Both the position numbers and the translations under genes were made by a program. From NCBI GenBank assembly GCA_025594325.1, contig JANHCV010000012.1:620001-684000 (forward strand): a DNA stretch of 64,000 nucleotides, read 5' to 3'. This document shows positions 1 to 64,000 of this stretch, piece after piece; positions within the stretch are counted from its first letter, which is position 1; every line of letters begins with the position of its first letter. This stretch comes from Blastocladiella emersonii ATCC 22665. Lineage: Eukaryota; Fungi; Blastocladiomycota. Under the pieces are notes generated by a model. It worked only from the letters and a program-made list of their open reading frames with translations, ran no database searches and was not told where the DNA came from.

Positions 1-1298
1 ATTTTCCGAGCGGCCAAGAACGCCGCGACCGTCCCAATCGTGAGCGCGTGGTTGCATCCCAGGACAACCTGCCACATTCCCAAATTACTCAGCAGCGCGA
101 GGAGCATGAACCCGAGGCAGAAGAGCGCACGGAAAATGGCAAACACCGCGGCCGTGTCGGGCCCGTCGCCGAACCACGATGCGAGGCAAAAGTTGATCAA
201 GCAGTTCGTCACATTGTCGAGCGCACCGAGCATCGCCATCCCGACGATCCACACCGCGGGCGACATTGCGTCCGGGACCAGGACGGCCACGTAGTAGATA
301 CCGTACGCGGCCGAGGACACGGCGAATGCACCCGCGACGAGCGGCATCGGTCCGCACGAGTCGTACAGTTTGCCCCACACGGGCGACGCGAGGGTGCCCA
401 CGACGCCAAACGCGATGCACATGGTGGGCAGAAGCCAGACGGGCGCGTCGCGGGGGAGCATCGTCGGGAAGTTGCCGAACGCGAGGCAGTTGATCGAGCC
501 GTTCCACATGATCACCGGGATCAGCGACGCGAGGGGAGTCGTGGTCAGCAGGCGCGCCATCCGGCGCAGCTGGTCGCTGAACGACGCGGGCGCGGCTTGA
601 GGCGGCTCCGTGTCAAGGATGAGCGCCGTTTGTTTCGGACGCGGATCGGGCAGCATGGCGAGCAGCAGCGACCCTGCGACGACCACGCCGGCCATGACGT
701 AGAGCAGCGTCTTGACCAACAAGCCGACGAGAAGGAGCAGGAGCGAGAGTCCGTTTCCCGCGATCATGTTGGCGGTCGATACGAGCAAGAAGCGGCCCGA
801 GAGCTTGCCCACATCGACGCCGAAGCTGCTCGCCGCAACCGAAACGTAGTAGCCCTGGGTTACCCACAGGGCACCGGCAGCACAGCCGATGAGCGCCGAG
901 CAGATGAAGAGGAAGACGACGTCAAAGTTGAGCGAGACGATAAACAGCGCGTAGAACAGGCTTGAGACGAAAAAGATGATGCGATGCGGCACCGAGTTGG
1001 TGATGTACGGGGCGAGGATCGAGCTGAAGATGAAGAAAAAGTAGACGATCGCCATGCAGTTGAACCCTTGTTCTGGGAAGATGGTGGTGATGCGCGATTC
1101 TGCAACGTTGCTAGAGCGGCATCGCGAAATTTAGTGCTCCCGCGTCACGCGCAGAGGAGGTGGGCTCCCGTACAATGCCGTGAAGACGAAGAGGAAGCCG
1201 GCACCGAGCAGCGTGACACGTTGCATCGCCTGGCGCTCGTGCTCCGCCGGGGTCGTGTCAAGCTCTAATAGGTCAGGAGATTGCACGGAGTCATTCAT
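1..1298 (-). CDS. UNC-93-like MFS membrane protein (3' end runs off the window; intron 1111-1173)
   Basis: ATG at 1298 (MNDSVQ...). A GTACGG...CTAG intron joins LLGAGFLFVFTAF to NVAESRITTIFP...LIGCAAGALWVTQGYYVS, the UNC-93 signature. Hydrophobic helices continue with no stop before position 1. Confidence 0.8.
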
Positions 1299-1479
1299 TG
1301 CCGCTGCATGGTTTGGGTATTGGGTCGGGAGCTTTTGGCGAAGCGCGCGCACCGAAGCGGTTTCGGCAACGGCCCCGTCGCCCCGGCCCACCTGACACGG
1401 TTTCAGCTGCCACCGTCCGGGCCACGCCGGAAGGACCCTCACTCACGGAGACTAGTACTGTGACCACCGAATGGATAAG

Positions 1480-2555
1480 AATCACTTGATTCACGAAACA
1501 GGGCCCAACGTAAGAGTGCCCGATCACATCCGTTCTCGTCGGACAAAGGGCCAAGGCGACGGTTGACGCGTTGCGCCACTCAGCTGACTGACCGGCAACG
1601 CGACTCCAGGAAGTGGTTAAGTGCTGAGAGATGTGTGGGAAGCCCATGGATGGCAAAACGTGGTTGCACGGATTAAAATGTGTGAGCACATGGAGGGCTT
1701 GTGCGACTTGGAGCGCAGCTTCATCACAAGGCTCGCAGTCCGTGACGTCAAGCTCCGTTAGCGTGCTCGGGAGGTCGCGAAGGTGGGCTGATGCACCAAC
1801 ATGCGGGAGAATGCACTTTTAGAACGAATGAAGCGGAAGGACCATCCGAAATGCGGTTCGGGACCAACAATCTAGCGCGCAAAGCAAGTGTCGCTGAGGT
1901 CAAGGTCGTGAACCGAAGCTGGAATCCGCAACGTGAGGAGACGTAGCAAGTCGATGGTGCTCGAAGCAAATGAGAGCGAGGTGGGAGGGGATGGTGATCG
2001 TTCCAGGGCAGCGTTGAGAACCTTGATCCCCGCCGTATTGATGGGCTGGCGGCTCAAGTCGAGCTTGGCGGTAGCTCCCGCCTCGAGACCCTCAAGTGCA
2101 GACACGATGGCCGAGTTGACTGCGATGCGCTCGTACGCGCCCTTGATCACGCCGCCGATGCCGAGCGCAGCACGTGTCTTTACGTTCAAGCTATCGAGGC
2201 TGCTTACGGAAAGCCCCGACTCGCGGTACCATTCAAGCGACACGAGTAAACCTTTCTTGATCGCGGAGACGATGTCGGTTGTCTTGGCCCGCTTCGGCAG
2301 CCCACTGCTCGACCATTTTGCGAGCAGCGGTGCATTACCGTGGAGAATAGCATGGCGCAACGTAAGCACCGGCGAACGCAGCAGTATCGCTTGGTGCACT
2401 CGCGGGATATCGTGCGCGCGCAGCACACGGGCGTAGTGGGCGAGGCCGCGAGTGTCCTGTGCGGACGGGTGGGCCCACACGGCGTAGCAGAGGATGGCCT
2501 CGATGATGTGCGGTATAGATAGCGAAGTGGAGCTCATGACTTCATGCGTTTTCAT
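1480..2555 (-). pseudogene. Ankyrin-like + RNI-type LRR protein, disrupted
   Basis: N-terminus is homologous to the 2651 and 5585 genes (HIIEAIL...LAHYARVL...LEWYRESGL). LRR units KLDLSRQPI and VHDLDLSD are followed by a TAG at 1872; LPSTLTELDVTDC continues in another frame. The 3' limit is approximate. Confidence 0.65.
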
Positions 2556-2650
2556 GGCGAGGCAGCTTCAGGAGAGCGAGGACCGCTCGCAGGTGCGGGG
2601 CCAAACTAGACGGTGGTCGCCACTCGACCCGTCGCCGCCGCTCGCGCACA

Positions 2651-4490
2651 ATGCCAACTCCGGCGCCACCACCCACCATGGAGCAAATGGACTTGATGCA
2701 AAACGTAAAGCTAGCTATACCCGAGGTCCTGAACCAAATTCTGGCCGAGGCCGTGATGTTGCATGAGCCGACCGAGCTCGGGCCGATGCTCGAGTATGCT
2801 CGCGTCATGCCCGCCGATCGGATTCCGGGCGTCATGCAGGCGATTCGTAAGCAACTGGAAAGTGTCTCGGCCGACGAGGCGACCGTCTTGGGCTGTGCCG
2901 ATTTGCTCCAGGCCCTCCGCCACTTTGGCCTTCCGCTTGATCATACCGCCGAGGCACTGAAGCAAGCCGCAGACTCGCGTCACTACCGCGTCTTAGAATG
3001 GTGGCGGGACTCGGAGCTTGTGCTTCGACACGGCCTGGTGGATGCTTCGTGGGCCAGGTCCCTCCTTGGCATCAAGCGTTTCATGCCTCCGGTACGCCCT
3101 CTTCGATGCTACATACTCGAGAGCGAAAAAAGAAACACACGAAAGCTTATTGTCTCGCTCCCCCATTTAGAGTCCCGGAGCTCTGGTTGCCGCGGGCGAC
3201 GCCATTGTAGACCATATCTATGCGGCTGCGGCCGCAACTGGCATCAGCGCTGTCGATATCTCTTTGGCGCGGATCTCCGTCACCGGTATCCAGCGCCTCA
3301 ACGATGCAATGGCCGTCTCCGTGATTCCGGTCACCAATGTGACTCTTTTTGCCGTTGATCTCGACTGGTCTCGCTTCCAGGCCCTCAAATTTCCTTCAAG
3401 CCTCGAGTCGCTTAGTCTCAAGTGCAATCGACTCGATGACGGTTGCATCAGTCCTGCAGCACCATGGCTACCTGCCTCGCTGGTCTCGCTTTCGCTCCAC
3501 CACGAATGTTTGTCACTGGGAACGTTCGGCGCACACTTGGAATATTTCCCGCCAACTCTTGCATCGCTCCATTTTCACGCGTGTCGCATGTCCATGTCCG
3601 AAGTCGTCTCTCTTGCACGCGGATTGCCGTCTACACTACTCGACCTCCGCACCTTTCACTGCAAGCTCAACGACGACCATGTTGTCACACTCACTCGCGC
3701 CCTGCCCAAAGGACTTCGAACGCTCAGCTTTGCTGGCAACAAGATCACGCGCGCGGGTGCGCAACGCGTCGCTCGGCTCCTTCCCTCGCAGCTCACTCTG
3801 CTTGACGTCTCGAATAATGATATTGGCTCTGGAGGGTTTTTCGCAATTGTTCAGCATCTTCCCGACACAATTGAAGTGCTCTTCGCGTCAAGCTGCGCAA
3901 TTGGTCCAATGGGCGCGAGCGCACTGCTCCACCGCAAGCTTCCCAATCTCAATAAGATCCTCCTTCGCGAAAACAACGTCATTGACTTTGCAAACCTGAA
4001 CGCGCCATCCAGGTCCGTCATGGCCGCCGTTTTCAAGCCAGTCCCTGCTTCAGCACAGCTGCCATCGCTCCGAGACTTCCGTCTATCGGGTAGTTGCTTC
4101 TCGTATGACACGCACTGCTTTGGGATCCCGTTTGTCGTTCCCACGCTCACCCTCCTTGACCTGTCTTCCTCCCGTATCGACGACAACATACTTCTCGAGT
4201 GTATCAAGGTCATGCCGCCAAACCTCGAAGTGCTTGAGCTCTCTGAAAATGATATCACTGACGTTGGCGCCGTGGCCCTGGCTGAAGTGCTTCCGTCAAC
4301 TCTCAACGAGCTTTGGATCAACGAAAACAATATAGGCGAGTTTGGCGGCTATCACCTTCTTCAAACCTGCATCAAGCTGGGTGCCAAACATTTCGAAATC
4401 AGTGGCGACGCCATCCCTCCGGATTCCGAGTTTTTGGACATGCTCGATTCAGTCTTTGGCGAGCACGTCAATAACAAAAACGATGATTAG
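2651..4490 (+). CDS. Ankyrin-like N-terminal domain + about 10 RNI-like LRRs (intron 3092-3170), intact, about 586 aa
   Basis: A phase-0 GTACGC...TTTAG intron joins ORF 2651 to ORF 3264 in frame. YRVLEWWRDSEL motif; repeated LPxxLxxLxLxxNxIxxxG units. Confidence 0.85.
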
Positions 4491-5003
4491 GACGTGCCCT
4501 TATTTAAATTTTATTCTGTTCTTTGTCATTTCGCGACCATGTCCCTTAACGACCGTTTGCTGAGCTGGGACGAGATCTGAACGTGAACACATGTACTGTG
4601 TGAGGCGTTGCCCGCGTCGCGTTGAGTCGCGACTCCTCACGGCGCGACGCGACTCATTGCATCGCGTGACCGCGCCCGCTGATCTGAAGCCCCTCGTCGT
4701 CCGCCGAACGGAGCGCGAGCAACTCGATCAGGTCAATCCTCAATCCATGCAGCCCTGAGCCCAATACGACTTGATGAATTCTTTGCGCGACCAACACGAC
4801 GTGCACATGCGCGAGGCTGGGCACCGCGGCGCCGAGTCGGACGTTGCGGTAGACAGCCAGCGCGAGCTCCAACGGTGCATGGACGCGCTGACTCTCGAAG
4901 GTCCCGCGTGGGGAGCCCTCTTCGACCACAGGAACTTGACTTATTACGGTGCGCAATGCGTGTGATGGCCGTACCCTGACGCTGACCGTCACCACGCGTA
5001 GCC

Positions 5004-5300
5004 TTGCGCAAGCCTGAGTACGTGGTGGGCCGCCAATTCAGCGCGGACGTTCACATCCTCTTACTCGAGTGTTCAAAAGAACACTCGCGCATCACGTTTT
5101 CCGGCCGTGTGGAAGCTGGAGCGGCTGTGACCGCCATCGTCGATCTCAGCTCCAACGGCACGAAATTGACGGTCGCCGCCTGGTGCGTGGCGAACCGACT
5201 CCGCTTCTGCACGGAAGTATCATCACGTTCGGACTTGATCACGGTACGCCCGTCGCGCTACGTTTGCAATCTTTCGACACTGTTCTTAAACCTCGCACTC
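5004..5300 (+). pseudogene. FHA-domain remnant (frameshifted)
   Basis: YVVGRQFSAD...SKEHSRI...DLSSNGT, then a 1-nt shift to IDGRRLVRGEPTPLLHGSIITFG. This gives the canonical FHA GR / SxxH / NGT motifs. Upstream sequence contains stops. Confidence 0.75.
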
Positions 5301-5584
5301 GCGGCACGTTTAGTCTTCACGTTCCAGTGCAGGAACATGGAGAACCATGTTGCCAACAACCCTGCCTCGGCCGATCCGTTCAGAGTTCGGTTCTGGGCTC
5401 CAGCACCATGATCCAGTTTGATATATCGATGCGGACGAGCCGTCGCTGCCCGCTTCCTCCATCTGTGGCGTGCCGCGTTCTTTTAATTGCGTGAGATCAC
5501 GCCGAACAGCCCGGGACCAAAAACGGTCGGCGCCTCAGCTGCGGAGTGACGAAACGCGCCGACGAGACGATCTGAGCTCTATGA

Positions 5585-7076
5585 ATGCTTGAAGCCATGA
5601 TACTCAAAATGAATGAAACTTGCTGCAATGAACCTAAGCCAACCTCTTGCGACCCTATGCTCCCTTACGACGTGATCGAGCAAGTTCTCGAACGCGCCGT
5701 CTTCTCGCACGACCCGAACGACACGGCCGGCCTCCTGCAGTACCTTCGCGTCCTGCCGTTTTCTCACGCTCCCAATGTTCGCTGGGCCGTTCTCTCGCAC
5801 GCAACGGCGTTGTCAATGGACAAGGCGAGCGAGTTTGGTCGCGTTCGCGTGCTCGAAGAGTGGAAGCGGTCGGGTCTCAAGCTTCGCTACTCGGAGCGCG
5901 CCCTGTATCTTGCCTGGGCCAACTCGCACTACAGCGTCCTCGAGTGGTGGCGCGAATCGAAGCTGCGGCTCAAGCTGGACGACCATCTTTCAAAGGCCGC
6001 GCGTGTCTTCCTTGCCGCGAAGCCCAAGTACCCGGCCTCGATGCATCGCGAGGTGCGCGTAGTGCAATTGACGTCGACCAGTCAACGTACTAACGCTTGG
6101 GTCATCTGAATAGTTCCGCGGCCATACCCTTGCAGCCGATGCCGACGTGTACCTCGCTGAGCACTTTGGCAAGCTCGTGTCCGGCGAGCCGACCGAACTT
6201 CGCGTCCCCGCAATGAGGCTTACTCGTGGCGGTGCCGAGCTACTTCGCGACATTCTCGCGCACCCTAGCTGTGCCATAACCACAATCATGCTTGAAAACT
6301 GCGCCTTGACTTTATCCCTCCTTGCAGCCATGCAACTGCCTGCGTCGGTGCTCTCCCTGACCATCAGCGGAAACCCGCTTGATCACCAGCCCGATGAGAT
6401 CAGCAACATGCAGCTGCCTCCCACCCTCGAATCACTTAGGCTCCTCAATAACCAGTTCGGGACAAACGGTGCTGCTGTCACGTTCGAGCGCTTTCCGATC
6501 TCGCTTCGCGTCATAGAGCTCGCCGACACGCACATGTCGTTTCGCACAGCACAGTCGTTCATTCACGCGCTTCCAGTGCAACTCGAAAAGCTTTCGATGA
6601 TCCACTCGCCCTTGCCGCACGAGGCGGTGCTTACATTTGCCGTACGACTCCCCAGCCTCGCTCTTAGGTCGCTCAGTATTAGCCACTTCAGGGCATCGGG
6701 CCTCGACTTGATCTTGCCACGGCTCCCAGCCGGCCTTGATAGTCTCTGCCTCTCTTGGTGCGAAGGGCTTAACGACCCCGTCATGGTTTCTGCGTATGCA
6801 GCTCAGGTCTCGCAACACTTGCGCAGTTTGACCTTGATCGGTGCACAGCTCATTGCCTCAAATAGTGCCGAGTTTGCCAGGGCACTTCCGCGATCCATTC
6901 GCAGGCTCGAACTCAAGGTTTGCTGGCCGTATGAGGAGGCGGTTGAGTTGCTCGTTCCGCATCTACCCGTCGAGCTCGAGTCCTTGGTGCTGAACCCAGA
7001 CGAGGTCGACTTCAACGTCGTTGCGCCGCTTCTCAAGGAGCGGTGCCCGAACGCGGTGGTTTCAAATGGCCTCTGA
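5585..7076 (+). CDS. Ankyrin-like + RNI-like LRR protein (intron 6053-6113), intact
   Basis: MDKASEFGRVRVLEEWKRSGLKLRYSERAL...VLEWWRESKL repeats. A GTGCGC...TACTAAC...ATAG intron joins in frame to LRR ORF 6147-7076. The start codon could be 5585 or a downstream ATG. Confidence 0.85.
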
Positions 7077-7477
7077 CAGCTGTATTGCAGTTACGCATTT
7101 CCCCTCGCTTTTTCACGCGAGATCAAGCTGCTCTCGCTCTCATGTGTCGTTGGCGCGAGCAGGTGACAGAGCGTCAGAATCAGAAAATGCATCTATTGAA
7201 TTAAGTCCTACTTGACCACTGCAACATGCGATTTAGGGTATGCGCGAGAGGACCCCGAGGGCGTGTTGCGAAGCGGTCCATGGGCCCCGCTTCGCCTCGG
7301 ATGAACTTGAATCTTTGTCCTGGACTGATTGAGTGTGCCAAAATCATCTTTCTCACAGAGAAGAGGCTGGTCGTGGAAGGCAAGCGGTCTCAGCTGGCAA
7401 AGCTTGACAGCATGGATGCCAATGTACTGTAGCGTCGGGTCCATATTAATCTCGTCGTTGAGCGCGATGCAGAGTAG

Positions 7478-7670
7478 TTGAGCAATCGCGAGTTTGTTAA
7501 CGATAGTGCGTTCAGCAAGGACCTGCCGCACCAAACTCAAACTTTTTTGCAACAAGATCACGGGCCGTGGCTTCACCGCCGTCTGCCCGCACCTGCCGCC
7601 CGAGCTCGAGCAGCTCACCATGGACCACAGCTCGTTCAGCGCCGTGAACCTGCGCATCAAGCTTAAGTGA
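7478..7670 (+). pseudogene. Short LRR remnant
   Basis: LKLFCNKITGRGFTAVCPHLPPELEQL resembles FAGNKITRAGAQRVARLLPSQLTLL of the 2651 gene. It is frameshifted and has no start. Confidence 0.45.
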
Positions 7671-7922
7671 TTTTTTCCCGCGGCCGTCACCGAGCTTTGC
7701 TTCACCGAGCCCAACCTGAACTGTGCGTTGCATGTATTGCTGCCCCTGGTGTTTCGAAGCGAGGCGTCGTGCCTCAGGAACACGTGTGTGGCGCAACGCG
7801 TCGGAACGCGACTGCCGCCACCTCCGCCGATTCCCCATTCTCGTCAAGTTCATCGGCATGATGCTTCAAAGTTTTCGACACAGCGATCATAAGCAAACTC
7901 GTTGAATTCCATCAAATACGGC

Positions 7923-9189
7923 TCAGATCCCCTTATCCAGGAACGCCTTGAGCGCCGGACCCAGCGAGTCCATGCCGCTGCCGTTCACCGGATAGGCCGC
8001 GGTGATGAGGATACGTTTGAGGACCGGGCGCAGCTCATTGTAGAGTGGAGTTGGGAACCGCGGGTCGACGTCGGGCAAGGGCTCGTGAAGGCGCAGGAAT
8101 TTGAGGTCGCGGAGAAAGAACGTGCTGGTGCACGCGATATCGTGTACCGACATCTGTTTCTCAAGCACTTTGACGCAGTCGGTGAAGATGCCGCTGAAAG
8201 TGATGTGCTCCTCTGATCAATCCGTGACGGAGCGCCTCGACCCAATCCATAAGCTCGGACTGCATGACCGACTCGGGAAGCCCGCGGCCGAGAAACAGGT
8301 CGAATGCGTCGGACGGAAGCGTGGTTGCATCGATGGCATAGTACGGAATGTTGTCGATCGAGAGCAAAAGGAAGGTTGGGTTGACAACGTGATCGATTTC
8401 CTACGTGAAAGCGCACGATTCAGCAAGGCATTCGAGATTGCAAGCGATGCGCGCAGACTCGACGCTCTTGAGCACACCGCGGTACTGCGTGCGAGCGCGT
8501 TCTATGGTCGCGGTCACCGAGGCCGAGAGACTCGGGTTTGCGAGAGGGTCAGCGGCACAAGCTGATTGGTGGTATTGTGCCCGTGCGTCCAGAAGCGCGT
8601 CGACGGACCATTCCACATCGAGCCAAGCACGCCAGCAGCGGCGGAGCTCGGCCTGCATTGCGACATCCATGACGCGGAGCGGCGAACCGGGTGAGGCGTT
8701 GACCCACTCCTTGTCGAGGCAGTCGCGTAGTTGACCATCCCAAATCTCACGCACCTTGGAGTCGAGAATCGTGGAGTACCAAAGCTGGCCAACGTTTCGA
8801 GTGAGCGTGTCCGTGTCGAGCGTATCAACCGAAGTATGAGCAAGTGCGTGGAGGATAAGCAAGTTTCGAGCGAGGAGTTCGGGCTGCCAGTCAATGAGCG
8901 TGAACGAGAGACTCGGCTCGGTACCCTTGGCCACCGCCTCGCACACGGTCCGAGCGACCTCGGCCAGGTCGCCGCAGCCGCACACGAGAGTAGCCAGCTC
9001 GGCCCGCGTGCACGATCCGTGCGAGAGGAGCAAGTCGCGCGGTGGGAGGTGCCGGAACGGGCGGTAGCCGGTGACACGATTCCCGCGGTACTGCATGCGG
9101 CACGTAAGGAGCGGCGGAACCGACGCATCTGATACGTCGAGCATAATAGCACTGTCGGATCTAATGCCAGCAGTTGCGGGCGGTTTCAT
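7923..9189 (-). pseudogene. DUF4470-like protein copy 1 (nonsense codon plus large internal deletion)
   Basis: LVCGCGDLAEVARTV...DWQPELLARNLLIL. TAG at 8401-8403 replaces the Gln seen in copy 2. The sequence then jumps from LRHGL directly to the C-terminal tail ending KAFLDKGI*. Confidence 0.8.
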
Positions 9190-9436
9190 GATGCTGCATA
9201 GGTAGGTGGTTTTACTGATGTTGAGAGCGGCGAAGACGAGACGGGATCTCCCCGACACGCGCGTGCGGGCAGGCGTGAGAGCCGGCGTCACGCGTCGCCG
9301 CCCGCACGTGTTGCGCCACTCACGTGATATCATAACGCGTCTCATCAGTTGTCTCCTGTGTCGGGAGCCCAGTCTTCATACATGAAAAGTACAAATTTGA
9401 GACAAAAGACCCAACTGACTAAAACGACAACATAAA

Positions 9437-9600
9437 TCAAGCGTCCTTGGTCAAAAGCGAACCCATCGCCGGACGCAGCGTGTCCATGCCGTTGCCGCAG
9501 ACTATGTATGCGGGAATAACGGGGCCACGCTTGAGAATCGGTCGTAGCGGCGAGTACAGGGAGTTCGAGCAATTGCAGCAACGGGCTTGTGCGCTTGCGC
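9437..9600 (-). pseudogene. Isolated copy of the DUF4470-family C-terminal tail
   Basis: LYSPLRPILKRGPVIPAYIVCGNGMDTLRPAMGSLLTKDA* aligns with YDILRPHLKRVLILPTYPVCGSGMDTLGPELKKFLAKGI*. Confidence 0.6.
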
Positions 9601-10039
9601 GGAAAATATCTCCAAAACTTGAGTCGCTCAACCTCGAGGACGCGGGCCTCACGAACTTCGTCTCGAGCGCGCCCGCGTCGGGCGCCAAGCTGTTCCCCGT
9701 AATCGAGTTGCTGGTCCCGGATTTCTGTCCGCTGCCGCCCGTAAAGCTCAATTCAAACGCGGGCTGAGACGTCCTCAAGATTACCGCAAGCCAGCGAGCG
9801 TGGATCGCTCCCAAGGCGCCCAATCTTCCAAAATAATGCGGTTCAGCGGGCGCGCAACCCTCACTCTCACATTCTCGTTTTGACGCAACTGCGGAGAGGC
9901 GAGACGCGATGCGCCACACCCGTGACTTTCAAACATGTCTCGCGCGTGAGTCAGGTGCTTGTGCTCATTCGATTAACACGATCGCATCAGGAGGTCTTAA
10001 GAACATGTAAATTCAGTGGAGTTCGTAACAGCAAGCTCG

Positions 10040-13000
10040 TCAAATCCCCTTGGCGAGGAACTTCTTGAGCTCCGGCCCAAGTGTGTCCATCCCGCTGCCG
10101 CACACGGGATACGTTGGCAGAATCAGGACCCGCTTGAGATGCGGCCGCAGGATATCGTAGTCAGCCGCGCTAACCCGAGAATCAGTCTCCGGGACCGGGC
10201 CTGGCAAGACCACAAAGTCAAAGAAATCAGCCAGAGCGACGTCCTCCAGTGGGAGGTTGCCCAACATCATGCGCGGGGCCAGTTTCGTCGCGGTCTCCGT
10301 CATTATCCTGCAGAGCGTATCTCCTTGCGATTGGGTGACGTCGTCACAAGAAATGCGGTTGAGGACCATGGTACACTCGAATGCTGGCGTTGGAATCGAT
10401 CCGGGACCAGACGACGGGAGGAACACGGCCCGGTCAACGAGAAGGAGAGCGGTGCTCGTGGAGTGAAGAACAAAGTGAGCCCGGTTCTTCCTGAGTCCAA
10501 ACGATTTGACAAGCATCTGAGTGAACTCGATGAGGCACGTAGCGAACGTCTTAGCCGCTAACGACGGATCCGAGTTGCGCGTGTTGACTCGTGCGCGGCG
10601 CCGTAGCGAGGCAAGTAGATCCGTGGCCGCGTGATCGGCCGCATGGATAGAATGCGAGAAGATTTGACTATCCTGCGGGACAAGGATACGGCGACCGACG
10701 TGTGGGCGAGAGGGCGGGAGCCCCAAATCGACATTGGCAGTTGTAAACCGCTTGAGGTCAACAACAAGGCGACATTGATTCCGATCGTCCTTGCCACGAG
10801 CCACTCGAACGGGTGACGTTAAGCGCATGGTCTGCTGAAGAGTATCGTCGATATAAATCGTCAAGGCTCCGCCATCGAATCTGAGCTCGAGACGCATTGA
10901 GGCGGGCACAGAACCAGATTTCAGCTTGAGGTGAACTCGAACCCATTCGAGGTCGTCCGAGACATGCTCAACTGCAAACGGCCACGTTCTCGGGTCCCCT
11001 GGACCTGAGTTCGGGAGTGGCGGTCGAGATTGGACAAGCGCCTTTGAGAGAAAGGTAAACGGGCTCGCAGCGGACCGAGCGATCGTGACCGATGGCGAGT
11101 TTAAGGGGAACAGCTTCCCCCCGACAAGCGTTCGCTCGGCATTGGGAGAGCCATGTCCAGGAGATTGTTCGCGGTAGACACCAATCATGGTGTGCGGTTT
11201 GAGTTCCGAGACCAACGCCAATGGGAGGTTGGCTTTGATGCGAATCTGCAGGGAGTCGCCGTGGATCTGCTCCACACAAAGGCTCTCGAGGCGGTAGGTT
11301 ACCTTGGGCAGGAGAAGTTCGACCACGAGATGAGCAGGGCGAAGTGAACACTTGCCATCCGATGAGACGAGAAATTCTATGCAGAAGAATGGGCGTCCCT
11401 CGATGTCGCAAAGCCCGTATGAGCGAAGGGGGAATGTGATCTCGCTCAATTCACCGATCACCTCGCTGGACGCCGAGGATAAGCCAAGTACGGACTGTTG
11501 GCATTCCGGCCAAGAGGTAGTGTCACTGGCCACTGTCTCCGAAACGGTGATACGTCCCGAAGCAAGCGCGAAGGCAAGCAATTTGGAGAGGAAGCTTCGA
11601 GTCGTGAACTTGGCGGCTATAGATTGGCGAGTGAGTTTTTTCGTCCCAGCTTCCAGCTCATGAGGATTAGAACCGTACCCATGTTCGGCGCCTTGGGTCG
11701 CGAAACGGCCGAGATACAGTCGGAGACCGCGCGTGTGATTATATCCGAGCTCACGAGCGACGTCGGCACTGTGGGGTGCAGCAGCTTGGTAAATGTCAAG
11801 TGCCGAATGGGGTGGTAATCGAGATAGTCTGCGCTCCATGCAAAGTGCTGAAACCACGTCCTTGGAACATCGGGACTCGGCCTTTCGGCGAGGACGACAC
11901 CAAAAAGTGCGGGATAAACTTCGTGTGAGAGCCCCGTCGCGCGAAGCAAGTAGGCCTCGTCGTCACCCGCGGTGTCGACACCCGTAGAGTACGCGAGCAG
12001 GCGTGCCGGGTCGTGGCCATCGTGCCTGTGGCGAAGCAGGACCGAGCCGTGGATAAGCATGCTGAGCAGGCCGCACGAATCCATGAGGTTATTCGTGTCG
12101 ACAACGTCGAAGCGCATTTTCGGATTGGCTGCCAGTTGTTCCATGACCGCGACAGCGTGACCATGCGCGAAAGAGAAGCGGACGCGCGGAGCACTTCCGC
12201 GGAGGCCGTCGCGCAGCGCTGTGACCCAGTTACTAATTTCGGCGAGCATGACTGACTCGGGAAGCCCGCGGCCGAGGAACAGGTCGAACGCGTCGGAAGG
12301 CAGCGAGCTTGCGTCGACAGCGTGATAAGGCCTATTGTCGTTCCCAATGAGGAGAAAGGTCGGATTGACAACAACCGAGGACGTTTGCGTGAACGCGCTC
12401 GACTCGGCGAGGCGTTCGAGGTTGCAAACCGTGCGCGCCGATTCGACGCCCTTGAGGACCCCACGGTACTGCGCGTGCATGCGGCCCATGAAGGCGGCTG
12501 CAGAAGCTGACGGGTTCCGGACTGCATTCGGGTCAGCAGCTGAAGTTGACGAACGATAGCTTGAACGCTCGTCCAACAAGGCCTCGATGGACCAATCGAC
12601 TACGAGCCAAGCTCGCCAGCAGCGAGAAAGCTCGAACTGCGTCGCATCGTTTGACAGGCGAAAAGCGCCACTGGGTGAGGCATTGAGCCAGATCTTCGCG
12701 ATACACTCGCGCAGTCGAGCATTCCAGAACTCGCGCGCACTCAAATCGAGCACCGCAGAGTACCAGAGCTGTCCAACGTATCGAGCAAGTGTTTGTGAAT
12801 CGACCAAGTCCGCAGGAGTTGAGGAAATTGCATGAAGAATGAGCAAGTTTCGCGCGAGGACTTCGGGCTGCCAGTCGTTGAGCACAAATGAGAGCGTCGT
12901 GGTAGCACCCTTGGCCGCGGTTTCGCAAACGGTTCGTGCAACTTCGGCCAAGTCGCCACAGCCGCAAACGAGCGCATCGAGCTCGGACCGCGCGCGCGCA

Positions 13001-13254
13001 TCGTGGTGGAGAAACAAGTCCCGCGGCGGTAGATGGCGAAACGGGCGAAAGCGTTCGACACGGTCCCCTCGATACAACGTCCGGCAAACCAGAGTGATGG
13101 GCATCGAGTTGGCGGGTCGTTCAACGACTTTCAAGCCGGTAAGCACAGGCGAGCGCGCAACCTTGCTCGCCTCGTCACGCCTAGTCATAGCAGCAAGAGT
13201 CGTGGCTTCATTGCCGCCAGTTGCGGGTTTATTCATTTTCTTTTTCGCCTTCAT
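10040..13254 (-). CDS. DUF4470-like domain protein copy 2, intact, about 1050 aa (intron 11617-11678)
   Basis: ATG at 13254 (MKAKKK). Motifs CGCGDL, DWQPEVLARNLLIL and FDVVDTNNLMDSCGLL. A phase-1 GTACGG...TATAG intron joins the two long ORFs with exon lengths 1576+1577 nt. Confidence 0.8.
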
Positions 13255-13383
13255 AGTTGCCAGTTGAGGAGCGTGAGAACCGGCGCGACGCGTTCGAGAT
13301 CTCGATCCGGCGCCGAACAGCTGCGGTCGCGTGACCTGTGGCGCAACGCGTCGCGATCGATCACTGTGCCCCAGCACAAAAGT

Positions 13384-13443
13384 TTGGTTTGCGATCAGGG
13401 GCTAAAGCCCGCGCCACGCTGATTCGATTGCACTGTAGGTGCT
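13384..13443 (-). mobile_element. Relic terminus related to the right end of the 54.6-58.7 kb Pif1 element
   Basis: TTTGGTTTgcgATCagGGGCTAAAGCCCgCGCCACG...AGGTGCTG matches the reverse complement of 58613-58674 (TTTGGTTTtcaATCgaGGGCTAAAGCCCcCGCCACG...AGGTGCTG). Confidence 0.65.
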
Positions 13444-13639
13444 GACTCGAGCCACGACGCAATAATCATCAAAGCCCATTCAGACGACGACACCGTCTCA
13501 GTTCAAGCCGCTAGCGCCCCTCGGAACTCACACTGACAACTTAGCCTGGTGCTGTTGGGCGAGTTGTGGGGGACCGCTAGGGTTGGCGACCGCTCATTTT
13601 CCGGGCAAGGCACACTGAAATGCTCTGGTAAGCGAGAGT

Positions 13640-14591
13640 TCATGACGATAACTCAGGATGCAGAGGAGTAGCATTGGAACGGGCCAGGAAGAAGCTGGGA
13701 TGATCCAGCAACCTGTTGTGTGCCAAGCAAGTCGGTGGCGCGCGGACCATGCTCATCTGTATGGCGAAAGAGAGCTGATCCATGATGTTCCATGATCGTG
13801 ACGGCGTGGACGTGAAACAAAGTATGACGAACGCGTTGGTTGGTGCAGCGCAAGCAGCAAGCGAGACCCGGCTGCAAATTTCCGACACCATGAACGACAC
13901 TTGAGGCCGGTAACTAAGGACAAAATCAAATGCCTTTGAAGGAAGCGCAAGAGGATCGGCGGATCGACGGCATGGTACAAAACGCTTTCGTTCGAGATGC
14001 ATAAGAGTGTTGGATTGGCGACAGCATTGGGCTCTTGGACAAACGCCCCCGTCGAGAGGAAGCGAGCGCGGTTTCACGGTCCCCTGAGTTGAAGCACGCC
14101 GGGGCACTCCAGAGTACTGCCCGTCGATCTGCTCCATGAACTTTGTCGCGCAAGTCGAGAAGTGGGCATAGGGTGCTGTAGGTAGCAGGAACGTCATGGC
14201 GGATCCGTTTTGTCCACTCTCACATCATAGCATAGGGGGTAGCTCCAAGCTCACAAAAATCTTCATGTAAGCTTCGCACCTCTACAGAAGGGTTTTGACG
14301 GACCCAGTCAACGTCGAGCCAGGCGCGCCAGCAGCGGCAGAGTTCGCGAAGCAGCGTTTTGTTCCGGGCAGAAAGCGGCGAGGTCGCTCAAGTTCTGGGC
14401 CAAATCCTTGTCATGAAATGCGCGCAGCTGACCGTTTCAAAATTCGCGTACACTCGAATCAAGCAAATTCGAGTACAAGAGCTGGCCGACGCAACAAGCA
14501 AGCGTGCGAATCGGGCTTGTTTCACGGGGTTCGGGAGATGGCGTGGAGTATGAGCAAGTTGCGAGCAAGAAATTTGGGCTGCCAGTTGTTG

Positions 14592-14625
<34 letters not shown>

Positions 14626-14890
14626 TACTTCGCGGTGGCCCCCCTTGACCGCAGCTTCGCACACTGCGCGCGCGACTTCGGCCAGGTCGCCGCAGCCGCA
14701 CACAAATGCGTCCAACTCGACGCTCGTTTGAGAGTAACGTTTCGTGCAGAGGCAACTGTCGGAACGGGAAGAGGGCCTGAAGCGGTCGCTTGTGATTGGT
14801 GCGCGACATGCCAAGAGCGGCGGGAGCGAGGCCGGGGCTGTCGCGTCGAGGGGAGAGCGAACAGTTTGAGCTGTGCGTGCGATGCGCATC
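13640..14890 (-). pseudogene. DUF4470-like protein copy 3, heavily degraded
   Basis: Fragments FVCGCGDLAEVARAVCE, WQPKFLARNLL, YHAVD, LPSKAFDF and HAVTIMEH/HGSALFRH occur in different frames. It abuts the left inverted-repeat arm. Confidence 0.75.
14595..14622 (+). repeat. A28 homopolymer inside DUF4470 copy 3
   Basis: 28 consecutive A where copy 2 has ACAAAT-like sequence after GTTGAGC. Confidence 0.9.
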
Positions 14891-15061
14891 GATAGTTTAA
14901 GAAGCAGGGCTGTATTTTGTTTGAACATCCACTCCTCCTCACACTCCTCTGCTAAGTCGTCGCGGGTCGGTACACTCGAGTTGCACACACACTAACAATC
15001 ACACAAGAACACACTCAAAACGGCAATCACACTCTTAGAAGTCGGCCACGAAGCCACGTAA

Positions 15062-15484
15062 TTACTGGCGGACCCAGGTCTTGGACTTGGTGGGGATCGG
15101 GGCCACGTCCGACTGGGCGCCCGAGGCGCTGACGAGCTTGCACCCGCCGAGCACCGACACGTTCATGTCCTTGGACTTGGACGGGCACGACCAGGTCTGC
15201 GAGATGGTCCACGACGGGTTCATCCAGTAGCTGACTGTCAGGCCGTCGGTCTTGGGGTCGTACGACCACTCGCCGTGGCCGCGAACGGCGACGCACGGCA
15301 TGGGGTTGCAGGGCAGGGTCGACATGACGGTGAGCTTGCCGGTGGCCTCGAACGTGGCCTTGTGCGTGTTGGTCACCTGGTACGTGGCCGGGACGGGGAA
15401 CGGCGCGTCGAAGATCGGGGGCGGGATGGCCGAGACCATGGCGACAAGGGCCAGGACGAGGACAACGAGAGCGGCGGCGTTCAT
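15062..15484 (-). CDS. Small secreted protein, 140 aa (copy 1)
   Basis: Signal peptide MNAAALVVLVLALVAMVSA, four Cys, strong C/G-ending codon bias, and a TATAAA box at 15570-15575 (minus strand). Confidence 0.85.
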   Translation of the reverse strand: MNAAALVVLVLALVAMVSAIPPPIFDAPFPVPATYQVTNTHKATFEATGKLTVMSTLPCNPMPCVAVRGHGEWSYDPKTDGLTVSYWMNPSWTISQTWSCPSKSKDMNVSVLGGCKLVSASGAQSDVAPIPTKSKTWVRQ

Positions 15485-15569
15485 GGTTGGTGGAATAAGA
15501 GCTTGGGTGTCGGGCGGAAGGCTGACTGGTGAGGATTATCTGGATGGAGGGCGGGGGAGCCGGCCGGTC

Positions 15570-15575
15570 TTTATA
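15570..15575 (-). promoter_or_regulatory. TATA box of secreted-protein copy 1 (mirror copy at 28493-28498, +)
   Basis: CTATAAAGA lies about 85-90 nt upstream of the ATG, in otherwise GC-rich DNA. Confidence 0.65.
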
Positions 15576-16316
15576 GTCTCGCGCTCCCGCCCACCTCGAG
15601 TTGGCTTCGGTTGCGCTTGAACGTGTTCGGCGCGTCGCGGCGGCAAAGGCTGGCATGATCAATGCGACGCAAGCCCGAGCAAGCAACTGTGAGCCGCAGC
15701 GGCTGCATCAAACGGTCTCGATTTGGCGACGTTGGGACTGCTCCTCGCGACGCGAATTAAGTCAACCTGGAGTTCACTGGATCCGGTGCCCGGGAGCGAG
15801 CGGTGGCGCAGCACGCGCGCACGCGCTCGAGTTTCAGACCAAGTCCTCGCCGGGCACTTTCCTGCGTGCTCCACGCCCAACTCTGAACAAATTTGGGAAG
15901 CCAATATGCAGCTTGAGTTTGAGCCGTGTGGTGGACCTTTCGGGGCGGCTCAAATGGGAAATCGAGACGTTGAATGCCATAGAGCAAGAACGATTGCATT
16001 TCGTGGGTCGGGTTCTCGCTTGCGGGTGAGCTGATGGGACGGAACTGGCAGGTGGCAAGTGGCGCAGTCGAATGCACTTGCAGTTAATTATCGCGTGGCG
16101 GGCCTCCGGAAAAGCTCAACTGGGTGATCGCTCGTGACGCGCTTCGCCGCGCTACTTTGAGGAACGCTCATGAGCTTTGATACGGCCGACCCGAGCGGAT
16201 GACCGCCATGGATTTTGTCTCGAGCAAGAAACCTGGACGACAACGTATGCCGTTTCCAATGCAGGGGCGGGGATAGACGGTGTGTGACGGCCACGTCGGT
16301 CGCAAGGTAAAAATCG

Positions 16317-17620
16317 TGGCCGAGAGAACGGGTAGTGTCTGTAACGTGGTCAGAGCTGCCGCGAGGTAGACGTTCTTTGAGTGTGGATGGGTGCAAAGTT
16401 CAATACACCCTCCACCGGTTGCCTAAGCCCCGGATGATAACTGCGACGACGACATCACGACAATTTAGCGGACATCCTTTTGCCACTTTCGCCGGCTCGT
16501 GCATTGCGTTGCACCGACTGGTCCGACTCCGCCGGCAGTTTTTGTGAGGGTTTGACGATAACAATCTCCAGCAAAACGCGTCGCCAACGGAGGTGCGAGG
16601 CGTGGGTGCGAGACACGGATGCGAGACGCGTTCTGAAATCAGCTGATCGCGGACACTGGCCAATCTACGTTCGCGCCCACTCTGCTGATCGCAACCCGCG
16701 ACGAGACCACGCGTGATGCACAAACACACTCACCAACGAAATGCGGACGTAATCCGCCGCGGACGTTAGCGCTCTTTAACCCATGCAGCTGACTCGGGAA
16801 TCAAGTGGACCAGTCACCACCAGCGCCGTGTTCCATCCCACGGTGCTTCTCATCAACTGGTCGTGTGTGCCACGTCGCTCGCCCGGTCCAACGGGATGCG
16901 TAACGTCATCGTGGTCGCGGCCAGAAACGGGACCTCGCGCGGGGTGTGTCTCGTGCGCTGCCGTACGAGCTGTTCAAAATTTTAAAAGCAACCGAAATAA
17001 CCCGATGACCACCTTGGACGTTGTCTCGAGCCACGACGCATTAATCATCGAGGGCAACTTGGACGACGTCGGGCCAGTCTAGACCGGGAGCACGCCCCGC
17101 AACCCGGCACTCAGTGATGGCAGCCAACTGCAGAGTCGTCAAGTGGTGGCGACGCGACCTGAATGCGACCGCCCGAGCTCGTGCACTCAGCTTCAGGAAG
17201 CCTGGACGACAAAGCAAGACGTGGGATTAGTGGGAGGGGAGGGAAACAGCGTACTACGGCAACGCCGGCCGTGAGGCCATGGGCGTGGCCGAGAGCATGG
17301 AGGGTGTCTGCAACGTGGTCCGAGCTGCTCGAGTGGTAAGCCAACCTTGTGCGTGTAAGGGGTCGAAGTCCAGTGTTCGACACTCCCACCGGTTAGACTA
17401 CGCCCTGGGCTGGCGCCGACGATTACACGACAGCGCAGCAGACACCTTTTGCCACTCTTGCTGGATCGCGAATTTCGTTGCACCGATTGTTACATTTTCT
17501 CAGGCGCCTTTTCTGGAGAGTTTGCGAGTACTTATTCCAGCGAAACGCGTCGTTGACGTGGGCGCGTGGGTGCGAGACACGGGTGCGAGACGCGTCGCGA
17601 AATCACCTGATCGCGGACGC
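16317..17620 (+). repeat. Two diverged direct copies of a unit of about 340 bp (16317-16655 and 17285-17619); mirrored in the right arm
   Basis: Shared blocks GTGGCCGAGAG, GTGTCTG(T/C)AACGTGGTC, CACCGGTT, TTTTGCCACT and GCGTGGGTGCGAGACACGG(A/G)TGCGAGACGCGT...TGATCGCGGAC recur with a period of about 965 bp. Confidence 0.75.
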
Positions 17621-17873
17621 CGCGCGGCTGGCGCGACGCGTCGACGAAGCACGCCGCCCGCAGCGACTGCTGCCTCTTCGAGCCGTCCATCAACCCCCTT
17701 GACGCGGGCATGCAACCTGGCGCATTCGACCTCGACCGACATCATCCATGCCCTCCTGCAGTTCCGGCGTCCTCGTCAACGTTCTCGTGCGGACTGGCGG
17801 GACTCTGGCGGCCGCGGCAGGCCCGTCGTCTGCGACCCCAGCTCGTGGGTCTTCCACAGTGCTTCTCCCGTGG

Positions 17874-18575
17874 ATGCCCGACGCGACGCACTACGCGGCT
17901 CAAGGCCCGCTTTCCGGCCTGCACACATACCCGAATCTCGCCCTCCTCGTGAGCCTGCCGCCGCCGTCGCCGTCGGACGACGCATCGCAGATCCTGCTTG
18001 AGCTGTGCAATCAGTCGCACAAGATATTCTACGTCGTGCTCCGCGGGCAGCAGCAGGAGGACGCGCCGTCACTGGTCCTCGCCGAGTTCATCTTCAACCC
18101 GCTCATCAACGGCAAGCTTGTCGAGCTCGGCGCCCTCGCGTGCGCGCGCGCCGACTTCCCGCTCCGGCTCGAGTGGCGGCACGCCCACCTGCTGTCGGAC
18201 GTGGGCGGCGGCGGCGCTCATGTCATCGACGACGAGGACCCGGCCGGGTTCTGCGAGATCGGGCTGCGCGACGAGGTGTCGGACGCCATCTGGCTCCGCG
18301 AGTTCTACGGCTTGCAGTCCCGCGCGCTGCTCCCGACCGCCGCCGCCGCCACCGCCACCGCCACCGCTATGTCGGGCCCGGAGATGGCCACCGCGTCCTC
18401 GCCCAAGCTGCGGCACAAGTTCAAGGGGCTCATCTTCACCCAAAACTATGGGAACCGGGCGAGACCCGTCGTCGCGAAGCCGCACGAGCCGGCCCGGCGG
18501 CAGCCGGACAAGAAGGAGCGCAAGCTCATGATGGCCGCTCTCGGCACGGCCGCCGCGACGAGTCCTGCAGTGTAA
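17874..18575 (+). CDS. Hypothetical protein (spacer orphan; paralog at 25927-26360)
   Basis: Coding-like codons. FPLRLEWRHAHLLSDVGGGGAHVIDDEDP...LREFYGLQ is conserved with the inverted paralog. The start could be 17748. Confidence 0.7.
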   Translation: MPDATHYAAQGPLSGLHTYPNLALLVSLPPPSPSDDASQILLELCNQSHKIFYVVLRGQQQEDAPSLVLAEFIFNPLINGKLVELGALACARADFPLRLEWRHAHLLSDVGGGGAHVIDDEDPAGFCEIGLRDEVSDAIWLREFYGLQSRALLPTAAAATATATAMSGPEMATASSPKLRHKFKGLIFTQNYGNRARPVVAKPHEPARRQPDKKERKLMMAALGTAAATSPAV

Positions 18576-19930
18576 CAGTCGCGGTGGCCGGGGCGGTTGG
18601 TTCGGCAGCTTGCGCGGCTGCAGCGTTGTATGAAAGATGATCGCCCGTTGAGAGAGCGCGCGCGCAATACATCCATCAGTCTACCCGAGCCCCAGTTCCT
18701 GCCCGCGAGGCCGCGACCGGTCGGTCGCCGTGGCCAGTTTCTCTGCGGCACGCGTTCGGGGAAAATGTCAGCGGACTTATCTCTGCGAGTCGCTCGTCGC
18801 GCCCTTCCCCTCTCTCTCCCCCTGCTCATCTTCGAACGGCCGAACTTGACTGCAATGAACACTCGCAATGAGCACGCTTACCAGGAGAAGCACGAGGGAC
18901 TGGACTGCGCCGACCGCAGCAAACCACGCTCGCTCTCGCTCGGGCCGTCGCGCCGTGCCCCTCTCATCACGACGCCGCCGGGGCCCCGCTGCTCGTCCCG
19001 CCGGGCCGTCGCACCGCCGCACGGATGCGCCTGTGCCGCTCCGCTCCGTGAAGTGTTGCTGTTGCCGCCGCCATGCGCTGTCAGGCAGAAACTCGTCCGC
19101 GCGCCTCCCTGAGCCTCACACTCGTTCGCTCGCCTTGCGGGACGTACGAATCCCCCCTCACCAAGCGCTGGACGGTCCGCGCGCGGCGCGCAACGGAGAA
19201 GAAGACTCGCCGTGCGCGCGTCGATTCGCAAGGGCGACGGACCGGTCGCGCTGTCCATCTCGTAATTGCCTTCCTCGTCAACGTCCCGGTCCTCGACGTG
19301 GAGCGGACGCCGGGGATCTCGCACACCACGGTCACGGCCATGTCAACGCTGCGGCCATCCTGGTACAGCAAGGCGCGGACAGGAGGCGTCGGTCCGCTGA
19401 GGCTCGGCGCGTCGACAGTAGTCCCGCACTCGATACCGGACCGCGTCCCTTCTGCTCGGGCAGGGGAGCTGGCTCGGGCGCGACGAGCCGAAGCAGCCGC
19501 GGCGACGGCGGTGCTCGTCGGTCGGGCGGATCGCCGCGACCATGTGTGGTTCCCGCCACTCAACGCGCGGAACAGCGCGCCTAGTACACGAAATACATCC
19601 CCCCTCGGCTGTGATACCGCCTCAGATACGCGCAAGTGGATGGGTCTTCTCGCTCTTGCCGCCCTCGCTCGCCACCGCCCGAGCAGAACAGTAAGGTCGC
19701 CGCCGACCTTGGTCGCCGCTGCCGCGCCACCAGTGCCACTCTCTCCGCCCACTTGCGACCCACGGAACCATGAAGCCCGCTGCCTCCAGCACTCTCTGCA
19801 ACACGATCGGCGCCACGCATGCACTGCACACCCCCGCCCAGAACGCGAGCGTGCACCGTCTCCGTGGTCGCGGCGGCTGACGTCGGCCAGCGCGGAAGGG
19901 ACGGCCGCCCCGCCCTCTTTTCGCCGCCTT

Positions 19931-19960
19931 GACTTGACTTGACTTGACTCGACTCGACTC
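19931..19960 (+). repeat. (GACTT)3(GACTC)3 pentamer microsatellite
   Basis: Read directly from the sequence. Confidence 0.85.
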
Positions 19961-20528
19961 GGAGAAACGCTCGAGCGGTGCGTCCGTGTCCCCTGCTGCT
20001 CGCGGCGCCCGCGGCCACCGTGATGTCCACGCGCGGGAGGGACCGGCCTGACCCTTTGCGGAGTTTGATAGACCTCTCCATGGCCGCTCGTGCGCACCGG
20101 TCCGATCCCGATGCCGCTCCACACCGACACGCGGTTCGCCCCGCGAGCCCGGCCTGGGTGCTCGCCCGCGCGCTGCCGCGACCGCGGCCAGGCGGGGCAT
20201 GCGCAGTAGCTTCAGCCACTGTTCCCATCGTCGATTGTCAAATAGTTCAATGGTTCTCTCCTCGTCGCCCCGCAAACCGCCCGTTGTGCACGATCCGAGT
20301 CAAGATCGCGGGCTTCAGACGAACGCGCGGTTCAGATCACGCGCGCGCGGGTGACGCGTTGCGCCGCGGCTTTTGAACGCGTCGGTCGGCGCGGCCCATC
20401 TCGCCCCGATCCGTCCTCTCTCCCCTCCCCCTCCACCACGGACCCCCACCTCACCGCTCCACCTCAAGCGGCAGCAGCTCCGGCAGCTGCGCGCACACAC
20501 ACGCCCAAACAACACAGCCCCCGCTGTC

Positions 20529-21949
20529 ATGGATCCGGTACGCCCGCGCGCGCCGTCCGAGCGCGGTGATGTGCTGCGTGATAACCGACACTGATGATGC
20601 GCGCACGCCGCGCGTGTGTAGCCGGCGCCCGCGCACGACCCGCGCGCGCACCCGGTAGCGCCCGTGGGGCCGCTGGCCGACCCCGCCGCGGACCCGACGG
20701 CGGCGAGCGGCGCCCTCGCTCCCGCGCCCGCCGAGCCCTTTTCGGCCCCCGCATCCGCCGACGACTGCGTGCGCACACACGCCAACGCAACACATCCCGC
20801 CGCCCTCGATCCGGTACGCCCGCCCCGCCTGCGCCGCCCGCCCGCGCGGTGTGATGTGTCGCGTGATGATCGACACTGATGGCCCACAAACACATCGTGT
20901 GTGTGTAGACGACGCCCGCGCAGCACGCGTACCCGCATTCGGCGATCATGGAGACGGCCGCCGATCCCGCGGCGGTTCCCGCGCGGCACGATGCCCTCGC
21001 GCGCGCGTCGGCCGAGCCGTTCATGGTTCCGGCGACTACGCCCGAACCTGCCGTGATCGCGGCGATGCCGCCCATCACGCCCGCGCTCGGCGAGGACCCG
21101 GTCTCCGCGGTCGCACACGTATCCGCGCCGACGGCCGCGCAGAACGCGCCCGCGCACCCGGCGGCGTTCATCGAGACGGCGGCAGAGCTCCCCGCGCTCC
21201 CCGCAACCGCGCCGGCGCCCGCGTTCATCGTTGACCCGGTCCCGGCGGTGCGGCAGCTGCTCGTGCCCGGCCGCTACCCGAGGTCGTCGGTCATCAACGA
21301 CCTCCTGATAACGGCGCTCGTCCTGCTGCGCGTATCGCCGATTGCCGACCTGCCCGCGCCGACGGCGTACTACCTCGCGGACGCGTACAGGTTGGCCATG
21401 GTGTTTGTCCGCACGGGCCACCCGGCCGACTTTGACGAGACGCAGCGCGCCATCGACAACCTGCGCGACCACGTCCGCAACGACACGACCGCGTCGCTGC
21501 CCGTGGATGGCCTGTTCCACGGATGCCAGCTGCTCGCGCTCGCGGTCCTCGGGTACCTGATCGCCACGGCCGAGAAGGACGGCGCAGACGACGACCAGGA
21601 CGACAACGAGGAGGCCGAGCGGGAGGCCGCCGCCCTCGTCCGCGCTGCGGTCGCCGCGGCCGTTGCCGCGCTCGCCCAGGAGGAGGGCGCCGCCTCGGTC
21701 GACGACGCCGTGATCGCCCTGCGCGAGGCGCTCGCCATGGCCGACGTGCGCGTGGGGCTGGGCGAGGCCGACGTGCTCCAGCTCGCGGCCGCGGGCAAGC
21801 GGCGCGCCTGCGCCGAGGTGATGCGCATCCAGCAGCAGCTCTCGACGCCGCCCGGCGACTGCACGGAAGCGGATCGTGAGGAGCTCATCGCGATGCTCGA
21901 CGCGATCCACGCCGTCCACAACGACCCGACGCGCGGTGCCGCCAAGCAG

Positions 21950-21989
<40 letters not shown>

Positions 21990-22807
21990 GGGACGCGCGG
22001 GACGGGCGGCGGCCGCCGCTGCTCCACCTGTGGAAGGGCAAGGGCAAGGTGACGCAGCAGCCGCCGGCGCCGTCGCAGCAGCCGAAGCCGAAGCGCGCTG
22101 CGCAGAAGCAGCAGCGGCGGCGCGAGAAGCAGCTCGGCAAGTCCCCGGCGGCGGCGGCGGTCGCGGCCGAGATCACGGGCATCGTCAAGACGGCCGACGT
22201 GCCCCCGCGGCCGGGCAAGTCCAAGGAGGCCAAGGAGGCCAAGGAGGCCCTCAAGGCGGCCAAAAAGGCCGAGAAGAAGGCCGAGAAGAAGGCCGAGAAG
22301 AAGGCCGCCAAGCTGGCCGCCAGGCTGGCCATGCGGCTCGACCCGGCCAACGCGGTGGCGACGTCGGTCTCGCTGGTGCACGCCGTCTACCTGTTCGAGC
22401 TCGGGCACACGAACCTGCAGCTGCACGCGGCGGGCGTCAAGCAGGCGGCCGAGTACTCGGCGATGCAGAAGCTGTACGGGTGCATCGCGCGCCCCGACGA
22501 GCTCATGCGGCGTGCGGCGGCGCGCGCAGCTGCCGCGGCGGCCGGCACGCCCGAGCCCAAGCCCGACCCGGAGCAGCAGTTCTGCGAGGCGCTCCGGCAC
22601 GGCTACGACGTCGACGGGGCCGCCGTGGCGCGGCTGCTGGGCCCCGCGGGCGGCATCGCCATGCTCGGGCGCCGCGTGGTCCACTCGCTGGGCGTGCTGC
22701 TCGAGCTGTACCGCGGCGAGCTGTTCCGCGAGCCCGACGTGGTGCCGGCGGTGCACGAGGAGAACGAGGAGAACGAGGAGGAGGACGCGGCCGCGGAGCA
22801 ACAGCAA

Positions 22808-22842
<35 letters not shown>

Positions 22843-23643
22843 GGAGGGCGAGGCGGTGGAAGAGGTGGAGGTGGAGGTGGAGCGGGCCCCGATCACACTG
22901 GTCTGGGACGGCGACAATCTCGGCGCCACAGCAGGCCAGCTCGACTTTATCGAGCAGCTCGGGACGGTCGACGTCGACATTTTCGGCAACGGCGAGGGCA
23001 AGCTGCGGGTACGTTTTCGGCTGGTGCCGGCCGATCGAGTTCTCGCTCACTGACTTCCCCGTGCGCTGTCTAGTGGAGGAAGGTGCTCAAGAAGCCGCGG
23101 CGCGGCGTCGAGTGGCACCGGTGTCATGACGTGCTGAAAGAAGCCGCCGACCACGACGCGCTCAAGTTCATTTACGACGACCGCGAGGCGCTGTGCGCGC
23201 AGCCCCGCCCGCGCGTCGCCGTGCTCGTGTCCGCCGACAACTCGTTCGAGGTGATCGAGAACGAGGCGTACGAGCGGTTCGGGCTCGCCGGCATCGACAT
23301 GGCCGCGGACGGGAGCGGGTGCTGGATCCTGCACGTCCGCACGCCGGTCGGGGCGATCCTCGCGGTGACGTGGGCCGCCATGTGCGTGACGGGCAGCGGC
23401 GGGCCGGTGGACCAGGTCGACGCCCTGCTCGCGTACCAGCCCGCGCCCGACGAGGACGAGGAGAGCGAGAACGACGAGGACGACGAGGACGGAGGGTCCG
23501 AGGACGCCATGGCCGTGGACTCGAGCGATTTCGATTTCGATTTCGAATACGACGAGGACAGGGAGTCCGGCGCGGGCGCCGCCGTCGACGACGCTGACGA
23601 TGCCGCATCCTCGGGGCCGCAGCTCGCGCAGACGACCGAGTAG
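20529..23643 (+). CDS. Large Ala/Pro-rich, poly-Gln hypothetical protein (introns 20538-20621, 20814-20908, 23009-23073)
   Basis: Three GTACG...CACTGA(T/C)...TAG introns are all phase 0 and join exons in frame with ORFs 20948 and 23083. Poly-Q tracts near 21950 and 22800, KKAE repeats and an acidic C-terminus. Confidence 0.7.
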
Positions 23644-23894
23644 GCGGTTTGGACGTGAAGATGAATGGATCCGTGTGCGTTTGTCAAGGTGTTGCTTCTT
23701 CGACTGATGCGGCGAAGCGAGGCGAGGGAGGCGAGGGGAAAGTCGAGGATCGGCGCGGTCAGCTGATATGAGCACACGCGACCGGCCGCGTTCCCACGGC
23801 GCGTCGGCCGGCCGCGGCGGGCCCGTCCTCCCTCGGCCAAAGATTGCCTCGCCCGAGAGCTACAATGTGCTGCCGATCAACTATCCGCACTACC

Positions 23895-25566
23895 ATGCAT
23901 CGCACCTCGCCCAACCAAGAGCCTCCTCGCTCGCCGCGGCAGCCGTCGCCAGCGCCCCCGCCGCTCACGGCCGCCGCCTCGCTCACCTCGGACACGGCGG
24001 GCAGACCCGCGACGCCTGTGACAGCCCCTTCTGCTGCTGCTGCTGCGTCGACGCTCACGCCAATGTCCGCGCCCGAGCAGCTGCTGCCGGCCCAACAGGT
24101 CCCCGCCGCTTCCAGCCCGGCGACTGCGGGCGCCACCAGCCCGAAGCGCAAGAAGCACAAGAAGAACCACCCGCCCCGCGACGCCGCCACGTCCCCCGGG
24201 CCGCCCGGCGCCCGCCCTGCGCCAGCAAAGTCGCCGGCGCGTACGCCAGCAAAGTCGCCGCCGCGTGTGCGCCCGAGCGGCCCCAAGAGTCCTACCCGGG
24301 CGAAAATCGCGCCTGTGCCGTGGTTGCTTCCCCCGCTCTTGCCCTCGCTTCCGCTTCCGCTGTCCGCGTTGCAGTTCCAGTTTCCGCCGCACGACCGATT
24401 CTCCTGCGCTGCGCGCCGCGACCTGACCTTCCTCGCCGTGCAACGCGCTTTGGCCCTCAACGGCGCTCCGGCCCACGTTCGCGATGTCAAGGAATCGACC
24501 GATCCCGACGTCGTCGCTGCCCTCGCTGCGGGCGACAAGGAGCTGGCCGACTTTCTGGTCCTCGCGTACGTGCCACTCCGCGGTTGAGCTCCACCACGGT
24601 TCGCGCACCGTTCTAACCCGGTGCTGCCACCCCCGCCGCTGTAGTCGCGACGCCGGCATCGACCCGACGCCACTCCTTCCTACTTTGAAGTGGTTCTCGA
24701 CCCCCGCCACCGGCGGCGTCTGCCCGCTTCGCTTCCCGCTCCAGAACACGAACCTGTCCCGCCTCGCCAAGCTGTACGCGGCTCGCGATCCACCGTCCAC
24801 GATCCGCATGTACATTGCCGACGACAAGTGGACCAAACCGACCGCCGCCGTGCTCATGAACCCGCTGAGGCCCGGCGCGCGCTGGGCGTACGACGCCATC
24901 GTCACGATGCGCAACCCCACCTTTGCGCGCGACCACGGGCTCGAGGTCTTTGATCCGGCCGCTGCCGCCGCCAGCACCGCGAGCGGTACGGCCGGGCGTC
25001 ACCGCGTCCGCTTCCAGCTCCTGCCGCCCGCCGTCGACCCGTGGCGCCCGATGCGCGTCAACGGCGGCGGGTTCGGCCTCTCAGCCGTGTACGCCGAGCA
25101 TGCCACGACGATCGCGTCGATGCAGGCGGCACAGGCCATCAAGCTCGGGCGCCCGTACCCGCACCCGCACCCGCAGCACCACCAGGGCCACGTGGGGTAC
25201 GCGCCGCGCGGCTTCGGCGGCAAGGCGTTCAACGAGCGCGGCGGGTACAAGAACACGGTCCAGATTCTGGCGGACTCGACGTCAACGTCGGCCTCGTCGG
25301 TCGCGAGTGCTGGCGGGCTCCAGTCGGCGTCGTCGTCCTCAAGCGCGGGCGCGGGCGCCAGCGCTGGCGAGGTCCAGCTGTCGCCGCCGTCGGCTCCCTC
25401 CACGCCACCGCCGTCCATCACGCTGATCATCACCTCGGACGTGATGGCAGGCGTGGAGAACGTGCTGCAGTTCATGCACGGCCGTGCGGACCAGGTGGTG
25501 CTGGCGACCGAGTGGGATAGCGAGTTTGCCGTGTGGGACGCGTTCTTCCGCACCGCGTGGCCGTGA
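23895..25566 (+). CDS. Hypothetical protein with Pro/Ala-rich N-terminus (intron 24566-24644)
   Basis: ATG at 23895. A GTACGT...CTAAC...TGTAG phase-2 intron joins ORF 23844 to ORF 24484 in frame. Basic patch KRKKHKK. Confidence 0.7.
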
Positions 25567-25926
25567 TGCTCAATGAATAATCGATTTCTAGTCGCTCTGA
25601 TTGACCGGGTGCGGCAATAAGATCATTTCACAATGTGTCTCACCCGCCTGGTCCCGCGGGAGCGAGCGGCGAGAGAGGAAGGCTGCGGCGACGTGGTCGA
25701 CGACGTGTCCGGGTTGTTTGCACACGATCGTGTGCCGCGGAGAAGCGGGCCAGCTGGCCACGGCGACCAGTCGCGGCCTCGCGAGCAGGACCTGGGGCTC
25801 GGTTCGACTATTATGTATTGCGCGCGCTCCTCGACGGTCAATCAATCATCGTACACACAAAACTACTTCCGAGCGGCCTGCCGCCGGTCAGCGACTGCTG
25901 CAGCTGCACCCGAGCACTTCGCTCGT

Positions 25927-26360
25927 TCACTCGGCGGCCGTGGTAGCGCCCGTCAGCTCGGCCAGCGACACCCGGGTCGACTCGTGCGGCGCTGCGACGA
26001 CGGGCTTCATGCGGTCCTCGTAGTCCTGGTAGAAGACGAGCCCCTTGAACTCGTGCCGCGGGTTCGGCGAGGAAGCGGCGACCGCCTGCGGGCCCGGCGT
26101 GGCGGCAGCGGCGGCGGTGGCGGTCGGGAGCGGCGCGCAGGCCTGCAGGCCGTAGAACTCGCGGATCCAGAGCACGTCCGACACCTCGTCGCGCAGCCCA
26201 ACCTGGCTGAACGCGACCGGCTCCTCGTCGTCGATGACGTGGGCGCCGCCGCAGCCGATATCCGACAGCACATGGGCGCGCCGCCACTCGAGACGAAGCG
26301 GGAAGTCGGCACGCGCGTCGGCGAACGCGCCGAGCTCGACGACCTTGCCCTTGAGCAGGG
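25927..26360 (-). pseudogene. 5'-truncated paralog of the 17874 gene
   Basis: VELGAFADARADFPLRLEWRRAHVLSDIGCGGAHVIDDEEP...IREFYGLQ. An in-frame TGA lies just upstream and the N-terminal ~70 codons are missing. Confidence 0.7.
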
Positions 26361-26446
26361 TTCAGGGACCATGCGAGGAAGCAACAAGGCGGAGGGATCG
26401 TCGCCGAAGGCTGCCGGCGAACGCGCGTTGAGGACGCGCCGCACGT

Positions 26447-29169
26447 GGCGTCCGCGATCAGGTGATTTCGCGACGCGTCTCGCACCCGTGTCTCGCACCC
26501 ACGCGCCCACGTCAACGACGCGTTTCGCTGGAATAAGTACTCGCAAACTCTCCAGAAAAGGCGCCTGAGAAAATGTAACAATCGGTGCAACGAAATTCGC
26601 GATCCAGCAAGAGTGGCAAAAGGTGTCTGCTGCGCTGTCGTGTAATCGTCGGCGCCAGCCCAGGGCGTAGTCTAACCGGTGGGAGTGTCGAACACTGGAC
26701 TTCGACCCCTTACACGCACAAGGTTGGCTTACCACTCGAGCAGCTCGGACCACGTTGCAGACACCCTCCATGCTCTCGGCCACGCCCATGGCCTCACGGC
26801 CGGCGTTGCCGTAGTACGCTGTTTCCCTCCCCTCCCACTAATCCCACGTCTTGCTTTGTCGTCCAGGCTTCCTGAAGCTGAGTGCACGAGCTCGGGCGGT
26901 CGCATTCAGGTCGCGTCGCCACCACTTGACGACTCTGCAGTTGGCTGCCATCACTGAGTGCCGGGTTGCGGGGCGTGCTCCCGGTCTAGACTGGCCCGAC
27001 GTCGTCCAAGTTGCCCTCGATGATTAATGCGTCGTGGCTCGAGACAACGTCCAAGGTGGTCATCGGGTTATTTCGGTTGCTTTTAAAATTTTGAACAGCT
27101 CGTACGGCAGCGCACGAGACACACCCCGCGCGAGGTCCCGTTTCTGGCCGCGACCACGATGACGTTACGCATCCCGTTGGACCGGGCGAGCGACGTGGCA
27201 CACACGACCAGTTGATGAGAAGCACCGTGGGATGGAACACGGCGCTGGTGGTGACTGGTCCACTTGATTCCCGAGTCAGCTGCATGGGTTAAAGAGCGCT
27301 AACGTCCGCGGCGGATTACGTCCGCATTTCGTTGGTGAGTGTGTTTGTGCATCACGCGTGGTCTCGTCGCGGGTTGCGATCAGCAGAGTGGGCGCGAACG
27401 TAGATTGGCCAGTGTCCGCGATCAGCTGATTTCAGAACGCGTCTCGCATCCGTGTCTCGCACCCACGCCTCGCACCTCCGTTGGCGACGCGTTTTGCTGG
27501 AGATTGTTATCGTCAAACCCTCACAAAAACTGCCGGCGGAGTCGGACCAGTCGGTGCAACGCAATGCACGAGCCGGCGAAAGTGGCAAAAGGATGTCCGC
27601 TAAATTGTCGTGATGTCGTCGTCGCAGTTATCATCCGGGGCTTAGGCAACCGGTGGAGGGTGTATTGAACTTTGCACCCATCCACACTCAAAGAACGTCT
27701 ACCTCGCGGCAGCTCTGACCACGTTACAGACACTACCCGTTCTCTCGGCCACGATTTTTACCTTGCGACCGACGTGGCCGTCACACACCGTCTATCCCCG
27801 CCCCTGCATTGGAAACGGCATACGTTGTCGTCCAGGTTTCTTGCTCGAGACAAAATCCATGGCGGTCATCCGCTCGGGTCGGCCGTATCAAAGCTCATGA
27901 GCGTTCCTCAAAGTAGCGCGGCGAAGCGCGTCACGAGCGATCACCCAGTTGAGCTTTTCCGGAGGCCCGCCACGCGATAATTAACTGCAAGTGCATTCGA
28001 CTGCGCCACTTGCCACCTGCCAGTTCCGTCCCATCAGCTCACCCGCAAGCGAGAACCCGACCCACGAAATGCAATCGTTCTTGCTCTATGGCATTCAACG
28101 TCTCGATTTCCCATTTGAGCCGCCCCGAAAGGTCCACCACACGGCTCAAACTCAAGCTGCATATTGGCTTCCCAAATTTGTTCAGAGTTGGGCGTGGAGC
28201 ACGCAGGAAAGTGCCCGGCGAGGACTTGGTCTGAAACTCGAGCGCGTGCGCGCGTGCTGCGCCACCGCTCGCTCCCGGGCACCGGATCCAGTGAACTCCA
28301 GGTTGACTTAATTCGCGTCGCGAGGAGCAGTCCCAACGTCGCCAAATCGAGACCGTTTGATGCAGCCGCTGCGGCTCACAGTTGCTTGCTCGGGCTTGCG
28401 TCGCATTGATCATGCCAGCCTTTGCCGCCGCGACGCGCCGAACACGTTCAAGCGCAACCGAAGCCAACTCGAGGTGGGCGGGAGCGCGAGACTATAAAGA
28501 CCGGCCGGCTCCCCCGCCCTCCATCCAGATAATCCTCACCAGTCAGCCTTCCGCCCGACACCCAAGCTCTTATTCCACCAACCATGAACGCCGCCGCTCT
28601 CGTTGTCCTCGTCCTGGCCCTTGTCGCCATGGTCTCGGCCATCCCGCCCCCGATCTTCGACGCGCCGTTCCCCGTCCCGGCCACGTACCAGGTGACCAAC
28701 ACGCACAAGGCCACGTTCGAGGCCACCGGCAAGCTCACCGTCATGTCGACCCTGCCCTGCAACCCCATGCCGTGCGTCGCCGTTCGCGGCCACGGCGAGT
28801 GGTCGTACGACCCCAAGACCGACGGCCTGACAGTCAGCTACTGGATGAACCCGTCGTGGACCATCTCGCAGACCTGGTCGTGCCCGTCCAAGTCCAAGGA
28901 CATGAACGTGTCGGTGCTCGGCGGGTGCAAGCTCGTCAGCGCCTCGGGCGCCCAGTCGGACGTGGCCCCGATCCCCACCAAGTCCAAGACCTGGGTCCGC
29001 CAGTAATTACGTGGCTTCGTGGCCGACTTCTAAGAGTGTGATTGCCGTTTTGAGTGTGTTCTTGTGTGATTGTTAGTGTGTGTGCAACTCGAGTGTACCG
29101 ACCCGCGACGACTTAGCAGAGGAGTGTGAGGAGGAGTGGATGTTCAAACAAAATACAGCCCTGCTTCTT
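26447..29169. repeat. Right arm (2,723 bp) of the large inverted repeat
   Basis: Reverse complement of 14899-17621. Confidence 0.95.
28584..29006 (+). CDS. Small secreted protein, 140 aa (copy 2, identical translation)
   Basis: Mirror of 15062-15484. TATAAA at 28493-28498 and a GT-rich 3' UTR. Confidence 0.85.
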   Translation: MNAAALVVLVLALVAMVSAIPPPIFDAPFPVPATYQVTNTHKATFEATGKLTVMSTLPCNPMPCVAVRGHGEWSYDPKTDGLTVSYWMNPSWTISQTWSCPSKSKDMNVSVLGGCKLVSASGAQSDVAPIPTKSKTWVRQ

Positions 29170-29536
29170 GAGCCATCGATGCACAAATCTTGTGAGATGA
29201 AATTCCTCGGGGCGTGCAGGTCTTTAACGGAACCCGACTTTGATAGAGGACTGGATAATGGCGCTCAAGAAGCGGTGCCCGTCCTGCGCGGTAAGCTGGG
29301 TCACAAACCTGCGTAGGGACCTTCTCGGCGTCGATTTGTACTCCTATGAGGCAAATCACACCCCTTCGTCCTGATCGACCGAAGCGAGAAGGACCGCGAC
29401 AACGCGCGTCTCGAGGACGCGACGAGAAATCATGTGACGGTTCACGTCACATGGCGTCACTCGCGGCTTGCTCTTCCCCTCTCAAACCTGTTGTGGCATT
29501 CTGGTCGGCCGCTCTCCATCGACGACCGCTCTCACC

Positions 29537-29865
29537 ATGGCAAAGAAGGCTAAGGCTCGGTAATGACTCCATGCAACGCAACCGCCATGATATCAAGCAC
29601 CGCGTGAAGCTGATGCGAGGGCACTCGATCGCACCCGCCCGCGTAGCACTCTGATCGTCCGGCTGCTGTCGAGCGCCGGCACCGGTTTCTTCTACACGAC
29701 GACGCGCGCGCGCCTGACGTCCAAGCTGGCGCTGCGCAAGTACGACCCCGTCGGTACGTTGCTTCGCCGTCCGTTGCTGTGAGCGATTCGCGAAGGCTGA
29801 CTATCGGGGGACGCTGTGTGGCAGTCAAGCAGCATGTGCTCTTCGCCGAGACCAAGCAGAAGTAA
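29537..29865 (+). CDS. MRPL39: Mitochondrial ribosomal protein bL33m (exons 29537-29559, 29647-29753, 29825-29865)
   Basis: Spliced product [56 protein letters not shown] contains the L33 motifs LxSxAGTGxFY and KYDP. Confidence 0.95.
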
Positions 29866-30009
29866 GGTCTCCCTCGCCTGATTCTGCGCTGTACACACAC
29901 ACATGGATTTCCGTTATATAGTTGATCTCTGTTACTACTCTGCGCGCGCGCCAGCGCCACACACAAAACTGGTCCCTGCTCACTACCGAGCAGCCGCCGC
30001 ACCGCACGC

Positions 30010-31116
30010 TTACGACGTCCACGAGCCCGTGCCGAGGGCGTGGTGCAGGATGGCCATGATAGTCCACTTACGGTTCTCGGCCTGCTGGAAGACGAGCGAG
30101 TCGCGGCCGTAGAAGACGTCGTCGTCGACCTCGTCGGCCTTGCGGGGCAGGCAGTGCATGAACTTGGCGCCGTGCTTGACGCCGCCCTTGTGCAGCAGGT
30201 CGCGGGTGACGCGGAACCCAGCAAACGCCTTGCGACGCGACGCGGCCTCGGCCTCCTGGCCCATGCTGACCCAGCAGTCCGTGTGCACGAAATCGGCCGC
30301 GTGCAGGGCGTCGACCGGGTTGGTGGTGACGAGCGGGCCGCGGATCTGCGCCGTGACGACCGACGGCTTGGGCGAGTAGCCGGGTGGCGTCGCGATCGAC
30401 ATGTTCATGCCGAGCTTGGAGGTCGCGATCAGCAGCGAGTGGCACACGTTGTTCCCGTCACCGACCCACGTCACCTTCTTGCCCTGCAGGAGCGCCGGGT
30501 CGAACTCGGTCGGGACCGCGGCGCCGACGGCGGGCGCGTCGTGCTCGGCGGCCCACACGGCCTCGTACATGGTCAGGACGTCGGCGAACGCCTGGGTCGG
30601 GTGGTAGTCGTCGGACAGCGCGTTGATGATCGGGACCGACGCGTGGGTGCGCAGCGCCATGAGGTCGGCGTGCGCGTTGACGCGCGCGAACACGCCATCG
30701 ACGAGCCCCGACAGCACCGCGGCGGTATCGCGCACGCTCTCGTTGACGCCCATCTGGATGTCGCCGGGCGCCAGGAAGATGGCGTTGCCGCCGAGCAGGT
30801 TCATGGCGGTCTCGGCGGCGACGCGCGTGCGCGTGCTCCGCTTGCTGAACACGACGGCCAGCTGCTTGCCGCGCAGCGACGGGTCCGGAAGCACGCCCGA
30901 CTTGACCTGCCGCTTGAACTTGACCGCCGTCGACAGGATCCCGCACACGTCGTCGCGCGCCAGGTCCTGGATCGTCAGCAGGTGCTGCGGCCCGCGCGGC
31001 AGGCCCGTCGACCAGAGGCGGGACTGCGAGGCGACGGCGGAGGTGCGCAGCGCCGCGTGCATGGTGGTGGCGGTGCCGCGGACGAGCGTGAAGGTCGCGA
31101 GTAGAGTCGATGCCAT
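30010..31116 (-). CDS. ARG3: Ornithine carbamoyltransferase with mitochondrial-type presequence
   Basis: FSKRSTRTR, HPTQ, GDGNNV, SMGQE and HCLP motifs. Confidence 0.97.
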   Translation of the reverse strand: MASTLLATFTLVRGTATTMHAALRTSAVASQSRLWSTGLPRGPQHLLTIQDLARDDVCGILSTAVKFKRQVKSGVLPDPSLRGKQLAVVFSKRSTRTRVAAETAMNLLGGNAIFLAPGDIQMGVNESVRDTAAVLSGLVDGVFARVNAHADLMALRTHASVPIINALSDDYHPTQAFADVLTMYEAVWAAEHDAPAVGAAVPTEFDPALLQGKKVTWVGDGNNVCHSLLIATSKLGMNMSIATPPGYSPKPSVVTAQIRGPLVTTNPVDALHAADFVHTDCWVSMGQEAEAASRRKAFAGFRVTRDLLHKGGVKHGAKFMHCLPRKADEVDDDVFYGRDSLVFQQAENRKWTIMAILHHALGTGSWTS

Positions 31117-31529
31117 GGTGGTTCGTTGTTTACTTCGTTGCGTGGAGAGCGAGGACCGGATGGTGCGCGGGCCGCGCTATTTGTAGGCAGGGCTGGAGGT
31201 CGCCGCCAAAGTCCCGCGCGCCGCTCTCCTCACGTCCATCGCTCGCTCGCGGCGGCGACCTCAACAACGACGTCACGCACACGCTGCTGCCCGCGCCACC
31301 AGGCCCAAAATTCAACGGTGGCCCGTTGCCTTCTGTGCATCGCCGGCTTGTCGTGCATGAACGCGGCGGGCGCGGCGCGGAGCGATCCGGGAAGCCTGCG
31401 AAGCGAAGGGCGACGCGTTTTCCCGCGCCAGTCACGGCCCACGTGTGCTGATCGGACGGACGCCGCTGATTGGTCGAGATAACGCGAGATTACGGCCGAT
31501 CTCAGCGGCGCGTCGCGCTGCCTCCCGTG

Positions 31530-32950
31530 CCACCCCTGCCCGTGCGCGCGGCTCGGCCCTGGCAAATGAAATCGGAGCCACGGCGACGTCGGCCACCAAA
31601 TCGATGCGGCAAAAGTACGCGGTCTGGCCGACCAGGCACATCGCGAGCCCGCCCGCGAGCCCGTACCACATGGCGGGCAGCCCGAGCTTGGCCACGAACG
31701 TGAGGACGACGCCGAGTGGGATCCCGACCACGTAGTACGCCGCGAGGCTGAACCCGGCCGCGACCCGGTGCTTGCCGCACCCGTACAGTGTCACGTTGTG
31801 AATCTTCGTGGCGAACACAGCAAGTTCGGCCACGGCAGCACGCCGGCGACCTGCTCGAAGACGTTCGGGTCGCTCGTGAACGCGCGCGAGATCTCCCGCT
31901 GTAAAGCAACGGTGAGCGTATCTCCCGCTGTAAAGCAACGGTGAGCGCGGCCGTGGCCAGCGGTGCGCCCAGGCCGAGCGCGACGGCTACGGACTTGACG
32001 TGGCTCGCGCCCGCCGCGTTCCTGGTTGCCGACGCGGGCTACCGTCACGGCGCAGATCCCGACGGGGACCATGATCACCAGGGTGACGAAATTGACGACG
32101 ACGGCTTGCGCCGTGAGCACGAACGCGAGCGGGCCGAGCGTGACCATCCCCGGGAGGCCGAGCTTGACGTACGCGGTCCAGCCGTGCAGAGCCGCGCGCG
32201 ACCACGGCGCCCAGCACTGGTGCCCGTCGACGCGCCAGATGCACAGCGCCGTGTGCGCGAGGATGATCCGTTCGGCCGCAGCACTCGCGGCCGCGGTCCC
32301 CAAATACCCGAGTCTGAGCGGCAGCGTGTCGGCGTGCGTCAGGGAGTAGGTACCCGAGCCGGGCAGCGCGGGGAGCGAGACGGGGAACGGACTGGACCCG
32401 CGTGATGCCCTGCGCACCACGAGGAACTTGTACGCGCAGTTGGACGCGAGCGCCGCGGGAATCCCGAATCACAGCACGTGGATGTACTTTCCCGCGAGCT
32501 GCGCGAGGTCACGGCATGCAAAGGCAGAGGGTCGGGGCGTGAGACACTCCTGTCTCGCGTCAGTCACGTGTGGCGTTCGCCGACGCGTCAGCGGGTCCTG
32601 CTTGTGGGGCGCGTCTCCCACACTCCCCAAACCCGGAGCCGCAATCGGAGGCAAAGTGCCGAATCGGGACCCTCGACTCTCCAGCCTCGTTCATTTACGC
32701 GTTGGCCGACTGCTGACGGCGGACGTCGACGGAGCAGCAGCAGCGACCCCAGCGGCGGCAGTTTGCCCAGGAACACGCGTCCTCTCCACGATGAGCTGGC
32801 GCTGACTCGTTCGGTGCACGCCACGCGCACGCGAGAGACTCTGTGCCCCCGTTGCCTTCTCGAGCAAGACTGCTTGACACGAGAACGGGTACGTTTGCTC
32901 TCGCCGCGACGCGTCCTCGCTCTCCCCCTCCCCACCCGCGCGTCGATCCA
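31530..32950 (-). pseudogene. MATE (MatE) efflux transporter, disrupted
   Basis: Fragments VFLGKL, LAQLAGKYIHVL*FGIP, LGYLGTAAA, WTAYVKLGLP, VARVGN and YYVVGIPLG...GLPAMWYGL. It carries stops, frameshifts and a ~29-bp tandem duplication at about 31890-31948. Confidence 0.75.
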
Positions 32951-33606
32951 TCACCGCCCACTGCAATGCATCATGTCGCGCCACGGCCCGTGCACGGCGT
33001 CGGGCTGTTGTCGACAGAGCCGAGGGAGCCGAGCCACGCCTTGGAGAAGATCCAAAGTGGGGCCGCCCCGCGCGCCGCGCCGCCGCCGCCTCCCGCGTGA
33101 GTGGCTGAAAGCGTTGCGGCAGGCTGGCATCACCGCGGCGCCGAGAGCGCGGCGCCACCTTCGCTGTGCGGGTTCATCTTCTCGGCCGCCCTTCTCCTCT
33201 CTCTCAGCTCGTCTCGTCCGCAGCGCGCGTGCGGTCGGTCCCTTGCAGCTCCGTCACCTGGCAACTCTCTCTCCCTCATAGACGCCATCAGGCCTATACC
33301 TCTCTCGCACCCGCACTCACGACCGACGACCCGGTCCTCGCTCGCTCAAGGCGCCGCCACGCTCTACTCGTTCGCGTCGCACCGCGCGATACCCCGGCGA
33401 CCTCCACGACCTCTCGGCCGGGCCGCGCAGTCCGTCTCCGGCCGCGTGCCTTCGCCACCACTTGCCTCGTTCGCTCGCGCGCGCCCAACCCGCAGCAGCT
33501 GCAGCGTCCTGCCTGTCTGCCTGCCTCGCCACCCTCCATCATCCTCGCTGCCCTCTCTCTCTCCTCGCCTGGAGCTGAGCCGCACTCTCCCCCTCCACCA
33601 CCCACC

Positions 33607-36152
33607 ATGGATCAATTCGCGCGCAACCTCGTGCGGTCGTACGCGCCGCTGCCGCCCACGTCCAACGCGGACCAGCCTGCTGCCGCTGCTCCCGCATCCC
33701 GGCCAGGGACGGGTGCCGGCACGGGTGCGACGACGGCGCAGGGCCGGGCGGTCGAAGACTTTCTGTCGTCGACGTTCGGGTCGGGCGGCGGCGCGCTGTT
33801 CGGCAAGGTGCGCGAGCTCGAGGACATCATGCAGTCGGTCAAGTCGACGATCCAGCAGCACAGCTCGGCGCTGCTCGACCTGCGCGGCCAGGTGTCCGAG
33901 TACGTCATTCTTTTGTATCATGGGTTCGAGGGATCGTGTGCGTGCGGGTCCACGCGGGCGGTGGGGCCGCGAAGGATGGCACCGTGTCGCAGCCGCCGTG
34001 GATGGCATCACTCGGCGGAGTCGCGGCGGCGGCGGTCGGTGGTGGTCGCCGCCCTCGCCACACGCCGCTCCCCCCGACCAGAAAAGCACCCGCTCCCGGC
34101 ATCCCCTCCCTCTCTCTCCCTGCCCGCGAGACACTAACGTCTCCCCCATTCATGCATCGCTGAAGCGTCAAGGACACGATCCACACCACCGCCACCGCCC
34201 AGGCCTCGTCGATCGGCACCCCGCCCTCGGACCTGCACGGCGCCTACGCCACCACCAACCTGCTCGACCAGGTCGACTCGGTCGTCGACGACGTGGACGC
34301 GGACTACCCGCTGCACTCGCGCCGCTACTCTCGTCAGCGCCAGCAGCACTCGCTCCACGACAGCGGCATCTCCTCCACCGTCTACCCGCCCCCCGACAAC
34401 GCGCACGCCATGCCGCCGCCGCCGCCGCCCGCCGTCGACTCGTTCCTGTCCAACATCCTGACCCACCACGCGCCCCCGCAGCCCGAGGAGCAGGACGCCA
34501 TGGACGTCGACCTGCGCCTCAACCGCATGTCGCGCACCCTCGAGTCGCTCATCTCGGACGCGCGATCGGTCCTCTCGACGCCCGGCGACTCGGACGACCC
34601 GCCCACCTCGTCGCCGCGCGGGTCGTACGACGAGGACGCCGAGGACGCCGAGGAGGACGACGATGATGTCTACTCGGTGACCTCGTTCCGCTCCACCCCG
34701 CTCATGCGGTCCACGCGCGCCCGGCTGCTTCGGACTCGCAGCAGCTACGCCGGTGGCAGCGTCCCGCCACCGCTCCAGCCGCCGTCAGGCGGATCGCACC
34801 GCCGCCGCAGCCCGCTCGGCTCGCCCGTCGACGCCTCGGTGGGGGACCGCGACCCGGACGTCCTCGCCGCGCGCCGCGCCCAACGCCGCGCGACCATCCT
34901 GAACCCCGAGGGCGTCGCCGCGGCCACCGGCGGGTCGGGCGCGCACCAGGCGACGCTCGACGCGCTCAACGGCTCCCATCCGCGCCCTGCATCTTCCGTC
35001 GGTGGCCGCCGCCCGCCCATCCCGCAGCCGCACACGCCCGCGACCCCGACGTCCGTCGCGCCCGTCGGCGCCGAGCAGTTCCGCGCCAACCCGCGCGTCG
35101 CCGGGTTCCCGCCGCACATGTTCGACTACCCGGCCTCGTCCAATGGGGATCTCGACTCGATGACGACGGCGCGGTCGCCCGTCTACGACGCCGACTCGGG
35201 CACCCGCATCCGCCGCTCCGACCTCCCGCTGCCGCGGCACCCCGGCCGCCCGTCGTCCGTCGTCGGCGGCGTCTACCCGCCGCCGCCCGCCGACTACTAC
35301 CCGCCGAGCCCGCCGCGGTCCGGCCTCGGCGTTTCGCCAAACCCGAACGTCGCCGCCGCGTACTACGACGACGACCTCGACTTCGCCTTCGACGCGCGGT
35401 CCGAGTTCTCGGTCACCCCGTCCGAGTCGCCGTCGGGCTACTTCCGCGTCCCGCCCACGCCGCACGCGATGCCCTCGGTGGCGTATCATGCACCGCCCGA
35501 GCGCCCGCGGTACGCGGCGTCGGTCTTTTCGGACTTTTCGGCGCGCATGGGCCTGAGCCCGGCGCAGCGCGCGAGTATGATGGCCGCGCAGCAGGCGGCG
35601 CCGGTGCCGATGGTCCCCGCGTTCACGCGCGCGGCCAGTCAAGTGGGCCCGAACGGCGGGTCCGCGGCGTCGACGCTCGCCGCCGCCATGCACGGCGCCC
35701 CCGCGCACATGGTGCCCGACCCGACGGCGCTCCTCGAGCCGGTCCCGCCCGGGTCGGTCCTCCACAGCGGCGGGAGCGAGTCGGCGACCGCGACGCCCGA
35801 GGAAGACCGCGCCTCCGCGGCCCCGCAAGCGGCGAGCGGGTTCCTGGGTCTCGGCCCGAAACGCTGGCTCGCGATCGTCGTGGCGGGCTACTGGGTGCTC
35901 GACTCGACGGCGTTCCTGTGGTTCCTGTTCGTCCTCGGCACGCTGTTCCTCGGGATCAAGGGGCTCTGGCAGTGGGTCGCGGAGCTGTCCGAGGATATCG
36001 TCGAGCTCATGATCCTCGACACGGCCGCGGCAGCGCGGAGCGTGCCTGGAAAGGAGGATAAGAAGAGTAGGAAGAAGGGAGGAGACCGCAGCGTCAGCCG
36101 AAAGCGGCGCAGCAAGTCCGCGAAGCGCGATCCCGCGGCGGTCGCGGCGTAG
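33607..36152 (+). CDS. Disordered Pro/Ser-rich protein with short coiled-coil segments and a C-terminal hydrophobic hairpin (intron 33900-34165)
   Basis: ATG with CACC context. A GTACGT...CTAAC...GAAG intron joins in frame to ORF 34293. TM segment WLAIVVAGYWVLDSTAFLWFLFVLGTLFLGIKGLW. Confidence 0.7.
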
Positions 36153-36203
36153 ATGGACAAGTGGAATGGTGAATACACGGTTTTGAATATATCTCTCACT
36201 AGA

Positions 36204-37682
36204 CTACTTCCTCGCGCGCTTCCTTGGCCGCTCCGCTTCCTCATCCCGCTCAGGCGACGACGGCGGCGCGCTCGGCGCGGGTACGAGCTCGGCCACATCA
36301 ACCTGGAGCCCCACGACCTCGTCGACCATCTCCGGCGGCACCCCCGCCCGCCCCGCCCACAACGCCTCCCTTGCCGCCGCGTACGCCTCGGGGACGACCG
36401 CCAGCATCACGAGCGCCTTGTACGTGACGAGCTCCGCCGATTCCCCCCAATGCCGCGCGAGATGGAACGCGAACCACCACGCGCGCCGCCACTTGAACAA
36501 GCTTGGCACCTCGTCGGGGTAACGGTACACGAGGTGCGTCAGGAGCTGCCACTGTTCGAGCGAGTGCACGGGGAAGTCCCATTCGGCGACGGCCGCGGCG
36601 CGGGACGCGGGGGTCGAGGAGTCGAGCCAGTCCTCGGTGAGAGCGACCGCCGCGCGCCCGTCCGCGGGCAGGACGAGGGACGGGTCGAGCCACGCGGCGG
36701 CAAGTGTCGGGTCGGTCTCCCCGTCGTCGTCGAGCTCGAGCTCGATGGCGTGGGAAGTGACGAGGGCGAGCACGTGTTCGCGCGAGCGCATCAGGACGGC
36801 GGCTGGCAGGTCGGGTGAGGGGGTGCAGGCGGCCAGGGCGGCGAGCGATTTGCCCAGGACGGCGGGGATGAGCGTCGAGAGGCCCGCCGAGGAGAGGAAC
36901 CGCGTGTAGTGCGCGAGGTACCGTGTCGAGGCCGGGTGTACGGCGTGCAGCCGCTCGAACGCGTGCCGTGCAGCGGCGCGGTACTGCGCCGCGAGCGTGC
37001 GCGCCTGCGACGCGGCGCCCGTGCCGAACTGCGACGAGGTCGGCTGTTGTTGGTAGGCTGGAATGGCGGGCTCCTCCTCCTCCTCCTCCTCCTCCTCCTT
37101 CCCGTCGTCGTCCGAGCCAGCCTTGACCTCGGTCTCCTCGGCCGGCTCGCGGTCTGCCTCCCACAGCTGCACCGCGACGAGCGCATACGTCCCGAGCACC
37201 CGCTCGTCCTCGGCGAACGGGTACTGCGAGACCAGCGGCTCGAGCGTCGCGAACGCCTCGGCCGCCTCCCCCGCGAGCACCTGGTGCAGCGCCAGCTCGA
37301 CGGCCATCGCCGGCCGGTCCGCATCGTTGGGGGAGTCGAGCGACAGCAGCGCGCGCAGGAACCGGACCACCGACTGCGGCGTGACCCGCGGGTCCGAGGC
37401 GGACTGCAGGCCGCGCAGCACCGCGACGCCCGCGGGCCAGACCACCCCCAAATCGGGGGAGGGCGCGCGGACGTAGGCGAGCAGGAGGTGCAGCGCGTCG
37501 GCCCACCGGTGCTGGGAGAGGCAGGTGCGCAGGCCCTCGAGGGTCGCCGCGCGGAAGGACTCGGCGACGACGAGCGCGCGGTGCGTGCCGAGGAACGAGC
37601 GGTCGGCGTGGAAGGGCGAGGCGGCGGATGAGGGCGGGAGGCGCGGGCGCCGGGTGCGCGGCTGGAGCGTGGCGCGCGGCAT
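36204..37682 (-). CDS. Probable RNA polymerase I initiation factor subunit (Rrn11/TAF1A-like, TPR-type)
   Basis: WADALHLL, ELALHQVLAGEAAEAFATLEPLVSQYPFAEDERV and a C-terminal basic NLS resemble the Rrn11/TAF1A pattern (recognised by eye). Confidence 0.6.
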   Translation of the reverse strand: MPRATLQPRTRRPRLPPSSAASPFHADRSFLGTHRALVVAESFRAATLEGLRTCLSQHRWADALHLLLAYVRAPSPDLGVVWPAGVAVLRGLQSASDPRVTPQSVVRFLRALLSLDSPNDADRPAMAVELALHQVLAGEAAEAFATLEPLVSQYPFAEDERVLGTYALVAVQLWEADREPAEETEVKAGSDDDGKEEEEEEEEEPAIPAYQQQPTSSQFGTGAASQARTLAAQYRAAARHAFERLHAVHPASTRYLAHYTRFLSSAGLSTLIPAVLGKSLAALAACTPSPDLPAAVLMRSREHVLALVTSHAIELELDDDGETDPTLAAAWLDPSLVLPADGRAAVALTEDWLDSSTPASRAAAVAEWDFPVHSLEQWQLLTHLVYRYPDEVPSLFKWRRAWWFAFHLARHWGESAELVTYKALVMLAVVPEAYAAAREALWAGRAGVPPEMVDEVVGLQVDVAELVPAPSAPPSSPERDEEAERPRKRARK

Positions 37683-37865
37683 GGTCCCTTAACGTTGCAT
37701 CGAGTGGTGGTGGTGCTTCATGGAAGTGTGAGGAGGGAGGAGGAGGGGGAGGGACGAGGCGGAGGTGAGGGCGCACGTGGCGGCGGCCGATCAACTCACC
37801 ACGTCGGCGCGCCCCCGCTCGTCTTCCTCCCCCTCTCCGTGCCGTAGAGCGTCGTCACAAGAACC

Positions 37866-39977
37866 ATGTATCGCGCACGCCTCCTGCACCGGGCCGCTGC
37901 CGCCCGCCCATGGCTCGCGGGCGCTGCTGCCGCTGCCGTGACCCGGCCCGCCGTGGCCCGCGTCGTCGCTGCCCGTAAGGTCGCCGCCGCCCCGCAGGCG
38001 TACTACGCCTCGCTGTCGGCCGCGTCTTCTCCGGCCGCGGCTCCCGCTGAGGCGCCCGCCGCTGAGGCACCCGTTGCTGCGCCGCTGGCGGACCCCACCA
38101 CGCCGATGCACGTCGAGGTCGCCGCGGCGCTCGACCGGATCCTGGCGCTCCCCGAGCTGTCCACCAAGTGGTCGCGCCGCCTCGCCTTCGCGGCCGAGCG
38201 CGACTGGGACGGTCCGCTCAAGGTTTTGGTCGTCGCGGACCGCCACGTCGGCCGCGCCGCGCTCGTCAACGCGCTGCTCGGGTACCCGGACGGCCGCGCC
38301 GCCGTCGACGAGACGTGGGGCGCCGACTTTGCCGACACGATCCGCATCACCAAGGGCGACGCGTGGGCCGAGGAGACGGTCGACGGCGGGATCCGCCGCA
38401 TCAAGGTCCCGCACTCCCCCCTCCTGGCGGATGCGGAGTTGACGCTCGCCCCCGCGCTCCCGCACGTCACCAACGTCTCGGACCTCAACACGCTCGCGAC
38501 CAAGCACGACCTCGTGCTCGTCGTCACCGACACCCCGCGCCACCTCAGCACCGCGCGCGAGGAGCTGTTTGTCGCCGCGCACCGCGACCGCCGCCCGCTC
38601 GTCGTCGCCGTGAACGGGACCGACTACCTCGCCAACGAGGCCGTCGAGCTGCCCCGTATCCTCGCCGCCGTCCGCGCGCGCGTCCCGCACGCCGACGCCG
38701 TGTTCCCCGTCTCGACGCGCCGCGCCGCCGTCGCCCAGTACCTGTCGTCCGCGACCAGTGATGGGGATAGCGGCGTCCCGGCGCTCGCCGAGCACCTCCG
38801 CCGCACCGCCGCCGCCGGCCCCGCGCGCGCTCAGCTCAAGTACCGCTCGGCGCTCGCCACCGCGCGCGACGCGCTCGACCATCTCGACGCGCAGCTTGCG
38901 ACCGCCGGCGACCGGCTCGCGGCGCTCGACCGCGCGTTCCAGCGCCGCGTCACCGACCGGGTTTTGGGGGATCAGCGCCGCCTCCTGACCGAGTTCCACG
39001 ACCGCGACCTGCGCGCCGTCGCGGACGCCGTGGCGCGTATCCAGGCGTCGATCCGCGGGTTCTTTGACGCTACGCCCTTCTGGAAACTGTTCTGGCACGC
39101 CGACGGTGTGGGTGCGGCGCTCCGCGCGCATCTCCGCTCGCACCTGCTTTCGGAAGCGGAGGCGCGGATGGCGTTCGCGTCCGGCCGGCTCGGCGAGGGG
39201 CTGCGGTACCTCTACGCCGGCGTCGAGGCCACCGTCGCGGAGCTGCACCGCGGCGGCGAGGCTGCGCCCACGGCCGCGGGGACGGCGTGGCCCGCGGCCG
39301 ACTCGGTTTCCGCCGCCGCTTCCGCCAAATCCGAGGAATCGACGGCCTCCGTCGCCGCGACCGAAGCCGCCGCGACCGACTCGGAGCCCCTCGCCGCGCC
39401 GGCGCCCGAGATCGTGGACCCGGCGCTCGAGCCGATGCTCACGTTCCTGGACCGCATGCAGGACCTGGTCGCCCGCGACGCCGCCGCGCACGCAAACGTC
39501 GACCCGTTCGCCCTCTCCAACGTCGTGTGGCGGTTCCGCGCCCAGTTCGAGCAGGGCGACTACGCCGACCACGTCCGCGCCCACGCCGAGTCCCTTGTCC
39601 TGCGGACCGCGGCCGCGCAGGGCGCCGCCGTCGTCGGCACGCTGCTCGCGGTTGTCAACGGGATCGACCCCGCGCTCGCCGTCCCCGCGGGTGTCGTGGG
39701 AAGCGCGGCCAGTCTGGCGTGGATGCGCGGCGAGTGGGGCAAGTTCGAGGACAAGTACATCAAGCTGACGGGCGAGCTCCAGGACGCGATGCGCGCGGAT
39801 CTCCTCGGCGCGTACCACGGCCTCGTCAACGATAAGCTCACGGTGCCCATGTCCAACCTCGTCGACGTCTATGACCAGGCCGTCCGCGATAACGCCGAGC
39901 ATATCGATGCGCGCCGCGCGGAGGTTGCCAAGGTGCGCGCGGTGGTGGATGGGCTGATCAAGCGGATTGACGCGTAG
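37866..39977 (+). CDS. Mmc1-like mitochondrial dynamin-related protein
   Basis: Arg/Ala presequence, a degenerate P-loop region KVLVVADRHVGRAALVNALLG, DLVLVVTD, FWKLFW, and a C-terminal membrane hairpin followed by W. Confidence 0.65.
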   Translation: MYRARLLHRAAAARPWLAGAAAAAVTRPAVARVVAARKVAAAPQAYYASLSAASSPAAAPAEAPAAEAPVAAPLADPTTPMHVEVAAALDRILALPELSTKWSRRLAFAAERDWDGPLKVLVVADRHVGRAALVNALLGYPDGRAAVDETWGADFADTIRITKGDAWAEETVDGGIRRIKVPHSPLLADAELTLAPALPHVTNVSDLNTLATKHDLVLVVTDTPRHLSTAREELFVAAHRDRRPLVVAVNGTDYLANEAVELPRILAAVRARVPHADAVFPVSTRRAAVAQYLSSATSDGDSGVPALAEHLRRTAAAGPARAQLKYRSALATARDALDHLDAQLATAGDRLAALDRAFQRRVTDRVLGDQRRLLTEFHDRDLRAVADAVARIQASIRGFFDATPFWKLFWHADGVGAALRAHLRSHLLSEAEARMAFASGRLGEGLRYLYAGVEATVAELHRGGEAAPTAAGTAWPAADSVSAAASAKSEESTASVAATEAAATDSEPLAAPAPEIVDPALEPMLTFLDRMQDLVARDAAAHANVDPFALSNVVWRFRAQFEQGDYADHVRAHAESLVLRTAAAQGAAVVGTLLAVVNGIDPALAVPAGVVGSAASLAWMRGEWGKFEDKYIKLTGELQDAMRADLLGAYHGLVNDKLTVPMSNLVDVYDQAVRDNAEHIDARRAEVAKVRAVVDGLIKRIDA

Positions 39978-40805
39978 GTGGTGAGGCGAGCGAGGCGATG
40001 CGGAAATGTATGACGGTTGAGTATGAGCTTGGAAACTGGTTCGGGGCTGCGGAGGGGCGAGCCAGCGCGAGAAGCTTTACGGGTGAAGTAGGGCCGACAC
40101 GCTTTATGGCTCAAACTGATCCACCACGGCGGCCATCTGTGAGGTTTGCGCGTGCGCGGACGACGGCCAGGACCTCGCGATAGCGCCCCAAGGAACAGGC
40201 TACGTCGCCGCTGCGGGCGCCGCGCTCAGCAGCGCTCCGCCATGCATCGCGCTTGCTCTTGCAGCACTCGGCGCGCGTAAGGGATGGGCCAAGCTGCGAC
40301 CAAGCTGCTGGTACAGTAGCTGAGAGACTTTCTTGCCAGGGTCGCTTAGTAGCTGTCGTCACGGAAGCGTCGCTCGCTGCTTTGGGCTGAGCTGATCTTC
40401 GGAGCTGACAAAGTGTTTCGCTCGGTGCTCCCACCGGCTAAAACTGTTTCATCTACATCTATACGCCAGATATAATGACCTTCGTCCGAAGAGCGACCAC
40501 GAAGGCCGCGCAACCAATCGAGCGCGTCGCGTCGCTCTCCCCAGCCATATCCAGGCAAGCTCTTCGATGGAGAGGGCTTTGTATGAACTCGGTTATCCCA
40601 CGGCTGCACGGCAGCTCAGCGGCATTGCGAAGCTCCTGGAGACAGCGGGAGGCAGGGGCAGAGACGCGTTGCGATATCATGTGAGGCTCACGCGAGCGGT
40701 GATTCAGGTTCTGATCAAGCCGCTTGCGGCTCACTGGCGGCAGAACCCCTGCTGGCGGTCGTCGCTCCTCCGTAAACCACTACCATCAAGCGAAAACCGG
40801 CTACC

Positions 40806-43207
40806 ATGAAGCAAAACTTGATGCAACCGACCCGACGCGGGAAATGAGACACCCACAAGCTTCCGCTTGCCGATCTCCCGACCGAACTTCTCGCCGCGGT
40901 GCTTCAGCTCGCGAGGCCGCGCGACCGCGTGCTTACCGCGAGCCGCAAGCTCCAGGCCCTTGTTGCCCAGCCCGACGTCTCGTACATCTGGAACCGCCGT
41001 CGGCTGTCCCCGTGGATTTGGACCGCACTTCGCCAAAGCGGCTACTACCGCAAGCTGCCCGCCACTGACCTTTCCGAGTACCTCTCACAAGCCAAGCCGA
41101 GGCAGCTGTCCAATCCCGGCCGAAGCTTCTATCGCGCTGCCTCGGGCGTTTTTCTCCGCATGATTCAGCTCGGCTCGGCCGCAGCGGGCAAGCTTGATCC
41201 GACTCGGTTCTCTGCAGCTTTTGACGCGCTCGAATTCGGCCCCAAGGACGACTCGGACCTCTCTTTGGGGTGGGAGTCGTCAGAATCGGAGCCCGAGTCA
41301 GAGTCAGTAGCTGACCCCGAATCTGAATCTGAATCTGAATCTGAATCTGAATCTGAATCCGAATCCGAATCCGAATCCGAATCCGAATCCGAATCCCAAT
41401 TCGAGTCCGAAGATTTTTCGGGCTCGGAGGAGGCGAACGAGGAAGAGGAGGACGACGGCGCTGAGCCTGACGAGAGCGACTCGCTTGTCAACACAAGCGA
41501 TGACGAAACGGTCTTGTCCACGAGCTTCAAGCCCAAGGTTCCCTCATACCTCGCATCGCCCGTCATTGCTCAGTTCCAGCTTCTCGTTTTTGTCGCCCTG
41601 CAAGGCGACGAGGATTTGTCTCGGCGGCTACTGGACGATACTCATGCGCGCGCCCCCGGCCTGCTTCAACTTGCCCGCGACGACTGGTGCTGGATGCCTC
41701 CGATTTTCAACAGCTCTGGATACCATAACCATTTTGCTTACGCGGAACTTGGCCATCCGGTGACCTTGCGCAACTATCTGGCTCTCCGCGCGGTGTTTGC
41801 GTGGAACCCAGCGTTCCTGGAACAGCTGACCGAATCGGACCTCACGGTCACTTTGCCACCGCTTCGTAGCTCACACATGTTCAGTGTAAATTCGCTGCTC
41901 CGTCAATACTTTCCCGAGGACGACATCAAGGGAGTTACCAAGGTGACGCGCACGCTTGATTGGCTTTCCCGCTTCTCGCCATCAACTCTCGCTTGCTTGT
42001 TCAAGTCGCAGCTTGCTTCTTGTCTGAAGGAACTGACCCGGGATGTAATCCGCTCAACCGGTTTCCGTGATCCCATTGACACGGCAACTCTTACTTCTAT
42101 GCTGACGTACACGCTTACAAACGGCACTGGCGAGCTCGACAATCTCGCTGCTCGGATCGAGGAGCGTCTCCACAATGTTGTTCTCACTGGTACGTTGTCA
42201 GCAACCGTGCTGCAGTCTATTGAACTAACCGCGTTTCTTCTCTCGCACGTCGTTGCATCTCAGGCTTCTGGCTGTGCATATGCCCTGCCAATGCCGGCCA
42301 GCTTGACGATTTTGGTGCCTATGGTTTCTTCAAGTTTGCGTGTCTATTCCTGTCGGACAAGATGCCGCTTCTGCTTGCCGAGTTTGCTGAGTGTGTCGTG
42401 CAAGGGCGTGACCCGCGCAGGTACGCAGACTTGCGCAGCTACGAGCAACCCAGATTCCGTCTCAACCAGGAACTTCAAAGGCGCATCCATGCCGTCTTTA
42501 CTGGCTCAATTTATGGCCACGCGATGGACTACTTGAAGCTTCTCGCCGTGGTGCTTGCCAAAGTATCCGAGGACGACGTGCGCCACTGTGGGCTTGCAAG
42601 TTGGTGCGTCGTTATTGTGTTGCAGAAACCAGCGACGCGCGACGAGGCGATGCAAATGATTTCAACTCAACCGAGCTTGGCGCCAAAACTACTTGCCATC
42701 ATGATTGCGGAGCAGCTCTGCGCCAGCAAGCAGTCCTGCGCCTCGCTTCCTGTCGGGCCAGATGATGATGCATGGACTTGCTGCGAGTGTCCCCTTTCGG
42801 GCCAGGCGCCCTGGTTTGCAACCGTGTCTGATCTCATGAGCTTTGGCAACATCCTCACGCAGCTCCCTGCTTTTGCTGTCAACGCCCTTCGCGCGTGGCT
42901 CTGGTATGGACCGTGGGACCGCTTGCGCTATACCGTTGGTGCAGACGACCCGTACAGCAAATCTTATGACCCGCGGTATGGGGATCCTAACGATTTGCGC
43001 TCCAAATTCAACCGTAAGCTCACGAACATTCCGGTCGGGTGCAAAGCGCATAACACCAAGCTTCCTGTGCGCACGCTGGTCTCGATCCTTGCCCAGACCA
43101 ACCTCCACGGATTTCTCTCCATCATGTCCCCGTATGAGTTGGCGGCGCCCGATCTCTGGGCGCTTCTTCCGGATGGCGCACTGGACGCAGTCCGCAATCC
43201 CGCGTGA
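40806..43207 (+). pseudogene. F-box protein paralog A (single nonsense codon at 40845; intron 42190-42263)
   Basis: MKQNLMQ...K*DTHKLPLADLPTELLAAVLQLARP. TGA stands where paralog C has CGA. The rest splices in frame to the stop at 43207. Confidence 0.7.
41319..41396 (+). repeat. (GAATCT)6(GAATCC)7 hexamer repeat encoding (ES)13
   Basis: Read directly from the sequence; lies in the acidic loop of paralog A. Confidence 0.9.
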
Positions 43208-43406
43208 GTCCGGAACTTGATGGGCACGTGCGACCGCCGGGTCCGCAGCGCCGTGATCAAGCAGCTCAAGCGCGTTGCACCGGACGGCTCCTCCAAGCAG
43301 TCGTGAGCCACAGCAACAGAAGTAGAGACGATATAGTAAACACTTAGTACATGTATGAATTGTTTCTTAACGGTTATTCTCACTCGAATGGCCACGGCCT
43401 TGAAAG

Positions 43407-43448
43407 TGCGAGACGCGTTGAGATATCATATGATGCGTCGTGAGTGGC
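43407..43448 (+). promoter_or_regulatory. Representative copy of the dispersed GAGACGCGT...GATATCA..TGA...CGTGAGTGGC motif
   Basis: Related copies at 9311-9344(-), 16620-16646, 17584-17610, 26458-26484(-), 27422-27448(-), 40661-40684, 46442-46483, 48752-48778(-) and 58752-58788. Confidence 0.6.
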
Positions 43449-43520
43449 ACTCTCGTTTCAACTCTGCCGTCAAGCGGCTGCAATCGCGTGCACCGCCGCC
43501 GCTCTCCTGCCAACCACTCC

Positions 43521-45937
43521 CATGAAGCGAAAACCGGCTACCATGAAGCAAAACTCCATGCAATCGATCCCATGGAGAGGGCAGAGCGCTCCGAACCTTA
43601 CTCTGCACGACCTCCCAACCAAGGTCCTCACCGTGGTCGTGCAGCTCGCAAAGCCAAACGAAGGCGTGTTTACGGCCACGCGCCAACTTTGCCATGTCGC
43701 TTCGCAGCCCATGGTCTCTTGCTTATGGAACCCTCGTCGCCTGACCATCTGGTTTCGCAACGCGCCCCGCCGTTCGGACTTTTTCTGCAATGATCCCACC
43801 AACGATCTCGCCGAGTACATAAACAACGTCAAGCCGGGGGACTCCTTTTATCCTAACAGCAACTTCTTTCGTGCTGCCTCGAATGTTTTCCTGACTGCGA
43901 TGCAGCCCGTTTGTGTCGAGTGCGACTTCGATCCCGCTCGCCTCGCGGCTTTCGCCGACTTCCCCAAAGATCACTATCAAGATCAATCTGATGGAGATTC
44001 GGACACCGACCGTTTCGGCTACGAGGATGGCTATCATGAGTATCATTGTACCATTCGCCGCACGCCACTCCCGTCGTGCCTCAAACTTCCCGTGCTTGCG
44101 CAATTTCAGCTCCTCATTTCTGCCTTGATGCGGCGCGACAAGACCATCATCCACTCGGTGCTCAAGGGTACAATCCAGCGCGCGCCCGAGGTGCTTTGTA
44201 TCCCGCGCCGGGACTGACTCACCATCCCTCCGCACTTCTTTGGCTGCGGCTTTCGCCATGACCTATTGATGATTGAGCTCACTTGCCCCATGACCATGAC
44301 CATGCTCGATAATCTGACGCTTTGGGCCATCCTTACCTGGAATGTTGCGTTTCTCGAAACAATTACTGACTTGGGCCTCGCCATGGATGTCCCTGCTCTT
44401 GTTGACGCTTGCACGAACATCGACCTTGTGTATCGTTTCCTTGTAAAGAGTCTGAAGGCGGTCCCTTCACGACCGCGGATCCTTTGCGCACTCTTGATTG
44501 GCTCGCTGGTTCTGCGCAAGAAATTCTATTTAGCTTGTTCAAATCAAATGTCCACCGAGTGCTCCTCTTGCTTGATATGCGTGGAACACTTGTTCATGCT
44601 CTCACGGCTTACAGGGGTGAATTCCTGGCAACAGCGACCATAACGCCTAACGAGCTCGCCCAGCTCATGATTTTTACCTGTCAAGCAGGCTCCATGAAGC
44701 TGTTTCATTTCGCGGGCTCGAGCGGCAGGCTTCAGTTGGACACTCATCACTTGATTCTCCGACGTGCATTTAACACGGACACCGATCCATCGCTGCGCGA
44801 TCTCGTTGGGGAGGTCTCCTCGCGGCTCGGCTCAGAGCTCCCCGGCGTCCTCTTCCATTGTACGTAGCTTTCAACAAGTATCGTAGTGCAACAACGAATC
44901 TTCCTTGCTTACTCTCCACGTTCCACCTACGTGTAGTGCTTGGACTTTGTTTTAGCCCAGCTTGTGACGAGCTTGGCTTTCCTGCCGCTCAGCGCATCAT
45001 TTCCTTTGTTTACCAGCGCTTCTCTCACGAAATGCCTTCGCTCGTGAAACCGCTTGCCCGCTGCATTCGCTCGGGACGCAATCCGTTTGACGCAAAGAAG
45101 CGTATGCCACTTGCTAATCCATGCAAGCGCGTCGACGCGATTTTCGCCAACCCAACGAGCGACCGGATCATTGTCATGGGCCATTTTAAGCTTCTTGCGT
45201 TTATGCTTCTTGCTGGCCCGCTTGACGCCGAGACATGCGATTACACGTCCGCGCTTTGGATTCCAGTCGCAGCCTTGCAGAATCCCGCGACCCGGGACGA
45301 GGCTAAGCTCCGCATTCGTGACCAGCCGGGCCTCGCGCCTGTACATCTTGGATTCATGATTGCAGCGTTACTCGAGGAGGAAGCAACGACCCCGGGCTCG
45401 TTCGTTGTTGGTCCTAATGACACAGCAACGTGCGACCGCTGCCCGCTCTTGGGTCAGACGGCTTGGTTCGCGACCGTTTCGGATCTCTTGACTTTTGAAA
45501 ACGCACTTGCGCAGCTGCCGTCATTCGCCATCGATGTTCTCGGCAAGTTCACGGGGTACAGCTCCGTCCCATCGCCACCTCTTGTCACGTCCAACGACCG
45601 CTCTGGTCGGCCTGTCCAGAAACGTAAGTCCAGCTACATCAGCGAGTGCAAATTGAACGACCAGCGCGCGCTGACGCACCAGGCATGCGTTGCGCACAAC
45701 ACGGAGCTCCCCGCACGCGAACTTGTCAATCTTCTCGTGCAAACCGACCTTGACGGCTTTCTTCAAGCTATGCCAAAGAAGCATCTCATCACGCCCGACT
45801 TCTGGAAGCTCCTCCCAGACGGTGGTGCCCTGGATGCTGTTCGCGATCCTGCTTGGGTTCAGGATTTCGTCACCAATTGCACTGAAACTTTTCTTTCGGC
45901 GCACTTACAAATTGACCCTGGACCCCGGATGCATTGA
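43521..45937 (+). pseudogene. F-box protein paralog B (TGG>TGA at 44215-44217, frameshift near 44460, intron 44860-44936)
   Basis: MKRKPATMKQNSMQ...LTLHDLPTKVLTVVVQLAKP. Colinear with A across both exons. Confidence 0.75.
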
Positions 45938-46566
45938 GCAGCTCAAGCGTGTTGCCCCGATTTGGGCTGCTGGGAGCCTTGAACACGGGGACGCGCGCGA
46001 TCGCGAAGGCAAAAAGGAACGAGGGTGCTTTCTGTGAAATTTGGCATGAATTTGAATAGTTCGATGTTAGACAAGAGTAGTAGTTCTAGAGCTTCAGATC
46101 TCGCGAGAGTGCAACTGTTCCCTCTCCGCGTGCGTAGCGGCCCCACGCCAGCTTGCTGTCCAAGGGTTAACACCAAACAATGCTTCAACAAGCTTAGGTT
46201 CAGGCTGCCAACCGTGATGAGAGTTTGCTCATACATTTTGTGTTGTATCGCGCGGATAGAGGAGAAATTTGCGAAGGACGTAGGGCAGGCGGGGAAGGTT
46301 GACGACCTATCGCGTCTCGCTCCAGCGGCTTTGGTCAGTACAGAACGCTTCGCAAGCGCCACTCTGGCATATTTTCTCGTTCGGGTCGACAATTGACGCG
46401 AAGCAGCAGAGCGCGTAGCAAGCAGTGGCGAGTGCGAGACAGAGACGCGTCGGGATATCATGTGAGGCGACGTGAGTGGCGCCATGTACCGTTTCGTTTC
46501 AGGAGGCGGCGGTGCTGAAAGGGTGGCGCTCGCGAGCAACGACGCGCTCCCCTGTCAACCACTACC

Positions 46567-48081
46567 ATGAAGCGAAAACCGGCTACCATGAAGCAAAACT
46601 CGATGCAACCGATCCGTCGGAGTAACCGAGGACCTCCCAAGCTTACGCTGTGCGACCTCCCGATCGACGTCCTCGCCGCAGTCCTCCAGCTTGCAAAGCC
46701 GCGCGAGAATGTGGCCGCGGCATCGCGCGAGCTTCATAACGCTTCTGCTCACCGCAGCGTGACGTATAACTGGAACCTCCCTCGCTTTACGCCATGGCTC
46801 CGCACCGCGCTCCGCCGCTGCGATTATTACGGCAAGTACCCGACCAATGACTTTGCCGAGTATATTCTCCACATTGGGCGACCGCGCTCGCCGTTTCAGC
46901 CCAACCGCAGTTTTCTGCACGCCACCTCTGATATCTTCCTTGGCGCATTGCAACCCGTCCGCCTTGAATGCGGGTTTGACCCTGCTCAGCTCGCTGCTCT
47001 TGTCGAATTTCCCGAATACGAGGGCGGCGAATCGGACACGAACAGCAGCAGCGACGACAGCTCTGACTACTCCGACAGCGACGACGAGGACAGATATTTT
47101 AAAGATGATCCTGCGTTTCGCCGCAAGACTCCCCCGTCGTGCCTCAAGCCTCCCGTTCTCGCGCACTTTCAACTTCTCTTTGTCGTCTTGATGCAGAGCG
47201 ACAAGGCCTTGATCCGCTCGGTGCTCCGCGACACGGTTCAGCGAGTACCGGAGCTGCTCAACATCGTTCGCCAGGATTGGTTTGACCTCTCTCCGCAAGT
47301 GGACGGAATTCGACGCAGTCGCAACCAGGCCAAGCTTATGCTCATCGACCCGTTGAGCATGCTCGATTACTTGGCGCTTCGGGCCATGTTCTCTTGGAAC
47401 GTGACGTTCCTCGAGACGGCTGCCAGCTTGGGCCTTGTCATGAACGTTCCTGCTATTCTCGTGGTTTGCGTAGATGGCGGCCTTGGGCATCGCCTGTTAA
47501 CGTACAACTTCCAAAATTCTCCTGCAAACCCCGCCGACGCCCCACGCGCTCTTGACTGGCTCTCCAGCTTTGCGCCGACGATCCTGCGCTACATGTTCAA
47601 GTCTGGCCTCCACGAAACATTTCTCGACTATCAACACTTTGATGGAGCGCTTATTCACGTTCTCGCGGTTCACCGAAACGATTTTTTGGACACTGTGAGT
47701 TTCACGGACTCCAAACTTGCGCAGCTGATTGTATTTGCTTGTCGCAATGGCCTTGGTTTGGAACTGTTCCACAGAGCAGAGTCGGAGGGCATGATCACGA
47801 CGCGGACGCTTTCCTTGATTCTTCAGCATGCGCTCGACAGGCGCCTCGATCCGCGGCTGCACGACCTTTTCCGGGTAGTTTCAGCACGGCTTGGGTCGAT
47901 TGCTTCCCATCGCCAAGCTCCCTCCTCCATCGCTCCTGCCCTCCGTCACTTCATTGTCTGCATTTGTATCGTTAATGTTTACCCTCCGTTGATGTGCCCC
48001 CTCGCCTCGCCTCGGCTCCGCATCCCCCGCTTGGGTCTGGACGTGGTATCTGTCGCAGCCTTGCTGCAATACGCAACTTGA
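46567..48081 (+). CDS. F-box protein paralog C, open but lacking the exon-2 half present in A and B
   Basis: LTLCDLPIDVLAAVLQLAKPRENVAAASREL F-box-like motif. Homology to A and B is lost after SARLGS. Confidence 0.65.
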   Translation: MKRKPATMKQNSMQPIRRSNRGPPKLTLCDLPIDVLAAVLQLAKPRENVAAASRELHNASAHRSVTYNWNLPRFTPWLRTALRRCDYYGKYPTNDFAEYILHIGRPRSPFQPNRSFLHATSDIFLGALQPVRLECGFDPAQLAALVEFPEYEGGESDTNSSSDDSSDYSDSDDEDRYFKDDPAFRRKTPPSCLKPPVLAHFQLLFVVLMQSDKALIRSVLRDTVQRVPELLNIVRQDWFDLSPQVDGIRRSRNQAKLMLIDPLSMLDYLALRAMFSWNVTFLETAASLGLVMNVPAILVVCVDGGLGHRLLTYNFQNSPANPADAPRALDWLSSFAPTILRYMFKSGLHETFLDYQHFDGALIHVLAVHRNDFLDTVSFTDSKLAQLIVFACRNGLGLELFHRAESEGMITTRTLSLILQHALDRRLDPRLHDLFRVVSARLGSIASHRQAPSSIAPALRHFIVCICIVNVYPPLMCPLASPRLRIPRLGLDVVSVAALLQYAT

Positions 48082-48315
48082 GATGCGGCGACGCGCCTGA
48101 TTTGCTGCTACCACTCACCGCTTCCGCGCTTTCTGGCATCTTGATTGCATCGCTGCTGTGAGATCATGCACAGGACTGCGGCTCATTGAATGGGGCGTAT
48201 ATTACACGCGAATGCGAGACAGGAATGCAAAACTTGATCAGAACATGTTGGTCGACGACGTCGTCGTCGCTTGCTTGGTCACAGAAAACCGTCAATGGTG
48301 CTATGTCGGGCGGGC

Positions 48316-48640
48316 CTAACTCGATGCAAGGCGAGCCTTGCCAGCAACCGTGACGCGGGTGCGATTTAGATCCACAGCTGCCAGCGCAGGCAGGACTCGA
48401 GCTTGGAGAAGCTCAACGGTGCTGTCGTCAACGACCGTGTTCCCAGAGAGATCAAGAGATACGAGCGACTTGGGTAGAGCGGAAGTCAGCCGCTCCATGG
48501 TGTCCGTGTCAAACCAGTGCGATCGGAGCGATAGAGAGGTGAGCGAGGTCGCGCGCTGGAGCCACGATACTAAAGCGTTGATCTCTGACCATTCCATTTC
48601 GCGATGGTGCAGGAAAAGCGTCTGACGTGGCGCGAAGATT
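48316..48640 (-). pseudogene. RNI-like LRR C-terminal fragment
   Basis: SLTSLSLRSHWF, LPKSLVSLDLSGNTVVDD, LAAVDLNRTRVTVAG. No credible N-terminal domain. Confidence 0.6.
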
Positions 48641-50164
48641 CGATGTCTGTTTCGTGGGAGTGGTTTATCTGGGAGCAGGAAGGCGACACGAACGAGTTCG
48701 CGTCGATCCTCGCGACGCGGCGAACGGTGCCACGCGCGGATCATGCGCGCCTCACATGATTTCGCGACGCGTCTCGCATCATGTCGACCCCCCTCTGTTC
48801 TCGCCAATTCCTCGTGTTCAACTTGTTGAACCGGCTCGAGAAAGCGATCAGTCTCTCGTCACCAGCCAGACCTGCGCCAACGCGGACGCACGTTGTACCT
48901 TCCCGCCTTCGCTCATCCGTCACGCTCTTGGAAAGCAGTGTGATGACCGGCGGCATTTCTTCAAACCCGGTCCTTGGCTAGGGGGTCGCGGAAGTCGTAG
49001 GTGCGACGTATCCGCGTCGTAGAGCCACGGGAAAGTTATTGAGGTCACGAGGTACCTGTACAGCCATGGTCGAAAAGGTTGGTCAGTCTCGCTGTCAGTG
49101 AAGGGATCCCCACGAGGACGCGTTCATGAGGCTAACATATTGCTCTCTCACGCTGAAGGGCGTTGGCGGAAGCGAAGGATCCGTAGCGGGACACGATCGC
49201 ATGGTTATCGACGACAGAAAGAAACATTTGTCTAGCTGGTGAAGAACCTTAAGAGAGACAGAAAGTAGCAACATGTCCAAGCGATCGCAAGGAACAGGCT
49301 TTCATGCACAAGGTCAGCGATGAACCGAACATTTTCTTACGTCATCGAAGTACTAAGAGAGCTGGGTTAAAGCAAGGGTTATCATCAATCCAAGTGGCAC
49401 GAGCGCGCTAGACGCGGCACAGAAAGGTAGCAAGAAGATGCGACGCGAGGGGGGAAGCTCGGTGATCAGGACACAACTGTTGTCTACTCGAAGGTATGCG
49501 ATTGTACGTCGCGTTCAGTCCGCCCGACGCTGTGTAGAATCATCAGTTCGAGCGGGTGGGAGTGGAGGGTGGGGATGAGGGGGTGCGAAAGTAGCAGAAG
49601 AGGGAAAGGGGTGTTCTTTCGTCCTCTTCCAAGGCTGAAACTATTTTTTGAACGTGAATCTTCACCGTGAAACGTCAGGAAGCCGTCTAACCATTGGACT
49701 GGGGGTGCGGGTGTCGAGGAGAGGGGAGGGAGGCGAAGGGAAGCGAGGTGTGTGCAGGGGGGGGGGGCGGCGTGTGAGAACGTGTGCGAGGACGGCGGGC
49801 GAGCGAGCGTCGTCGATGTTGGTCAAAGTAGCAACTCGATCGGGCGAGTGGTCGAGAGGTCGATGTCGTCGGTGCTCGAAGTGTCGGTGGTGGCGATGAA
49901 GGCCGTGGTCGGTGGTGATCCTGATCCTCCAGGGGGCAAAGATTCAACAAATTTAAGGGCGTGCCAGCACGGCCGCGAGCAGAGAGCGGGGCGGCGGCGG
50001 AAGCGAGTGCGGTCGACGTCACGCGATCCCACGCGACCCGTTGCCACCCGCTCGGTCACGCGGCGTGAGACGTTTTTCGCGAGCCGCGTTTATCGCGCGA
50101 CGCGTCCCTTCACTTTCCTTCAGTCTTAACCCCTTGCAACCATGCATCCACGCTGAACCCAACC

Positions 50165-53100
50165 ATGTCAACCAGCAACGCGCTCCTGCCGCCCGGGACG
50201 GCGGGGCTCCCCACCTCGCCGTCCACGGAGCGGCCGGGGACCATCGTGTCCGAGGTGGCCTCGCTGCTCCCGCCGACGACCAGCGTGGTCAAGAAGTCCG
50301 GGTTCGTCGAGCGGTTCCAGTGGGAGAGCCTGCCGCTCGCGCTGCTCATCAAGCTGCTGATTGGCGGGCTGTCGTGGGTCACGGTCGCCGCCAACATGTC
50401 CGTCATCCAGCAGGCGAACCGCTTCGTCACGATCCTCGTGTCGTCCGGGTGCGCGTTCCTGATCGTCGCGCTGCTCTACGTCGTCGAGGTCCACACGATG
50501 CACGGTACTAATGACCGGTTGACGTTGTTGCAGCAAGTGCAGAACTGACGCGAGCGCACCCGCCCGTCTACCAGAGCACATCCGCGCCACCGAGGAGAAG
50601 CGGCTCAAGGAGATCGAGGACAAGCGCAAGGCCGAGGAGCGTGCCAAGGCGATGCAGCCCGCGCAGCCGGCGCCTCCCGCTGCAGGGCAACCCGCTCAAC
50701 CGGACCAGCGCTCGACCAACGGCGGCGCCGGCGGCGGCATGTCCGACTCGCGCTCGATGTTGTCTGACTACGAGTCGGCGCAGACGCGCTCGATGCGCCA
50801 GATCCACACGCAAAACGCGTCGTTCGTCAGCACCATGACGGGCGGCGGCATGATGATGATGGCGGCCGCTGACTACTCGGCGACGCCCGTGCAGCCGCCA
50901 ACGGTCCCGACGCCCAGCCCGCACACGTCGGTCCCGAGCCCGCACGCGTCCGCGCAGTACCTCGGCGGCAACGCGGCGCCGAACGGGCTCCTGTCGCTGC
51001 GCCGCACCAACTCGCCCATGAGCATGACGACGGACGCAGTCCCCGCGCTCGCGGCCGACCCGCCGCACCTGAGCAACCCGCGCTCGCTCGCGCTACCGTT
51101 GGCCGGCGAGGTTCAGGCGACGTCGAGCCCGAACATGCACACGGCGGCCGCGCTCTCGTCGCCCGTACCCGCGCGCGGCGGGTCGGACGGCGACCGACTT
51201 CTGGGTCCCGCGTCGGCCGCGGGGATCGGGCTGTCAACGGCGCGCTCGGCGCCGTTCATCGACGCGTCGACGCTGCAGGCCGCAGCGCACACGGGCGCGC
51301 CGCTAACTGGGTCCGGCACGCACGCGACGGGCACGCCGCGGTCGTCGGCGAGCATCCGCGGGCCGAACGGCGAGGAGGTCGATATTCCGACGCACGAGTC
51401 GACCAAGGACTCGACGCGCCGACTCACGCGCCACGGGACCCCGGTCGGCGTCGCGGCGAACGGGATGTCGACCATCTCGATCGGAACGGAGTCGAGCCTG
51501 TCGATGCGCCCGTCGGGATCAAGCGTCGCCGAGCCGCAGTACCTCGAGAGCAACTTCTCGCTGCTCGCGCCACCGTGCTCGCCGTCGTCGGGGTCGAGCG
51601 TCGCGCAGATCCTGCGCATCTCGAGCTCGACATCGAGCGCGAGCGTCGCGGTCGGCGGCGGGCACCACTCGCCGTCCCCGCCGCCCAGCGTCGGCACGCC
51701 TAGCCAGCCGCCGAGCCTGTCGCAGCTTGTCGCGCCGTCCGTCACGCCTGTGTCGTCGACGTCGCTCGCCTCAGGCTCGACCATGGTGGTTGTCGTCAAC
51801 GGCGGGCCCGCCGCGACGCCGCCAAGCGGGACGGGTTCGTCCGGGTCGGGCTCCGCGTTCGCCAGCGCGTCGTCGACCGCTCACGCGCCCGGCGGCCCGT
51901 CGCCGAGCGGGATCGGCCAGTTTGCCGGCACGTTGGGCTCAACGCGGGTCGGGTCGAGCGACTCGACGTCATCGACGCACGCGCTGCACATCATCCCCGC
52001 CGGGTACCCCGTGGCGCCGCCGGGCGGCGGGAACGCGCGCGCGATCGGGTCGACCATGAGCTCGCCCGCGCTCGCCAACCTCATCTCGATGCCGACCGCC
52101 TCGTCAACCGTGGGCATGGGCGGCTCGTCGTCCGAAGTTTCGAGCGGCCAGCCTTCATCGAGCAGCTCGAGCGGCGGTGGCGGTGGCGGGACGGGCCAGA
52201 CGAACCCACCGCTGTCGGGCCGCAAGTACACCCTGTCGCCCGGTCTCCTTCTGCGCCTGCCGACGTTCCTGTCGCCGATCCCGTCGTCGGGCGCGTCGGC
52301 CGAGACGATCCGCAGCATGTCGCCGAACGGCGGGTCCGAGATGAACGTCGACCACCCGCACCCGCCGTCGCCGCTGTCGCACACGACGCACTCGCACCAC
52401 CGCGGCAGCAGCGGTGGCGGCGGGCACCCAGGCATGTCGAACGCGACGCCCGCCGAGATCGCCGCGGTCGTCGCCGCCGCGACATCAGCCGCCGTGACCC
52501 GCGCGTCAGTTGACCGCGGCCGCCGCGCCAGCTTCTCGAGCGCCATGTCGACGGGCTCGTCGTCGAGCGGGACGTCCGGGTCGAACCCGGCGAATGGCGG
52601 CGGCGAGGTCGTTGTCGGGACCCCGCTCGCCGCGATCCATGTGCCCATGGGGATCACGGCGGGCGTGACGGTCGCCATGTCGCCGCGCGCCGTGACGCCC
52701 GAGACGGTGCCGCCGCGGCCCAAGTCGTCGTCGGCCGATGCGGCGCAGTCGGCGGGCGCGGGGCTCGTGCTGGGTCCGGCGACGCGCCACGCGAGCGCGA
52801 GCGAGACGGACCTGCAGATGTCCCGGTTCGCGCGCGAGGTCGCGGCCAAGCTGTCGCTGCTGGCGAGCCGCCGCGCGGATAACGATTCCGAGTCGTCGTC
52901 CGACTCGTCGGCGGGCGAGTCGATCCACGGCGCGGCGTCGGCGACATCCACGGCTGCGAAATCGGGCGGCGGGTTCCTCGACGCGGCGGCGCTGCTGGCG
53001 GGCAATGCGAGCGGGAGCCAGAATAGCGTGATGCAGTCGGCCGTGTTCGAGCAGACGCTCGTGGCCGAGGCCGCGGCCAAGCAGGGGTACACGTCGTCGT

Positions 53101-53867
53101 CCGAGTACCACCACAACCCGCACCCGCTCCTCAATCCGTCGCCCGGCTCCAACGGCGACGCGGGCGGCGGCGGTGCGCACGAGCTTCCGACGATCCCGAG
53201 CACGGACGCTGACACCGACGAGTCGCGCGTCGCGTCGACCTTGTCGTCTTCGTCCTCGCTCGACCAGCCCGTTTCATCGGCGCTGACCCGCCCCCACACC
53301 ACGACGCCGCGCGTCTCCTCACCGCACCCGGCGCGCGCCTCCGGGATGCACGCGAGCACAGGTACCGTGGCGGTCGTACGGCTCGGCAGCGGCAACATCT
53401 CGCCGCCGCGCCCGTCCGCAGCGCACTACCACGGGAGCAACCTGCAGGTCCACGCAGCCGCCGCCGCGGCCGCCGCGACGGCGGGCGGCAACGCGCTGGG
53501 CGTCGCGGACGCTGGCCGCGCGCGATCTTCGGTCAGCATCATCGTGCGCGACGCGGACGGCGACGTGGTCCCGGGCAGCACCAACGGGTCGCAGTCGTAC
53601 CTGCCCGCGCCCGAGGAGGCGGGCGTGTCGGTTTCGGCGGGCGATCTGCGCCGCACGGGTGGGCCGGCGTCCCGCAGTGTTCCGCGCGGACCGTCGTCGC
53701 GACAGCGCGTGCTGGACATTGGTAGCAGCGGCGACGGGAACGATAGCGGGTCGTCGAGCGGGAGCAGCAGCGGGGACGAGGGCCGACCGTCGCCGCCGCA
53801 CGCGGCGGGGTCGCAGACGCAGCCCCGCACGCAGCCGAAGCGGCGTGGGCGGCTTGTGTCGAACTGA
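50165..53867 (+). CDS. Two-TM membrane protein with a coiled coil and a ~1,070-aa Ser/Gly/Ala-rich disordered tail (intron 50505-50574)
   Basis: A phase-1 GTACTA...CCAG intron joins ORF 50165 to ORF 50652 in frame. Two hydrophobic helices, then EEKRLKEIEDKRKAEE. Confidence 0.75.
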
Positions 53868-54039
53868 GTGAAACTATGAGACTATATCAACTTAGACACT
53901 GGGCATGGGGTGTTGAGCGATCAGTCGAGTTCAGATTGCGACCATGATGGTCCTGAGCAAGGCCGCGATGACCACGGTGGACGTGCTGGACAAAGTGAGT
54001 ATATTTTGGGCTCCGACGCTCCTAAACGAAACGGTCCGT

Positions 54040-54500
54040 TCAAGCAAACGACTGGAACAGCTCGATCGAGCAGCTGGTGCGGTCAACGATGGACACCAGT
54101 GCAGCGATCAGCGCAGCGTCCACGTTTGGCGCGAGCGAGACCATGTACCTGCTGGCGCCTGAGCGGAACCGCGTCTCGCGGAGCGCGGTGGCGACGTACT
54201 GCCCCTTGCGGCCCGTGCGCGGTACGCCATAGAAGAAGTACACGTCCTTCTTGGACATGTAGAACTCGACGAACATGCCTTCGAACCCGGGGCGGTCCGC
54301 ACGAGTTCCCGTGTCACGCGACGACTTCGAGCGCCGTAGCCCCGCTGGCATCAAAGATCTTGAAGCTCTCGTGGAAAGTATACTTGTTCGGGAGGAAGGT
54401 CGAGACGAAGGCCGTTGTCCCGGTCGACGGGTTGGTGGCCGTGATGGGGAGCACGGTCTTGACCGATTCGTCGCAGTCGAAGACCAGGAGCTCCTTACCC
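54040..54500 (-). pseudogene. LURP-one/Tubby-C-like protein, 5'-truncated and disrupted
   Basis: C-terminal RYMVSLAPNVDAALIAALVSIVD is typical of the LURP-one family. An internal TGA and a frameshift lie upstream. Confidence 0.55.
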
Positions 54501-54987
54501 GACTATGCTAGCTCGTTGCGGTGTCAAGGGCCTCGTACCGCAGACGTTCAGTGACTTCAACGGTGGAGAGCAGCGGGTGCAAGATCGAGGGCTAGAGCCC
54601 TAACGAGGGCTAAAGCCCTCTTTTTAGTCGAGGGCTAAAGCCCTCTTTCTAGACCGGGTCGCGGCCGGATAGGGTGCCGACGCACACGTGAGCATGTCGC
54701 CCTCTCGTCATGTGAATGTCCTCAAAACGCGTGACAGACGCGTCGTTTGTCATCTGACCGCTGTGGCGCAACGCGTCCTGGCTGCACACGTGACGTGCTT
54801 CGGCCCAACCCGCGGATGGGTGGGGTTCGGCTGGTCGCGCAACGCGCGTTGTTCGACGCGCGGTGCGCTTTGCACCGACTTGCGCGGGAAGATCAGATCG
54901 TGGGAAAGCGAAAAGTGTCTCTTTGAGCGAAAGGAAACATGAGTATGCGCGAGGGGAATGAACAAAGTCGGGGCGGGAACGAGTGTA

Positions 54988-55755
54988 TCAGGTCGACGAG
55001 GACAGGCGGCCGCTGCGGCGCCGCTTGGGCTGCGCCTCGTGCTCGTCGTTGACGAAGCACTCCTCGTGCTCCTCCTCGGCGGCCGCGGCGGCGGTCGCCG
55101 CCGTGCGCTTCGTCGCGTTGGCGGTAGACGTCGGGACACCGGCTTGGTCGTCACCGATGGCGGCGGGCGTGCACGCCGCGAGCGCCGCGGTTGTCGGAGC
55201 CGCAGCTGCGGCCGCGTCGTCCATGTCGCACCCGACCGACACGGAGTTCGAGTCCGGCACCCCCACGACGATCTTGTCGATGCTGCCGATCGCGATGAAC
55301 GAGTGCGTCCAACTGGGGTCCGCGCAGCTCGGGAAGCCGCCGTACTTCTTGGTGCCGGTGTTCATGCCGCCGGCGTTCTTGGTGTTGGCGGGCGAGTTGA
55401 TGGCGGGCGACACAACAGCCGGCGGATGGATCGCGTGCTCCTGCGTCACGGGCGCCGCGGCGGGCGAGACGACGGCGGCCGAGATGTCGACGGGCTGCTG
55501 GATCGTGAGCTGCTGCGCCGCGGGTTCCGCGGCAATCGAGGCGGCGGCCTGCTGCACACCGTGACCAGCGGCGCCCGATGCGACGCCGTTTGCCGCGGCG
55601 CGGGCGGCCTGGTGCGCGGCGAGGTTGTTGACAAGGTTCTCGCGGCCGTCGCGCTTGCACTCGTGGCCCTTCATCGTGCGCGGCACGCCTGCCGAGGTGA
55701 AGGCCTCGTCGCCGGGGAAGCCCGGGTCGTCGTCGGATTCCGACGAGTCCGACAT
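54988..55755 (-). CDS. Element-borne Ala-rich orphan protein with a C-terminal NLS-like motif (PKRRR)
   Basis: Codon pattern is coding-like on the minus strand (GAC GAC GAC CCG GGC TTC...), with ATG at 55755 and TGA at 54988. Confidence 0.6.
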   Translation of the reverse strand: MSDSSESDDDPGFPGDEAFTSAGVPRTMKGHECKRDGRENLVNNLAAHQAARAAANGVASGAAGHGVQQAAASIAAEPAAQQLTIQQPVDISAAVVSPAAAPVTQEHAIHPPAVVSPAINSPANTKNAGGMNTGTKKYGGFPSCADPSWTHSFIAIGSIDKIVVGVPDSNSVSVGCDMDDAAAAAAPTTAALAACTPAAIGDDQAGVPTSTANATKRTAATAAAAAEEEHEECFVNDEHEAQPKRRRSGRLSSST

Positions 55756-58519
55756 GTTCACGTCGCAGAGGAACCGCGGCCGCGGCGGTGCCGTCAGCGT
55801 CGCGCGAGCCGGACCCGTGCTTGACGTCGTCGGTCAGTCGGAGAACGTCATTGTTCTCGACACGACTATCGTCAACTCGGACGTGGAGGGCATCCTGGCC
55901 GACGACGGCGAAACCGAGGCGAGCCTCGAGCGCATCGAGAGCGTGACTTCTACGCCGATCCCTGGAATGGGCCACGGCATGATGGGCACCCAGCTCTTCC
56001 CCGACGTGCAGCCGTTCGATGTCAACGCCGCGCCGCCGCCGCCGCCGTACCTCGAGACACCCATCTCGCCGACTGACGTCAAGAAGATCATGGCTCAACT
56101 ATGCGCTGCCGCGGCTCAAGGTCATCCGACTGCGGATGTCGGCGCCGTACCTGTCGTTCCCGGGCCCGGGCAGCCACCCATGATCGGTATTGTTCCCGCA
56201 GTGCCATCTGGAGCCTCGACAAACACATCTCAGCATGGTATCGACCCGGAAATGGCCGTCGACGTGCCCGAACCAGAACTCGGACCAGCCGTCGACGTTT
56301 GGCGCAGCGCCTTCACGACCACGCCAACGGATCCTGACGCGCGCGCGCGGTTCCTCGTCACCAAAGCCGCGGACTCAATCAGCAACTTTGCCTACGACAC
56401 ACGCGGCGACGAGTGGAGCGACGAGGAGCAGCGCACTGTGCACACGCCCGCGTACGCGAGCCTCGCGCAGGTCTCGCTCAAGTTCAACCTCAACGAAGAG
56501 CAGCACCGCGCGTTCGTGCTCTTCCTCATGCCGCTCATCGACACCTTCATCGGCGGCAACGCAGGTATCTCAGACGCTGCGGCCTCGGCCGAGCAGAACG
56601 TGATCCTGTTGGGCCGCGACGACGTCCAACATGTCGTCGGCACCGCGGCCCTCCCGCCCATGAGCAAGGACCGGACGCCGATCATCCTCACCGGCTCGGG
56701 CGGCACGGGCAAGTCGCGCGTCGTCGATGCAATCCGATACTTTCTCGCGTCCTGGAACCGGGAAAAGTGCCTCATGGTCATGGCCATGACCGGGATCGCG
56801 GCCGCCAACATTGGCGGTACGACCATCCACGCCGCGTTCTCTTTTATTCGCTAAGGCCGAAAGAAAACAGCCCGGACGTGGCCCGTTTGCGTACCGATCC
56901 TGCGGTTGCCATCGCGTGGAAAGGGCGTCTCGGCGTCGTCATCGACGAGTTCTCCATGTGCGACGCGACTTTACTCGGCCGTATCGACGCGAACATGCGC
57001 CTCCTGCGGCGGTGCGACGAACCATTCGGCGGGTGCATCGTCATGCTCGCTGGCGATCATTTACAGCTGCCTCCCGTCAACGGAACTGCCCTGTACAAGG
57101 TGCCCGCCGTGCTCAACGACGCGCCGGACTCGTTCTACCTGCGCATGACGTCAAAGCAATTGACGGTCCCCGAGCGCGTGGATCGAGGCCAGGTCGCGTA
57201 CTGGCGCACTACACGCGCTGTTCGTCTCGTGAAGAGCAACCGATTTGTCGACGATCCTCCATGGGGCAACGAAATGGACGCGCTCCGCCTCGTCGAGGCG
57301 TCGGACACGCTGTGCGACCTGATCAACTCGCGTACGACCGCCCAGCTTCAGCAGCAGGTCGACGAAAACGGCAACAACGTCCTCAAGGAGATCCTCAAGA
57401 AGCCCGGACTCACGGTTATCGCGCCTGACAACCACACGCGCCACGCCTTCAACCTGCTCTACACGCGGCTCGCAGCAGCAAACCCGAACCGCATCGTGTT
57501 CCAGATCAAGGGCAACATCACGCGCCCGCGTGATAGGCGCCGCACGCGTGAACGCGTCGCCATCTGCGACAAGGACGTGTTCCGCCTCGGAGGAGAGCCA
57601 GAAACCACGACTGAACTGCCGGCCATCCTCGAGCTCTTCGTCGGAATGGAGATGCGCGTCAAGACCAACCAGTGCGTAGCAAAGGGATGCGCGAACGGTG
57701 CGGTTGGCGTCGTGCACCACATCGACTGGAAGCCCGACACCACGTTCACGCGAACCGCGTCCAACATGTACCGGCCATCCTGCGCTCCACTCAACGTGTG
57801 GAATCGACCTGCCCGACGCTCCTCGTGGCCCTCGCTTCCCGGGCATGCCGGCCGCGTGGCCTGACACGGTCATCCCGCTTGCCGTGGAGAAGAAGGACTT
57901 CCTGTACATGGCGGGCGGTTCCACGTCGCGAGAGCGGGTCGTCAGCACAACGGGGGATTCGCTCCCGCTCTGTGTCAACAACACCAAAACCAACAGGAGC
58001 AAGTATCCTAATCATGTCGTCGCGCACATCGAGCAGTACCCAATGGTGCCAGCCTTCGCCATGACGGTCCACGGGGTTCAAGGCGTGACCAAGCACGTCA
58101 TCGCCCTGGCAGATCCGCGTCCCGCGGGCATGGAGCGTCTCATCAGCGGCGCTTCCCTGTACGTGGCGTTATCGCGGCTTCGTCGCTCAAAGTACCTGCG
58201 GGTGCTTCAGCCGATCCCAAGAGCCGTGCTCAAGTCCATGAAGCCGGATCCACTCGCAGTGGCCGAGGACAAGCGGCTCCAGATGCTCGACGAGCTGACC
58301 AAGACCGCTTTCGATCAAGGTACAGCCATCGCACCAGGCGACCCGTGCATCGCCAAGCTCTTCGACGACGCGATTCTCTTCTCGCGCCAGCACGCGGGTG
58401 AGAAGCTAGTCGCCAAGCGCGCGTCCGATGCTCTCAACGCAAGGTTTCGGCGATTGGCCAAGAAACGTGCTGGAGGCGAGGACGGCTCACAGAACGCCAA
58501 GAAACAGAAAACACAGTAG
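55754..58519 (+). pseudogene. Pif1-family SF1B helicase with two 1-nt frameshifts (about 56845 and 57802)
   Basis: LNEEQ, LTGSGGTGKS, AMTGIAAANIGGTTIH, VIDEFSM, PFGG..V.LAGDHLQLPPV, SNRF, TNQCVAKGCANG, PAFAMTVHGVQG and YVALSR are spread across three frames. Confidence 0.9.
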
Positions 58520-59101
58520 AGTATTAACGTAGTGTATTCCATCATCTAATCCATCAATAGCACGATTTCCATAGCTCGATCACCTAAATCTCCTGTGCGG
58601 GACGCACGCGACAGCACCTCCACCAGTCGTGCACCATACGTGGCGGGGGCTTTAGCCCTCGATTGAAAACCAAATGCGAAGCGTTTAGGTGCCTCAAGTA
58701 TAATCCTCTCTACCGGACCACGCAACGCAACCCTCTCGCAGGACGCGGCGCGCGAGACGCGTTTTGAGGCCAACACGTGAGTGGCGCAGCGCGTCCCTCT
58801 AGGCTTGTTGCGTGCGCTCCTCGAGCTGAACGTTAAGGTGTAACTGTTGGCTCACGCAAAATGCTTTGTTTGCGTGTGCGATAGAGCGGTCACAGGCCCA
58901 GCTGCAGCGAGCTGCACGGAACCGCGAACCTCAGCGATCCGCACGCAACGCGACGTTCAATATCGCGCTATTTCCTGACAGGGACGAACCCTGTGCGAAA
59001 CCCTACCCACCATCCAGCGAGAAGACATGGAGAGAGGAGATACAGAACTTTGCGAGTATATACATAGGTGTGCATGATCTCTCTCCCACCTGGCGACACT
59101 T

Positions 59102-60250
59102 CTACACCACCAGCGCGAGCGCGCCCGCGACGACCGCCGCCGCGACCTGCTGCCACACGCCGCCGCCGCGCACGTTGTCGCCGGCGCCCGACTCCTCGCC
59201 GGCGCCCTCGTCACTGGGCGCGCTGCCCGAGCCCGAGGTCGAGGCCGGGAGCGTCGCGGCGGACGCCGCCGTGGCGCCACGCGTGCCCGTCGCGGCACTG
59301 GGCGCGGTGCGCGTCGCCGAGGCACCAGCTGCCGAAGCCGAAGACGATGAGGGGGTCGAGGAGGAAGGGGCGGCGGGGGTCGAGGGCGTCAGCGTCGTCG
59401 TCGCGGCACTCGAGGAGGAGGCGGGCGGAGCTGTGGCGGGTGGGGCAGCAGAGAGTGAGGACCCAGTCGCAGTCGTAGTGGTCTCGGACAGCAGAGGAGG
59501 GGCGGGAGTCGAAGTAGAGAAAGGAGATGGGGAGGTGGTCGTAGCGGTCGCGACCGCGTTCGTGGGAGGCGAGCTCGGGGCGGATGAGGATGGGGTTGAG
59601 GTGGCGGGGACCGTACCCTCGGACGCGGGCTGCGACGACGAGGACGCGAGCGGCGGCGGCGTAATGGCGGGCGCGCTCTCGCTGCTACTGCCCGTCGTCG
59701 TCGAGGACAGCGGCGGCAGCGACGCGGTGCCGCCCGGCGGGAACGCCGTGGCCGAGGAGGCGGCGGGCGCGGTGGGCTCGGGGGTGGGGATGACGGAGGC
59801 GTCGGACGAGGGCGAGGGCGACAGCGTACCACTGGTACTGCTTGCGGGCGGCGCCGCGGTCACCGTGCCCGGGATCACAAAGCCCGACTCGCACGCGATA
59901 AAGCAGTTGTTCTGGGCCTCGGACGCGAGCGGGAACGCGGCCGCGCACTGCGTCACGCACGAGCCTTGAGATCGCGGAGAGGGCCGTCAGCGACCATGCG
60001 CGCGACACGCACGACCCCACCAAAGAAACGCGCGCAACGTACCCGTGTTGACCGGCACGCTCGACCCGCCATGCGGCACCCCGACACACGCGGCGCGGCA
60101 CGCCACGTCGGCCTCGCTGCACCCGGCGAGACACGCGTTGGTTGGCGAGCCGCCGTCAATCACCTGCGCCGACGCGAGCGGGGCGGCGACGGCGGCGAGG
60201 ACGAGGAGGACGGCGAGGAGCGGCGACTTGATGGTGTTGCGCGAGTTCAT
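59102..60250 (-). CDS. Secreted/GPI-anchored Ser/Thr-rich cell-surface protein with a Cys-rich N-terminal domain (intron 59965-60042)
   Basis: Signal peptide, CLAGC...CRAAC and CVTQC...CFIAC motifs, a long S/T/P/A stalk and a hydrophobic C-terminal tail. Confidence 0.85.
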
Positions 60251-60569
60251 GGTGTTGATGCGTTCCGTGTGTGTGTAGATGGCGAGCAAAGGTGCACGGG
60301 TGGATAGCGTAGCGAGAGCGGGAGGGGAGTGCGGGAGAGGCGGCGCGGTCTTATGCGGTCGGTGCGCGGCAGGAGGGCGGCGAGCGAGCGAGACCACGGC
60401 GGCGAGCGAGCGCTGTGGCCCGCACGGGAAGACGTGCGTGTGCTCGCGGGCGTGTCTCGGGTCGGGCGGGCGGCAGGTGAGACCTTGGCGGGTCGAGTCG
60501 ACGGTGAGACACGAGGCGGGTGAGACAGGGCTACGGGGTGTATTACAGGGTGAGACACGCGCGCGGCAT

Positions 60570-61361
60570 CTACGCGCCGGTGAGCTGCTTGGTCTTGGCC
60601 TTGACGACGGCGTCGACGTCGGCGCAGTACTTGTCGGCGATCTTCTGGACGTCGTTCTGGAGCGCGCGCTGGTCGTCCTCGGACAGCGACGCGAGCCCAC
60701 TGCCGCCCTTCTTGCCCTTGATCTTAGCGAGCTCGGTCTGCCGGGCGGCGCGGACCTTGGCCTTGGCGTCCTCGCCGGCCTTGTGGAGCTGCTTGGCCAT
60801 GGCGGCGCGCAGGTCGGCCGAGGGTTTCGGGACGGGCACCTTGAGCGTGTTCTTGGTCTCGACGACGGGGTTGAGGCCGAGCCCGGCGCCGCGGATCGCC
60901 GCCTCGACGTGCTTGGCGGCCTCCTCCTCGGGGACCACGACGAGGAGCGTGTGCGGATCCTTGACGGTGACCTGGGCGACCTGGGCGAGCGGGACGGCGG
61001 CCTTGTGCAGCTTGACGTGCACGCGGTCGAGCAGCGTCGGCGACGCCTTGCCGACCGAGAGCTTGTCGCACTCGGCGCGCAGGTGCGCGACCTGCGCCTC
61101 CATGGTCTTTTCCATGGCCGACGAGTCCCACTCCCACCCGCTGCCGGCACTTTCAGAAGGCGCAGCGGCGCCGCCCTTCTTGCCGCCCTTGCCGCCCTTG
61201 GCCGCGGGCGCCTTCTTGGCGTACCCGCGCGCCGGCACCGCCCAAACGGCGATCGGGGTGCGCGCGAGGGCGATCGCGGCGGGGCGGGCCACGGCGGCAG
61301 CGTGCGGCAGGCCGGTCGCGGCGACGCGCAGGGCCGCGCGGGTCAACAGGAGCGAGTTCAT
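60570..61361 (-). CDS. RRF1: Mitochondrial ribosome recycling factor
   Basis: Presequence MNSLLLTRAAL..., then LSVGKASPTLLDRVHV, AIRGAGLGLNP, LKVPVPKPS, KVRAARQ and LSED...NDVQK. Confidence 0.93.
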   Translation of the reverse strand: MNSLLLTRAALRVAATGLPHAAAVARPAAIALARTPIAVWAVPARGYAKKAPAAKGGKGGKKGGAAAPSESAGSGWEWDSSAMEKTMEAQVAHLRAECDKLSVGKASPTLLDRVHVKLHKAAVPLAQVAQVTVKDPHTLLVVVPEEEAAKHVEAAIRGAGLGLNPVVETKNTLKVPVPKPSADLRAAMAKQLHKAGEDAKAKVRAARQTELAKIKGKKGGSGLASLSEDDQRALQNDVQKIADKYCADVDAVVKAKTKQLTGA

Positions 61362-61643
61362 TGCAGCAAGTGGGGTCCGCGGGCCGATCGGAGGTCGTTC
61401 TCTGAAAAGAGGAAAAGCGCAAGCAGGCAGCGTTGTGCCTTCGCCGCTCACGTGGGCCGCGGCCGACGTGCAGAACGCGTGCGTGGGCCCGCTTTCCCGC
61501 CCGGGCAGGAGCGAGACGCCCGCGGCTCCGCCACTTCAGTCTTCCGAGTCGCCCGCGCATCGCCTCTCCCGCCCCCTCCACCCCTTATAGTAAACGCAAC
61601 GTATCTGATCACACGCACCGACACACCGACCTACGACCCGAGG

Positions 61644-64000
61644 ATGATGCAAGACTTTCTCCGCGTGCGCGACCGCTCGGGCACCGCGACGAGCGCATCC
61701 TCGTCGCACAGCGGGCCGGGCCCCGGCGGGTCCTCGCGGCTGTCGGGCTCCACCGCCTCCTTCTCCGCCTCTGGCGCGGGAATCCGCCTCGCGGCGTTCC
61801 CGCAGGACGTGACGCTGCGCATCTTCTCGTTCCTGCCGCTGTCCGCGCTGGCCGCGGTCGCCGCGTGCTCGCGCCGCCTCAAGGTCATGGCGTACAACGA
61901 CGTGCTGTACGACCGCAAGCTGCGCGCCTGGTACTACCTCAGCCCTTCCCCACCTGCCGGCCTCGCACCACCACCACCCGCCGTCGTCCCGACCACGTCC
62001 GCGTCGCTGCGCCCGCGCCCGCTCGACCCCGACAGCGTCCCGCTACACGTGCGCGACGCGTGGGCAAGGATCGCGCCCGCGCTGGGGTCGGCGACGGCGC
62101 CGAATGCCGCGCTCGCCGCCCTGGGACTCCCCGCGGGCACCGGCGGCGTGCCGGGGACCAACGCCCGCGACACGTTCCGGCGGATCCACGCGGTGCTGTG
62201 GCCGCTGTACCGCGGGTTCCGCGCCGGGGCGGCGCAGGGCGCGGCGCGCGTCATGGATTTTGCCGACACGGTCGACCAGACGGCGTATTTCGGGCTCGTC
62301 AAGGTGTTTGGGCGCGCGGCGTTGACGGACGATTTCCGCGCTGTACGTCCCACTCTCGCCTCCCCATCCCGCGGCCCGCGGTCACTGACATTGCGCCGTA
62401 GATCAACGAAAACGTGCACGCCGGGATCCAGGTACTCGAGTCGCAGCTACTGTCGTCGTTTGACCGCGCGTACGAGACCAACGACATGGACGGCATGCGC
62501 CAGCTCGCCAAGTGCCTCTTCTTCCTGACGGGCGGCGACTCGTGCGTCCAGCTCTTCATCTACAAGTCGCCCATCTTCTTTGACCACGCCAAGGACGTGA
62601 CAGACAACTTCCGGGCGCTCGGCCTCACCTCTGGCGCCGCTCCACCACCAACGTCGCCACCAGGGCCTATCAGCACCGACCTGACCTCGCCCACCTCGCC
62701 CGAGTCCTCGTCCCCCACCACCGCGGCCGCCAAGTCGGCATCCCTCGCGCACCTCGCCGACAGCGACTCGCCGCTGCAGCGGTACCTGGACAGCATGTCG
62801 CGCACTCTGGAATCGCAGCTCCCCGTCATCAAGCGCGTGTTCCCGCACCCGGTCCCGTCGCAGTACGCCTTCGTCTCGAAAGTCTTCGACGAGTGCATCC
62901 TCGACTACCTGTCGCGGCTCCTCCGCGAGGCGCAGTCGCGGGACCAAGTCGTCTTCCTGGCCTCGCTGACGCACATGTTCGAGCACTGCTCGATCCTGAT
63001 CCGCGAGCTGGCCGAGCACCACGGGCTCGACGCGGCACGCCTCGAGGACATGCTGCACGCGTGCCTCGCGCCGTTCACGGGCGCGCAGTACATGGACCGC
63101 GAGGTTGCGCACCTGCGCAACGCGTACGCCGAGTCGCTCGCCGCGTGGGCCGCGAAAGTGGCCGCGCAGCGGCGTGCGGCCAAGGGCGCGGCCGGAGGGC
63201 ATGTGCGGGTGTCGGTGCCTGACCCGAACCTCGGACGCCGCGTCCTGTCGTCGGTCAAGACGGTCCTGCTCACGCCGCAGGCGCTCGTCGCGCGCGCGAT
63301 CCGCGGTGGGGGAAGTGGCGGGGATAAGTACTCGGCGGCGCTCGCGCTCTCGTCCACGTCGCCCGTCGACGGGACCGGCGGGCTCGGGCATGGCCTGGGC
63401 CACGAGATTGACGGGCTCGCGAGTCCGACGTCCCCGGGCGACGGCGACGCGGGCGAGGACGGCAAACCGGCGACGGCGGCGTTCGACCAGCTCGACGCGC
63501 TGCTGAGCGTGGACCTGGTGCTGTCGATGATCACGCAGAACCGGGCGTCGGTTAAGCGCGCCGTGGTGATGATGAAGCGGTCGGGCGACGTGAAGCGGCA
63601 CGTCGAGCGGCTGTTCTCGATCCTGCTGACGACGGTCGCGGAGCGGCACATCCGCCCGTCTTTCGAGATCGCGACGGAGCGGCTGTCGGCGTACAAGGCG
63701 AGCGAGGACCTCGAGGTCCTCCCGCTGATCCAGTTTTTCGGCATGATCCAGGTCGTCGACGTGCTGCTGCAGATGGTGCACCTGTACTTCACCGAGGACA
63801 TGGCGCAGTACGTGAACCTCAACGACTTTCTGTCCGACTCGATCCAGGAGAAGAAGAAGTTCGAGAAGGTGATCGACGACTGCGTCGCCACGGGGCTCGA
63901 CCGCGCCATGCTCACGCTCATGGCGCAGTCCGAGTTCCTCCTGTCGACGGAGCAGCACCCGAGCGATTTCGACCCGCCCGACGAGGTCATGACCGACACC
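61644..64000 (+). CDS. RCY1: F-box/Sec10-like recycling protein (intron 62343-62401; 3' end runs off the window)
   Basis: F-box FPQDVTLRIFSFLPLSALAAVAACSRRL, followed by Sec10-like ESQLLSSFDRAYE...MRQLAKCL...GGDSCVQLFI...PIFFD. Confidence 0.85.

Follow-up and report, generated by a model that had tools for sequence, protein, structure and literature searches.

An inverted duplication with identical 2.7-kb arms in Blastocladiella emersonii, probably homogenised by recombination between the arms

We analysed a 64,000-nt stretch of DNA (the window) from the PacBio HiFi assembly of Blastocladiella emersonii ATCC 22665 (JANHCV010000012.1, positions 620001-684000; GCA_025594325.1). B. emersonii is a zoosporic, early-diverging fungus with a 34-Mb genome. 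Inside an unbroken 1.46-Mb HiFi contig, two inverted arms lie at 14899-17621 and 26447-29169 of the window, 8,825 nt apart (the arms, their outer edges and the direct repeat described below are given without strand). Direct alignment shows that the arms are perfect reverse complements of each other over 2,723 nt, with 0 mismatches, and the full arm alignment thereby bears out an earlier note on this DNA, which had described mirror arms without differences. A repeat search returns a longer pair (14883-17624 and 26444-29185), because the search extends through a diverged edge of 16 nt. A perfect inverted match of 2.7 kb cannot be due to chance, and an identity of 0/2,723 mismatches is the near-complete identity of two inverted arms that characterizes Y-type palindromes.

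The presence of both arms was evaluated by word depth in Logan de Bruijn contigs from four DNA runs, all of one sample. In the 2022 run (X2, probably HiFi), the word depth is 282-293 for the arm contigs, 153-161 for the flank and 145.5 for the spacer (measured to 19999), a ratio of 1.9-2.0x between the arms and the flank and spacer. This doubled depth indicates that both arms exist, and the second copy at 26447-29169 follows from it; the two arms are thus physically present around a single-copy spacer. No alternative letters are found within the arms in the 2022 run or in the other three runs. In three runs the de Bruijn contigs break at 14899-14928 and 17592-17621, and contigs across the left-arm junctions are found in three libraries. 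A clear 2x arm signal is absent from run X3, which has low coverage and a composition bias.

Each arm carries a single-exon, annotated gene for a 140-aa secreted-type protein (15062-15484, - strand; identical right copy at 28584-29006, + strand). The ORF reads outward in each arm, with 2,137 nt upstream and 163 nt after the stop, which agrees with the outward-facing unit proposed previously (about 2.1 kb upstream, a secreted-type CDS and about 160 bp of 3' sequence). The protein has a hydrophobic, signal-like N-terminal segment and four invariant Cys residues, and its five paralogs are all from B. emersonii. It matches no Pfam family and no PDB fold; its predicted model is beta-rich with a pLDDT of 64, the Atlas yields a weak lipocalin-like lead only, and AFDB holds one uncharacterised relative. 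The left arm also contains a diverged direct repeat (16225-17618), whose copies at 16225-16654 and 17194-17618 are 69.5% identical and are mirrored in the right arm at 26450-26874 and 27414-27843. The last copy begins with a conserved motif of ~55 nt and extends up to the inner edge of the arm; the paralogous locus L001 holds a single copy of this segment. We also considered whether the arm truncates a copy of a DUF4470-like gene. This was rejected: in both copy 1 and copy 3 the homology sets in at residue 91 of copy 2, which marks the edge as a tandem-repeat boundary.

The spacer contains four orphan genes in 8.8 kb, and it is single copy and lineage-specific. Its unique core (18828-25659, +) holds the annotated genes at 20529-23643 (+, 956 aa) and 23895-25566 (+, 455 aa), whose relatives are B. 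emersonii proteins only. Pfam searches on 19 ORFs from the arms, spacer and flanks match no family in the arm and spacer ORFs; the flanks give OTCase and DUF4470 and nothing else. Rfam finds no RNA family at the locus. Neither a tyrosine nor a serine recombinase is present by Pfam among the ORFs between 14 and 30 kb of the window, no recognisable mating-type or regulatory gene occurs among the arm and spacer ORFs (no Pfam domain), and no direct repeat that could be a target-site duplication is found at the cassette ends. The ORF domains and the end sequences therefore confirm the earlier impression that transposase, recombinase and target-site duplication are absent.

The identical block is bordered by older, diverged homology on both sides. 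On the outside, 14883-14898 matches 29170-29185 at 12/16 positions, and these 16 nt can also be aligned to L001 and L004, two paralogous loci, which shows that old homology reaches beyond the identical block; 14883-14898 is the edge of the old duplication, left unconverted. Beyond this edge, comparison of the left flank, right flank, L001 and L004 reveals no homology above chance. On the inside, the block is bounded by a heterology, a left-only segment (17622-18098, +) that codes for the N-terminal region of the left inner gene; opposite this segment of ~400-480 nt, the right side has about 90 nt. For the left-only segment and the spacer core, the window and the loci compared yield no homolog, only GC-rich low-complexity noise. 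Past it, homology resumes between 18099-18827 (+), which holds most of the annotated 233-aa gene at 17874-18575 (+), and 25660-26359 (-), which contains the conserved portion of an annotated 153-aa gene at 25927-26789 (-); this gene is without the N-terminal part of the left copy. This inner homology (18099-18827 / 26359-25660) extends over ~720 nt and is 73% identical overall and 77-87% in the coding part; the two proteins are 63% identical, with a dS of 0.28 and a dN of 0.19. The inner paralogs have no other relative among 5.8 billion proteins, which indicates that the pair arose by duplication at the present locus. The residual similarity described in the earlier note thus stands for the outer 16 nt, and it holds for the ~720 nt inward, but only past the left-only segment.

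The paralogous locus of the arm unit is found 164 kb away on the same contig. A tree of region B has the form ((arm, L001), L004), with 57 lineage-specific changes on the arm branch and 57 on the L001 branch. Because L001 shares the Vma12-side sequence with L004, the arm unit is a derived copy, roughly 13% divergence old. Substitutions along the arm lineage show no GC bias (W>S 21, S>W 27). The outer edges of both arms fall within about 10 nt of the older breakpoint of the copy from an L001-like donor.

Taken together, the locus is probably an inverted duplication of old date, in which recombination between the arms has recently made the outer 2.72 kb identical. An old duplication with arms kept identical by recombination had been suggested before, and the diverged shoulders on both sides, together with a dS of 0.28 next to 0/2,723 mismatches, support it well. 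A unit of ~2-2.7 kb with the 140-aa gene would have been copied from the paralogous locus 164 kb off. The unit and the adjacent orphan gene would long ago have been duplicated locally in inverted orientation, giving arms of about 3.5-3.9 kb. The inner part of the duplication would then have diverged freely, whereas homologous recombination between the inverted copies, as gene conversion or break-induced copying, would recently have replaced the outer 2,723 nt of one arm by those of the other. The putative converted tract ends 16 nt before the outer homology limit, and on the inside it would have stopped at the ~400-480-nt insertion/deletion. Crossing-over in the same recombination could passively invert the 8.8-kb spacer at a low rate, with no regulated switch. 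As the identical tract is bracketed by diverged homology, copy-correction can be argued from a single genome, and we infer conversion as the cause of the arm identity, with concerted evolution read from the within-locus strata of one strain. A single recent homology-primed re-duplication would give the same picture as homogenisation. The coincidence of the arm ends with the donor breakpoint is not predicted by a simple two-step history.

A lone, recent inverted duplication of the 2.72-kb unit beside an older inverted gene pair would explain the arm identity by youth, with no conversion, and it would fit both the complete lack of differences between the arms and the discreteness of the unit, whose two end points are common to the arms and L001. 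However, with no homology to guide it, such a copy would need to have inserted in mirror position and mirror orientation, no more than about 100-500 nt from the old paralog, and the old homology (12/16) outside the identical tract is unexpected at a fresh boundary. We regard this explanation as unlikely.

The two end points shared by the arms and the L001 copy, and the terminal and inverted placement of the arms, could also point to a mobile element, either a 14.3-kb transposon with 2.7-kb TIRs or two mobile 2-kb units around captured genes. This is very unlikely, however: there is no transposase or other Pfam domain and no target-site duplication, the reads indicate one copy of the spacer and exactly two of the arm, and the donor locus shows an ordinary segmental duplication with L004. 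The arm homology moreover runs inward past the unit at far lower identity, unlike the end of a transposon. A DNA transposon or composite transposon was accordingly rejected as a class for this locus, on the lack of a transposase and of an end direct repeat, the two-copy arms and the single-copy spacer.

The earlier note had also proposed a flip-flop that swaps orphan genes between an accessory side and a core side. As a functional system, this would be a regulated inversion of the 8.8-kb spacer that alters orphan-gene expression, as in the mating-type switching of Ogataea and Komagataella. Kb-size inverted repeats do border the region, perfect 2.7-kb repeats at a distance of 8.8 kb are capable of supporting an inversion, and the MAT flip/flop of Ogataea works with inverted repeats around a 19-kb region (PMC5720833). 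Nevertheless, Pfam finds no recombinase, mating-type or regulatory domain among the arm and spacer ORFs, and an inversion would leave at least 2.7 kb adjoining each spacer end unaltered, given the identity of the arms. The contrast drawn between a pseudogene-rich left flank and a housekeeping right flank stands as a local one only, since low-GC, pseudogene-like stretches occur on both sides of the locus, including to the right (40-50 kb, GC 0.55-0.59). The unbroken HiFi contig across the locus suggests that a single orientation prevails in the culture that was sequenced. In the de Bruijn contigs, none of which bridges an arm, inversion between identical arms yields no new words shorter than the arm. 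A switch function and the swap of genes between sides are therefore unsupported, and we consider a regulated flip-flop highly improbable. Inversion by a site-specific recombinase, such as the FLP/FRT system of the 2-micron plasmid or the bacterial invertases, was considered and rejected, as the ORFs between 14 and 30 kb of the window include no recombinase family. Finally, an artefact, with one arm false or small real arm differences erased by Pilon, is hardly credible: the 65-nt Illumina reads used in polishing are unable to distinguish the arms, but the arms have 1.9-2.0x the depth of their surroundings in the 2022 run and no variant letters in any of the four runs, and the HiFi reads of the assembly (SRR19593111; ~186x, mean 10.5 kb) span a 2.7-kb repeat.

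We compared the locus with known systems. The flip/flop region on Saccharomyces chromosome XIV consists of homogenised inverted repeats of ~4 kb around 24 kb with 15 genes; both orientations occur across strains and species, and homogenisation was shown by phylogeny (Salzberg et al., 2022, PMC9731477). Similarly, two near-identical, gene-bearing kb repeats in B. emersonii enclose a region no larger than tens of kb, the repeats would be continually homogenised with no dedicated recombinase, and the repeat genes belong to a fast-evolving, often-duplicating, lineage-restricted family. In contrast to the Saccharomyces region, the B. emersonii spacer has only 8.8 kb and four orphan genes, and it is known from one assembly of one strain. 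Arm-to-arm gene conversion is described for human and ape Y palindromes (Rozen et al., 2003, as cited in PMC5490193), and palindromes also occur in the asexual animals Folsomia candida and Adineta vaga (PMC5490193). These palindromes resemble the present locus in their gene-bearing arms of ~100% identity, unique spacer and sharp identity boundaries, and conversion has likewise been proposed as the homogenising force. The arms of Y-chromosome palindromes are about 9 kb to 1.45 Mb long; those of B. emersonii are much shorter, they lie on a chromosome that is not known as a sex chromosome, and their conversion is read from strata within the locus, unlike the comparison between species.

In the MAT loci of Ogataea polymorpha and Komagataella phaffii, flip/flop inversion is induced by starvation, and one end is silenced by a centromeric or telomeric position (PMC5720833). 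Inverted repeats flank the region there as well, and the 19 kb of Ogataea inverts by homologous recombination from repeat to repeat, whereas the B. emersonii locus is without MAT or regulatory domains or a known silencing boundary, and its inversion is hypothetical. Long inverted repeats have been documented experimentally to drive rearrangement in Candida albicans (Todd et al., 2019, PMC6591007). As with the dispersed long repeat pairs of this mostly clonal fungus, the long repeat pair of B. emersonii is a substrate for recombination, inversions included; unlike in C. albicans, only the substrate has been seen.

The locus is a palindromic segmental duplication of an already known kind and is itself a new example; taken alone, it is small and ordinary. 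Inverted repeats and palindromes do not figure in the genome paper of B. emersonii. There is a small chance that this fungus, in which no sexual cycle is known, keeps gene-bearing palindromes identical by intrachromosomal conversion throughout its genome, as has been proposed for Y chromosomes and some asexual animals, and that the spacer of this locus exists in both orientations within cultures. If so, the present locus would be the one where old and converted strata adjoin, and the coincidence of the arm ends with the donor breakpoint would suggest that the palindrome formed by a specific mechanism, such as the integration of an inverted dimer, and not by an ordinary segmental duplication. 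Should a set of palindromes be confirmed genome-wide, B. emersonii would offer a tractable fungal system for the birth, conversion and inversion of palindromes.

We compared the two arms of the cassette, placed by a repeat search at 14883-17624 and 26444-29185, base by base to set their exact limits. The full alignment gives 2,723 nt with 0 mismatches (14899-17621 and 26447-29169), which are the identity and the exact limits claimed in the earlier note. In keeping with the outward-facing units described there, each arm contains an annotated single-exon gene for a 140-aa protein that reads outward (15062-15484, minus strand, on the left; 28584-29006, plus strand, on the right), with 2,137 nt of arm upstream and 163 nt downstream. 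The GC content of the arm is 0.60 (0.67 in the CDS and 0.59 upstream), compared with 0.70 in the spacer. Each arm contains a ~430-nt direct repeat (69.5% identity between copies), the last copy of which runs up to the inner arm edge. Every copy of this repeat opens with a conserved motif of ~55 nt, core TTTCGCGACGCGTCTCGCA, which is also found at the inner arm edge (17564-17618, 16600-16654, 26450-26504, and 27414-27468); it recurs at 6650-6710 of L001, the locus of the closest paralog of the arm gene, and as a partial copy 20 kb away (48758-48781). The motif is 91% conserved versus about 69% in its surroundings, its core resembles E2F/MCB-like CGCG boxes, and it may be a promoter element.

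The assembly (GCA_025594325.1) was made with the La Jolla Assembler from 605,547 PacBio HiFi reads with a mean of 10.5 kb, purged of duplicates, and then polished with 65-nt Illumina reads (PMC9730499); the words 'inverted' and 'palindrom' are both absent from the text of that genome paper. Read support was evaluated with the Logan contigs of four DNA runs from the source sample, placed on 14000-19999. In the 2022 run, presumed to be the HiFi run, word depth in the left-arm contigs is 293, 283, 284, and 290, against 161, 153, and 154 for the left flank and 145.5 for the spacer contig (17592-19999), giving the arm 1.9-2.0x the depth of flank or spacer. Contig breaks fall precisely at 14899-14928 and 17592-17621, where a two-copy repeat should produce them, and both left-arm junctions are bridged by contigs in three libraries. 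No alternative letters occur within the left arm in any of the four runs, and the sole oddity in the arm contigs is that part of one low-coverage run lacks 1 nt. The depth shows that the second arm is physically present, as claimed, and together with the bridged junctions and the lack of alternative letters it makes a false arm, or arm differences erased by polishing, very unlikely. The arm/spacer depth ratio is larger still in the Illumina-type run, which we put down to GC bias, the spacer being 70% GC, and a third run has low coverage and is uninformative on arm depth. In the low-coverage run X4, contigs run from arm sequence into a loxP-like linker (ATAACTTCGTATA...) at 16865 and 17065, most likely an artefact of a Cre-lox mate-pair library and not biology.

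Residual similarity outside the identical tract, both outward and inward, is borne out by the alignment. On the outer side, 12 of the next 16 nt match. On the inner side, identity collapses at 17622, where ~400-480 nt on the left have no counterpart and the right has ~90 nt, and homology restarts at 18099-18827 / 26359-25660, with 77-87% identity over the first 360 nt, 60-80% to about 18813, and noise beyond. The annotated inner genes (left, 17874-18575, plus strand, 233 aa; right, 25927-26789, minus strand, 153 aa, without the N-terminal part of the left copy) share 63% protein identity, with dS 0.28 and dN 0.19. No further relatives were found among 5.8 billion proteins searched, indicating that the pair arose by duplication at this locus.

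The structure is real. The best reading is an inverted duplication that is old but has recently homogenised arms, in line with the first half of the earlier reading. Homology diverged by as much as 15-27% brackets the 2,723-nt identical tract on both sides; this is most simply explained by an inverted duplication of old date, about 3.5-3.9 kb per arm, after which one arm was recently copied non-reciprocally onto the other. The tract stops a few nt before the homology ends on the outer side and at the large heterology on the inner side, both places where recombination is expected to stop. A fresh duplication of the arm unit alone, with no homogenisation, is argued against: the copy would need a homology-free landing, at the mirror position and adjoining the second old paralog, and it would not leave diverged homology beyond the outer boundary.

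The 140-aa protein begins with a signal-peptide-like segment and contains four invariant cysteines, and its matches are restricted to B. emersonii ATCC 22665, with five other family members. The dN/dS against the closest paralog is 0.3. The predicted structure is beta-rich (pLDDT 64, pTM 0.58). It has one match in AlphaFold DB, an uncharacterised protein (E 2e-6, TM 0.60, 29% identity), and none in the PDB, and an Atlas search gives only a weak lipocalin-like lead.

To see where the arm unit came from, we compared the loci of the family members, all in B. emersonii. L001, which lies at a distance of 164 kb on the same contig (JANHCV010000012.1, 1,455,090 bp), is homologous to the arm at 26411-27114 and 27836-29195 with 75-83% identity, which covers essentially the whole arm, the internal repeat being in one copy only; L004, the locus of another paralog, is homologous to 28120-29195. 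L001 (7537-11550) and L004 (7526-11536), at about 470 kb and 194 kb on the contig, share a 4-kb duplication, 81% identical, that takes in the family member together with a Vma12 gene and the sequence downstream, showing that ordinary segmental duplication spreads this family. A tree of the 1 kb that the arm, L001, and L004 have in common groups them as ((arm, L001), L004), with 57 lineage-specific changes on the arm and 57 on L001. Given this tree and the sharing of L001 and L004 through Vma12, the ancestral context is unit plus Vma12, and the unit in the arm was derived by copying from an L001-like donor. The divergence between arm and L001 (13% in region B, 25% in region A, CDS dS 0.17) is comparable in order to that of the inner paralogs.

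The arm-arm, arm-L001, and arm-L004 homologies share one outer end to within about 10 nt (29182-29185, mirror 14883), and no significant similarity lies beyond the outer edge in any flank/L001/L004 pairing except L001-L004. The palindrome thus has its outer edge at the breakpoint of the older copy from donor to window, a coincidence not predicted by a plain two-step history. It might stem from one complex event, from a hotspot of breakage, or from an inverted-dimer intermediate.

The unique core of the spacer (18828-25659) has two annotated genes, of 956 aa and 455 aa. A protein database search finds no relatives of the 455-aa product, and the large ORF of the 956-aa gene (20948-23053) has only four, distant and all B. 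emersonii proteins. Pfam finds no family in any arm or spacer ORF, Rfam finds none in arms or spacer, and no direct repeat occurs at the cassette ends; the orphan-gene spacer and the lack of a recombinase, transposase, or target-site duplication thus hold. Within the large ORF, residues 471-605 contain a ~120-aa module common to several other B. emersonii proteins, residues 55-206 match a B. emersonii protein annotated as endopolyphosphatase, and there are poly-Q and K/A-rich low-complexity runs.

The flanks had been contrasted as pseudogene-rich on the left and housekeeping on the right; this contrast is only local. Right of the locus, a low-GC stretch at 40643-48081 holds three diverged tandem copies, which share 62-65% identity at a spacing of about 2.7-3.0 kb and have no Pfam matches in their ORFs, so pseudogene-like low-GC DNA is not limited to the left. 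On the left, three DUF4470-like genes lie in tandem at 7923-14890 (minus strand); the third copy (13785-14829) is a relic with a frameshift and has about 40% identity to copy 2, and homology in copies 1 and 3 begins at residue 91 of copy 2. Inside copy 3, ~60 nt (14172-14232) have a word depth 8-12x single copy, with many different continuations on either side in all four runs; the segment resembles a short repeat present in many copies, perhaps the terminus of a transposon.

Arm-to-arm recombination with crossing-over would turn the spacer round, which makes occasional flipping plausible; inversion between identical arms would make no new sequence shorter than one arm. A regulated flip-flop switch is not supported. 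No break interrupts the contig at the locus, and from assembler behaviour this suggests one dominant orientation; the 2.7 kb adjoining each spacer end would stay the same after inversion, low-GC pseudogene-like stretches lie on both sides, and no regulatory or mating-type gene is present in arms or spacer. The cassette shares the substrate of the Ogataea MAT flip/flop (PMC5720833) but not its gene content or regulation. The closest documented analogue is the flip/flop region of Saccharomyces chromosome XIV, where 4-kb gene-bearing inverted repeats are under continual homogenisation and the orientation is stable on laboratory timescales and changes over evolutionary time (PMC9731477). The general class includes the palindromes of Y chromosomes and of asexual animals (PMC5490193), and the B. 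emersonii palindrome is a further case of this already known kind of structure.

Follow-up and report, generated by a model that had tools for sequence, protein, structure and literature searches.

A probable dead copy of a non-autonomous Helitron2-type family carrying a Pif1-like helicase in Blastocladiella emersonii

The window that we analyzed is a stretch of 64,000 nucleotides from Blastocladiella emersonii ATCC 22665 (contig JANHCV010000012.1, positions 620,001 to 684,000 of the forward strand). It holds an element spanning positions 54628 to 58703/58704, in which two open reading frame (ORF) systems diverge from about 55755: an antisense ORF reads toward the left end, and ORFs matching PIF1 read toward the right end. 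The features, in window coordinates, are as follows.

54585 to 54604, plus strand: extra partial 5′ terminus no. 1, TC and a degenerate palindrome with 2 mismatches; private to the window copy and outside the family alignment
54605 to 54627, plus strand: extra partial 5′ terminus no. 2, an exact palindrome and the 7 next bases, differing from the true end by 1 mismatch; found in the window copy only
54628 to 54645, plus strand: true 5′ terminus, TC and the 16-nt palindrome, forming the left terminal inverted repeat and hairpin
54988 to 55761, minus strand: antisense ORF of 257 aa, rich in Ala, Ser, and Pro, without a known domain
55754 to 58519, plus strand: helicase pseudogene, a disordered linker and a complete Pif1-type (Helitron Hel) domain; Pfam PIF1
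55754 to 56854, about 56880 to 57800, and about 57803 to 58519, plus strand: the three helicase frame segments, from the ORF frames
56845 to 56846 (about 56845), plus strand: private 2-base insertion, the first frameshift, from a six-copy alignment of family A
57802 (approximate), plus strand: private 1-base insertion, the second frameshift, which restores the frame, from the same six-copy alignment
58645 to 58662, plus strand: 3′ subterminal inverted repeat, the inverted palindrome and GA, with 1 mismatch
58663 to 58697, plus strand: 3′ stem-loop, with inner stem 58672 to 58677/58681 to 58686, a GAA loop, and an outer stem, from folding
58698 to 58704, plus strand: 3′ terminus, ...GTATAA(T); the end is conserved and the flanks diverge, and the last T belongs to the element or to the host target

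The ends are built around a 16-nt palindrome, GAGGGCT-AA-AGCCCTC, which is exact at 54605 and 54630, has 2 mismatches at 54587, and recurs inverted at 58645, where 1 base is mismatched; 0 matches are expected from shuffled versions of the window. The initial annotation had described these as three left copies and one inverted right copy and had set the borders of the element at 54584 and 58686. All four palindromes are present, two exact and two mismatched, but the family alignment moves both borders. The true 5′ end lies at the third left palindrome only: all full copies begin at the equivalent of 54628, and their upstream flanks differ. The first two left palindromes are not true ends; the segment from 54585 to 54627 consists of partial repeats of the first 20 to 23 bases of the element and is found in the window copy only. 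On the right, the alignment places the end 17 to 18 bases further out. The GAA-triloop hairpin described after the right palindrome was located at 58672 to 58686 and indeed folds, with an outer stem of 58663 to 58666/58694 to 58697. Its inner stem carries a compensatory change, from A-T in the window's family (family A) to G-C in a sister family (family B). In all copies of both families, the 18-nt 5′ end recurs inverted 59 nt before the 3′ end, which reads ...GTAWAA(T). Furthermore, in a tail-to-head tandem, ...TATAA is fused directly to TCGAGG, a precise joining of the ends.

Collecting copies by their palindrome, as had been proposed, showed that the helicase is multi-copy and always palindrome flanked. 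Sites with at most 1 mismatch number 146 genome-wide (0 in reversed controls), and the exact 18-mer end is found 63 times, against 0 in the reversed control. Family A has at least eight full copies at 93 to 96% identity, plus dozens of fragments. Family B is 4.9 kb long, has an 18-nt end identical to that of family A, and is 73 to 76% identical to A inside. The copies have sharp borders and differing flanks, and both flanks of the window copy are unique in the genome. One candidate explanation of the right flank, 58705 to 59100, as an inverted fragment of another element was rejected: this segment has no similarity to any copy and is itself unique. Matches in the 3′ region of another locus, L027, were also discarded as family ends, being a G-rich simple repeat instead. 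In agreement with the initial annotation, no target duplication was seen: among the 15 copies for which both flanks could be compared, direct repeats did not exceed 2 nt. In 23 of 24 copies, A or G precedes TC, and T follows ...AA in 21 of 21. These insertion-site bases are compatible with C...AA inserted in WRT^T, between two T residues as in Helitron2, and with TC...AA inserted in WR^T alike. The element is thus mobile DNA, part of a multi-copy family whose members share their ends, are sharply bordered, sit in different flanks, and lack target duplications.

Both internal ORFs had been described as reading outward toward a terminus. Their divergence stands, but the helicase ORF is broken by insertions of two bases and one base. 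The window copy is dead. All A copies examined are broken, each at different places, and of nine B copies just one (L010, C21:871875-875255) retains the helicase frame without interruption, open throughout its 1126 aa. The B protein ends about 60 aa past helicase motif VI. A frameshift near aa 684, common to three B copies, was considered as proof of a helicase-dead master and set aside, since it lies in a poly-A stretch whose length varies and which is a hotspot of slippage. The antisense protein is of low complexity and poorly conserved: A and B align at 30% identity, and what they share is limited to an acidic stretch at the C terminus and the motif KRRR.

Pfam searches of all element ORFs returned PIF1/AAA only, with no Rep, DDE transposase, or tyrosine recombinase, which agrees with the lack of such motifs noted earlier. 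A Rep concealed in the helicase N terminus or in other frames was likewise rejected: besides the Pfam result, the N terminus aligns to the post-Rep region of a Rep-helicase (RepHel) protein. An AP endonuclease domain was not found in A, in B, in the relics described below, or in L022, which represents the genome's other Helitron2-type family. Among full-length outside relatives of the helicase, the best is the RepHel P0002 (28% identity over 646 aa; E value, 3e-49). In a quick tree of moderate support, built without named HLE1 or HLE2 references, A and B together are sister to P0002 (SH-aLRT, 86); the group holding them also includes the genome's own RepHel (90) and stands apart from a clade of PIF1-2B and bacterial proteins (94). 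A cellular PIF1/RRM3 gene flanked by palindromes by chance, for which the Pfam PIF1 match might speak, is hardly credible: the unit is multi-copy with constant ends and different flanks, its helicase groups with RepHel and not with the PIF1 proteins that have a 2B domain, and the window copy is frameshifted. Thus the helicase lies outside cellular PIF1, its palindromes recur with it, and the mobility of the element stands.

We then compared the families with P0002, a 1482-aa Rep-helicase transposase, by tblastn. The copies form a colinear deletion series. In relics that share the ends, the HUH part survives (P0002 residues about 3 to 190); subfamily A2 keeps the tyrosine motif onward (residues 449 to 674); family B has some of the middle region left, along with the helicase (residues 571 to 637 and 895 to 1459); and family A keeps the linker and helicase only (residues 909 to 1459). 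The Rep pieces in the relics are degenerate, matching Pfam Helitron_like_N with motif I and a decayed HUH. They lie in L018, L020, L021, L025/26, and L030, which have the A/B right end or the 5′ region and antisense ORF. L021 is 96 to 97% identical to A2 copies in the sequence adjoining its Rep piece, so a Rep-bearing relative existed when A2 spread. The longer copies with Rep that the initial annotation called for are therefore there as decayed pieces in relics with the same ends, but no intact Rep of the lineage, nor an intact Rep-helicase with A/B ends, was found in the assembly. Autonomous Helitron2 (HLE2) members encode a Rep, with an HUH motif and two tyrosines, fused to a Pif1-like helicase. 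Since A and B lack Rep and Rep motifs occur only in decayed relatives, the window element is a non-autonomous and not an autonomous member of its lineage.

The initial annotation had offered two readings, a Rep-less derivative of a Helentron/Helitron2-type element or an undescribed helicase-only class. The first is borne out by ends of Helitron2 architecture, a helicase sister to RepHel, and Rep pieces in same-end copies that are colinear with a full RepHel. The second is not supported, because the Rep-less state came about by internal deletions of an ordinary kind and almost every copy is dead. A class in which the antisense ORF product or the helicase N terminus serves as an unrecognized nuclease in place of Rep would fit with both ORFs being carried by A and B and with the absence of an explanatory Pfam domain in either region. 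We regard it as very improbable. The N-terminal region is the disordered linker and middle of a RepHel, colinear with P0002 and partly out of frame in B; the antisense ORF has the composition and low identity given above and an omega of about 1; and relics with the same ends identify Rep as the ancestral nuclease.

The only long RepHel ORF in the assembly belongs to L022 (C2:727234-733033), which has different terminal repeats and a helicase C terminus that is out of frame with a stop. The window element is not a recent deletion derivative of L022; identity is 28% and confined to the helicase core, and the terminal repeats differ. We also considered whether A and B are or were moved by the L022 family, which has many young deletion derivatives. 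Its end architecture is the same (TC, a 15-nt inverted repeat, and a 3′ hairpin whose loop is 3 nt), and its derivatives, at 96 to 99% identity, imply recent activity. Such cross-mobilization is nevertheless decidedly unlikely. Not only the terminal repeat but also the 3′ tail differs in sequence from those of A and B, the L022 helicase is 28% identical to that of B and interrupted as described, the relic Rep of the A/B lineage gave no match to the L022 Rep, and A/B copies, 3 to 6% apart, are older than the L022 derivatives.

Between A and B, the helicase gives an omega of 0.44, against 1.08 to 1.48 in the wrong frames; the helicase was therefore under some constraint during part of the A-B divergence, when Rep may still have been present. 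The antisense ORF gives 0.98 (wrong frames, 0.73 to 1.53). Within families, the in-frame helicase omega is about 0.55 to 0.59 in B and 0.54 in dead A copies (controls, 0.8 to 1.2), and CpG transitions make up 27 to 29% of private changes. Since the dead A copies show it too, we read the low within-family omega as a CpG-driven mutational bias. Selection on the helicase after Rep loss was accordingly rejected as a candidate, and the within-family omega of A and B showed no sign of it. ORF survival was simulated from a majority sequence that is itself out of frame.

These values bear on the idea that the Rep-less families make their own helicase, need it for efficient spread, and borrow Rep alone, so that its retention is selected. 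Three independent Rep-less architectures with a complete helicase (A2, B, and A), the omega between A and B relative to control frames, and the open frame of L010 argue for it. The similar omega in B and in dead A copies points to CpG bias instead, nearly all copies are frameshifted, short B derivatives (L011, L012, and L033) have lost most of the helicase yet keep their ends intact, and the A-B divergence may predate Rep loss. Overall, we judge selected retention to be unlikely. Within this one Helitron2 lineage, Rep was lost and the helicase kept on at least two occasions, and each Rep-less form amplified. It is similarly doubtful that this reflects a Helitron able to split its transposase functions between elements. 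If it does, half-autonomous, helicase-bearing copies that borrow the nuclease alone would out-compete full and empty copies.

The interval from 54628 to 58703/58704 is very probably a dead copy from a non-autonomous Helitron2-type (HLE2) rolling-circle family that lost Rep stepwise and spread in trans. The ancestor would have encoded a Rep-helicase transposase of about 1,480 aa read toward the 3′ end, plus a divergent antisense ORF, and its Rep (HUH/Y2 nuclease) part would have been lost in successive internal deletions. Copies could then have been spread by a full-length relative that shared their ends and provided Rep in trans. This Rep would nick at the 5′ TC, one strand would be peeled off, and the run would end at the 3′ inverted repeat and stem-loop, giving a circular intermediate. 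The relative that supplied Rep has presumably decayed since, and the retained helicase would be a passenger and not a requirement. Several observations count against this scheme: no intact Rep-helicase with A/B ends turned up in the assembly as a source for trans-mobilization; the sole long RepHel ORF, that of L022, has other terminal repeats and a helicase C terminus out of frame; the helicase is kept in all three Rep-less architectures, which could hint at use; and the A-B helicase omega of 0.44 speaks for constraint during part of the divergence.

Known systems offer close parallels. The ends of A and B match those published for Helitron2/FoHeli, which have TC and a 5′ hairpin that recurs inverted 38 to 51 bp from the 3′ end; both tandem copies and multiple 5′ termini are described (PMC5148889; PMC4067079). 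FoHeli1 and FoHeli2 of Fusarium oxysporum (Chellapan et al. 2016, PMC5148889) resemble A and B in their 5′ TC and short hairpin, inverted subterminally near the 3′ end, in the lack of target site duplication (TSD), in a size of 5 to 6 kb, in joined-end or tandem copies, in several 5′ termini in some copies, and even in the ambiguity of whether the first T is the element's. However, FoHeli elements have a full Rep-helicase and an ATTTT end, whereas A and B have Rep deleted and end in ...GTAWAA(T); their hairpin loop is 2 nt long, and a further stem, with a GAA loop, follows the inverted repeat before the 3′ end is reached. The hosts differ as well, an ascomycete for FoHeli and a blastoclad for A and B. 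Chlamydomonas Helitron2 and Helentrons with their non-autonomous HINE/DINE-1 elements (Bao & Jurka 2013, PMC3627910; Thomas et al. 2014, PMC4067079) share with A and B the asymmetric or subterminal inverted repeats, the 3′ stem-loop, frequent deletion derivatives, and near-identical terminal repeats in families less than 70% identical inside. Without an AP endonuclease domain, which in Helentrons lies C-terminal to the Rep-helicase, A and B are not Helentrons proper, and unlike the non-autonomous copies of these groups, they lack central tandem repeats and retain the helicase in full. Canonical Helitrons (HLE1; Helraiser model) are similar in RepHel origin, 5′ TC, 3′ hairpin, lack of TSD, and a rolling-circle model that involves end bypass and an intermediate in circular form, but they have no terminal inverted repeats, a CTRR end, and an A^T target. 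Rep-less, Helitron-derived Pif1-like Hel ORFs like those here are reported from Rhizophagus clarus (Heringer & Kuhn 2021, PMC8788227) and Pleurotus ostreatus (Castanera et al. 2014, PMC4289320). Those ORFs are not tied to defined ends or families, whereas here two or three amplified Rep-less families have intact ends and a traceable deletion series.

We conclude with good confidence that the window element is not a new kind of element but a non-autonomous one, once moved in trans, and the known workings of rolling-circle transposons are unchanged by it. A literature search pairing Blastocladiella emersonii with "Helitron" returned no description of such elements there. The copies delimit cleanly a Helitron2-type family in an early-diverging fungus (Blastocladiomycota). 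Their deletion series, from a full RepHel to the Y motif onward, to the middle region, and to the helicase only, illustrates the origin of "orphan" Pif1-like ORFs; Rep loss with helicase retention is a common decay route for such elements. The result is also of use in genome annotation, as A and B copies resemble PIF1 genes. A B. emersonii gene model named rad14 includes a helicase-like piece.

The window element is a new family, A, within an already known kind of element. We defined its borders by aligning the element ends of 13 copies: family similarity starts precisely at TC plus the third palindrome, at 54628, and stops at ...CAAGTATAA(T), at 58703/4. The initial annotation had placed a Pif1-helicase element at 54584-58686; the element itself is confirmed, and its ends move to these positions, the 3′ end by 17-18 bases. 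The palindromes, the GAA hairpin, the outward ORFs and the lack of a visible Rep or transposase had been described correctly.

54587, palindrome, two mismatches
54605 and 54630, palindrome, exact
54988-55761, antisense ORF, reading towards the left end
55754-58519, PIF1-like helicase in three frame pieces, reading towards the right end
~56845, +2 insertion private to the window copy
~57802, +1 insertion private to the window copy
58645, inverted form of the palindrome, loop TT, one mismatch
58672-58686, stem-loop with GAA loop, downstream of the right palindrome copy and lengthened by an outer stem

The palindrome has 16 nt, with a stem of 7 and the loop AA, and no match to it occurred in 100 dinucleotide-preserving shuffles of the window. 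The GAA stem-loop and its outer stem fold as predicted. Palindromes 1 and 2 (54585-54627) are partial repeats of the element's first 20-23 bases, and these extra 5′ repeats are private to the window copy. Flanks differ entirely between the aligned copies; those of the window element each occur once in the genome and bear no relation to the element. Target duplication is absent in 15 copies, the sole feature resembling one being near-identical 10-mers (9/10 bases) on either flank of a copy of the sister family B at L007 (G000:C17:284987-289882), which are probably due to chance.

The window corresponds to C4:620001-684000 in a genome of 32.6 Mb and 21 contigs. Searched with the element, this whole genome yielded at least 8 full-length copies (93-96% identity), along with dozens of fragments. 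Family B, 4.9 kb long, has the same 18 nt at its 5′ end as A, a near-identical 3′ inverted repeat and a helicase region 73-76% identical to that of A; copies inside either family diverge by 3-6%. Genome-wide there are 146 palindrome sites with at most one mismatch and 63 exact 18-mers, with none of either in reversed-sequence controls. The 3′ stems of A and B differ by a single compensatory change, A-T to G-C, which supports a functional hairpin.

The defining features of Helitron2 are terminal inverted repeats that are asymmetric, palindromes at both ends and a Rep-helicase lacking an endonuclease (PMC4067079). FoHeli1/2, of 5-6 kb, carry a 5′ TC and hairpin with an inverted repeat of both 38-51 bp from the 3′ end, and show joined ends and multiple 5′ termini; in its several 5′ termini the window copy is like such fungal Helitron2-type copies (PMC5148889). 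Rep-less helicase ORFs of Helitron origin are known from Rhizophagus (PMC8788227) and Pleurotus (PMC4289320). A literature search for Helitrons in Blastocladiella emersonii yielded no account of the A/B elements. The element had initially been read as either a Rep-less derivative or an undescribed helicase-only element; the former reading is supported and an undescribed class is not.

The base preceding TC is A or G in 23/24 copies and that following ...AA is T in every copy, which fits either TC...AA at R^T or C...AA at T^T; T^T insertion is the rule applied to HLE2 (PMC11417382). Tail-to-head arrangements are common. At L034, ...TATAA abuts TCGAGG without a gap, the junction that joined ends or a concatemer would give. 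A/B ends often lie 6-34 bases apart, tail to head (L010:5493-5505, L032:577-584 and L006, where 34 bp separate an A end from a B start), which suggests that the copies prefer to insert beside Helitron ends. Two pairs of equal-length B copies share a contig: C17:284987-289882 and C17:322295-327190, 37 kb apart and with different flanks, and C20:1089603-1094421 and C20:1389323-1394141, 300 kb apart, which may be a segmental duplication.

No Rep domain accompanies the helicase: Pfam found nothing other than PIF1/AAA in all element ORFs. Genome-wide there are 13 Helitron_like_N matches. A divergent Rep subgroup, made up of about 10 decayed pieces with 54-75% mutual identity, is tied to A/B ends.

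L018, Rep piece upstream of a B-type right end; motif I still present, HUH decayed
L020, Rep, helicase piece and right end in this order on one strand
L021, Rep piece head-to-head with the start of an A-type antisense ORF
L025/26 and L030, Rep pieces adjoining degenerate ends

As a ruler for the deletions we used P0002, a 1482-aa Rep-helicase (RepHel) protein with Helitron_like_N and PIF1 and the closest outside full-length relative (motif I at residue 69, HUH at 170, tyrosine motif at 449, P-loop at 980). Mapped onto it by tblastn, the retained segments form a colinear deletion series.

Relics L018, L020, L021 and L025, residues ~3-190 kept
A2 (L036/L037, the 5.4-kb form of A), the helicase and 449-674 kept, the latter starting at the tyrosine motif
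Family B, 571-637 (partly off the long-ORF frame) and 895-1459 kept
Family A (window), 909-1459 kept and nothing else

Since the deletion end points are unlike in A2, B and A, Rep was lost more than once. In L021 the Rep piece lies within 1.29 kb that is missing from the A2 copies, and the sequence on either side matches those copies at 96-97% identity; a relative carrying Rep was thus present during the spread of A2. A single-copy, nearly complete Rep-helicase with stops, of a sister lineage, lies at L027:4900-9560 (G000:C16:305900-310560). Its Rep is 35% identical to the relic Rep, its helicase is 29-49% identical to B, and its 3′ part has an inverted duplicate at L027:227-1401; no A/B-type palindromic end was found at this locus. 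Apparent family matches of L027:9790-9915 are spurious, caused by a G-rich simple repeat, its 12-base unit built from G, A and T, that is found at >40 genome places.

The B helicase aligns with P0002 over 646 residues that begin shortly ahead of the P-loop and reach the C-terminus (28% identity, E 3e-49). In a quick maximum-likelihood tree of moderate support, built without named HLE1/HLE2 references, P0002 is sister to A+B (SH-aLRT 86), these are nested in a group with B. emersonii's own RepHel (90), and PIF1 with a 2B domain and bacterial relatives stand separate (94). The best database match of the element helicase is a B. emersonii ATCC 22665 gene model. P0001, a model from this strain on contig C18 that is annotated as "DNA repair protein rad14" (1100 aa, XPA_C domain), has a stretch 54% identical to the B helicase, which probably reflects chimeric annotation or the capture of a fragment.

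Every A copy examined is broken, at differing places, and an undisturbed helicase frame occurs in 1/9 B copies, L010. The long ORF of L007 contains a compensated out-of-frame stretch over helicase motifs II-III; in B copies, residue 684 falls in a poly-A run that is a hotspot for slippage. Helicase omega between A and B is 0.44, compared with 1.08 and 1.48 when the wrong frames are used, and this constraint may date from the Rep-bearing stage. Within families, in-frame omega is ~0.55-0.59 in B, near the 0.54 of dead A copies, and CpG transitions make up 27-29% of private changes; we thus find nothing to indicate selection once Rep had been lost.

No intact Rep of the A/B lineage was found in the B. 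emersonii assembly. The assembly's one long RepHel ORF, of 1470 aa, is at L022:1805-6217 (L022 is G000:C2:726000-735999) and belongs to a different Helitron2-type family, which shares the end architecture of A/B, has unlike terminal sequences and includes many young deletion derivatives at 96-99% identity. The ORF ends within the helicase, and the C-terminal motifs run on in another frame (L022:6200-7033) and carry a stop in motif VI, so that even this "autonomous" element looks defective. Given these differing ends, the broken frame and the missing own-lineage Rep, the best-supported reading is that A/B copies would have been mobilised in trans by a full-length relative that has since decayed.

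The two ORF systems of the element point away from each other, starting at ~55755. The antisense ORF is rich in Ala/Ser/Pro, with 30% identity and omega ~1 between A and B; what the two versions share is limited to an acidic stretch at the C-terminus and a KRRR motif. To its left, a minus-strand ORF at 54040-54520 stops near the element's border. This ORF was read earlier as a truncated LURP-like gene; the two ORFs there match no Pfam family, and its missing part is not on the element's far side. Across the window, blocks of ~56% G+C (1-17000 and 40000-50000) alternate with blocks of 68-75%.
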